From Eledone cirrhosa (lineage: Eukaryota), in NCBI GenBank assembly GCA_964016885.1, contig OZ024754.1, positions 44,640,001 through 44,704,000 of the forward strand: DNA of 64,000 bases, in the 5' to 3' direction. The notes beneath the pieces are model-generated. The model saw nothing but the letters and a program-made list of their open reading frames with translations, had not been told where the DNA came from and made no database searches. Positions 1 through 64,000 of this stretch are shown here, piece by piece. The stretch's first letter is position 1; the number at the start of each line of letters is the position of its first letter. The position numbers were made by a program, and so were the translations under genes.

Positions 1-43
1 TCAATATTTTTATATATTGTTTGTTTTTCTATATTACTACTAC

Positions 44-77
<34 letters not shown>

Positions 78-85
78 AATAAGTA

Positions 86-313
86 TAACCCTTTAGCATT
101 TACATTACTCTATATATACTATTCTATTTTTGTGGTAAAGGCTTTATCTTACATAATTATCTCACATAATCTTGAATCTATGAGATTTTGATGTTATTCA
201 TTTTGAGAACATTACCTTAACATCAGTATGAGTGGCCAGTTACATCCAGTTTGAAGAGAAAGAGGTGAGAGAATTCTGACCGGATTTGGCCGGTTTAAAT
301 GCTAAAGGGTTAA
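86..313. mobile_element. piggyBac-like MITE family, representative copy (others at approx. 1625-1922, 9705-10034, 15988-16306, 21404-21587, 23879-24106, 27968-28394, 30793-31007, 35284-35495, 39397-39608)
   Basis: TTAA-CCCTTTAGCATTTA ... TAAATGCTAAAGGG-TTAA terminal inverted repeats with TTAA ends and a shared internal sequence. Confidence 0.8.
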
Positions 314-650
314 AGAATGATATAAATATGCAGAGCTGCTATGAAATAGCTTATAGAATATGATGAAGGCCCTTAAAAGTCAGAAAAAGATGCTGCAATT
401 AACTGCTATAAGGAATTGAACCCTGTATCTGGAAGATGTCGGGTTGAATCCCTCATAGCGGCTGATGGCAACTTCTTTTTCTGACTTTTAAGGGTCTTCA
501 CCCTATTTTCTAAGATATTTTATAGCAACTTTTTACATCCTTAACACTTATATATACTTATATATATGTGTGTGTGTGTATTCTCAGCGCTTAAAAGTTC
601 GAGAAATTAGCCACATTTATTATTATTGTAGTTATTACATTATTACCATT

Positions 651-845
651 ATGGTGGATTGGTAGTATCAGTAGAGGGTCGGACGCCATGCTTTGCAGCA
701 TAGTGTCACGTCCCTTTACGGTCTGAGTTCAAATCCTGCCAGGGTTAACTTTGCCTTTCATCCTTACGGGGTCGATAAAATAAAGTACCAGTAATGTACT
801 GGGATAATTGCTGGCTTTGTGCCAAAAAGAGAAACTATTATTATT
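651..845 (+). mobile_element. tRNA-derived SINE with Nin/Deu-like central domain, representative copy (others at approx. 6409-6660, 9825-10010, 12090-12280, 26232-26710, 27995-28210, 40410-40630, 53560-53930, 61620-61815)
   Basis: B-box-like GAGTTCAAATCC, core GCCTTTCATCCTTACGGGGTCGATAAAATAAAGTACCAG, (ATT)n tail. Confidence 0.8.
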
Positions 846-1020
846 ACCATTATTATTATTATTATTAATGATGTGCTTTGGTTGATCTCATATTGTTTTG
901 CTTTATATATAATTGGATGTTTGTATTTGTTTTGTTTTATTAACTTATAACTTATTTACTGCGGAATATGTCTGACTTATCTTCTCTTGTTCTTTCTACT
1001 AATTATTTGGATATTATTAT

Positions 1021-1262
1021 ATACACCATGTTATACGATATAATAGTATAGACCATGTTATACGATATAATACTATAGACCATGTTATATGATATAATAC
1101 TATAGACCATGTTATACAATATAATACTATAGACCATGTTATACAATATAATACTATATACCATGATATACAATATAATACTATATATATACGCCATGTT
1201 ATACAATATAATACTATAAACCATGTTATACAATACTATATATATATATATACCATGTTATA
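1021..1262. repeat. 27-bp minisatellite
   Basis: ATACTATAGACCATGTTATACAATATA repeated about 8 times. Confidence 0.9.
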
Positions 1263-2161
1263 ACATGTAATAACGAATTTAAATACTGTAAAGCTAATGA
1301 CAATAAATTGTTAGAGAAAAACAAGCACTTTTTCAAATCTACGACAGCAGAATGGACTTCCATACCGTAGGTATGATTTCGGCTTGTTTTTATACCACAA
1401 AAGAAGGAACTCAGGGCCTCAAACATCACACAAAAACGAACTCAGACAAAACTTTTTCTTCGTGAAACTGTTCGGGCAAAATGTTTTGTGGTATTTAGTT
1501 CTGACTTTTTACATTCTGAGTTCAAATCCCACCAAGTTCAACTCTACTTTTCATCCATTTGTGATCAATAAACTAAAATACCAGTCATGTACTGAGGTTG
1601 ATTTAATCAATTTTTCTGTTCCCTTAACCCTTTAACATTTAAACCAGCCATATCTGGCCAGAATTCTCTCACCTCTTTCTGTTCAAACCAGCCATAACTG
1701 GCTGCTCATACTTATGTTAACCCTTTAGCATTTACATTACTCGGTAACGGCTTTACCTCGTATAATATCTCACATAATCTTGAATCTATGAGATTTTAAT
1801 ATTATTTATGTTGAGAACAACACCTTAACATAAATATGAGTGGCAAGTTATGGCTGGTTTGAACAGAAAGAGGTTTTTAAAATTCTGGCCGGATATGGCT
1901 GGTTTAAATGCTAAAGAGTTAAGGTTTTGTTCTCAAAATATATAATATGAAAATCTCATAGATTTGATATTATATGGGATATTTATGTTTACCATGAAAA
2001 TACAATAGTAAACATAGAGTAATGTAAATACTAAAGGGTTAAACTTCTAGGCTCTGTGACTAAATTAGTAACACTTATTATGTGTCATAGTGTTTGCTGT
2101 GATTGTCAACTAATATTCTGTGGGTGACTTGCTAAAATACAGGCTGTCCTTTCTATTTTAG

Positions 2162-2303
2162 GGCGTCTTAACAGCTGATGAAGTTGCAGCCCTTATGTCA
2201 AACTACCAATACACGGGTGCCACTACCAATATACACCCTTATCTCTCTGCTATGGTCAACTATGCTCAACCTGTCAAGTTCCAGTCCTTTGAAATAGCAG
2301 AAG
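2162..2303 (+). CDS. PLCB4: PLC-beta4-like exon (end of X-Y linker, start of Y domain); upstream exons lie outside the window
   Basis: ttttag|GGC...GAAG|gtattt; translates [47 protein letters not shown], resembling the PLCB4 [20 protein letters not shown] motif. Confidence 0.93.
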
Positions 2304-2851
2304 GTATTTCTTTCTTCTTCTTTCTTTCTTTCTTTTTCCCTTTACTCTTCATCTGTTTCTTCTTATCTACCTAGCTGTCTCTGTCTTTATATGTCTGTCT
2401 GTCTGTCTGTCTTTATATGTCTGTCTGTCTGTCTTTATATGTCTGTCTGTCTGTCTTTATATATCTGTCTGTCTATTGAACTGTCTATCTATCTATCTAT
2501 CTATATATATATATATATATGCCCCTGTGGCAAATAAAGAAAGATATCGTCTAACCCATGCTAGCGTGGAAGAAGAATGGATGTAAAACGGTGATGATGA
2601 TGATCTATCTCTCTACTTTGTCTCTGTCTTTTTGTATCTCTCTATCTATCTATCTATCTCTCTATCTATCTATCTGTGTGTGTGTAGCTACATGTCTACC
2701 TGTACATTCCTACCTGTCTACCTGTGTATAGTCTGATTACCTTTCAATCTCTTCCCCTTTGTCTCCTCCAAAATTACTTTAATGTTCCTTACTAAATAAT
2801 ACAGAAAAGGGGCTAAAAAAAAAAAGGTTTTAAAATACCCCAAACCAGTGG

Positions 2852-3480
2852 CGCATCACCACCACCATCAACACCACCACCACCATCAACACCACCACCA
2901 CCATCAACACCACCACCACCATCAACACCACCACCACCATCACCACCACCACCACCACCACCACCATCAACACCACCACCACCACCACCATCATCACCAC
3001 CAACACCACCACCACCACCACCACCATCACCATCACCACCAACACCACCACCACCACCACCATCAACACCACCACCATCATTAACACCACCACCACCATT
3101 AACACCACCACCACCATCATCACCACCACCATCAACACCACCACCATCATCACCATCACCATCATCACCATCACCACCAACACCACCACCATCACCACCA
3201 CCAGCACCATCACCACCACCAGCATAACCATCACCACCAACACCAACACCACCACCATCACCACCACCAGCATAACCATCACCACCACCATCAACACCAC
3301 CACCACCATCACCACCACCATCACCACCATCACCATCAACACCATCACCACCATCACCATCAACACCACCAACACCATTATGAACAAAACCATCACCACC
3401 ACCAACAACACCAACACTATTATAACCACCACCAACACCACCACTATCACTACTACAACCACTACATACCACTACCATCA
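2852..3480. repeat. (CAC/CAT/CAA)n trinucleotide array
   Basis: direct reading; source of the poly-His/Gly/Val ORFs. Confidence 0.95.
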
Positions 3481-3559
3481 CTTCAGTGCCAACCCTGTTA
3501 CTATTACCATTATTCTATGACTCTTTTCTATGTCTGTCTGTGTGTCTTTTTACTTTCAG

Positions 3560-3644
3560 AGCGTAACATCCATTACCACATGTCATCGTTCAACGAGAAC
3601 GCAGGCTTAGGTTATTTAAAAACTCAGGCTATAGAATTTGTCAA
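3560..3644 (+). CDS. PLCB4: PLC-beta4 Y-domain exon, mutually exclusive variant A (85 nt)
   Basis: tttcag|AG...GTCAA|GTATCCTT; (E)[27 protein letters not shown](N); U12-type donor. Confidence 0.93.
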
Positions 3645-4400
3645 GTATCCTTGTGCAATCTAACCCATCTTCATGTTGGGCCCTGATAGGGAATTTCAAG
3701 GGATTAACCTTCTTGGTGCTGTGGGTGATTGAAGTTGCTGATAGAGTAGTCTCTCTTTAATACGTAATACAGTATCAAGGGAAGTAATTCATAAAAAGAT
3801 TCAGCCTCCAGAAGGTTAAGCAGTGTGTGGCGCTGTAGTGAAGCAGTCCCACACACAACAATGTAGCACTGTGTACCTCTGTAACCAAGCAGTGTGTGTC
3901 CATGGTAAGCAAGCAGTGTTTGCCTCTGTAACCAAGCAGTGTGTGCCACCATAATCAAGCCATAATTTCACTCCCTGTCATACTATGGGGCTCTGTTAAC
4001 TCTATGTATAATATCTATATATCATATATAGATATATACACACACACATATATATATATATACATATATATGATGATGATGATGATATATATATATATAT
4101 CTATATAAGATGCAAAGAAAATATGAGTGATATGAAAAGATTTCCTGGTGGAAGTTCAGGTAAACTCCAGGTGTAGATCCAGTTTTTCAGAGTAAAAATC
4201 CAATTTGAAAATCCAACGAATTTGATATATATATATATATGTTGTAGTAAAAGAACTGGGAGATTATAACCAAAGGTTGGTAGAGCACTCATTCGAAAGG
4301 AACGAGTTGGGTATTGTGGAACTAACTCTCTCTCTCTCTCTGTATATATAGACGGGAACTAAATTAAAGATGTCACCATCGTTCACGATGGACAACCAAG

Positions 4401-4466
<66 letters not shown>

Positions 4467-4950
4467 AAGAGTGAAGAATAACATGGTCAACAGTACAAAA
4501 AGAGTTTTATTTACAGTCTAACAATTGTTTCATTGATTAGAGTGTCTAAAAATTGCTAATTTAATGATGCACAGTTAACACATCTTGGGGAATCAATGAA
4601 TTAATCCAACTCATCAATGATCTCATTTCTAATCAAATTATCGTTAATCCTCAAATTTCCACCTCCTCCAGGGTCAGTTAATTAGTTAAGGTAATACATA
4701 TATTGACATTATGTCTAATTGAAGAAAAGAAAACTAGCACAGAACAGTCCATTATTACTGCTGTTACTATTGTTGTTATTGGTGACATTTCAATTTAATG
4801 CTAACAACTATATGTAAAGTTTTAAAATATTTGTTATTTTCTGTTTTTCTCACTTTTTGTGGTTCATCTAACTTGTGTTTCTCATCCAATGACTCTAATA
4901 TTTAAATATATTTTTTATTTCTGTTTTGATATACATTATATACACATACA

Positions 4951-4981
<31 letters not shown>

Positions 4982-5035
4982 TAGGACAATATAGATTAGT
5001 AACCCCTTGAACTGCAGCTATGGTGGGATTCCCTC

Positions 5036-5086
<51 letters not shown>

Positions 5087-5100
5087 GCAAATAGTGCTCC

Positions 5101-5134
<34 letters not shown>

Positions 5135-5146
5135 GCAAATAGTGCT

Positions 5147-5207
<61 letters not shown>

Positions 5208-5509
5208 GTGGAACACTGGAAGGTAATATCCGTAGTGGTAGAGCACTCAGTCCATGGGACGAGTTAGGTAGAAGTGGTTACACAAAAGTTAGTTCACCGT
5301 ACCGAGAACAATTGTTTCACCTTAGCGGATCTTCAGCTCAGGATGTGTATGGTTATAGGAAGAGGAAGGACAACCGTACGAACGTGCATGCGCAGAAACT
5401 CGGTCACTTCACACCCGCACGTAGTATACTATTGCCTGTGTGAAGTGACCGAGTTTCTGCGCATGCGCGTTCGTACGGTTGTCCTTCCTCTTCCTATAAC
5501 CATACACAT

Positions 5510-5550
5510 CCTAAGCTGAAGATCCGCTAAGGTGAAACAATTGTTCTCGG
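5510..5550 (+). ncRNA. minimal hammerhead motif (mirror copy on - at 5302-5342)
   Basis: CCTAAG-CTGAAGA-TCCGCTAAGGT-GAAAC-AATT-GTT-CTCGG; the minus copy has CCTGAG and a fully paired stem I. Confidence 0.6.
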
Positions 5551-5773
5551 TACGGTGAACTAACTTTTGTGTAACCACTTCTATATATCTATATATCTAT
5601 ATATATATATATATATATATATATTGAGTATGTGTTGGTTGTTTACCGACACTTCAGTGTGCAGGTTGGAGCACTCAATGCAGTACGCAGGTTGGTTTGT
5701 TTACTCCAGAGTAATGTAAAATAATATGCGTAAGTCAAACATGTTAAAGTAGGCTTCATTTATTCATATTATA

Positions 5774-5814
<41 letters not shown>

Positions 5815-6030
5815 CAGATACTCAGATAAACGATTGTCCATGAAGCTCGCAAGCCACATATGGTCACTCAAAAATGCAGATGTGGATTACTCCATTAAAT
5901 GGAAAGTTATAGTTAAATCTAGTCAATACAGAAATGGGGATTTGTCTTGTTGGCTGTGTATTGAGGAACAAATAAATATCTTGTACAATACCTGTCTAAA
6001 TACAAAATTCGATTTCTATAGTATTTATTA
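5815..6030 (+). mobile_element. Penelope-like element fragment, GIY-YIG endonuclease C-terminal region
   Basis: LASHIWSLKNADVDYSIKWKVIVKSSQYRNGDLSCWLCIEEQINILY resembles the PLE LS.hIW.LK...y.I.W.I....C.LC..EK pattern; flanked by (TA)n. Confidence 0.7.
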
Positions 6031-6180
6031 ATCTAGGTTGTTTGTCCAGGGTATATATATATATATACGTGTATATATATACGTGTATATTATCTGTGTC
6101 CATGCAATGTTCTATATAGTTTATATTTGAAGGGATGTTTGACCAGAAATAGAAACAACTTAACCACACACTGACACTCC

Positions 6181-6230
<50 letters not shown>

Positions 6231-6364
6231 TATATATGTTGTCTTTCTCTCTCTCTCTCTATCTCTATCTCACCCTCTCTCTCTATCTCACTGCATGTTG
6301 CTACCAATTTATAAGTATTTATATATTGTTTGTTGTTTTCTTCATGCTATTATTGTTGTTGTTG

Positions 6365-6409
<45 letters not shown>

Positions 6410-6751
6410 ACTTTTGGCACAAGGCCAGCAATTACCCCAGTGCATTACTGGTACTTTATTTTATCGATCCCATAAGGATGAAAGGCAAAGTTAACCTCAG
6501 CGGGATTTGAACTGAGACCAGTTGCGTCCCTTTATGGTCTGAGTTCAAATCCTGTCAATGTTAACTTTGCCTTTCATCCTTACAGGGTCAATAAAATAAA
6601 GTACCAGTAATGCACTGGGGTAATTGCTGGCCTTGTGCCAAAAGTAGAAATAATAATTATTATTATTGTTGTTGTTGTTGTTGTTGCATGAATCTTAATT
6701 TTTGGTTTGTTTTCTGTTGTTTTTTTTCTTTCTTTTGTTTTTATTTGCAAG

Positions 6752-6836
6752 CTAAAAGACTCAACTATACGATGTCTTCGTTCAACGAGAACGCTGGACT
6801 GAGTCTCATCAAACACAGCTGCTTGGATTTTGTAGA
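6752..6836 (+). CDS. PLCB4: PLC-beta4 Y-domain exon, mutually exclusive variant B (85 nt)
   Basis: long U-tract + aag|CT...GTAGA|GTATCCTT; (A)[27 protein letters not shown](D); same length, phases and U12 donor as variant A. Confidence 0.82.
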
Positions 6837-6929
6837 GTATCCTTGTTGTATTGTGCTCCTCCACCTCACTACACCACTCCTCCACCACCATACCTGTCTG
6901 TCCATCTCTCCTCCATATATATATATGGC

Positions 6930-7225
6930 TCTGAATATTAATACACTGAGGATGAAAAACTCAGAGCTGTATGGCAGCCTCCCAAAAGTCAGCTCGAAAG
7001 TGACACAGAGGGAACTGAGGTTAGCTGGACATGCTCACCAACATCCAGAGTTGACATTGCACTCAGTGCTCCTTTGGGAGCCCCTACATGGACACACTGG
7101 AAGAGGAAGACCGAGGTATAACATATGTTGATGCCCTAAGGACAGAAACTGGTCTGTTGGAGACGCAGGACATTCAGCGATAATGAGGGACAGAGGTGCT
7201 GGAGAGAACTCGTCCATGGATCTCG
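6930..7225 (+). mobile_element. RTE-like LINE 3' fragment (related copy 63262-63430, minus)
   Basis: NSELYGSLPKVSSKVTQRELRLAGHAHQHPEL...[16 protein letters not shown]. Confidence 0.8.
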
Positions 7226-7242
7226 GGAATTTTACCCGCCCT

Positions 7243-7278
<36 letters not shown>

Positions 7279-8476
7279 ACACATATGCACACACAATCTA
7301 TATCGCTCTGATCAATCAACAAGATTGCAAGCCTCATTCACTTGCTGAATGGGATGGACCTCGTCAAATTTGACCAAGGAAACAATGTTTCCATTGTCTT
7401 TCCATTGCTGATACTATCTACCGGTCACAACTCCTTGGCAAAAGGAGCAACCTGAAATAAAGTGTCTTCCTCAAGGACACAATGCATCACCCTGTCCAAG
7501 AATTGAACTCACAACCTCACGATTGCTAATCCAGCTCTGTAACCTCTCAGCCACGTACCTTTACTATATATAGTAATAGTAAATACAAAGACCAAAGTCC
7601 TCAAATTTAGGGTATCAATAATTACATTATTCAATGAGTGGTTCCTATTAAAGACTGTAGGATGAGGGAGATTTGGCTGTTGTTTCTCACAGGTCAAGGA
7701 ATCAAGTAGAACTCTGCATGTGTATAATTGTAGAATTGTAAGTGGGAGATAATATTTGAATTTCAGTAACAAATGTTAAAAAAAAGTTCAACAAACCTAC
7801 TGCATCCCCTTCCCCTCTCTCCCCCCTCTCTCCTCCTCTCACCCCTCTCTCCCCTCTCTCCCCTCTCTCCTCCTCTCACCCCCCTCTCTCCTCCTCTCAC
7901 CCCTCTCTCCTCCTCTCACACCCCTCTCCTCATCTCCCCCCTCTCTCCCCATCTCTCCCCCATCTCTCCTCCTCCCCCTCTCTCCCCCTCTCCCCCCTCT
8001 CTCCTCCTCTCCCCCCTCTCTCCTCCTCTCCCCCCTCTCTCCTCCTCTCCTCCCTCTCTCCTCCTCTCTCCTCCTCTCTCCTCCTCTCCTCCCTCCTCTC
8101 CTCCCTCTCTCCTCCTCTCCTCCTCTCACCCCTCTCTCCTCCTCTCACCTCTCTCTCCTCCTCTCACCTCTCTCTCTCTATATGTGCGTGTGTTTATAAG
8201 TGTGTATATCAGTCCTAAACAAATGAGGTCGTGTAGGTGTCACGACAAAAAAACACACAGTCCACGCTGTAATGTGGCCGTGTAGGTAACACGGTAAAAA
8301 CCTCCCAGTCCACACTGTAAATGTGGTTGGTGTTAGGAAGGGCATCCAGCTGTAGAAAACCCGCCAGACAGTCCTATGCGAGCAAGACAACCACTCTTGC
8401 CTCAAGTGGGAAAACTCCTGTCCAAACCCATGCAAGCGTGGAACATGGACGTTAAACGATGATGATGATGTATATG

Positions 8477-8511
<35 letters not shown>

Positions 8512-8538
8512 ATATATATATATATGCATGTATGTATG

Positions 8539-8576
<38 letters not shown>

Positions 8577-9530
8577 TGTATGTATGCAAATATATATATA
8601 TATATGTATATATATATGTGTGTATATATATATGCATGTATGTATGTAAATATATATGTATATATAGATGTATATATATTTATGTGTGTGTATATATATA
8701 TGTGTGTGTGTGTGTACATATATATATATATATAAAACCTGCGACTTCGACTGCATCCAATGATGTAGACCAGTTCTTCTTTTTGGGGTAAATGCATTCA
8801 ATGTTCAGAGAGTGGGATTGGCTCCGTGCAAAGCCTTTCCTCACTTAAAAAAGCTTCAAACACAGGCATCGCTTGATATGTGATATTTTTTGGCAATGTA
8901 TAGTATTGCTGGCCACAGGCAAGTCCTTAGCAGGACTAAAAAGCCACGTCTTTGATGTTCATGTTTAAGTATCAAACGATGGCATTACTCGAAATCAAGT
9001 TGCAGCCATCATATATATATATATGTATATATATATATGTAGGAGGTGAGTTTTATTGTTGTACAATAAAGCAATGCAGATATCGGATAAGAAGCACTCT
9101 ACAGTTTGTAGGACTGGAGTATACATAATATATAAGATCAAAAGATGGTTAAAGGAGTTCCATGTATTTTATTATGCGCATTTCAAAAACAAACATCATC
9201 ATGCAATAATATTTGTGTTTTCATCAGATAAAACAGGAGAACATGATATGAAGGCTAAAAAACACTTGTGGATAGTGCAGTTTTAAATCAACATATATAT
9301 ATATATAGTAATAATAATATATTTGAAAACTAAAATTAAAAATGGGCTCGATAAGGATAAATATATATCAAATATATAAGAACCGTAGAGCAAATATTTA
9401 TTAAAATAACAGATTAAAGTTTAAGCAAAGAATCGCTGCTTTCACCCTTAACGGGATCTTCTGAAACTCAGAAGATCCCGTTAAGGGTGAAAACAGCAAT
9501 TCTTTGTTTAAACTTTAATCTGTTATTTTA

Positions 9531-9568
<38 letters not shown>

Positions 9569-11176
9569 ATTTATTGGTTTGTGTAAACATTGTTGTGTAA
9601 TATTATTAGTAGTATTAGAATTGTTGTATTAATTATTGGCTTATGTGTATGATTAATGTTGTTGTTGTTGTTGTGTGTATGTAGCGAGTTATATTTACAC
9701 TGATTAACCCTTTAGCATTTAAACCGGCCATATCCGGCCAGAATTCTCTCACCTCTTTCTGTTCAAACCAGCTGTAACTGGCCACTCATACTTATGTTAA
9801 GGTATTGTTCTCAAAATAAATAATAGTTTCTACTTTTGGTACAAGGTTAACAATTATCCCAGTGTATTACTGGTACTTTATTTTATTGACCCCGTAAGGA
9901 TGAAAGGCAAAGTTAAAATCAGCGGGATTTGAACTCAGACCGTAAAGGGTCGTAACTCTATGCTGCTAAGCATGGCGTCCGACCCTCTACCGATTCAGCC
10001 AATCCACATTATAATGTAAATGCTAAAGGGTTAATGCATTATTAATATAACATACACACATACATACACACATGCATACATACACACATACATACCTGCA
10101 TACACACATACATATTTATACAGACATTTCTCGATATACATGTTCATATACACTACATTATACATACATACCTATATGTATGTATGTATAATGTAGTGTA
10201 TATAAACAACTTAATTGCTCTGCACCATTGTTTTAATGTTTTGCTTTGTTTGATTTTAAAATAAAACCTCTAAACACTGTGTGTGTGTGTGGCTTCTTTC
10301 ACCCTTCACATCAACATAATAATAATGATTTCATTTATTGGCCACAGGGGCCGACATGTAGGGGACAATACAAAGACAGGGACAGTGGAGGGGTTTACAA
10401 TAAGCTCAAGTAAAAGTGTACAATAGCAAGACCAATTTAATAATAATGATTTCTGATTTAGACACCAGGCCAAATTCTTTATTCGTAAATTAAAATATAA
10501 AATATTTCATTAGAAATACAATAAGAAAAGAGTTAATTAAATTATATTGTAGCAGAATATATTTACCATAATAGTACTATACTATACTATAGAATATATT
10601 GACCATAATAGTACTATACTATACTATAGAATATATTGACCATAATAGTACTATATTTTAAAAAAATTACATGACAATCACAGACAGTGTCTTCCATTAG
10701 AAATATGGAAATGAAAGGGTTAAAGTGTTTATATTTATCAAAAAAACCTTCAAGTATAATTTTATGTAATCTTAAGAAATTTCATGGAGTATAAAAACAT
10801 TCATTCTAACGACAAATTCTTTATAATGGTATTTGTTATAACGGAATTTTACCTGGATTACTAAATCCCTTCAAATCCTTGATTATTTTTAGAATTATTT
10901 GAAAATTATAGACAATATCTTTCTTGAAAAATATGGGAATGAAAAAGTTAAGCTGTGTTAAGAGGAACTATAATTTTTTTTTTTTTTTATTGCTCCAATA
11001 ATTGAGGGGTGGGGTGGGGGTGGGGGTATTAAGATGACAAAACAGTTAGGAAAGTTATCTTCTTTATATTAAGTATACAGTAATTATAATGTTGTTAGCA
11101 ATATTATTTCCTTCATCACTTGGTCCTCTGTCCCCAAGCTCTACACCCTAGTCCACCCCCACAATATTCGGTTTAT

Positions 11177-11196
11177 TTCCTTAACGTGTTCACCAG
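11177..11196 (+). promoter_or_regulatory. U12-type (minor spliceosome) branch site and 3' splice site
   Basis: TTCCTTAAC at 11177-11185, 11 nt before the exon start (CAG|), no long polypyrimidine tract; partners the GTATCCTT donors at 3645 and 6837. Confidence 0.9.
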
Positions 11197-11269
11197 TTAT
11201 AACAAGCGCCAAATGAGTCGTATCTACCCAAGGGGTGGAAGAGTTGATTCCAGTAACTATATGCCACAG
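11197..11269 (+). CDS. PLCB4: PLC-beta4 Y-domain exon
   Basis: [24 protein letters not shown]|gtaag; canonical [12 protein letters not shown] motif. Confidence 0.96.
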
Positions 11270-12341
11270 GTAAGTGATTGATTTGTTTTTTCACTCTTTT
11301 GTTTGTTTGTGTGTGATTGTGTTTGTACCTGCTGTCATCATCATTTAACCCTCTAGCATTTAAACTGGTTGTAACTGGCCAGAATTCTCTCACCTCTTTC
11401 TGCTCAAACCAGCTGTAACCGGCTGCTCATACACAAAATAAATATCAAGATTTCATAGATTTGATATTATGTGAGGTAAAGCCTTTACTGTAAAAATACA
11501 ATAGTATTGGCAAAAGTGTTAATGTATTTAAAGAGAGTGATCTGTGTAATACTGATCTTTGATAAATATTAAAACCCTTTAAAAATATTTGACAATTCAT
11601 ACTGAGATATGCCTTTATGATCATGTAGTTCCCAGCACTGTATTTTTGCCTATGGAGGTCTAATAATTTATATAAATGGTTTCATGATCCAGCCACCTCA
11701 GTGTTCTCACCCATGATAATCAAAGACAGATCATACATCTGAAGAAGTTTCTTTATTCCCTCTCTGGCGATAATTATCTGATTTTAATAGAATGTGCTCC
11801 TAGTCCAGGTACCCCCCCCCCCTTCAAGTAGCGCCTATGTCATATGCCATGCTTACCATATCTTAGATACAACCCTGCTACTGACTTCTCAAATGGGCAC
11901 AAATCTTGATTACATATGAACCGATGCTCTTCTATTCACTTTATCGTGGTGCCAGTGAAATCAACCCCAGTGCGTGACAGGTACTTTAATTTATCAAACT
12001 CATAAGGATGAAAGGCAAACCTAACTTTGGCGGGATTTGAACTCAGAACAAATCCCATTGTGTGTGTGATTGTGTGTGTTTTCTCTTGAAATAATTGTTT
12101 CTACTTTTGGCACAAGGCCAGCAATTACCCAGTACATTACTGGTACTTTATTTTATCGACCCCGTAAGGATGAAAGACAAAGTTAACCTAGACGGGATTT
12201 GAACTGAGACCGTAAAGGGACGTAACTATGCTAGAAAGCATGGCGTCCAACCCTCTACCAATACTGCCAATTCACCGCCCATCTTCTCTTGAAACAATGG
12301 TATTCTATTTTATTCTATTTTATTATTTTTGGTGGTGTTAA

Positions 12342-12533
<192 letters not shown>

Positions 12534-12602
12534 TAAGGCACTGGATCATCATCATCATCATCATCATCATCATATCCGATTTTTTATGATTATATACATG
12601 CA

Positions 12603-12637
<35 letters not shown>

Positions 12638-13000
12638 GAGGTTATATTTAATTTGTTGGGATACAACAAGCAAAATATTTTTATAACTGATATAAAACAC
12701 TCAACAAATTATTGGAGTAAATATACAATATATTAACAAATGGAAACTATATTTATAAAACCATATTTATTTCATTATACATATTTCAAGGGCCACCAAG
12801 GCAAACTATGGTGCGCTTTCATCAGATAAAATATAATATAGGTTAGTTTTATAAATAAATATTGACATACCCTTAAAAAATGCAACCATTCTGGTTGGAA
12901 TCTCCTGGATAGTGGAGTTATTAGATTTATTGTTGGTTTATTATGCAAATTAGTGTCGGAAAGGTTTAAAAACAGTATATTTAAATTAAGCCATATATTA

Positions 13001-13066
13001 TATTTTATCTGATGAAAGCGCACTATAGTTTGCCTTGGTAGACCTTGAAATATGTGTAATGAAATA
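13001..13066 (+). ncRNA. type I hammerhead motif (mirror copy on - at 12768-12833)
   Basis: TATTTTAT-CTGATGA-AAG...CTT-GAAA-TATGTGT-A-ATGAAATA; 8-bp stem I with one GU pair, GUA triplet. Confidence 0.65.
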
Positions 13067-13235
13067 AATATGGTTTTATAAATATAGTTTCCATTTGTTA
13101 ATATATTGTATATATATATATCTATATGTATGAATGTATGTATAAATTTGGTATTAGCAAAATAATTTTGATATTTAATATATTTTCTTTTTCTTTTGTG
13201 TCTTCCTGTGCACCTGTAATCACTGGTTCTGTTAG

Positions 13236-13338
13236 ATACCTGCTGAAACCTGACTTCATGAGGAGGCCAGATCGGACATTTGACCCATTTTCAGAAAGTC
13301 CTGTAGATGGAGTCATTGCTGGTCATTGTTCAGTTGAG
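13236..13338 (+). CDS. PLCB4: PLC-beta4 exon (Y end / C2 start)
   Basis: tag|[34 protein letters not shown]|gtaag. Confidence 0.95.
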
Positions 13339-13342
13339 GTAA

Positions 13343-13880
13343 GTTTACAGATGTCTTAAATAGTTTACAGATGTCTTAAATAGTTTGCAGACGTCTTGAA
13401 TAGTTAACAAACGTCTTGAATAGTTAACAAACGTCTTGAATAGTTAACAAACGTCTTGAATAGTTTCCAGACGTCTTGAATAGTTAACAGACGTCTTGAG
13501 TTGTTTACAGATGTCTTGAGTTGTTTACAGACGTCTTGAGTTGTTTACAGACGTCTTGAGTTGTTTACAGACGTCTTGAGTTGTTTACAGACGTCTTGAG
13601 TTGTTTACAGACGTCTTGAGTTGTTTACAGACGTCTTGAGTTGTTTACAGACGTCTTGAGTTGTTTACAGACGTCTTGAGTTGTTTACAGACGTCTTGAG
13701 TTGTTTACAGACGTCTTGAGTTGTTTACAGACGTCTTCAGTTGTTTACAGACGTCTTCGGTAGTTTACAGACGTCTTCAGTTGTTTACAAACGTCTTGAG
13801 TTGTTTACAGACGTCTTCAATAGTTTACAGACGTTTTGAGTTGTTTACACACGTCTGGAATAGTTAACAGACGTCTTACA
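13343..13880. repeat. 20-bp minisatellite starting at a splice donor
   Basis: TTGTTTACAGACGTCTTGAG, about 26 units. Confidence 0.95.
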
Positions 13881-13971
13881 GATTCATGACCATAGGTAAG
13901 GTTGGCACAAACATCAACTTGAAGGCAGCTCCCTGATATTTTATTATACTCAATGTTATTTATAATTTCAG

Positions 13972-14136
13972 GTTATCTCTGGTCAGTTTTTGTCTGATAA
14001 AAAAATTGGAACATGTGTTGAGGTGGATATGTATGGTCTACCAACAGATACTATTCGAAAGGAATTCCGCACCAAAGTGGTACCAAATAATGGTCTCAAC
14101 CCGATCTATAATGATGAACCATTTGTCTTCAGAAAG
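13972..14136 (+). CDS. PLCB4: PLC-beta4 C2-domain exon
   Basis: cag|[55 protein letters not shown]|gtaaa. Confidence 0.96.
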
Positions 14137-14216
14137 GTAAAACATTTTGTTTTTCTCTTTTTGCTTTGGTTTGTTTTGTTTTGCCTCAGGTATGATGATC
14201 TCTCTCTCTTGATATA

Positions 14217-14249
<33 letters not shown>

Positions 14250-14861
14250 GAGAGAGAGCGAGAGAGAGAGATATGTGAGAGTGTGTGTGTGTGATATATA
14301 TATATATATACACACACACACTTTATTAAGGCTAAACTTGAGTCTTAATAAAGAATATATTATTATTACAAAACGTCTATATATATAATATAAAACAAAA
14401 AATCAGTGATGCATCTGAACTCAATTTATTGTGTTACAATTGTTTCCCCGGCAGACAGCTTGAGATGCGATCATTGTGTGGATCTGTCTGATTCTGGACC
14501 CACATGTTCAACGGACACGTCTAATGATTTCGGAGCATATTCTCGATTTTTCATTTTCTATCCTATCATACTCTGCTCTGTAAGAGCATAGAGTGCTCAA
14601 CCGTCATACCGACTATGGAAGCATCTTAGCTACCATCAGATACATATATATATATATATCTCATCATATATATATATATATTTTTAGAGTCTCATGGATG
14701 TACTTTATTATGCCACCAGCACTATTACTTACAGGGTGTACTGGGTGCATTTATTTATGCACACACACTTACACTCACTCACACAACACACACTCATATA
14801 TTCACCTTATTTTCATTAATTAATAAATATTTATTTATTTGTTTGTTTGTTTTTTTTTCAG

Positions 14862-14961
14862 GTGGTTTTACCTGATCTAGCAGTCCTTCGGATTGCTGTG
14901 TATGAAGACACTGGCAAGCTGATTGGTCAGCGAATCCTGCCATTGGATGGATTGCAAGCTG
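14862..14961 (+). CDS. PLCB4: PLC-beta4 C2-domain exon
   Basis: cag|[33 protein letters not shown](G)|gtcagt. Confidence 0.95.
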
Positions 14962-15258
14962 GTCAGTGGTGGTTATTAAATCTTTGGCATGGGTTGGGGG
15001 GTGGGGGCAATTTGTGTGGGGGTGGGGCTGTATTGGATGGATTGCAAGCTGGACAGTGGTAGTTCTTAAATTTTTGGCATGAGAGAGGGTACAAGTGCTG
15101 AAGATCTATTTTAGTAATGTCATAATTTTAGTAAATCCTTCAAAATTCTTCATTAATTAATTGAAATAAAGTGTATCTTAAGTATTTACTCTATTTCTAG
15201 GTTAATCTGAAAAGAATTCATTAGAAAATGTTTTTTTAATTCTTTTCTCTCCATCCAG

Positions 15259-15363
15259 GCTATCGGCATATATCCCTACGAACAGAAGGAAACTTCCCCC
15301 TCTCGTTACCAACAGTTTTCTGTCGAATTATTCTAAAAACCTATGTCCCAGAAGGCTTCGAAG
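15259..15363 (+). CDS. PLCB4: PLC-beta4 exon (C2 end)
   Basis: cag|[34 protein letters not shown]|gtaag. Confidence 0.95.
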
Positions 15364-15660
15364 GTAAGTTATCATTGGCTTTTCTTTTCTCTTTTGGTAC
15401 TTTTGTTTGTTTATTTTATAGTTAGGTGGTTGGTGTTAGGTAGAGCATCCAGCCATAGAAACCTAACTAGACACAGTCCTATCTCCACCAACACACCATA
15501 CCCCTATCTCTACCAACACACCCCTATCACTATCTCCACCAACACACCCCTATCACTATCTCCACCAACACACCCCTATCACTATCTCCACCAACACACC
15601 CCTATCACTATCTCCACCAACACACCCCTATCTCTATATCTCTATTTTTTCACTTCTCAG

Positions 15661-15924
15661 ATTTTGTGTCAGCAGTATCAGCTCCAATCCAGTTCCAATC
15701 GATGGCGGACAAGAGAGAACAACTGATGCTTGGGATGGGTATTGACGAAAACGATATTGGGGACGTACCTGTGGCTAAAGAAAAAAATAAATCTACCCAG
15801 AATGAAAGTGTAAAACCAACTCCTCAAACACCAAACGGCCCTTCCAAAGACCAAGTGAAGGACATTCCTAAACAGTCAAAGCAGATGCCCGCCTCCTCAC
15901 AGCCTCCGCCTGCCAAGAAAGAGG
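15661..15924 (+). CDS. PLCB4: PLC-beta4 exon (proximal CTD and linker)
   Basis: cag|(D)FVSAVSAPIQFQSMADKREQLMLGMGIDENDIGDVP...PPPAKKE|gtacag; phases 1/1 fit neighbours. Confidence 0.9.
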
Positions 15925-16729
15925 GTACAGCTCTTCTATCATTATTTTTCTTGTATCATTTTGTTTTTGTATATTGTTTGATATTGTTTAACCCTTTACC
16001 ATTTACATTACTCTGTATTTACTATTGTATTTTCACAGTAAAGTCTTTACCTCACATAATATCTCGCATACCATTTACATTACTCTATATATACTATTGT
16101 ATTTTCACAGTAAAGGCTTTACCTCACATAATATCTCACATACCATTTACATTACTCTATATTTACTATGGTATTTTCATGGCATTACCTCACATAATAT
16201 TATCTATTTTGAAAACAATACCTTAAAATCAGTATGAGTGGCCAGTTACAGCCAGTTTGGAAAGGAATAGGTGAGGGAATTCTGGCCAGATTTGGCTGGT
16301 TTAAATGCCCAGGAAAGCAAGGCGTTCAGAGTATGGTCGATGCCTGATGGAGGATTTTCGCTTGGTTGCACAGCTCTGAACAGTTTCCAGGAGATCAATA
16401 TTCTGTATACCATCTAAACAGTGTGTTGATTAGCTACCTTGGTTTATAAACAGGGTTTGGGTTTTCACCTATTTACCAGGCATAAAATAGGGGAGGTGGC
16501 TTATATTTGTATATATACAGTAGAAGACCACGAAAAACATGGGCAGAGGTGGCGAGAGCTGATCTCAGATCGCTGAAGCTCACAGAGATGACGATGAAGG
16601 ACTGTGAAGAATGGAGAGATCTGTGCTGAATAGGACCCATCCCACCCTTGCAAGCAGAAAAAAGCGGACGTAAAATGACGATCATGACAGTAATTTTGTT
16701 AAATGTTTTACTATATCTGATATTTCCAG

Positions 16730-16958
16730 AGGAGCTTCAATTTGACAAGATAACCCGGGATAGTCTGATGCAGGAGAAGGTGTACATTCGTTTGATAAAG
16801 AAACAGCTGAGAGAGGTGGAAATAATGAAGAAGAAACACCAGAAAGAGAAGTCTGTGATGTCTAAACAACAGTGTACCTCTGTAGAGAAGATGACGACAA
16901 TTCATGAGAAGGAGAAGGCAGCCATGGAGAAGTCTTGGGAGAAATTAAAGAAGAAAAA
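16730..16958 (+). CDS. PLCB4: PLC-beta4 distal CTD exon
   Basis: cag|(E)ELQFDKITRDSLMQEKVYIRLIKKQLREVEIMKKKHQKEKSVMSKQQC...KLKKK|gtgatt. Confidence 0.9.
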
Positions 16959-16969
16959 GTGATTATTTC

Positions 16970-17350
16970 TTATTTCACTTCATTTATTTTCGTCATTTCA
17001 TTTTTTCATTTCACTTTCTTGTTTCATTTCTTCATTTCATTTCTCATTTCATTTTTCATTTCACTTTCTCATTTCATTTCTCATTTCATTTCTCATTTCA
17101 TTTTTCATTTCACTTTCTCATTTCATTTCTCATTTCATTTCACTTTCTCATTTCATTTCTCATTTCATTTTTCATTTCATTTTTTCATTTCCCTCTCTCA
17201 TTTCACTTTCTTGTTTCATTTCCTCATTTCATTTCCTCATTTCATTTCTTCAATTCACTTTTTCATTTCACTTTTTCATTTTATATTTTCATTTCATTTT
17301 TTCATTTCATTTTTTCATTTCACTTTCCTCATTTCACTTTCCTCATTTCA
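16970..17350. repeat. degenerate (TTTCA)n array
   Basis: direct reading. Confidence 0.9.
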
Positions 17351-17791
17351 CTTATCTTTCCCACCCATCATCTCCGACATCTATTTTCTATTCATATATT
17401 TTAATTTTCTGAGATTGTTTTTGTTTGTTTTACTTTTGTTGCTTATTTATTTTTATCTGTTTTTTTGACAAGTCACGTAGCTCAGTGGTTAGAGAGTTTG
17501 GTTCGCAATCGTGAGGTTGTGAGTTCAATTCTCAAACCGGGTGATGTGTTGTGTCCTTGAGCAAGACACTTTATTTCATGTTGCTCCTTCTACCTGAAGT
17601 TGCAACCAGTAGATAGTATCAGCAATGGAAAGACCAATGGAAACATTGTTTCCTTAGACTGATTTGACGAGGTCCATCCCATTCGGCAAGTGAATGAGGT
17701 CTGGGATCTTGTCGATAACAGAGGTGATCAGTGGTGAGATTTTCTCACCTGTTCTTCTCTAATTGTCCTTCTAATTTCTTTGCCATTCCAG

Positions 17792-17858
17792 CGATGATAC
17801 AAACTTAAATAGTATTGAGGATAAACTTCAAGCATTGACTGCTTCTCAAAAATCAAAG
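17792..17858 (+). CDS. PLCB4: PLC-beta4 distal CTD exon
   Basis: cag|(N)DDTNLNSIEDKLQALTASQKSK|gtaag; phase 2/0 bridges the neighbouring exons. Confidence 0.85.
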
Positions 17859-18146
17859 GTAAGAATAGCAGTGATAGGTTTGTTCCTCCTCCAGCTTATT
17901 TCCTCCTGCTCTCATACTCTCTATCTCCTCCTCCTCCTCTATCTCTCTCTTACTCCTCTCTCTCTCATTCATCTCTCTCTTACTCCTCTCTCTCTCATTC
18001 ATCTCTCTCTTACTCCTCTTTCTCACACTCTTTCCCTTTCTCTAGAAATGATGACACACACACACACACGTATACATAAATACATTCATACACACAGACA
18101 TACAGGTAAATACTTAACTTAATTAAACATGTTGAATTGTGTGCAG

Positions 18147-18322
18147 GTAAATATACTGGTGTCTGATCACACCAAGGAATGGTCAGACATGATTGCCAGA
18201 CAGTTGAAGGAGGAACATGAGCTAAACAAGTCTCATATTGTACAGCAGAACACCACAAATATTCAGTTGGTTAAGGACGTACAACAGACCCAGCTGAAGG
18301 AATTGGAATTGAAACAAGACAG
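18147..18322 (+). CDS. PLCB4: PLC-beta4 distal CTD exon
   Basis: cag|VNILVSDHTKEWSDMIARQLKEEHEL...LKELELKQD(R)|gtag; HTKEWS.M motif. Confidence 0.92.
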
Positions 18323-18353
18323 GTAGGTGATATATGATGTAGTAGAGGTTGTA

Positions 18354-18865
18354 CGAGGGCTCTTCAAAACGTTCGTGGAAAAACTACATAGCTAAAAGTC
18401 ATATGCAGGGATTTTTATCTCGATGCACCTGTATATTCTCATACTAACATGTTGTAACATGTTCTAACATGAACCCTTAAATGCATGTTGCAATGGGGTG
18501 CCACCAGTCGGAAGTCATCACCCTATCAAATTCATGGTGAAGCTAGGGTGGCAGAGCAGCCAAATCATTGACGGTCTGGAGCAAGTTTATGGAGACAATG
18601 CCCCAAAGAAATCAACAACCTACAAATGGTTGTCTTTTTAGAAGTGGAAGAGATAAGGTTGAAAATGATCCCCCATGGAAAAAAAGCTGCTATGACATGG
18701 TTTAAATCACATGGCCCTCAGTTTTACACAGATGAACTTAAAGGTTGGTATCAATGATTGCAGAAGTGATTTGACCTAGATGAAGCATATGTTGAAAAAT
18801 AAACATCATAACTTAAACCGTTTTATCCAACTCTCCTTTTTCCATGAACTTCTGAAGCCCCCTCG
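18354..18865 (+). mobile_element. internally deleted mariner (Hsmar2/irritans-like)
   Basis: TA|CGAGGG...CCCTCG|TA termini; remnants IKFMVKLGWQSSQIIDGLEQVYGDNAPKKSTTYKW and WFKSHGPQFY...LDEAYVEK*. Confidence 0.85.
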
Positions 18866-19227
18866 TATTTGTCTCTAGAATTGGAGAGGTTTGAAAAAGT
18901 TGTCCTGAACCCAGATGCTCATCAGGCTAGTACTTATCCTAGTTTCTGTGGTATGAAACAAGCAACATAGAGTACATGACTACCCCTTCCTGGACAGGAT
19001 GCATGTTCACTGCAGCTTAACCCTGCGGTGAACAGGTGTCCTGTTCAGGAGGGGAAGGGGTAGTCATGTACTTTAAGACACTTACTTCACACCCACAGAA
19101 ACTTAGATAAGTTCTGGCCCAATGACCCTTCGGTCTCAAGACAGAACTTTTCCAAACCCCTCAAATTCTAGAGATAACAAAAAATAATATTGTACCAACT
19201 TCTGACGTTTTTCTTCTGTAATTCCAG

Positions 19228-19329
19228 AGACAACAAGGAACTGAGGACTATCCAAGCCAAACAGTCAATGGAGTCTAGTAAAGCTGTGCTGAATGATAAA
19301 ACAATTAAGAACAAAGCTGAAAGAGAGAG
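19228..19329 (+). CDS. PLCB4: PLC-beta4 distal CTD exon
   Basis: cag|[33 protein letters not shown](R)|gtgag; [11 protein letters not shown] motif. Confidence 0.94.
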
Positions 19330-20055
19330 GTGAGTGACTATTGTAGTACTATGTGGTAGTGGTACCTGCACTACCACCCTACAGAGTGGACTGGGTGTTG
19401 TTTGTTGTACCTGCACTATCACCCTACAGAGTGAACTGGGTGTTGTTTGTTGTGGTACCAGCACTATCACCCAACAGAGTGGACTGGGTGTTGTTTGTTG
19501 TGGTACCAGCATTATCACCCTACAGAGTGAACTGGGTGTTGTTTGTTGTGGTACCAGCACTATCACCCAACAGTGGACTGGGTGTTTTTTGTTGTGGTAC
19601 CAGTACTATCACCTAACAGAGTGGACTGGGTGTTGTTTTTCATGGGAATGGCACTACAATCCTACAGCACATATCAGTTTTTCTCCTGCACTAGTGTCAC
19701 AATAAAATGCACCCAGTACACTCTGTAAAGTGTTTGGTGTTAGGGAATGTATCCAGCCATAGATCAGTAACTGTGAATAAGAACTGCTGTAGTAATAATA
19801 ATAATAATAATGAAATAATGAAAATTGTGTACAGTGCTCAGGAGCACTACAATTCATCAAAGGTGCATGTATAGTACATAGAATAATGTACAAATGTCAG
19901 GAAAGTGAACAGTGTATGAGTCATGATATACACACAGATACATGCGACCATGTGTATGGAAGGGGAATATCAGGTATAGTGTTGGTGAATTTATAGAAAG
20001 TGGACATAATATCATCATCATTATTAATTGTCGTTTGGTCTGTTGTGTATTTCAG

Positions 20056-20200
20056 GAGGATAAGAGAACTAAACGAGAACAACACAAAGAAATTTATTGA
20101 AGAAAGGAAACGTTTAGCTGTAAAACATTCCAGGCAGGTAGAAGCCATTAAAAAAATACATTGCCAACAAACAGAGGAATTGCTGATGGAGAATGAGAAG
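20056..20200 (+). CDS. PLCB4: PLC-beta4 distal CTD exon
   Basis: cag|RIRELNENNTKKFIEERKRLAVKHSRQVEAIKKIHCQQTEELLMENEK|gtaag. Confidence 0.94.
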
Positions 20201-21848
20201 GTAAGACACCTTAACCTGCTAATTAACATATTTCTAATGACACACCTTAACCTGCTAATTACCATATTACTAATGACACACCTTAACCCATTAATTAACA
20301 TATTACTAATGACATATTACTAATGACCTTAAAATGCTTTAATCCTTTCATTACCATATTTGACTCACCTGAACCATATTTCTAATGAGGAGGAACGATC
20401 AACAAGCTCTTAGACCACATTCTTTTACCAAGTCAGGTGGAACTCATGAAATTTGACCAAGGAAACAATGTTTCCATTAGTCTTTCCATTGCTGCTACTA
20501 TCTGCCTGTCATAACTCCTGACAGAAGAACAAAGTGAAATAAAGTATCTTGCTCAAGAACAGAACATAACATATCGCCTGGTCTGAGAACCGAACTTGCA
20601 ACCTCACAATTGCAAATCCAACTTTCTAACCACTAGGCTATGTGCCTTCACATATTTCTAATGACACATCTTAACCTTTCATTGCCATATTTATGATACA
20701 TCTTAACCTTTCATTGCCATATTACTAATGATACTTCTTAACCTTTCTTTACCATATTTCTAATGACACACATCTTAACCCTTTCATTACCTAAGGTAAG
20801 GTGCTTTAACCCTTTCGTTACCCTGTTCCTAATGAAATACACTGCCTATGTATTTCAAATAATATTGAAAATAATCAAGAGTTTGAAGGTATTTAGTAAT
20901 ATAACTAATTTTCACTTTAATTAGTGTTTAAAACATAAAGTTTCTTACATAAAATTATGATAGAAAGTTATTAAATACAAAGTTAAACATTTTGAAATAT
21001 AAAAGTTTGTATCACAGAACAGGGGTTGTATCAGGTAGTCTGGTATCAAAAATAGAAATAATTTTATATAATTCAAATATTTGAAACTGTTATTAAAAGG
21101 TTAACATCCTGTACTGCATCAAACCACATTCATTAGCAAAACATTTTTGAAAAATATAAAACTGCACTATGGCTACATCATATTATAATTTGAAGCCTTT
21201 ACTTTAATAGTGCCAATTTTTACAACCTGTATCTGTCCACAAGTAAAGATACTATAAATATTTGAATTAACAAACCTGGTTTTAGATATTTTCTACTAAA
21301 TCTTTACAGGATGTTAAGTGTAATTCTTTATAAGAATTTGTTTGGGATTAGTGATATAAGCTGGCTACATTTAGTCAAAGGTAGTGGGTTAGTAGTAATA
21401 TAATTAACCCTTTAGCATTTACAATACTCTATATTTACTGTGGTATATCTGTGGTAAAGACTTGTCTTACATAATTATCTCGCATAATATCGAATCTATG
21501 AGATTTTGATATTATTTATTTTGAGAACAATACCTTAACATCAGTATGAGTGACCAGTTATGGCCAGTTTAAATGCTAAAGGGTTAATCGACTTTCCCCA
21601 CCTACACATTTGTTGGCTTTCTGCCTAAATCAGAAATCATTGTTTTTATTTTGAGAACAATACCTCAATGTCAGTATGAGCGACCAGTTATGGCTGGTTT
21701 GAACAGAAAGAGGTGAGACAATTCTGACTGGATACAGCTGGTTAAAATGCTAAAGGGTTAATAAAGGCAACATCATTAAGCTAATTAGAAATATATAATC
21801 AATATTAGTCATTGACAAATGTTTTTTTTTTGTTTGTTTTTCTGGCAG

Positions 21849-21897
21849 ATATTGCAGACAGCTTCAAAACATATCTCAAACTAAATGTGACTCATAG
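21849..21897 (+). CDS. PLCB4: candidate alternative cassette exon (49 nt) giving a short C-terminus ILQTASKHISN*
   Basis: strong poly-U tract + cag| acceptor, CATAG|gtaatt donor, phase-0 continuation with TAA at 21882-21884. Confidence 0.55.
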
Positions 21898-22516
21898 GTA
21901 ATTTTAACCCTTTGGGGATGACGCCTACTGTTGCTTCTACGCTGAAGAAAAGAGGGCTGTTTTTATGAATTATCTATATATCATTTACATATTAACCCTT
22001 TAGTATTTACATTACTCTATATTTACTATTATATTATTATATTTTCATGATAAAGGCTTTGCCTCACATAATATCTTACATCCTTACAGGGTCGATAAAT
22101 AAAGCACCAGTAATGTACTGGGGCGATTTGATTGACTTTTCCCTCCCCTCAAATTGCTGGCCTTGTGCCTAAAGTAGAAACCATTATTATTAATATCAGT
22201 AGAGATTAAAAGTTAAAGCAATAACTTTCTGCTTTCACCCAAAGCAGGATCATCAGAGTTTCAGATGATCCCACTTTCACCCGAAGTGGGATCATCAGAG
22301 TTTCAGATGATCCCGCTAAGGTGACAATATTAGCACTCAATGCTATAGCAGAGTGTTTAAATTAAGAACAAAATGAGATTTTGGTTTTGCTTGATTAACA
22401 AGTCTGATGAGCAGATTGGGGCTGGGGTCAAATCTTTGTAGATACTGAGCCACCATCTGTGAAACAGTTGTAACTGTGCATAATTAATAAAAATCTAAAT
22501 GTAAAAGCTCATCATG

Positions 22517-22563
<47 letters not shown>

Positions 22564-23694
22564 GGATAAGTGATATAATAGGGTTTTATTACAAGCATTA
22601 ACATATGTTTCATCACTTAATGTACAATTGATTATGTCTTGAAATCAAATATACATATAGCATCATCTTCCACGCTAGCATGGGTTTGACGGTCCTATTT
22701 TAAGGCAAGTTGTGTCAGGTGACCATATCTCGCTCAAATGGCTGGTTTTCTATGGCCGGATGCCTTTCCTAATGCCAACCACATTTACAGTGTGGGCTGA
22801 GTGCTTTGCATAATGGTTTGAAGAGAAAAAATGTTTGTTAGTTTCATGAATTATCTCCCTTTAGAAGAAGTTAAATAAGGTTCGTTTTTTTGGTTTTTGA
22901 ATTAAATTTTTATTTTATTTTTCATCCCTCTAAAGTTAGTAAGATGTCAACACAGGAACCACATGCAAAAAACTCTTAAAATCTTTTTCTTCAAAAGCTA
23001 CTCTGTTCTAGTGATGCATGTTTTAGTTCCTGCTAAAGGTAACATTGATGTTTCATTAACATTCCCATTCATTTTCAAACTTTTATCATCTCTCCGAGGA
23101 AAAGGAATGTGCATGGATGACTATATATATATATACATTTACATCTGTATATAGACAAAGATTGCATGAGATATTTCCTAACACTTGGATGACTCTATAT
23201 ATATATATATATATATAACAAAGGAATTGTGGTAAGGAACCAAATGGACCATAACACACCAGAGTACTCAATAGTTAGGGTAGTAGAGTGGCAAATAGGA
23301 AAAAATATTACCCCGACGGCAGAGCTCAAGCCGTTTCGACGTCGAAACGGCTTGAGCTCTGCCGTCGGGGTAATACTTTTCCCTATATATATATATATAT
23401 TTACACCTGTATATAGACAAAGAATGTATGAGATATATCCCAACACTTCAAAAAAATGGGTTGCGTATCTCTCTCGAAACGTGTGTAAGGTGTAAGAATA
23501 AATATGGTTTTTTAATGAAAGAAGTTAATTTTTGCATTGATACTCTTGTATGTATATATTACAGTCTGAGGTTGACTTTGCCTTTCATCCTTACAGGGGT
23601 CGATAAAATAAAGTACCAGTAATGCACTGTGGTAATTGCTGGCCTTGTGCCAAAAGTAGAAACAATTATTATTATTCACTCAAGAATACATTTA

Positions 23695-23863
23695 CCATAT
23701 TTCCTGGCATCGAAGTCGCTTCGTCCTCGCGGATGCACCCTAATTTTGACAAGCAAAAATTTGGAAAAAAAATAATAAACAACCTTTGGCCTCCAGGATG
23801 CATGGCAGATGTTTTAGACTTATTTTAGGAAAAAAGTAGCGTCTTCGATGCCGAGAAATACGG
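23695..23863. mobile_element. Tc2/pogo-like MITE
   Basis: imperfect TIRs CCATATTTCCTGGCATCGAAGTCGC / GCGTCTTCGATGCCGAGAAATACGG, TA on the left. Confidence 0.65.
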
Positions 23864-24170
23864 CAGGTATCAACTACTTTAACCCTTTAGCATTTCCATT
23901 ATTCTATATTTACTATTGTATTTTCACAGTAAAGGCTTTACCTCACATAGTACCTCACATTATATCGAATCTATGAGATTTTGATATTATTTATTTTGAG
24001 AACAATACCTTAACATAAGTATACATGCCCATTTACAGCCAGTTTGAGCAGAAAGAGGTGAGAGAAATCTGGCGGGATACAGCCGGTTCAAATGCTAAAG
24101 GGTTAAGAGTGAAAAAACAAATTTTGCTTCTAATTCTATAATATATATTGTCATGTTTTTTTTATTCCAG

Positions 24171-24239
24171 GCCATGGAAGCAGTTGAAATGGTGCACCGG
24201 GAAGCAAAACTGGCCACAAAACCAGAGACTGTCGTTTGA
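24171..24239 (+). CDS. PLCB4: PLC-beta4 terminal coding exon with PDZ-binding tail
   Basis: ttccag|AMEAVEMVHREAKLATKPETVV*; vertebrate PLCB4 ends in PATVV. Confidence 0.92.
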   Translation, partial: AMEAVEMVHREAKLATKPETVV

Positions 24240-25371
24240 TTCCATTAGGCTGACCGTTACTCCAAGAGGGGAATCTCTTCATTCTACTGCTGCTACTACT
24301 ACTACTATTTTGTTTTGTAAATCTTTAGCTCCCACCCCTTTACAACCTCTATCCCTTTGCCCATCAATTTCTTATATTTTGCCATATTTTTTGGTCTGTA
24401 TGATATTTTTTTTAATTACTATTTTCATGAAGGTGGGTGGGGACAATGAAAATTCGGCAAATTATATATGTATATATACATATATACACACATACATATA
24501 TACAGGCATTCATAAATACACACATACATATATACACACATACATATATACAGGCATCCATATAAACACACATAAACACATACATATATACATGCATACT
24601 TATAAACACACATACATATACACAGGCATACACACACACACCCACACATATACAGATACATACATATATACACAAATACATATATATACACATACATATA
24701 TACACGCATACACACACACCCACACAAATATACGGATACATACATACACACATACATTCATTCATACATACATACATACATACACATACATACATACATG
24801 CATACTTACTCATACATACACATACATATACGCACATACATACACACATAGATACATATATACATGCACGCATTCATACATACACATTCACACTCACCGA
24901 CACATACACACATACATCTACACTGGCATACACTTACATACATATACACACACGCACACATACATACATACACATTCACACGCAGACACACATGCATACA
25001 CTCAAACATGCATTCACACACACACATACATACATGCACAAACACTTATATGCATATATACACATACATACATACACATACATACATACATACATACATA
25101 CATACATACATACATACACACATACACAGCAATAGTCCTGAAGAAAGACAATTTTCTGTTGCTATGGAAACACCAGCTTGTAGGGGTGGGTGGGTGGGGT
25201 GAAGTGTTGAGTCTCACTTTCATAATTTCATAAAGGGGAATAACTTTAGTAATAATAATAATGGTTTATTTTTAGAAAAGGACACTAAAAGATATATGGG
25301 GTGGTTCTCTTATTTTTTAAAACAAGAGTTTTTTAAGGCGGTATTGTTACAAATATTAGTGTTTACTTGTC

Positions 25372-25822
25372 TATAGAAATAACAATTCTTGGTGATACTT
25401 TTGTATAAGACACTAGGTTATAGAAATAACAAGCCTTGGTGATACTTTTGTATAAGACACTAGTTTATAGAAATAACAATTCTTGGTGATACTTTTGTAT
25501 AAGACACTAGTTTATAGAAATAACAATTCTTGGTGATATTTTTGTATAAGACACTAGGTTATAGAAATAACAAGCCTTGGTGATACTTTTGTATAAGACA
25601 CTAGTTTATAGAAATAACAATTCTTGGTGATACTTTTGTATAAGACACTAGGTTATAGAAATAACAAGCCTTGGTGATACTTTTGTATAAGACACTAGTT
25701 TATAGAAATAACAATTCTTGGTGATACTTTTGTATAAGACACTAGGTTATAGAAATAACAAGCCTTGGTGATACTTTTGTATAAGACACTAGTTTATAGA
25801 AATAACAAGTCTTGGTGATACT
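25372..25822. repeat. 47-bp minisatellite with A/B dimer structure
   Basis: TATAGAAATAACAA(TT/GC)CTTGGTGATACTTTTGTATAAGACACTAG(G/T)T, about 9.5 units. Confidence 0.93.
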
Positions 25823-26886
25823 TTCATTTAAAAGATACGCTAGTTCTTAGAAACCCCCTTACAAGTCATTTTTGGTGATATTTTTAATATAAAAGACACA
25901 GTAGGTCAAAGAAATCACACATTTTTACAAAGATCACATATATTTTCCCAAAGAACACAGTAACTCTTTAGGTAGAAATATATTTAATTTTCAGAGAAGT
26001 TTTCAACAGTCATATAGTTTTAGCTGGTATTTCTATTTTTAAAAATATACACCAATCTGTAAAAGTGACAGTTTTATAAAGGAGACACATTTTTAAGTAG
26101 AGGAACACTTTTATTATTTCTTTATTAGCCAATTCAGCCCTTAATATAGGGGACAATTTTTGTATTGTCCGCTATATGTAGGCCCTAGTGGCCAATAAAG
26201 AAAGCATTACCAATTATTATTAATATCAAGAGTGGTGGATTAGCATAGAGTTATAGCCCTCTACATTCTGAGTTCAAATCCCGCCGAGGTCTACTTTGCC
26301 TTTCATCCTTACAGGGTCGATAAAATAAAGTACCAGTAATTCACTGGGGTCGATTTAATTGACTTTCCCTTCCCCACAAATTGTTGGCCTTGTGCCTAAA
26401 TTAGACATTATTATTATTATTATTATTATTATCAACCCCATAAGGATGAAAGGCGAGGTTAACTTTGCCTTTCATCCTTACGGGGTTGATAAAATAAAGT
26501 ACCAGTAATGCACTGGGTAATTGCTGGCCTTGTGCCAAAAGTAGAAACAAAGAACGCCATGCTTTGAAGCATAGAGTTACGTCCCTTTATGATCTGAGTT
26601 CAAATCCCGCCTAGGTTAACTTTGCCTTTCTTCCTTACGGGGTTGATAAAATAAAGTACCAGTAATACACTGGGTAATATGCTGGCCTTGTGCCAAAAGT
26701 AGAAACAATTATTATTATTAACAAAATAAGCACTAATCAGTTTTGTAAAGTGTTTTGTTAACAAAGAAGATATTCAATATAAGATGGTAGAATGAGAACA
26801 TTTGACAAATGTTATACCACAATTAGTGACTGACACGTAATGACACATCTGACAGAAGGGAAACACTTTTAACAATGGCAGAGCAC

Positions 26887-26917
<31 letters not shown>

Positions 26918-27293
26918 GTATATATGTATGTATGTCAGGGCATTCTTCTAGGAGAAGGCAACTCAGGAAACTGGGATAACTCCGACATAAAACCTGCGGC
27001 TCAGTAGTTACCGATGATGTTGATCTTTTCTTCTGTTTGGGTTATAGCTACCGTCACTCAGAGAGTGGGATTGGTTCAGTGCACAGTCTTTCTTCACTTT
27101 AAAAAAATCTTTGCGCACAGGCATTGCATGATGGAATTAATTAATAATTACTAATAATGGTATATCGTGCAATGGCCATACTCGATAACGAGGGGGCAGC
27201 AATCATGTATGTATGTATGCAAAAAGTAATTGGGAACAACATAGTACAATGAAGAAATATATTAGTTTAGCGCTTTATATAGTAGGAAAAGAG

Positions 27294-27329
27294 TCTCTAC
27301 GTTTCAGACACTAGTCCTTCATCAGAAGA
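27294..27329 (-). ncRNA. minimal hammerhead motif; decayed paralog at 38740-38775
   Basis: TCTT-CTGATGA-A-GGAC TAGT GTCT-GAAACGTA-GAGA; palindromic ACGT replaces stem III. Confidence 0.62.
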
Positions 27330-30235
27330 TAGAATGAGAAATAAAAGACAAATTAGAAAGATAAAGAGGGAGAAATACATACATATATATATTTATACAT
27401 ACACACACTGGGAACATAAATCTGGTATTTGGGGCAATTTACAAAGAAACAATAATGACACATGAAGGCAGTGTGTTGGGCAGGGGGTTACAAATTTGGG
27501 GGTAACTGAGCCCCTTTTTATTTAAACCACACAAACACACATATATATATATATGGCAAAACATCTGACACGTTTAATTAAATGAGAAATATTATTTGAT
27601 TGAAGAAATTAATTATAATGATTTGATTATAATTATAATAATAATTATGATGATAATTATGATGATAAAGATTTCTTTATTTTCCACAAGTGTGACGGAT
27701 GAGGGAGGTGGGGCTGGAGTATTAAAAGACAATTTTCCAAAATGGTGCCAGCAGCGCTTTATTGAAAATCATTTATGGAACAAAAACAAAAGACACACAT
27801 GATAAAAGTAGAAAATAAATCTGCAATGCATTGCTCATTTTCTGATAACAGATATATCTAAGAAATGGATGTACATCACACAGTCTCACTTAAAATATTG
27901 TGCTTGTCGTCCTTATCTAAGAAGAAAAAAAATCATACATAAATTTTATAGGAGAGTTCATAGACTTTAACCCTTTAGCATTTACGTTACTCTATATCAA
28001 CCCCGTAAGGATGAAAGGCAAAGTTAACCTCGGTGGGATTTGAACTCAGACCATAAAGAGCCTTTGCAGCAAAGAGTTACGACCCTTTATGGTCTGAGTT
28101 CAAATCCCGCTGAGGTTAACTTTGCCTTTCATCCTTACGGGGTCGATAAAATAAAGTACCAGTAATACACTGGGATAATTGCTGGCCTTGTGCCAAAAGT
28201 AGAAACAATTACTCTATATTTACTATTGTATTCTTGTGGTAAAGGCTTTATCTCCATAATTATCTCACATGATATCAAATCTATGAGATTTTGATATTAT
28301 TTCTTTTGAGAACAATACCTTAATATCAGTATGAATGGCCAGTTACGGCTGGTTTGAATAGAGAGAGGTGAGAGTTGAAATGCTAAAGGGTTAAAAAGTG
28401 GAGTTTCTGTGAGGTATGATGAATCTAACCAGTTATTTCCACTTCCAGATTTTCTAGATATATATTAAGATCTTCAAGTTTCCTTTCAATGTATTTAATT
28501 TTTTTTTTTTCGTTTTTTTCCATGTTGTTTATGCACTCACACACATACACATGTACACACATACACATGTACACACATACACATGTACACACATACACAT
28601 GTACACACATACATATACACATATATGTGCATACATACATATACACATACACATGTACACACATACACATACACATGTACACACATACATATACACATAT
28701 ATGTGCATACATATACACATACACATGTACACACATACACATACACATGTACGCACATACATATACACATATATGTGCATACATATACACATACACATGT
28801 ACGCACATACATATACACATATATGTGCATACATACATGCACATACACATGTACACACATACATATACACATATATGTACATACATATACACATACACAT
28901 GTACACACATACATATACACATATATGTACATACATATACACATACACATGTACACACATACATATACACATATATGTGCATACATACATGCACATACAT
29001 CTGATAGCACCGCATTACCATCATCACCACACTTTCAATTCTGCGACCACCATCCTCATCATCATCATCATTACCACACACACACACACTCTCCTCTCCC
29101 TCCCCTCCCCTCTCTCTCTCTCCAAGGAATACTGATCCATGATTTGAACCCCACCCACCACCTACTAGAGGTATTTAGTTGTCTGTGGGTAAGTAGGGTC
29201 CAAGTTCTGTTTACCCTAGTCTTCTAGTAGTGCAGGAGTCAGGGCAGAAAGTTACTCCTAAAAGACGAGCATTCTATACAAGGAAGAGCATAGGGAGAGT
29301 TCTCTCTCTCACCACCCTCTCTCTCTCACCACCCTCTCTCTCTCACCACCCTCTCTCTCTTTCTCCTCTCTCTTACCACCCTCTCTCTCTCACCACCCTC
29401 TCTCTCTCACCACCCTCTCTCTCTCACCACCCTCTCTCTCTCACCACCCTCTCTCACCACCCTCTCTCTTAACACTACAGAAACTAGGGTTAAGCAAAGC
29501 ATCAGTTAGTTTTTATGAATCCTGTAGGTATTTGGGGGGGGGGGGGGTCCTTTTTAAATATCTTCACCCCCACCCCACCCCCACCCACACACATGTGGTT
29601 TTGGGGGAATCCTTGTGACCCATGCTGACCTAAACCTAATGAAAGAAAAGGGACTATAGAGCGGGAAGACCTTTATTAAGAGCCCTCTCTATGCATCCAT
29701 CCATCTATCCATCCATTAAAAACCCTGCAAAAATCCCTGTTAGTGTTTGTTACATGCTACTGTAATTCTGAAGTTTACGACCATGTGTGTGTAATAAGAA
29801 TGTAAACCACAAACTGGATTTAGAACTCTATACTTTTAAAAGCAGAATATTTGATATTTATAGAATTGCTTACTCATTTGTTTCATTTAAAGTTTGAAAT
29901 CTTCAGAGCATAAAAAAAAATACTATTATAAAGTTACATATATATTGTGTGTAGTATTTGGTGATAAAGATGAAAGTAAAAGGGAAAAGAGAGAGAGAAG
30001 GAATGAGACTTTGAAAAATGGAGTAAGATGTAAAATTATGAGCTCTATTTTAGGATATAGTCATCATCATTATTACCATTTTAGTCCATTTCCCACACTA
30101 GCATGGGTTAGACAAGTCCTGTTGTGGGCAATGCTTGGTCAGGTGACCAGGTCTTGTTCATACAGAACTGATTTGGGCCTGGTTTCTACAGCCTGGATAC
30201 CCTTCTTAACACCAACCTCATTTACAATAAGTATT

Positions 30236-30552
30236 GGGTGCTTTTTGTCATGACACCTACATGACCACTTTACAGTGTGGACTGGGTGCTTTTTTGTCGT
30301 GTTACCTACATGACCACTTTACAGTGTGGACTGGGTGCTTTTTGTCGTGACACCTACATGACCACTTTACAGTGTGGACTGGGTGCTTTTTGTTGTGACA
30401 CCTACATGACCACTTTACAGTGTGGACTGGGTGCTTTTTGTTGTGACACCTACATGACCACTTTACAGTGTGGACTGGGTGCTTTTTGTCGTGACACCTA
30501 CATGACCACTTTACAGTGTGGACTGGGTGCTTTTTGTCATGACACCTACATG
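30236..30552. repeat. 48-bp SINE-derived tandem repeat (related array at 19363-19640)
   Basis: GGGTGCTTTTTGTCGTGACACCTACATGACCACTTTACAGTGTGGACT, about 6.5 units. Confidence 0.9.
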
Positions 30553-31859
30553 GCATTTAAACAGTATATACACACATACGCATATATATATATATATATA
30601 TAATTGACAAGGGAAGTAGCCTATATTTGTTTCAAGGGGTTAATATTTGTATAATGAGGAGGAGGAAGTGGATTATAGTTATGTTAACAGCCTGTAGGTG
30701 AATATATTTTGAAAGCTTGAGTTTAAGTTAGACAAAAAAAAATAAGTTATACAGTTTGAGATAAATTAAAGTTATAGAATATTAGACTTAGTTTAACCTT
30801 TTAGCATTTACATTACTCTGCTATATTCTTTTCACAGTAAACGCTTTATCTCACATAATATCGAATCTACAAAATGTTGATGATGCTATTATTTATTTTG
30901 AGAACAAAACCTTAACGTTGGTATGAGTGGCTAGTTATGGCCAGTTTAAACGGAAAGAGGTGAGAGAATCCTGGCCAGTTATGGCCAGTTTAAATGCTAA
31001 AGGGTTAAACAATAAGAAATTATTTATGTATAGATACATTTGATTGCAATTCCCTCCAATTTACAACTTGGTTATACATATTTCTCCATAGCTCTTTATA
31101 TCATCATCATCATCACCATTTGACAGATATTTTCCAAGCTTGAAAGGGATAGTCTGTCATGTTCTGTAACTAGATAGGTTATGTGACCTCATTTTGTTGA
31201 TACACACTGTTTTCGGCTGGGTTTCTCTTCCCAATGCCAACCATTTTACAGAGTGGACTGTGTATTTTATCGTGATGCCAGCATTAAAGTCTTATGAGAT
31301 GGACTGGGTGTTTTCCATCGTGGCACCAGCTCTACCACCTTGCAGAGTACACTGGGTGTTTTTCATTATGGCACCCGCACTACCAGCTTGCAGGGTGGAC
31401 TGGGTTTTTTTCATCATGACCCACCCCAAATATAACTCTATTTACATTCATTTATATGTAATTTATGCACACTTATATATTCTTGGTTGTATTTTTAAAT
31501 GTTTACATTCCATTCTCAACTATACCTTTGTTTCCATCACTACTACACCACCACCACTACACCACTACCACATTGCCACACCACCACCACACCCACACCA
31601 CACCACCATACCAACACCACACCACCATACCAACACCACACCACCACAAAAACCATCACCATTTATTATTAAATGGAGATATATTTGGGTAAACTTCAAC
31701 ATATGGTGCTGCTGTTGTTGTATCTATACATGTATGCCAATATTATCAGAGCTGTGATCTCTCAATTTGGAGAACCTACCACAGTATTTTACATACAACA
31801 GAGATATTTTAACTCGGAGTTTGGAAAAATGTCTTTTCCTTACGAAAAAATGTCTTTTC

Positions 31860-32025
31860 CATAACGAAGATCCCATGGATGTTATCCAACCATCTTACTC
31901 GAGCTCTATTCCTGGGTCTCTTGCTGGCTGGTTTTGCCAGTAAAATCTGTTCAGCGATTCTTTCCTGAGACATTCTTACCACGTGTCCATAGTATCAGAA
32001 CTGTGATCTCTCAATTTGGAGAAGT
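31860..32025 (-). mobile_element. RTE-like LINE fragment (related to 43190-43415)
   Basis: minus strand reads approximately IERSQF*YYGHVVRMSQERIAEQILLAKPASKRPRNRARVRWLDNIH. Confidence 0.65.
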
Positions 32026-33639
32026 AGCAACTCTTCCTGGAGTGACTCTCTGATCTCCAAGCTACACATTCTTTCCTCAGACATTCTAACCACTGGAGCT
32101 ATTAAAACCTATTATTTCTAATTCATTACCAAACTAAGGCAGCTTAAAACATTTCAGTAATATTCTTCTGTCATGTGTACGAAAGTTTTCCGTTATTCTG
32201 GCTTATATTCTACAATTAATACGCCTATTATAACTTATTTGTCATCCTAAAGCTTTCAAAATTTATTTACACACAATTTTTAAACTATAAGTTATCTCCC
32301 TCCTCGTTTGTACTTTTAAAATTCAAATATATAACCAATCTGTTTACCTTTAGACATCATTTTAACCTTAACCCTGCATCCTGTATTAAGGGGAGGTCAC
32401 TCTATTGGCGACATAATGTGCCTAGAGTCCCCAGAAGGTTAATATAGAATTTAACAGTTATTCATTTTACATCTTACTCAACCATTCTTCAAACACCTTC
32501 CATATTCTTACTTTATTATAATTTCAACATCTTATAATTAACATAATTAGATAATTTAAAGAAATGATTGGTCTTTGAAATTAATAAAATCAAATTATAA
32601 TGCTGTTACCATAGTAACTAATCCACAGATTGTTGACATAATTTCAATTTAATTTATTTATTTTATATAATTCCATTTTTCATGTTAATCAATTGTTTTT
32701 TTTTGTTCAAACATCTCCCCCCCTCTCCCCCATTGCTTCATACAAGCCTCTGTTTGGTCACTAAACATGCTAGAAATAGCAGCCAAATATCCTTTAGATC
32801 ACACTATACTATCTCAAATAAGTTCATCGATTGTTGTTTTCAAGCATCTCATATAAAACCACCACCATGGAGTCTCTATATGGTCACTAAACATGCTAGA
32901 AATAGCAGCCAAATATCCCTCAGATCACACTCTATCTCAAATATGTTTAATTTTTCTTTACAAAAATCACCACCACCACTACTTCCTTCTTACATACACA
33001 CACATTACAATGGAGCCTCTATATCGTCACTAGACCTGCTAGAAATAACAACCAAATCTCCCTCAGATCACACTCTACTTTCTTAAATAAGGAAAGGACA
33101 CACTGAATAATATAATCCTACACATACCCATAGAGATGCGACGGTCATGGCTGGAATGCCTTTAACTATATGTGTTCACAGTGAGGGTTGACTTGAGGTC
33201 AAGTAACTCTACCACCATCACCACCAACACCTCACCATGGCTCATAACAACAATTAACACTACCGTGACAAACACCACCAACACACCACCATTATCACCC
33301 CTGCTACCACCAATACACCACCAATGCACCACCACCAACAATACACCACCAACAACACCACCACCACCAACAATACACCACCAACAACAACACCACCACC
33401 AACAACAACACCACTACCAATACCCCACAACAACACCACCAACACACCACTACCACCACCAATTAAAGTCCTGTAATGCTCCCTAACCTAGTTGTTTCAA
33501 GACCCATCAGTTCCATGTCACCCTAAGCCATCCTCTCTGTTGTATTGTTACATACATAGAAATATGATAATCCCGCTTAGGGTGAAAGCAGAAATTCATT
33601 GCTTAAACTTTTAATCTGTACTAATAATATATATTTGCT

Positions 33640-33975
33640 CTGTCATTGCTGGTGGTGACATTGTGTTGACACTGTCAGTTGACTGTCATTGCTGGTGGTG
33701 ACAATGTCAGTTGACTGTCATTGCTGGTGGTGACAATGTGTTGACATTGTGTTGACAATGTCAGTTGACTGTCATTGCTAGTGGTGGTAATGTGTTGACA
33801 ATGTCAACTGACTCTCATTACTGGTGGTGGTAATGTGTTGACAATGTCAACTGACTCTCATTACTGGTGGTGGTAATGTGTTGACAATGTCAGTTGACTG
33901 TCATTGCTAGTGGTGACAATGTGTTGACAATGTCAACTGACTCTCATTACTGGTGGTGGTAATGTGTTGACATTG
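33640..33975. repeat. approx. 43-bp minisatellite
   Basis: CTGTCATTGCTGGTGGTGACAATGTGTTGACAATGTCAGTTGA variants. Confidence 0.85.
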
Positions 33976-35981
33976 TTATTTAGATACAATTGTGTGGCTA
34001 TGTTGACAATTATAGTTCCGGCCTTTTACATTAAATATTCTTTTTATTCTTGTTAAAGCTGGTCTGTGACTCTACCAACTACTTTTTCCATGACAAATAC
34101 AAATTATATTACACAATTATATTACCAACAACAATTAACACTGCCACCACTACCAACACACCACCACTACCAACACACCACCACTACCAACACACTACCA
34201 CTACCAACACACCACCACTACCAACACACTACACTACCAACACACCACCAACACACCACCACTACCAACACACCACCAACACACCACCACTACCAACACA
34301 CCACCAACACACCACCACTACCAACACACCACCAACACACCACCACTACCAACACACCACAAACACCACTCTAGGTGCACTATTATGTCATACACTAGTA
34401 AAGTTACTTTTCGTTTAATTTAAGACATATTTTGTAAAGCAATTATAATAAATCAAACTAAAGACTTTTTTCCCATATAAGGTAATATTAAAGAAAAGTC
34501 TGCCTATATTACAAGAGATATGTTGTTTCTAGGATTTCTTGGCCTATAATTATAGGTATATATTATACACACGTCCTGGAGAGGGGTGGGCTCCACCAGG
34601 CTTAAAATACCCAAGAAATGCCGTATGTGACTGCGGTACTCCTATGACTCCATCAGGAGTTACGGGACCATTATACACAAATAAATAGGGTATATTTTTT
34701 ACTCTATTTTTGGAGGAATTGGGGTGGATTTTTCTAGTTTCATTTCATTTTTTCTTGATATGTAATTCACAGAAAATCAATATTTTTTATCGATTTTTTT
34801 TGTTGTTTTTCAAAGCAATTTAATTTTCCACTTATATTGGTTTCTAACTGAAGATAATAGTTCTTCTGTGGTTTGTAATTTATTCTAAGTTGTTTGGCTT
34901 TGGTTTATTAATCTGTAAACAAGTTCTGTTTAGTTTTTGTTTTTAACAATCCTAAAACCTTGCTAAGATAATTTATTGTTATTTTCTTTACTCTTTGTGT
35001 ATTTGTTTTATTTAAGTTTTCTTTTTTATATAATTTAAATTTAATATCAGAATACGTACATAAATTGAATATTAAGTCCTTGTTAAATGTTGAACATGTG
35101 TTTGTGTGTTGTTTGCTAGGGATGAGGAATATCATATATGCCTTGACCCTTTCAATACCAAACCTACTTGAAAGCACCCCTGATTCTATGATACAAAACT
35201 GTTTTTTCAAAGTATTTATATTTATCTAAAAACATTTCATCATAATTATCTAATTACTTTTTATTATGATTCAAACGTCAGCTAAACCCTTTACCATTTA
35301 CATTACTCTATATATACTATTGAATTTCAACAGTAAAGGCTTTTTCTCACATAATATCAAATCTATGAGGTTTTGATATTTATTTTGAGAACAATACTTT
35401 ATCATCAGTATGAGTGGCTGGTCACGGCCAGTTTGAACAGAAAGGGTTCAGAGAATTCTAGCCAGATATGGCCAGTTTAAATGTTGAAGGGTTAATGATG
35501 TGAAGGTTAGTTATTTTACTAAATGTCCCCAAATTATTGATTAGTTTCAAAATATAGGCAGTGTCTTTCAGTAGAAATATGGTAATGGAATGGTTAGTTA
35601 GTTTCAATCAATCATTAGTATCATCATCATCATCATCATCATCCCTACTATTACTACCATCAACCACTATTACGTCTCCCACCAGTACCACTACTACCAC
35701 CACCACTACCACCACCACTACCACCACCACTACCACCACTACCACCACCACTACCACCACCACTACCACCACTACCACCACCACTACCACCATCACTACC
35801 ACCACCACTAACACCACTACCACCACCACCACTACCACTACCCACACCACTACCACCACCACCACAATACCAGTCTAACCATCCTCTATTTATTTCTTGA
35901 TACCACTTAACTTTTTTTAATCAATATTATGGAAGGACAATATACAATAATTGTTCCTTTGCCACCAAACATTCACAGACA

Positions 35982-36014
<33 letters not shown>

Positions 36015-36699
36015 TCACAGACACTCATTCACTCACTCACTCACTCAAACACTCACTCACTCACTCACACACACTCAAATGCACACACTCACTCACACAC
36101 ACGCACACACACGCACACACACACACACACATTCAGACACACACTCACTCACTCACACACACACACTCAACAGCAATAACTACAATAATGGACAAACAGC
36201 TAAGATGAAAAATTTAAAACATTTAATTCTTCCAACACATTTCTACAAGGATGAGAATAAAAATGGTGAAAAACCTTGCTCAAGCTACATTAGTATATAG
36301 ACATGTTTATATATAATCTGAGATTTGACTCAAGGAATTTGTAAAATATTCAAGCAATATCAATGAAAACACATCCCTATATCACCACAATTACTTGTGA
36401 TATATATATAGGAAAATGTTCAAGACCCCGACGGCAGAGCTCAAGCCGTTTTGACAGCCATTTCTGGACCAAGAAATAGCTGTCGAAACGGCTTGAGCTC
36501 TGCCGTCGGGGTCTTGAACCTTTTCCTGTTACCCACTCTACTACCCAAAGTATCGAGTACTCTGGTCCGTTATGGTCCACCTGGTTCCTTACCACACTTC
36601 CTTCGTTATATATATATGTATATATATTTATACACATTTATGTGTGTGTTGATTGTTACTTCTTGTCAGAAGAGTGCCATCCCTTCATTGAGCATTGCA

Positions 36700-36990
36700 C
36701 AGTCAGGGACACACAAGTGACTGTTCAGACCCACTTTTGTTTTGCAGGTACTTGAACTGTCTGTTTCCTGGTAGAACTGGCTGGCGGGGTGTTTTCATGC
36801 ATTTTACCATGTCTGGTGAGACCACCTGCTGGCTTGCAAATGAAGCCACACTCACTGCAAATATGGCGTGGAGTGTGTGGTGGTAGAACCATCTGACAGT
36901 TGGCTTCATTGACCCCTGGCTCGTGTCATTTCAGATGGTTAACAAAACCAGCTTGTGTTAGAAGAAATCGACCATAAATTGCACCTCAAT
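36700..36990 (-). mobile_element. degenerate C2H2 zinc-finger cluster, probably a LINE ORF2 C-terminus
   Basis: HICSECGFICKPAGGLTRHGKMH plus broken fingers (QAGFVNHLK*H, TCKTKVGLNSHL) with stops and frameshifts. Confidence 0.6.
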
Positions 36991-37236
36991 TCTTGCTGAA
37001 TCTTTGCATATATATACACACACATATATATATATACACACACATATACATTCACATGTTCATTCACACATAGTCGTATATATACAATACCCCTGCAATG
37101 CCTTGTCTGCAAAAACGGGTAGCATATATCCTGAAATGTGGCTGTGACTCCCTCAATTTCTCATATTTCAATACAAAAACTTATTGTATAAGAATTATTT
37201 CAAAGAATATAAACATCAATAAATATATATATATAA

Positions 37237-37312
<76 letters not shown>

Positions 37313-37409
37313 GAATTCAGCGAGAATCGCATTTCGGCGGGTAGAAAAAGCGAAACGAAATGCAAAATCAGAGTTATATATAAATATATATATATATTAT
37401 ATATGTATG

Positions 37410-37487
<78 letters not shown>

Positions 37488-37561
37488 TATGTATGTATAT
37501 ATATATATACATATGTATGTATATATATATATATATATGTATGTATATATATATATGTATG

Positions 37562-37610
<49 letters not shown>

Positions 37611-37626
37611 ATATATATATGTATGT

Positions 37627-37667
<41 letters not shown>

Positions 37668-37686
37668 TATGTATATATATGTATGT

Positions 37687-37727
<41 letters not shown>

Positions 37728-37918
37728 TATGTATATATATATATGTATGTATATATATATATATATGTATATATATGTATATATATATATATGTATGTAT
37801 ATATATATATATATGTATATATATGTATATATATATATATGTATGTATATATATATATGTATGTATATATGTATGTATGTATGTATATATATGTATGTAT
37901 ATATGTATGTATGTATGT

Positions 37919-37954
<36 letters not shown>

Positions 37955-38093
37955 GTATGTATATGTATGTATATGTATGTATATATATATATGTATGTGT
38001 ATATATATATATGTATGTATGTATGTATATATGCGTACATTGGAACTCATGGAATTTTCCACATTTTTGTCTCCATCACAAACAGACACACAG

Positions 38094-38127
<34 letters not shown>

Positions 38128-38149
38128 GGTCCGTCTGTCTTTTTCTCTC

Positions 38150-38180
<31 letters not shown>

Positions 38181-38591
38181 TAGTAGTGTCATTGCAATTT
38201 TGTAAAATTAGTTTATTTGAAATTTAAAAATATATATACATACATACACGCACACACATATATCATCATCATCATTTAACGTCCATTTTTTCCAAATTAG
38301 CATGGGTTAGAAGAGTTGTCCTGTTGTGGGCAATGCCAGGTCAGGTGACCATATCTTGCTCATATGGAACTGGTTTTAGCCTGGTTCCTTCAGCTGGATG
38401 CCCTTCCTAGTGCCAACCTCATTTAAAGTGAGTACTGAGTGCTTTTTGTCATGACACCTACATGACCTGTCCTCATGGGAGATGTATGGAAGGGTGGGGT
38501 TAAGGTGGTGCATACTATATATATGCTTCAGTGTGTGTCCATGGGAAGGCAGGTCTTCTGTATTATATATACACACACACACATGTATATA

Positions 38592-38623
<32 letters not shown>

Positions 38624-40092
38624 TACGTATATATATATATGTGTGTGTGTATGTAAAAGGTAAACAGAAATAACAACACAATCGGTACAGTATATGGAAG
38701 GTATATATTAGGTTAATGCTTGATATAACAGGAAGAGGGTCTTAACGTTTTGGACGCTAGTCCTTCATTAGAAGAAAGAATGAGAAATAAAATAGATTGA
38801 GGGAACGGGCGGGATGGAATTGGAAAAAATGTCTTTAGATAAAAATAACAGGTCCATTCATGTTGACATCTCTTACAAAATTGTTGGTGCTGGCATTTTG
38901 TGATTCACACACATAACAGGAGGTTGATTATTAAATTAATGAATTTAATCTTTAACACGCTGTCACCAACTACAGAGTAATCTCTCCTTAATACAAAATG
39001 CAGTGTCAAGGGAAGCCATTCATAAAATAATTTGGCGTGCTAAAGGTCAAAGTGAAAATTTCATGTTGTGTGTGTGTGTATATATATATATGTATATATC
39101 TATCTATCTATATATATATCTACTCATGATATTAGATATCATTCACACTTTTTTATGGACAACAACATCAACATCAACACCTCCTCTCTTCTTCTTTCCT
39201 TCCTTGGTGTTTCTAACCTTTCATCTTCTTTCTTGACCCTCTTCCAATTATGTTCATCCTTCCAAAACTATTCCCACCCTTTATTTCATGGGACCCACCT
39301 CATGCCATCCCATTTCAAATTCATCTCTAATCCACCTCTGATTTCCACTCCACTCCACTTCACTCTATCAGCCCCACTTTCTCTCTCACTCCACTTTAAC
39401 CCTTTACCATTTACATTACTCTATATATACTATTATATTTTCACGGTAAAGGCTTTATCTTACATAATATCGAATCTATGAAATTTTGAAATTATTTATT
39501 TTGAGAATACCTTAACATCAGTATGAGTGGCCGCTCACGGCCAGTTTGAACAGAAAGAGGTGAGAGAATTCTGGCTGGATATGGCCAGTTTGAATGCTAA
39601 AGGGTTAAGCCCATCCCACTTCAACTCCAACCAAACTTGGCTGAGTTCCAATCTACTCCACCCAACTTCAAGTCCTGTTCTACTCCAACTCAACTCGAGT
39701 TGTACTCTTATTTCAAGCCCAGTCTTATTCCACCTCAGTTCAACTCTATCAAACTGAACTACACTCCATCTTTTGCCAAGCTCCACTCACACATGAGCTT
39801 TACTCCACTCCATTCTACATCAAATCCAGCGCTACTCCATTTTATTTCATATTTTTACCAACCTTGAGTTTTATTTTCACTCAAAGCCAAGCCCTCTTCC
39901 ACCTCACTTCAGCCTCGAGTATCACTTAGTCCTATTCCACCTCACTTCAACTTGAGTCTCACTCAATCCTGTTTTGCTTCTAACTCCATTCCTCACCTCT
40001 TCACCTCATTAACTCTGTACCTTGACACCTTACATCTAAATCTAATCTATTCTGCCTTCGTTACATACAACTTCACTCCACCATGAGTCCAC

Positions 40093-40216
40093 TCTAAAAC
40101 CTTTCTCAAAGTCCCACTCCAAACCTTTCTCAAAGTCCCACTCCAAACCTTTCTCAAAGTCCCACTCCAAACCTTTCTCAAAGTCCCACTCTAAACCTTT
40201 CTCAAAGTCCCACTCC
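40093..40216. repeat. 24-bp minisatellite
   Basis: CCACTCCAAACCTTTCTCAAAGTC about 5 times. Confidence 0.9.
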
Positions 40217-40300
40217 ATTCTAGTTGTTGTTAAATAAAAATGTCCATAGAATTTTTCTAAATGAAACAAATTCCGTCTGACTATAATTCTGTTTATCATC

Positions 40301-40331
<31 letters not shown>

Positions 40332-41117
40332 CCATCACCATCATCATCATCATCACCATCATCACCATCATCATCCTAAATATCACTCCTGTTATTATTA
40401 TTATTATTATTAGCAGTATTGGTAAGGCATCAGACATGGTTTACAGTATGTGGTTATGGCCCTTTAAGTTCTGAGTTCTGAGTTCAAATCCTGCCGAGGT
40501 TAGCTTTGCCTTTCATCCTTAACGGGGTTGATAAAATAAAGTACCAGTAATGTACTGGAGTCGATTTAATCAACTTTCCTCTCCCTCAAAATTTCTGGCC
40601 TTGTGCCATAAGCAGAATCACTTATTATTTTATCACGGGGGTGAAACTGGTAGAATTTTTAGAGCTTTTGACTGAATATCTTGAGGTTGGTGTGCTTTAT
40701 GTTGACTTCAAAACCTGCCAGGGTTAACTTTGCCCTTCATCCTTCTGAGGTCAATAAGGTAGAATACTGGAGTTAATATAATTGACTTTCACCTTAACCC
40801 CTAAAATTGTGGACCTTCTGTCTGAATTGGAAACCATTAAAAAGGGCTGAGAACTGGCAAAATTGGTAGAGCGTCGGACAATATATAAATATATTCAGTT
40901 ATAGTTTTAAATCATTTCTGTTGATTGATATTTGAAGAGAAAGGACATCTAGATACTTTAGACCCAAACATCCATCTTAATGTCACACTCTCCTCTCCAC
41001 CACTTCATTCCTGCCATCAATTTCGTGTGTCTGTTTATGTATGATGTCTATATATATATTATATGTATATATGTATGTGTGTTGCAATGCTTTCTCAGTA
41101 ATAAAACCATTATCGTA

Positions 41118-41461
41118 TATATATTATATATATATATATATTATATATATATATTATATATATATATTATATATATATATTATATATATATATATATTAT
41201 ATATATATATATATTATATATATATATATTATATATATATATATTATATATATATATATTATATATATATATATTATATATATATATATATTATATATAT
41301 ATATATATATTATATATATATATATTATATATATATATATATTATATATATATATATATATTATATATATATATATATATTATATATATATATATTATAT
41401 ATATATATATATTATATATATATATATTATATATATATATATATTATATATATATATATAT

Positions 41462-41492
<31 letters not shown>

Positions 41493-42049
41493 ATATATAT
41501 AATATATATATAATATATATATATAATATATATATATAATATATATATATAATATATATATATAATATATATATATAATATATATATATAATATATATAT
41601 ATAATATATATATATAATATATATATATAATATATATATTATATATATATAATATATATATAATATATATATAATATATATATATATAATATATATATAT
41701 ATAATATATATATATATAATATATATATATAATATATATATATAATATATATATATAATATATATATATAATATATATATATAATATATATATATAATAT
41801 ATATAATATATATATATTATATATATATATTATATATATATATTATATATATATTATATATATATATTATATATATATATTATATATATATATTATATAT
41901 ATATATTATATATATATATTATATATATATATTATATATATATATTATATATATATATTATATATATATATTATATATATATATTATATATATATATTAT
42001 ATATATATATTATATATATATATTATATATATATATTATATATATATAT

Positions 42050-42143
<94 letters not shown>

Positions 42144-42717
42144 ATATTATATATATATATATTATATATATATATATTATATATATATTATATATATATA
42201 TATTATATATATATATTATATATATATATATTATATATATATATATTATATATATATTATATATATATATATTATATATATATTATATATATATATATTA
42301 TATATATATATATTATATATATATATATTATATATATTATATATATATATTATATATATATATTATATATATATATTATATATATATATTATATATATAT
42401 ATTATATATATATATTATATATATATATTATATATATATATTATATATATATATTATATATATATATTATATATATATATATTATATATATATATTATAT
42501 ATATATATATTATATATATTATATTATATATATATATTATATATATTATATATATATATATTATATATTATATATATTATATATATATATATTATATATT
42601 ATATATATTATATATATATATATTATATATTATATATATTATATATATATATATTATATATTATATATATTATATATATATATATTATATATATTATATA
42701 TATATATATATATATTA

Positions 42718-42749
<32 letters not shown>
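41118..42749. repeat. 1.6-kb pure A/T (TA)n-derived array
   Basis: direct reading. Confidence 0.97.
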
Positions 42750-45113
42750 GATTCAATAATAACTCCGTTCAAGCAGCAACAGAATCTTACTCCAAAGATG
42801 AGTGAGTTGCGTTATGTTGAGTGCTTTTCCTTCTATTGTATCATGGTTAACTACACGGATTGAACAGCTCTATCCAGTGGTGAACCACCAACCCCAATAT
42901 ATATACACACACACATGCATAGAGACATGTGTGCACAATATCTGCATATGGAGCTCTTCATTAAAATTTAATTTTTATACATATGCTCTTTATGTTCCAT
43001 GTTGTCTGCATATGAATATATTTGTATGTCAAGCAGTGTAATTTATCATACATACGGATACATATATATATATGGTAGTACAGGTGCAAGAGGCCACCTT
43101 GATAGTTAGATCTTTTTAACATCAAGCACTCAAACTGGCGCACCAAGTGTAATTACTGTTACACATCTGTATATCTTCTTCTTCACCCACTTATTCCTGA
43201 GAGGGTCAAACATTTCTTCCAGTGGCTCCTGTCAGAAGCAGCCATCTCCAGCTGATATGGCTGGATAGCCAAGCCAAGCCAAACCCAGCCCAGCCCATGG
43301 ATGTTATCCAACCATCTTGCTTGGTTCTCCTGTCAGTTGATTTTGTACGTAAAATCTGTCCAGTGATTCTTTACTGAGACATTCTAACCACATGCCATAG
43401 TATTGGCGCTGTGATCTCATATATATATAAGTAGTAAAGGATGCAATTGGATTGCACTCACAAGCAGTATGCTAGATGATCACTCAATGCTATTGGGGAG
43501 CAGAGTATCAATAATTATTAGGGAACAAAGAATCAGTATTGCATCATATATATATATCTAACACATATTACATATGTTTCACTGCCTATCGGTTCAAGGA
43601 ACGATTGATTATGAGCACTGGGACGATAGTGTATGGGCGAAAGCACATATCTGAGGACCTTTCGATTCCAGAGTCAAAAACAAACATAATCGATCATTCC
43701 TCGAGCTGATCGGCAATGAAACATATGTAATATATATATGATGGAACACTAACCTCTGTTCCCTATTATATATATATATAACTAAAACAATATATACTTA
43801 GAAGATATATACAACCTAGATTAAATGATGATGATATATATGATATACAACATACATTTATATATATATACATATAGAGAGAGATATATACAAGTGACAT
43901 TAAATGATGATGATGATGATACACGTGTGTTTATTGTTACAAATGTGTAGAAATTACTATTAAATTATCTCAGTATACATCCAAAATCGAAGTGTATAAT
44001 TAAATATACAATTACATGCTATACACTATGATTGAATGTGTATGTATAAATAAAATGGTAATACAAATCACAAAATTGTTCACTATATATATGGAGATAA
44101 ATGTATGTTGATTTGTATTACCATATATATATATATATATATATATATGGAGAATTCATGTGTGTTTAAGTATACATATACATAGATGAGTAAACATATA
44201 TATACATATTCACATAAGCCTACAATATATATAGTGCAACTCTTGTTAGCAGGGAAATCGGACATCAAATGATATATATATATGTTTATATGAATACGTA
44301 TATATATATATTTTTATCTATTTTCTGCTGTTATCATTTTCATTTTATTTGCTTAAGTTATACGGTACACATCCACACTAAATAAAAACCACAAGAAAAC
44401 TAAACTTCTTATTTATCTAATTTCATCATTCAGACGTGTCATCACTAATTCCCTCCCCTCACGCTCTTTTTCCCCTCTCCCCCTCCGTCAACTTCTCCCT
44501 TTTCTTCCCCCTTACTTAAATAACCTTCCGCTAACTGAAAAAAAATTTAAATTAAATAAAATAACAATTATTATGGATTAAGAGACACAAAACAAACAAA
44601 AAAAGAAAAACAAATAAAAGACTAATTCCTCTATTTTTGTTTTGTTGGTTATTTTTTTCTTGTTCTTCTTGGCCTCTAGTGTTGGTGCCATAAAATGTAC
44701 TGGAATACTCATCAGCCAAAACTGATAGAGGTCCATTACAATTCTTGACAGGTAAGTTAAATAATGGCCCAAGAACCATTCCACAGTTTGAAGCCAAAAG
44801 TCCGTGTTTAGCAACTTAACACTTACACTGCCTGTGTTTCAGATCTTATTCTTGAGTCGTTGGGTGGGGAAGGGTCTTCAAACACCCCTCCCAGAGGCAA
44901 CTGATTCAGCTGGATCCTCAAGCAAGACCAACATGTTTGAACTCCTTTCCAACAGTTCAAAGCTAGATGGGGTTACTAGTTTATTGATGTGACATTTGTC
45001 TTTTTAAAAAACCCAGCAGAGCAACTGTAGTGGTGTAAAATATACAAGGCAGTCAAACAGGTTAAAGCAATGATGATGATAGACAGATGAAAACCAGAAT
45101 AAAACAGCATTGA

Positions 45114-45119
45114 TTTATT
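45114..45119 (-). terminator. polyadenylation signal of FCF1
   Basis: AATAAA on minus strand about 60 nt after the stop; a second one at 44980-44985. Confidence 0.6.
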
Positions 45120-45178
45120 AACAGTTTGAAAACTTGTTCAAGCACACACATACATATATACACCCAACACACGATCCT

Positions 45179-45227
45179 TCAAACGCGAGGAGCACCATAT
45201 GCATCTGGCATTCTTTCTATTGAATAT
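45179..45227 (-). CDS. FCF1: FCF1 exon 8 with stop
   Basis: YSIERMPDAYGAPRV*; exon lengths sum to 597 nt = 198 aa + stop. Confidence 0.94.
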
Positions 45228-45769
45228 CTGAAAAATACAAAAATTCATAATTAATATTTACAAAGTGAGTGTATATTATTGAACAAAAAATGGTTAATTT
45301 TAGTTCCTATTCAGGTCCTGAAAGGGACCGAACTATAAGTCCCTACTTTATTAAATATTTCACCCTGTGTTACATTGTTATTGGATAAACTAATCTCTAT
45401 ATATATATACACTGTTCACTTTCCTGACATTTGTACATTATTCTATATACTATACATGCAACTTTGATGAGTTGTAGTGCACCCGAGCACTGTACACAAT
45501 AATTTCATTATATAACTAGAAACAAAGTAAAGTTTAAAAGATGCCAGTTAATTGCATTAAAACATATATTAACCCTTTAGCATTTACATTATATTTACTA
45601 TTGTATTTTCATGGTGAAGGCTTTATCTCACAAATATAAGCCCGATGCTCTAATCACAAAGCCATTCACTTTCATAATATACATACATGATGATACTTAG
45701 CATGGGTTAGGCAACTGTGTCTCACACATTAACAACATTGATAAGAATAAATAGAGAAACAATACTCAC

Positions 45770-45864
45770 CCTCCTTTACGTAAGTACATTATAGGAACTC
45801 CAGGGATTTTGCGAATACGTCGTTTTAGGTCCTTATCACATGTACCAACAATGTAGCATTTGTG
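45770..45864 (-). CDS. FCF1: FCF1 exon 7
   Basis: HKCYIVGTCDKDLKRRIRKIPGVPIMYLRKG(G). Confidence 0.96.
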
Positions 45865-46388
45865 CTGAGAACAGAGGAAAAAACCATCATCATCATGCAA
45901 GAATGTTATAATTTCGATACAACCAGTTTGAACTTTAATAATTCTTAATTCACCCTTTACGTTTTCAATTGGACTGTGACCACACCAAGATACACCACCC
46001 TCAGTGATATAGTTGATATCATCAGCCCATAGCCTCAATCTAGGATATAGTTAATTACACTGACCTTGGATTTTTACACAAAGATCTTTATCATGAGTTT
46101 AATGACAAATTTCATTTCCTTTCTTAAACTTACTCCTGAGTGGGTCGAGGGTCCTATCAGAAGCAACCATCACCCACCTTTGGGTCTCCTGCCAGCTGGC
46201 TTTGCCTATAAAATTTGTCCTGCGATTCTTTCCTTAGTACCAGAGCTGTGAACTCTCGATGCAGAGACATAACAGCTCTACCTGCAGAGAAACTCCCTGA
46301 TCTCTGAGCTACACACCTTATCCAGAACCCTTCAAAGAAACCCCAATTCAACCAGTGGGATATAGTTTCTTAATGCAACAATAATTAC

Positions 46389-46476
46389 CTGTGTTATATG
46401 TTGTACCAGACAATCATCAGCGTAGGTTCCTTTGTGGAGACAAGACAGTCGTTCAATACGACTATCCTTCAGGATC
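46389..46476 (-). CDS. FCF1: FCF1 exon 6
   Basis: [29 protein letters not shown]; HKGTYADDC motif. Confidence 0.96.
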
Positions 46477-46693
46477 CTGAAAAGGAAAATAAGCAAAAGT
46501 AGTGTGTCATCACCATTGTTTAATGTCCATCTTCCACACTTACATGGTTAGGACAGGCTGTCCCTTTATAAGAGATCAGGTTGAGGGACACTGGTTGTAT
46601 TATATCATAACACCAACACTACCACTGTACTGGGTGTATTATATCATAACACCAACACTACCACTTTACAGATGAACAAGATAAATGTCTTAC

Positions 46694-46766
46694 TTTAAAG
46701 CAACTCGGAATTTGTTCCCCATCTTTTCCAACTCTCCAAACACACAGTCTGTCACATACGGTATAC
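46694..46766 (-). CDS. FCF1: FCF1 exon 5
   Basis: IPYVTDCVFGELEKMGNKFRVAL(K). Confidence 0.95.
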
Positions 46767-46994
46767 CTGTAAAAATAGAAACAACCTGGGTTTATATATA
46801 TCATCATCGTTTAACGTCCATTTTCCACGCATATATATATATATATACTTAATTATGTAATAAACAACACAATATAATTATTCCATTACCCAAGGTTTCA
46901 GGAAGTTAGACGATTCTAACAGAGGTGTCTAAAGTCGTTCATCACACACACACACATATATAATCAGAAAAAGAAAAGAAAAGCAATAAATTAC

Positions 46995-47143
46995 ATTTGG
47001 CATAAAGGCAGTCCATAAGACCTTTGAATAGATCCACTTTGTTCTTAACTGAGAAATGTATGAAATTTGTGTCGAGCAGAACCCTATATGGTGGACCCAA
47101 CTGCATGTTGTAGGTGAAGAACAAGGCTGATGATGTCTGGGGG
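46995..47143 (-). CDS. FCF1: FCF1 exon 4 (PIN domain start)
   Basis: PQTSSALFFTYNMQLGPPYRVLLDTNFIHFSVKNKVDLFKGLMDCLYAK(C); LGPPY..L.DTNF signature of Fcf1/Utp24. Confidence 0.96.
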
Positions 47144-47809
47144 CTACAAAAGAAAAAAAAGGATTCATTGACTGCAAATGTACAGGTTTGACAAGAGGTT
47201 TACCCCAGGGATGAGAGGCTTATAAGGTTTCTTTATTTTAAAGTACTTTACTGTGATCTTCCCTACACTCAGTTCTGAGACTTATTTAAGATTAATATTT
47301 GTATGTATAAGCTTCTCTGAATTATATTCTAAAGGATATCATTGAGATGCAAAGGATATCATTGACATGTAAAGGATATCATTGACATGTAAAGGATATC
47401 ATTGAGATGTAAAGTATATTACTGACTAATTTTTAAATTATTATACTGGGTTGTCAAGTATGACATTTGTAAATATTTGTAGAAAAAAAACAAATTTCTA
47501 CAAATTTCATACTTGACGACCCAATATATATACATATATATATATGGAAAAAAGGATGAGTATTGATGTAGATGGGGACACAAACCCAACTCTTTGGTTT
47601 GCCGGACCAATGTGTTACCATTACACATTGGTATGGTAAACCAAAGATGTGGGTTCGTGTCCCATGTACATAAATACTCATCGTTTTTTCCATTCAGAGG
47701 GTTTTCTAAAATCCCAACTAATTCTATTTAGTCAAATATGGTGTCAGCACATCTTACTACCTATTTTCAAATTTGCTGTTTGTAAACAAAGCCTGCTTTG
47801 TATCTCCAT

Positions 47810-48225
47810 ACATATATATATATATATATAAACACACATATATATATATACACACACATTATATATATATATATATATACATATATATATACACACACAC
47901 ATATATATATACACACACACATATATATATACACACACACATATATATATACACACACACATATATATATACACACACACATATATATATATATATACAC
48001 ACACACATATATATATATATATACACACACACATATATATATATATATACACACACACATATATATATATATATACACACACACATATATATATATATAT
48101 ACACACACACATATATATATATATATACACACACACATATATATATATATTACACACACATATATATATATATACACACACACATATATATATATATATA
48201 CACACACACATATATATATATATAT

Positions 48226-48266
<41 letters not shown>

Positions 48267-48283
48267 TATATATATATATATAT

Positions 48284-48324
<41 letters not shown>

Positions 48325-48338
48325 TATATATATATATT

Positions 48339-48409
<71 letters not shown>

Positions 48410-48575
48410 TAATATATATATATATATACACACACACATATATATATATACACACACATATATATACACACACATATATATATATATATATACACACACA
48501 TATATATATATATATATACACACACATATATATATATATACACACACATATATATATATATACACACATATATAT

Positions 48576-48614
<39 letters not shown>

Positions 48615-48728
48615 TATATATATATATACACACACATTATATATATATACACACACATATATATATATATACACACACATATATATATATATACACACAC
48701 ATATATATATACACACACATATATATAT

Positions 48729-48803
<75 letters not shown>

Positions 48804-49926
48804 TATATATATATATATATATACACACACATATATATATATACACACACATATATATATACACACACATATATATATATACACACACATATATATATAT
48901 ATACACACACATATATATATATATACACACACATATATATATATATACACACACATATATATATATATACACACACATATATATATATATACACACACAT
49001 ATATATATATATACACACACATATATATATATACACACACACATATATATATACACACACACATATATAGTATATACACACACATATATATATACACACA
49101 CATATATATATACACACACATATATATATACACACACATATATATATATATACACACACATATGATATATACACACACATATATATATATATACACACAC
49201 ATATATATATATACACACACATATATATATATACACACACATATATATATACACACATATATATATATATATACACACACATATATATATATATATATAC
49301 ACACACATATATATATATATATACACACACATATATATATATATATACACACACACATATATATATATATATACACACACATATATATATATATATACAC
49401 ACACATATATATATATATATACACACACATATATATATATATATACACACACATATATATATATATACACACACATATATATATATATATACACACACAT
49501 ATATATATATATATACACACACATATATATATATATATACACACACATATATATATATATACACACACACATATATATATATATATATAAACACACACAT
49601 ATATATATATATATATACACACACACATATATATATATATATATACACACACACATATATATATATATATACACACACACATATATATATATACACACAC
49701 ACACATATATATATACACACACACATATATATATATACACACACACATATATATATTTACACACACACATATATATATATACACACACACATATATATAT
49801 ATACACACACACATATATATATATACACACACATATATATATACACACACATATATATACACACACATATATATACACACACATATATATATATATATAT
49901 ACACACACATATATATATATATATAT

Positions 49927-50025
<99 letters not shown>

Positions 50026-51421
50026 TATATATATATATATACACACACATATATATATATATATATACACACACATATATATATATATATACACACACAT
50101 ATATATATATATATATACACACACATATATATATATATATATACACACACATATATATATATATATATACACACACATATATATATATATATATACACAC
50201 ACATATATATATATATATATATACACACACATATATATATATATACACACACATATATATATATATACACACACATATATATATATATATACACACACAT
50301 ATATATATATATATATATACACACACATATATATATATATATATATACACACACATATATATATATATACACACACATATATATATATATATATACACAC
50401 ACATATATATATATATATATACACACACATATATATATATATATACACACATATATATATATATATACACACACATATATATATATATACACACATATAT
50501 ATATATATACACACACATATATATATATATATATATACACACACATATATATATATATATATACACACACATATATATATATATATATACACACACATAT
50601 ATATATATATATATACACACACATATATATATATATATACACACACATTATATATATATATATACACACATATATATATATATATACACACACATATATA
50701 TATATATACACACACATATATATATATATACACACACATATATATATATATACACACACATATATATATATATACACACACATATATATATATATATATA
50801 CACACACATATATATATATATACACATATATATATATACACACACATATATATATATATACACACACATATATATATATACACACACATATATATATATA
50901 CACACACATATATATATATACACACACATATATATATATATATACACACACACATATATATATATATACACACACACACATATATATATATATACACACA
51001 CACATATATATATACACACACACATATATATATATACACACATATATATATATATACACACACATATATATATATACACACACACATATATATATACCCA
51101 CACACACATATATATATACACACACACATATATATATATACACACACACATATATATATATACACACACACATATATATATATACACACACACATATATA
51201 TATATACACACACACATATATATATATACACACACACATATATATATATACACACACACATATATATATATATATACACACACATATATATATATATATA
51301 CACACACATATATATATATATACACACACATATATATATATATATACACACATATATATATATATATATACACACATATATATATATATATACACACATA
51401 TATATATATATATATATACAC

Positions 51422-51452
<31 letters not shown>

Positions 51453-51527
51453 TATATATATATATATACACACACATATATATATATATATATACACACA
51501 TATATATATATATATATATACACACAC

Positions 51528-51558
<31 letters not shown>

Positions 51559-51581
51559 TATATATATATATATATACACAC

Positions 51582-51662
<81 letters not shown>

Positions 51663-51783
51663 CACACACATATATATATATATATATATACACACACATA
51701 TATATATATATATATATACACACACATATATATATATATATATACACACACATATATATATATATATATACACACATATATAT
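47810..51783. repeat. 4-kb (TA)n(CA)n compound microsatellite in FCF1 intron 3
   Basis: direct reading; produces the spurious 600-1200 aa Y/I/C/V ORFs. Confidence 0.97.
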
Positions 51784-52098
51784 GGAGGCACATGGCTTAG
51801 TGGTTAGAGCATTGGCCTTGCAATCGAAAGGTTGTGAGTTCAATTCTCAGACTGGGTGATGTGTTGTTTCCTTGAGCAAGACACTTTATTTCATGTTGCT
51901 CCAGCTGTAGAAATGAGATGATAGGGACTGGGGTCCCTATCATTCCACTGTAAAGTGGTCGTGGAGGTGCCACGGCAAAAAAGTACCCACCACTCACTGT
52001 AAATGAGGTTGGTGTTCGGAAGGGCATCCAGCTGTAGAAATCAAGCCAGAACCAGTCCCCCCCCCCCCCTTGCAAGCAGGGAAAAAGCGGACGTAAAA
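51784..52098 (+). mobile_element. second tRNA-derived SINE family, representative copy (related copies at approx. 7320-7560, 17474-17720, 20445-20650, 58990-59312)
   Basis: A box TGGCTTAGTGG, B box GAGTTCAATTC, body TCCTTGAGCAAGACACTT, 3' end shared with the RTE-like tails in this window. Confidence 0.75.
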
Positions 52099-52179
52099 TG
52101 AAATATATATATATACACATATATATATACACACATATATATATATACACACATATATATATATATATATATATTTATG

Positions 52180-52219
<40 letters not shown>

Positions 52220-52407
52220 TATATATATACACATATATATATACACACATATATATATATATATGCACACATATATATATACACATATATATATACACAC
52301 ATATATATATATATATGCACACATATATATATACACATATATATATACACACATATATATATACACATATATATATATATACACACATATATATACATAT
52401 ATATATG

Positions 52408-52475
<68 letters not shown>

Positions 52476-52487
52476 TATATATATATG

Positions 52488-52533
<46 letters not shown>

Positions 52534-52537
52534 TATA

Positions 52538-52570
<33 letters not shown>

Positions 52571-52693
52571 GCATATATATATGTATATATATACACACAT
52601 ATATGTATATATACACACATATATATATATATTGTGTGTGATAGAGAGAATGAGGAACAGAGATTGTAGTTAAATGGGGGAAATAAAACTTAC

Positions 52694-52759
52694 GCATCTC
52701 GAACAATTATTTCACTTTTGTCAATTTTCTTTATTTTTTTCTTTTGTTGATTATGTTTT
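52694..52759 (-). CDS. FCF1: FCF1 exon 3
   Basis: cag|[21 protein letters not shown](A)|gtaag; phases 2/2. Confidence 0.87.
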
Positions 52760-53225
52760 CTGTTGAAAAGAAAAGAAATAATATAAATATAAATATATAT
52801 CATCATCATCATCATTGTTTAACATCAATCTTCCACGTGTGTGTCCGTCAGGTTACAGGGAATACCACCAGCATATATATATAAAGTATCATACATTTAA
52901 GATGTATGTGGGACCATTGGTTTCAGAGTCCAGTTATGGCCACCACTGTCTAGTGGAAGAGGCTCTTCCAACCGAGCCCCTCATCATGCGGGTAGACAAA
53001 AATATGAAACAGCTCTGGGTGTTTCGACAGCTAATTCCAGATTAGAATTAGCTGTCGAAATGGCCAGAGCTCAGCCATCGGGCACTAACTCTTTCTAATA
53101 TATATATATATTAATAAAAGGAATTCCAACTTTGTCTAATTTACTCGTTTTATTTACAATCCTTTAAAAGTCTAATGGTATTAAAATGAAATAGTATGGT
53201 AGAATATTAAATGTGAAGTGTTAAT

Positions 53226-53264
53226 TGAACAAGTACTTTCATGCTTTCGCAATCTTCAGGTTCA
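53226..53264 (-). ncRNA. minimal type I hammerhead ribozyme motif in FCF1 intron 2 (sense)
   Basis: TGAAC-CTGAAGA-TTGCGAAAGCAT-GAAA-GTACT-T-GTTCA: 5-bp stem I, GAAA-capped stem II, palindromic AGTACT stem III, CUU cleavage triplet. Confidence 0.72.
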
Positions 53265-53459
53265 TATTCTGTGGTGACAGTCAAGTTTGCAATTTTCAAC
53301 TGTCAGTCCCTATCATTCCACTGCAAAAAAGCACCCAGCCCTCACTGTAAACGAGGTTGGTGTTAGGAAGGGCATCCAGCTGTAGAAATCAAGCCAGAAT
53401 CAGTTCCTGTCCCACCCTTGCAAGCAGGGAAAAGCAGACGTAAAATGATGATGATATAA

Positions 53460-53534
<75 letters not shown>

Positions 53535-54009
53535 TATCAACACAGCAAAACGCTAGAAAATAATTGTTTCTACTTTTGGCACAAGGCCAGCAATTACAGT
53601 GTATTACTGGTACTTTATTTCATCGACCCCGTAAGGATGAAAGGCAAAGTTAACCTCGGCAAGATTTGAACTCAGACCGTAAAGGGACGTAACTATGCTC
53701 GAAAGATGGCGTCCGACCCTCTACCAATACTGCCATAGAAATAATTGTTTCTACTTTTTGGCACAAGGCCAGCAATTACCCAGTACATTACTGGTACTTT
53801 ATTTTATCGACCCCGTAAGGATGAAAGGCAAAGTTAACCTCAGCAGGATTTGAACTCAGAATGATAAGGGCCGTAACTCTATGCGTCAAAGCATGGCGTC
53901 CGACCCTCTACCGATACTGCCAATCCACCCACTGCCATAGAAATAATGAAAATATAACAGTGGCAGTAGAAAGAGGGGAGTTAGAAGAAACAAACTAAAG
54001 AGTACTTAC

Positions 54010-54083
54010 ATCCGGGCATCTTTCAAACTTATCATGCGCTTCATTGCAGCAAATTTCTTGTTGCCTCCTCCTTTAGTTTTTGC
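54010..54083 (-). CDS. FCF1: FCF1 exon 2
   Basis: tag|AKTKGGGNKKFAAMKRMISLKDAR(I)|gtaagt. Confidence 0.92.
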
Positions 54084-54399
54084 CTAAAACAACAACATAA
54101 GACTTAGAGTTAAACATAGGAGAATGTTGGGAAGAGATATTTAATAAGATCACCCTCTTTGTATAGAGTACAGAGGTGTTTACACACCTGAGTATGGCTA
54201 CTGTAGTGTTGTATAGAGTACAGAGGTGTTTACACACCTGAGTACAGTTACTCTTTCTATAGAGTACAGAGGAGTATACACACACCAGATCCTGGACACT
54301 GCTACAAAAGTGAGGGTCCCAGCATCCGTAGCCGAACGGAATAAAATTCTAAATTACCAGAAATTATCGGCATTATTATTGTTATTTTTCAGTCTGTTT

Positions 54400-54550
54400 C
54401 GTTCGAGGGGGAGTTGGGTCATTGACAACGAAGTTCTTGTCATCGTTGGAGGCTCACCTTACCGAGCCCTCAGGTGATAATTCTAGTGAGGGTACTTGGC
54501 TATTCCAGTGTCTTAGCCGCGCCATCAGCTGTGAGGATGTTGCCTTGCCT
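54400..54550 (+). mobile_element. possible CRE-like non-LTR element C-terminal remnant
   Basis: TTKFLSSLEAHLTEPSGDNSSEGTWLFQCLSRAI resembles the ..GD..E..WLFQRLS.AI.RGN tail. Confidence 0.45.
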
Positions 54551-54699
54551 AACAAAATTATTATAGGGAAGCTCCAGCGCCCTAAGTGTGCAGGTCTTCC
54601 TGTTTATTTTCCCTAGAATATTATACATGCCAAAATTGATTTTCTACACCAGTAAAAGTTGGTGTATTAACGTTTTATTTTTTTCACTCAGCCCCAAGC

Positions 54700-54960
54700 A
54701 AGGTAATAAAGCTTCTAAAATGCAAGGGGTTACTGAGAAGGGACCAGACAGAGAGAACATTAGTTAGGAGAGGGGGAAAAGATGACGATTGATACTGCGT
54801 TTGAATGTTTTCAAATTATGGTCAGGAAAGCAACAAGTGGGAAGAGAATTCCACATGTGGAATGTACGAGAGGAAGAAACTGTCAGAATAAAATTTGTGA
54901 ATAGGAAATTAAACTGTAAAAAAGGGTGTAACATCCATGAGCTTGGCTGGTCTCGCTTAG
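54700..54960 (-). mobile_element. CR1/L2/Jockey-group LINE 3' fragment
   Basis: RTFHMWNSLPTCCFPDHNLKTFKRSINRHL (WNSLP...FK motif). Confidence 0.65.
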
Positions 54961-55245
54961 GAGATCTAAGCGGATCTATTGGAAACGGTTGTTTCTGACA
55001 GGACCCGTTGGAAGGAGTGTTTGAGGTGCTGCCACCAGGACCATCTCAGGAATAGGTGAACGAAGAACTTTAAAGGAATAAGAACTAGCTGAATATCTAG
55101 TGCTCCGTTTCAACTCATACTAAGTTTGAAATAACAATGACTATTTACCATTATTTAACTGTAAACTAAATAGAATTAGTTAATGGTGAGTTAATATAGA
55201 AGAAGATATAAGTTGAACGACATATAAACATGTGGAGATACTTAC

Positions 55246-55248
55246 CAT
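55246..55248 (-). CDS. FCF1: FCF1 exon 1 coding part (ATG only; 5'UTR extends to higher coordinates)
   Basis: minus strand CACC ATG|gtaagt; good Kozak context, phase 0 fits exon 2. Confidence 0.8.
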
Positions 55249-56682
55249 GGTGGATGTGTTGTTGTCAGTCCTTCACTAACTCCTTTAACAAGAGAGATAC
55301 ACGACTGTTTTTCTTGGTTTCTTTTTCATCTATACAAAGAAGAGTTCTTAAAGTTTAAGGAAACAGGGGCAGTAACTTGTATTGCTAGCCTCGAGCAGCC
55401 GATGTAATTGACATGCTTATGTAGGTGCTGCTTTGAAGAAACGCACCTGTCATTTATGCTAACATTTATTTCTGAACAAGTCGCCGAATATCACACCTGC
55501 AACGAAAATGATGTAAAATACTTGCAAAGGTAATTACTTTCACCTGTGTATATATTTCTGTTTTCTTTCGTCTTTGTAGCATTTGCATATATATATATAT
55601 ATATATATATAAACGCGTGTGTGTCTATGTATGTATATGTGCATATGTGTGTGTATAATTTCTAAAGTACCAATACAGCGTGCGTTATGAATAAATATAT
55701 GTCGTTAGATATGGATATAAGGTAAAGAATTGCGTATGTTTATGTTTGTTTGTTTGTTTTTTTAAAGACACGGGCAATATTTGGGAGATCGATAGATGGT
55801 CATGGTAACACGGGTGTATAGAGACTGTATTGTATATAATATATATACGTGTGAGGCGGTGGGTAACACCCACGAAATATTAACATTTGTTTGTCATCGT
55901 CTATACCAGACGATCTTGTATTAAATTTAGTATCTGCTAATATAATGTATATATACAGACATTCCTGCACAGTGTGTAGGTATGCATGTATAGTTTTAGG
56001 TATGTATGCATGTATGTATGCATGTATGTATGTATGTATGCATTTATGTATGTTTCTATGTATATATGTATTTATGTGTGTGTGTGAGCGTTTATATATG
56101 TGTGTGTAAAATATATGTATGTGTGCATCTGTATGTCTCCGTCTGTGTGTGTATATATGTATGTGTGTGTATGTATGTATGTTTATGTGTCTGTCTCTGA
56201 CAGTCTGTATATGTATGTGTGTCTCTGTATATGCGTCTGCTTGTGTGTATGCCTGATTCTATGAGGATGTATGTGTGTATCTGTATGTGCCTTTCTCGGT
56301 ACATATATATATGTATGTGTGTGTATGTACGTGTGTGACAGTCTCTGTGTGTGTGTATGTATTTATGTGCATGCGTTTGTATGGTTTCTCTTATATTTTA
56401 GTTGCAGGAGTGGTATTTCCCCATAGCAAGAGTAATAACATGACAATATCTTCTACACGTAACTCTACATGTTATCTCATAATGTTGGAATCTATTGTAG
56501 AGAGAAATTGTTTTTCTTCTCTTGATTTGTATTTTCGTATTTCCTCTGTGTTTATCTGTTTATATTTTCATTCTGAAAGAACAGTGAACAATTTGTGATG
56601 TTATTTATACAACTGTGAATAAAATTATTCCTTTATAATTAATTTTTAAAAAAACCTACAGGCTTTAAACACAATATTCAAA

Positions 56683-56761
<79 letters not shown>

Positions 56762-56896
56762 AGGGAAAATAATAAGGTTTAAACTTAATGTAGTGTGAAA
56801 TTATTTCTTTCTTTCATATATTTAAAACACGCTGGCATTGAATAGTTAACTTACATGCATACACTATATATATATATATATATATATATAATATGA

Positions 56897-56931
<35 letters not shown>

Positions 56932-56933
56932 GA

Positions 56934-56968
<35 letters not shown>

Positions 56969-56970
56969 GA

Positions 56971-57025
<55 letters not shown>

Positions 57026-57027
57026 GA

Positions 57028-57064
<37 letters not shown>

Positions 57065-57166
57065 GAATGTATATATATATATATATATATATATAATATG
57101 AATGTATATATATATATATATATATATATAATATGAATGTATATATATATATATAATATGAATGTG

Positions 57167-57197
<31 letters not shown>

Positions 57198-57309
57198 GTA
57201 TAGAGTCTAAATCAGCACTCAATACGTGAAGTGGGTGCAACATATAATTTGGGAAGAAAAAGGTGCCTGTGACTTTGAAGTTTCGCCGATTGCTTCTTCT
57301 GACAAATAC

Positions 57310-57343
<34 letters not shown>

Positions 57344-57989
57344 CTATTTGTATGTATTTATGTGTATATATACCCAATTACACCTCTCAAAGGCTATGAC
57401 ACACGACCGTGACCTCTGGCGTCACGCAGTAATACAGAATACCCGACCTCCCATGGGTACAAGCTGAAGCATATAGACAATATGCCCCCACACCCTCCCA
57501 CTGCAAAGTGGTCGTGGAGGTGCCACGGCAAAAAAGCACCCAGCCCACTCTGTAAAGTGGACGTGTAGGCGCCATGGAAAAAAGCACCCAGCACTCACTG
57601 TAAATGAGGTTGGTGTTAGGAAGGGCATCTAGCTGTAGATATCAAACCAGAATCAGTTCCTGTATGAGCAAGGCATGGTCAGCCGACCAGACACTGCCCA
57701 CAACAGGACAACTCGTCTAACCCATGCTAGCATGGAAGAACGGACGTAAAACGGTGATGATGATGATGATAATATATATATATATATGATACCAACATGA
57801 CTTTACAGTGTAAGGGTGTTGAGGCGTGTGAAGTGCATAAGAGGGGGTATAGTGGTTAAGAGGTGCCTACTAGATATATGTTTGAGTCTGTGCACATGGG
57901 AAGGAGTTTCTTCTATATTACTGCATAACGCCAAAGATCTCGAACCTGTGTCATTGTCTTTGAGAGGTGCAATTGTACAAGGTCAGCTT

Positions 57990-58840
57990 TTATCACCTCA
58001 TCCCAGGTCTTCCTGTGTCTTCATACTCCATAGAATGCATCAGCTTTCAGTGTTCTATACCTTTTTATACAGCTGTCATCCTTCATACACTTCACATGAC
58101 CATACCAGTGCAATCTTCTCTCTTGCATACTGCATCTGATCCCTCTTATGCCTAATTTCTCTCTCAGTTCATTTACACTTTGCTGTTGGTGTATATTACT
58201 ATTACACATCCATCGGAGCATGCATGCTTCATTTCTTTCTAGTCTTTGCAGGTCCTCTGCACACAGTGCCCAGGTCTCAATGCCATGTAACATTGCTGTT
58301 CATATACATGCATCATACAATCTGCTTTCATTTTAAAGGAAAAAAACTTTTGTAGCTAACAGTGGTATTAGCTCTCTGAACTTTTTCCATCCCATTCTTA
58401 CTCTGGCTACTGTAGTTTCAGAACACCCTTCCCCACTGGTGATTTTGTCACCCAGGTAAAGCCTAGATTCTTTGATAGCCTGCCTGTGATCCCATTACAT
58501 CTTTTACATGCCCATAGCTTGCATTTGGGGCATAGAATGGAATTTCTACCTACTCCTTTCATGTACACTGAGCAAGGCCATTTCCTAGAGGGAATCTGGG
58601 CCCTATTTTTCTTTCTACATACTAGAACTTTAGTATTTGACAAGTTAACTTTAAGACCTTTTGATTCTAGACCATGCTTCCAGGTTTCGAATTTCTTTTC
58701 TAATTCTGCCATAGATTCAGCTATGAGAGTTACTTCATCTACTTACAGAAGTTCCCATGGGCAGCCAGTCTTAATCTCTTCTGTTATAGACTGTAGGGCA
58801 ATAACAAACAGGTGAGGGCTAAGGATGAAGCCCTGATGAT
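57990..58840 (-). mobile_element. RTE-clade LINE ORF2 fragment (RT C-terminal half), degenerate
   Basis: HQGFILSP, WKHGLESKGLKVNLSNTKVL, MLHGIETWAL...LERNEACMLRWMC...RRLHWYGHV. Confidence 0.85.
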
Positions 58841-59349
58841 CAGTGACATATAAAACCTACATTCTTTGCTAGTCTAACTGAGATCCTGCTACATATCTTA
58901 AGTACCCATAGTTTGCATTTGAGACAAATGATGAAATTTTTACACTCATACACACACACACACACACACACATATATCATCATCATCATCATTTTACGTC
59001 TGCTTTTCCCTGCTTGCAAGGGTGGGATGGGAACTGATTCTGGCTTGATTTCTACAGCTGGATGCCCTTCCTAACACCAACCTCATTTACAGTGAGTACT
59101 GGGTGCTTTTTTGCCATGGCACCTCCACGACCACTTTACAGTGGAATGATAGGGACCCCAGCCCCTATCATCTCATTTCTACAGCTGAGTAAACTGGAGC
59201 AATGTGAAATAAAGTGTCTTGGTCAAGGAAACAACACATCACCCGGTCTGAGAATTGAACTCACAACCTTTCGATTGCAAGGCCAATGCTCTAACCACTA
59301 AGCCATGTGCCTTCACATAATATATATATATTGTGTGTGTGTGTCACCT

Positions 59350-59525
59350 TGAACAGTAGAGGAAGACCACGAAAAACATGGGCGGAGGTGGAGAGAGCTG
59401 ACTTCAGATTGCTGAAGCTCACAGACGCGATGACGAGGGACTGTGACAAATGGAGAGATGCTGTACTGGAGAGGACCCATACCATCCTTGAAAGTAGAGA
59501 AAAGATGATGTAAAATGATGATGAT
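59350..59525 (+). mobile_element. RTE-like LINE 3' tail (also 16518-16685 plus, 63845-64000 minus)
   Basis: [36 protein letters not shown] followed by a (GAT)n tail. Confidence 0.8.
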
Positions 59526-59806
59526 GATATATATATACATATATATATGTCTCCTTGAACTAAATATATATATATATATATAGATATAGATACATATATA
59601 TATATACATACCCTCTCCTTCCAGCAATACTGTTAAATCCCCCTCTTCATCTCAACACAGTCTCATTGATTTATTGAACACATGACATGTACAATTCGAT
59701 CTCTCTAGTTATCCCCCGCCCCTCCCCCCAATACAGTCTGTCTCTATCTGCCATCACCTCTACCACCTCCACTTTGGCAACAACACAAATATATATATAT
59801 ATGTGA

Positions 59807-59843
<37 letters not shown>

Positions 59844-60154
59844 CATCATCATTTAACGTCTATCTTCCACGCTAGCATGGGTTAGACGGGTTTGTCCCAC
59901 TTGAGGCAAGATTGGTCGGGTGACCGTGTCTCGCTCGTATACATAAATATATATGTATATATATATGTATATGTATATATATATATGTATATATATATGT
60001 ATATATACATATATATATAAAATATATATGTGTATATATATATATATATATATAATATATATATATATAATATATATATAATATATATATATATATAAAA
60101 TATATATGTATATATATATATATATAAAATATATATATATATAAAATATATATG

Positions 60155-60185
<31 letters not shown>

Positions 60186-60237
60186 TATATATAAAATATA
60201 TATATAAAATATATATATAAAATATATATATAAAATA

Positions 60238-60276
<39 letters not shown>

Positions 60277-60935
60277 TATATATAAAATATATATATAAAA
60301 TATATATATAAAATATATATATAAAATATATATATATATAAAATATATATTATATATATATATATAAAATATATATTATATATATATATATCATATATAT
60401 ATATAAAATATATTTATATATATTTATATAAATATTCCCCAATTTTTTTTATTTTATTTTAAAATAGTAGGTTAAACTATTTTAGTCCGAGGTTGTCAAC
60501 CTCACCCCCCCCCCCCTGCTCTATTTCTTTCTCTGTCTCTTATCATGACAATCTTACCTCTTTCTCCACTACCCTCCCTCTCTCTCCACTACCCCTCTCT
60601 CTCTCTCTCTGCTACCCTCTCTCTGTAGCCCTCTCTCACCACTACACTCTCTCTCCACTACCCCTCTCTCTCTGTACCTCTCTCTCTGTACCCCTCTCTC
60701 ACCACTACTGTCTTCCTCTAACCACTACCCCACTCTCTCCACTACCCTCCCTTTCTCTACTACCCCCTCACCACTACCCCTCTCACCACTCCCTATCTCT
60801 CCACTAGATGTCCCCCTTCTATCTAACTCTTACTCTTACATTTAATTCCAATCAATTTTTATTTCCCAATACTTTATTGATCTCCTAACTTCACAACAGC
60901 AAGGAATTTCTTGTTTCCCAACAACTTCACATATT

Positions 60936-61600
60936 ATCATCATCATCATCACCACCACCATCACCATCATCACCACCATCACCATCATCACCATCACCAT
61001 CATCACCACCATCACCATCATCACCATCACCATCACCACCATCATCACCATCACCATCACCATCACCATCATCACCACCACCATCACCACCACCATCACC
61101 ATCATCACCATCACCATCACCACCATCACCATCACCATCATCACCATCACCACCACCACCACCACCACCACCACCATCACCATCACCATCATCATCACCA
61201 TCACCATCACCATCATCATCACCATCATCACCATCACCATCACCACCACCACCACCACCATCATCACCACCACCATCATCACCATCACCATCATCACCAC
61301 CACCATCACCATCATCACCACCACCATCACCACCACCATCACCATCATCACCATCACCATCACCACCATCACCATCATCACCATCACCACCACCACCACC
61401 ACCACCACCACCACCACCATCACCATCATCACCACCACCACCACCACCACCATCACCATCATCACCATCACCACCACCACCACCATCATCACCACCAACA
61501 CCACCATCACCATCACCACCATCACCATCATCACCACCACCATCACCACCATCACCATCATCATCATCATCATCATCACCACCATCACCATCATTATCAT
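60936..61600. repeat. (CAT/CAC)n array; complementary (GAT/GGT)n array at 62290-62557
   Basis: direct reading. Confidence 0.95.
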
Positions 61601-62892
61601 TATTATTAATATTATTAGGGCAGTGGATTGGCAGAATCAGTAGAGCATCAGACACCATGCTTTGCAGCATAGAGTTACGGCCCTTTATCGTCTGAGTTCA
61701 AATCCCGCCGAGGTTAACTTTGCCTTTCATCCTTACGGGGTCGATAGAATAAAGTACCAGTAATACACTGGGATAATTGCTGGCCTTGTGCCAAATAGTA
61801 GAAACATTATTATTATTGTTTATGATCTTATATATTAATAGTTTCCTCTTTTACACCTTTCTCATATTTCAAGGTGAACAGGTGTGTGTGTGTAGGTGTG
61901 TGTGTGTATAGGTGTGTGTGTGTGTAAGTATGTGTGTATAAGTATGTGTGTGTATATGTGTACGTGTATAATTGTGAGTGTGTAGAACTGTGTGTGTAAG
62001 AGAAGAAAATGTGCTTACAATATTTACAGGCCACCCCACTCTCTCTCCCCCCCTCTCTTCCCCCCCCCCCCCTCGCTCACCTACACCCATATCACCACCC
62101 CCCTCTCACCCCCCTCTCTCTCATACAACCCCCCTCTCACACCACCCACCCTCTCACCTTCACCCCAGCTCAGTGTTTATGTATATAACATTATTAGAAT
62201 TCAATATGACAATGACAATGATGATGATGATGGACATGGTTTTTAAAAAATATATATATAACATGCTAGAATTCAATATGATGTTGATGATCATGATGAT
62301 GGTGATGGTGGTGATGATGATGATGGTGGTGATGATGATGGTGGTGATGATGGTGATGGTGGTGGTGATGGTGGTGATGGTGGTGATGGTGATGGTGGTG
62401 ATGGTGGTGATGGTGGTGGTGATGATGGTGGTGCTGGTGGTGGTGGTGGTGATGATGGTGGTGATGGTGATGGTGGTGATGATGATAGTGATGGTGGTGA
62501 TGGTGATGGTGATGGTGATGATGATGATGGTGGTGATGATGGTGATGATGATGATGATAGACATGTTATTCCCAATATATATAACATTATGTTATGAATT
62601 CAATATGGTTCAAATAGCAACTAAAACTCTGTGATTCCTTCACATCTTCGTTTGTCTCCCAACACAATATACATTCAATACACATTCAATAGTCAATATT
62701 GTAATATCAATTATTCATGTACAGATCTTATTTCTGTTGTTGTTGGTGGTTGATTGATTGATGTTTGGCAAGTAAATATGCACATTTGCATATATATATA
62801 TATATATATGTGTGTGTGTATGTATATATGTGTATGTATATATATGTATGTATGTATGTATTTATGTGTATGTATATATATGTATGTATGTA

Positions 62893-62933
<41 letters not shown>

Positions 62934-62958
62934 ATATGTATATATATGTATATATGTG

Positions 62959-62997
<39 letters not shown>

Positions 62998-64000
62998 ATA
63001 TGTGTATGTATATATATATGTATATATGTGTATATATATATATGTATATATGTGTATATATATATATATATGCATGTATATATGTGTATGTATATATATA
63101 TATATATGTATATGTATGTATATGTATGTATGTATGTATGTATGTGTGTGTGTGTATGTATGTATATATATATATATGTGTGTATATGTATGTATATATG
63201 TATGTATATATATGTTTATATATATATATATGTAAATATGTTTATATATATCTATCTATCTAAGGCGGGTAAAATTCCCGAGATCCATGGACGAGTTCTC
63301 TCCAGCGGTCTCTGTCCCTCATTATCGCTGCCATATCCTGCATCTCCAACAGACCAGTGTCTGTCCTTAGGGCATCAACATATGTTAACCTTGGTCTTCC
63401 TCTTCTAGTGTGTCCATGTAGGGGCTCCCAATATATATATATATATGTTTATATATATGTTTATATATATATATATATATGTTTATATATATGTTTATAT
63501 ATATATATATATGTTTATATATATATGTTTATATATATATATATATATATGTTTATATATATATGTTTATATATATATGTTTATATATATATATATATGT
63601 TTATATATATATGTTTATATATATATATGTTTATATATATATATATGTTTATATATATATATATATGTTTATATATATATATATGTGTTTATATATATAT
63701 GTTTATATATATATATATATGTTTATATATATATTTATATATGTTTATATATATAATATATGTATATTTGTATATATATGTATACATATGTATATATATG
63801 TGTGTATATATATATATATTTGCATATACATATATGTTATCATCATCATTTTACGTCCGCTTTTCCCTGCTTGCAAGGGAGGGACGGGTCTTATTCAGCA
63901 CAGCATCTCTCCACTTGTCACGGTCCTTCGTCATCTCCACCGTGAGCTTCAATGATCTGAGGTCTGTTCTCACCACCTCTGCCCATGTTTTTCGTGGTCT

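Follow-up and report, generated by a model that had tools for sequence, protein, structure and literature searches.

Tandem 85-nt catalytic-domain exons of a mollusc PLCB4 gene, used singly in transcripts and probably held apart by a U12-donor/U2-acceptor intron

Two tandem 85-nt exon copies in the catalytic domain of PLCB4 appear singly in transcripts of molluscs. The intron between them, which combines a U12 donor with a U2 acceptor, probably prevents their inclusion together. The window, that is, the whole 64-kb stretch of Eledone cirrhosa DNA that was analysed, contains only the Y-to-CTD exons of the gene. The closest named proteins are PLCB4-like proteins of Octopus (98% over the upstream exon), and the protein architecture is PH-EF-X-Y-C2-CTD, with Pfam domains X, Y, C2, EF, and PH.

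Organization of the locus

All features described here lie on the forward strand. The common upstream exon (2162..2303), with which the PLC Y region starts, ends in phase 1 and is followed by the U2-type donor GTATTTCT, which differs from the U12 donor. Exon A (3560..3644), the copy with the ancestral-type sequence, is preceded by an acceptor with a pyrimidine tract (3515..3559) and followed by the U12-type donor GTATCCTT (3645..3652); exon B (6752..6836), the derived copy, likewise has a pyrimidine-tract acceptor (6690..6751) and the U12-type donor GTATCCTT (6837..6844). Both acceptors are of the U2 type, without a U12 branch site. The exons are 85 nt each, entered in phase 1 and left in phase 2, and are identical at 46 of 85 DNA positions; their coordinates and translations in the preliminary description proved right. 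The intron between them (3645..6751) is thus a hybrid, with a U12 donor and a U2-type acceptor, predicted by analogy with JNK2 to remain unspliced as a unit. A U12 branch site, TCCTTAAC (11178..11185), ends 11 nt before the acceptor of the common downstream exon (11197..11269, 73 nt), which has the U2 donor GTAAGT. The JNK-type architecture that had been proposed, with two U2-type acceptors, two GTATCCTT donors, and one U12 branch site, is therefore present in the window. The remaining PLCB4 coding exons, about 12, covering the rest of the Y region, C2, and the C-terminal domain, were placed at 12369..24236 by tblastn of P0001, with approximate boundaries. The Rfam search of the window yielded only a weak tRNA-like match at 51791-51854.

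Splice sites

We take GTATCCTT and TCCTTAAC to be the textbook U12 consensus motifs, and the U12 and U2 calls given here are mismatch counts against one motif rather than the output of a trained classifier such as intronIC. The donor 8-mer occurs twice in the window, both strands counted, with a per-site chance of about 2e-5 from base composition; the exon A donor, moreover, scores poorly as a U2 donor.

The U12 class is defined by the donor together with the branch site (PMC3584512). An exact TCCTTAAC is found at 11178 only, where it serves the downstream exon. The earlier statement that this is the sole properly placed U12 branch site holds for exact matches and requires a refinement, as four branch-like 8-mers with one mismatch (3078, 8213, 8924, 9445) lie between 2304 and 11190, none of them at the A acceptor, at the B acceptor, or within the A–B intron. 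Within -8..-40, the best match to TCCTTAAC has 2.5 mismatches at acceptor A and 4 at acceptor B, to be compared with 1-4 mismatches at 13 control acceptors of the same gene, two of them approximate in position (12 out of 13 score 2.5-4). Pyrimidines make up 0.80 (acceptor A) and 0.85 (acceptor B) of the 20 nt upstream of the final 3 nt. No U12 branch site was found at the exon B acceptor in the window or in two further loci described below, L007 and L044.

Use of the exons in transcripts and proteins

In relatives, mature transcripts contain either exon by itself. In organism A, a related species, spliced reads join the upstream exon to exon B (three in X16 and three in X18) and exon B to the downstream exon (four in X16); these reads thus represent a relative of the Eledone species and were matched against exon B. 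Read depth is low, with 2-4 reads per 1.7-1.9 Gb. The left junction, from the upstream exon to B, is visible in six out of nine exon-B reads, the other three having no listed left end and one row of loose ends being missing from the listing. No A-to-B end is listed among the nine reads, six of them informative, junctions with fewer than three reads being unlisted. A contig from X9 (organism B, run type not recorded) covers exon B fully and runs on into the downstream exon. The preliminary description had looked to the presence of exon-B reads in any tissue, and to how often A and B are co-included, as decisive for whether mRNA contains exon B; such reads were found, and frequent co-inclusion was not, on very few reads.

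The proteins agree with single use. Exactly one exon copy is present in 271 out of 273 proteins spanning the region, and both copies are present in one, P0167, which is a partial prediction containing an intron-like linker. Among A/B protein pairs from database clusters, 25 out of 27 are identical outside the exon, and the other two differ at 4-5 sites. As the exons lie in tandem in one locus and the pairs are identical elsewhere, we rejected the reading that A and B are alleles or belong to separate genes. Full-length A-type and B-type Logan proteins are encoded on contigs of 4-4.8 kb, a length suggestive of spliced transcripts.

Sequence of the exons and the protein region

Exon A resembles the single exon found in PLCB4/norpA/egl-8 of fish, chelicerates (spiders and mites), and nematodes, and aligns to residues 610-638 of human PLCβ3. 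Exon B evolves faster, with a mean identity of 53% vs 86% for exon A; six of its residues are nevertheless invariant, and the exon B cysteine is present in 16 out of 16 mollusc B exons compared. The isoforms had been described as differing next to the SSF serine; differences do exist, mainly in the segment that follows, and the serine and its core are themselves invariant in both exons. We take the segment after the catalytic core to be the region that earlier work tied to regulation by G-protein βγ. Since the core is shared and the later segment differs, the isoforms are predicted to differ in how they are regulated, with the same chemistry.

Folding P0123 from its sequence alone gave an unusable model (mean pLDDT 36.5), and in a 60-sequence fold residues 578-711, the exon included, have pLDDT <50; residue mapping is taken from PDB alignments, and no structural claim uses either predicted fold. 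PDB searches with the 27-aa exon peptides gave no match.

Distribution across animals

Proteins of both the A and B types occur in cephalopods, gastropods, and bivalves, lineages that diverged in the Cambrian, and exon B retains an intact frame and splice sites, so that its expected conservation in related species was borne out. Another mollusc, represented by a bivalve-like contig (L007), matches this layout, with the U2 donor followed by A and B, each with its GTATCCTT donor, and has six YCAY motifs 3' of exon B. A probable annelid locus, from outside the molluscs (L044), has three exon copies with three U12 donors and a branch site. Genomic read-through ORFs of the B exon in other molluscs go on with Y-P, the residues expected from a GTATCC donor, the query itself having ended in Y-P and thus being biased towards such matches; the exon-B frame search yielded two proteins among seven candidates.

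An exact GTATCCTT follows 63 out of 68 exon copies with a following intron in 79 metagenome loci, which are dominated by related clitellate-like samples and hence are not independent. The same exon of a paralogue in the Eledone genome, L083, is likewise followed by an exact GTATCCTT, and one copy of it was found (three candidates scored). The mouse Plcb4 genomic sequence carries the same U12 branch site (PMC9066496). Single-exon clitellate-like loci have perfect U12 donors and branch sites 1-3 mismatches from the motif, so that pairing of a U12 donor with a less than perfect acceptor may be possible. Judging from these sequences, the U12 intron after the exon is probably ancestral in PLCβ.

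Only one exon type was seen in the cluster members examined from fish, chelicerates, and nematodes. A search for B-type sequences in annelids with a Chaetopterus region returned, besides the query, ecdysozoan and flatworm A-like sequences only. In the FastTree gene tree used to place L044, the root is arbitrary and a partial Paralvinella protein is misplaced among molluscs.

Proposed mechanism and alternative explanations

By analogy with JNK2, the upstream exon would be joined to A or B by the major spliceosome, and A or B to the downstream exon by the minor spliceosome, so that joining A to B, or the upstream to the downstream exon, would require a mismatched donor/acceptor pair. The length of 85 nt is not a multiple of three, and the earlier expectation that inclusion of both exons or neither shifts the frame is confirmed by translation: joint inclusion of A and B leads to an immediate stop at the junction, and skipping both exons also leads to an immediate stop. 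Thus, nonsense-mediated decay (NMD) would remove leak products of both kinds.

The pair may have arisen by tandem duplication of the acceptor, exon, and donor before the split of cephalopods, gastropods, and bivalves. If the U12 intron after the exon was ancestral, duplicating the exon together with its donor would give a JNK/TMEM87-type lock automatically, that is, at once; copy A would then have stayed ancestral and copy B diverged. Such a lock would not pick the exon; a splicing regulator would have to, and one possible candidate is Nova, acting via a YCAY-rich stretch behind exon B (6837..6936, eight motifs per 100 nt), a possible Nova-type site that we offer as a lead only.

The strongest competing explanation, which we nevertheless consider unlikely, is that exclusivity is mainly due to ordinary splicing regulators with frameshift and NMD, the U12 donors being merely inherited and the hybrid intron appreciably spliced. 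Indeed, frameshift and NMD alone could hide A+B products of these 85-nt exons, and among human mutually exclusive exon (MXE) clusters 377 are frame-incompatible vs five U2/U12-incompatible, according to one survey (PMC5740500). The donors must stay U12 anyway to reach the U12 acceptor, and hence their conservation is no sign of selection for the lock; moreover, human cells do splice annotated hybrid introns, 129 of which have mapped branch points (PMC11347168). However, the equivalent hybrid intron of JNK2 has been described as not being properly spliced (PMC1874599), and here the poor U2 score of the A donor, the B acceptors without a U12 branch site in all three loci, and the nine exon-B reads without a listed A-to-B end count against this explanation.

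Dscam-type control by a docking site and selectors is known for many invertebrate MXE clusters. Competing RNA secondary structures of this kind, which the three-copy array of L044 resembles, could force an exclusive choice here as well, but we consider this highly improbable: in 12 out of 12 comparisons (window, L007, and L044; 15 shuffles each, flanks only), the best pairing between flanks of 300 nt stayed within roughly 2 SD of shuffles. That exon B survives only as a silent relic or a pseudo-exon, as its faster evolution and low read depth might suggest, is hardly credible and was rejected: spliced reads contain it, its frame and splice sites are intact, six of its residues are invariant, and B-type proteins occur in three classes of molluscs.

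A broader scenario is possible, although doubtful: the duplication may be older than the divergence of molluscs and annelids; exon B, whose invariant cysteine lies on the Gβγ-linked segment, may make a neural, Nova-switched, differently regulated PLCβ4; and an ancient minor intron may make alternatives of the copies whenever the preceding exon is duplicated, the three-copy array of L044 being an example.

Comparison with known systems

The closest parallel is provided by exons 6a/6b of the vertebrate JNK genes (MAPK8/9/10), in which a pair of tandem alternative exons, each with a U2 acceptor and a U12 donor, is separated by a hybrid intron and followed by one U12 acceptor. JNK belongs to another gene family and phylum, whereas the present pair lies in the PLCβ4 catalytic domain of molluscs, and a three-copy array is known here, in the non-mollusc L044. 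For JNK2, the tissue pattern and Nova control have been shown (PMC1874599; PMC8329584). Exons 11/11a of Tmem87a/b are similarly mutually exclusive exons of equal length at a minor intron, and no reads joining the two are reported (PMC6717393; PMC8329584). These mammalian exons differ in being 72 nt long and in frame, and thus have no NMD back-up, unlike the frameshifting 85-nt exons of PLCβ4.

Within the PLCβ family, the gene matched by the cephalopod PLC-beta structures 3qr0/3qr1 is L083, a paralogue with the same 85-nt exon and the same U12 donor; it is a different gene of the same genome, with one exon copy found. We assume that 3qr0/3qr1 represent PLC21, of retinal source. The link to phototransduction suggested earlier thus found no evidence, and we rejected this role as the default. 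Kim et al. in 1995 reportedly described a mutually exclusive exon in the N-terminal region of Drosophila norpA, which is a different exon from the mollusc A/B pair.

Significance

Our literature search found no description of the A/B exon pair in a PLC gene, and the A/B isoforms exist as automated database models. Pairs interlocked by U2/U12 incompatibility are rare, accounting for five out of 629 human MXE clusters in PMC5740500; the main text of that survey has no match to "PLC," although a human PLC gene could be among its five cases, which are shown in Appendix Fig S18. A 2021 review names JNK and TMEM87 as interlocked cases (PMC8329584). The PLCβ4 pair would add to the few genes for which a U2/U12 lock has been described so far. 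It falls within the catalytic domain of an enzyme central to Gq signalling and has been retained in three classes of molluscs. Work on molluscan PLCβ4 (Aplysia, oyster, octopus) would therefore concern two enzymes, for which databases list only automated isoform models. More generally, the pair provides a natural experiment on whether the duplication of mutually exclusive exons is promoted by minor introns.

Splice sites of the PLCβ4 exon pair

A PLCβ4-like gene has its 3′ half in the first 24 kb of the window (G000:C14:44640001-44704000, part of a 3.0-Gb genome), the closest named protein being Octopus PLCB4-like, with 98% identity across the upstream exon (2162-2303); in the remainder, only microsatellite ORFs were seen. 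Exons A (3560-3644) and B (6752-6836), both on the plus strand and 85 nt long, have the coordinates and common phases claimed in the preliminary description, and their DNA is identical at 46/85 positions. When the exon B frame was compared with its own genome, three candidates scored, namely, B, A, and one exon of the C2 paralogue. The splice sites are also of the claimed types: the acceptors of A and B are pyrimidine-rich and, at 2.5 and 4 mismatches, have no U12 branch motif, the U12-type donor GTATCCTT lies directly 3′ of both exons, with no further occurrence of this 8-mer in the window, the donor of the upstream exon is non-U12, and the expected U12 branch site, exact TCCTTAAC, ends 11 nt 5′ of the common downstream exon (11197-11269).

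Close 5′ of exon A lies a CAC/CAT repeat of about 600 nt (2860-3480), which amounts to a dense array of YCAY motifs; the genome has many repeats of this sort, among them one at 60840-61640. Long near-perfect inverted repeats, seen by eye at 5280-5580 in the hybrid intron (3645-6751) and at 9405-9510 in the next intron, are probably MITE-like or assembly-related. The acceptor at 18110-18147 has a pyrimidine content of only 0.45 and a U12-like branch motif with one mismatch, ending 28 nt upstream, and its partner donor appears to be U2-type. A weak tRNA-like Rfam match (51791-51854, 29.9 bits), with microsatellites alongside, is probably a tRNA-derived SINE.

Use of the exons in transcripts and proteins

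Raw RNA reads of a related species, mapped to exon B at 85% likeness, yielded nine reads on this exon from three runs. The left loose end is the end of the upstream exon in six of them (three each from runs X16 and X18), and four X16 reads run from exon B into the downstream exon, contradicting the possibility, considered earlier, that no reads include exon B. No A-derived left end was reported for the nine reads; as ends are reported when seen in at least three reads, the other three are uninformative on the left side. A 1272-nt contig from a run of another organism (X9) fully matches exon B, followed by the downstream exon.

The prediction of two Y-domain isoforms is borne out by A- and B-type proteins in cephalopods, gastropods, and bivalves. 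Database clusters contain both isoforms from Octopus and one Logan cephalopod lineage; Patella, Haliotis, Gigantopelta, Pomacea, Aplysia, and Biomphalaria; Mytilus, scallops, Crassostrea, Ostrea, and Mya. Both types also exist in Dreissena and in Elysia, but in the latter in different species. In 25 out of 27 hand-selected pairs, the isoforms are identical outside the exon. Among 273 proteins spanning the region, the majority of which are automated models, 271 have a single exon copy, the remaining two being a fish gene model with zero copies and a partial snail gene prediction, in which A is followed by an intron-like linker and then by B. Full-length Logan proteins on 4–4.8-kb contigs are more direct transcript evidence than automated models.

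Mechanism and exon choice

At the sequence level, the PLCβ4 A/B pair has the features of the JNK/TMEM87 kind. U2-type splicing would join the upstream exon to A or B, and U12-type splicing would join A or B to the downstream exon; joining A to B, or the upstream exon to the downstream one, would require mismatched site pairs and would likely be blocked, by analogy with the hybrid intron of JNK2, described as not spliced properly (PMC1874599). The claim that inclusion of both exons or of neither breaks the frame holds in translation, with a stop at the junction for A+B and after six codons upon skipping, and since both give early stops, NMD would clear such leak products. An absolute lock is disfavored by the report that hybrid introns do get spliced in human cells (PMC11347168) and by U12 donors paired with imperfect branch sites in single-exon loci.

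The spliceosome lock would have no power to choose between A and B. A screen of 300-nt flanks for docking/selector duplexes gave none clearly above shuffled controls. The YCAY motif, its enrichment noticed post hoc, occurs in 100 nt behind exon B eight times in the window (reached by 5.5% of windows) and six times in L007, a bivalve-like mollusc locus (reached by 0.9% of windows), and behind exon A twice in both. Since one out of 30 single-exon control loci reaches ten, at least nine are present behind two of the window's 13 other, approximately placed donors, and the third exon copy of L044, a three-copy locus, has one, Nova control via YCAY behind B may be considered only a lead.

Exon layout in other animals

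A scan of metagenomes, in which the best 80 of 84 relatives were kept, yielded 79 loci. In L007, the upstream exon with donor GTAAGT is followed by A and then B, with GTATCCTT behind each, and its exon B clusters with bivalve B exons; exon B is neither disrupted nor absent in this relative. Exon A of L007 (2395-2485) is 91 nt long, with two extra residues, and scallop exon B is longer by five residues (P0190, P0193), the frame class being unchanged in both. In oyster-, Pomacea-, Elysia-, bivalve-, and cephalopod-type sequences, genomic ORFs that read through exon B go on with Y-P, towards which the query was biased.

Locus L044 (10005-13274) contains three 85-nt PLCβ4 exon copies in tandem, all of them having an AG acceptor and the donor GTATCCTT, preceding one downstream exon, from which the branch motif TCCTTGAC ends only 7 nt away. 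In the gene tree (704 columns, the alternative exon removed), L044 lies outside the mollusc clade (support 0.995), adjoining Lamellibrachia and Chaetopterus at a weak 0.52, and is therefore probably from an annelid. Where clitellate-like loci cover both neighbours, they have one exon copy, in two paralogous genes. In L077 (792-2214), the only exon found behind the upstream one is divergent, B-leaning, and has a U12 donor, the contig ending right after it.

Divergence and position in the protein

Comparison of 27 internal residues in 15 taxa shows mean identity of 86% for A–A, 53% for B–B, and 48% for A–B pairs. M-S-S-F and the next E are invariant in both exons. The position of PLCβ3 Pro633 is occupied by Cys in 16/16 B copies (scallops, having an insertion, left out) and by Ala in 14/15 A copies. 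The B exons of molluscs group together (UFBoot 79) with the Chaetopterus cDNA exon among them, and are joined by the third L044 copy and L077 at 93; this grouping may be due to attraction (27 residues, long branches), and the similarity scores of Chaetopterus and of all three L044 copies are closer to A than to B, so pre-molluscan origin of the duplication is only possible.

The exon aligns with PLCβ3 610-638 and PLCβ2 chain 2fju_B 562-590, and it presumably encodes the very helix to which a Gβγ site was formerly mapped. That site, once placed on a Y-subdomain helix, appeared incompatible with membrane engagement (PMC13626650), and among the human isoforms PLCB4 shows the lowest sensitivity to Gβγ (PMC9066496).

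Origin of the U12 intron

Among 82 exon copies of the 79 loci, many of which come from related animals, 63 are followed by exact GTATCCTT, four by a near match, and one by a different donor, and 14 have no intron behind. The same 85-nt exon with the same U12 donor is found in the genome's own paralogous PLC-beta gene (L083, G000:C2:188746711-188746809), which matches cephalopod structures PDB 3qr0/3qr1. Given these shared donors, the branch site before the equivalent acceptor in the genomic sequence of mouse Plcb4 (PMC9066496), and the finding that 60% of PLC genes contain minor introns (PMC6865273), the U12 intron is older than the exon duplication. A tandem copy of acceptor, exon, and donor would thus have created the hybrid intron at once, no further change being needed.

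In 14 loci (L025, L030, L032, L043, L045, L046, L068, L072, L074-L076, and L078-L080), the U12 intron that once followed the exon has been lost, and most of those in the tree group with arthropods. Of the two PLCβ4 paralogues of clitellate-like type, one (L020, L033-L037, L039-L041, most of L047-L061, and similar loci) combines a perfect U12 donor with a degenerate branch site (two to three mismatches). The Y-V read-through of protein P0382 and donor GTATTTGA of L062 are possible U12-to-U2 conversions.

In agreement with the remark in the preliminary description that its author knew of no account of such an arrangement in a PLC gene, a full-text literature search, with most subscription journals outside its coverage, found no paper on this exon pair. 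The type of mechanism is already known; no earlier description seems to exist of its occurrence in this gene, of its conservation across the phylum, or of the relative with three copies. The A/B pair itself is real, conserved, and expressed.
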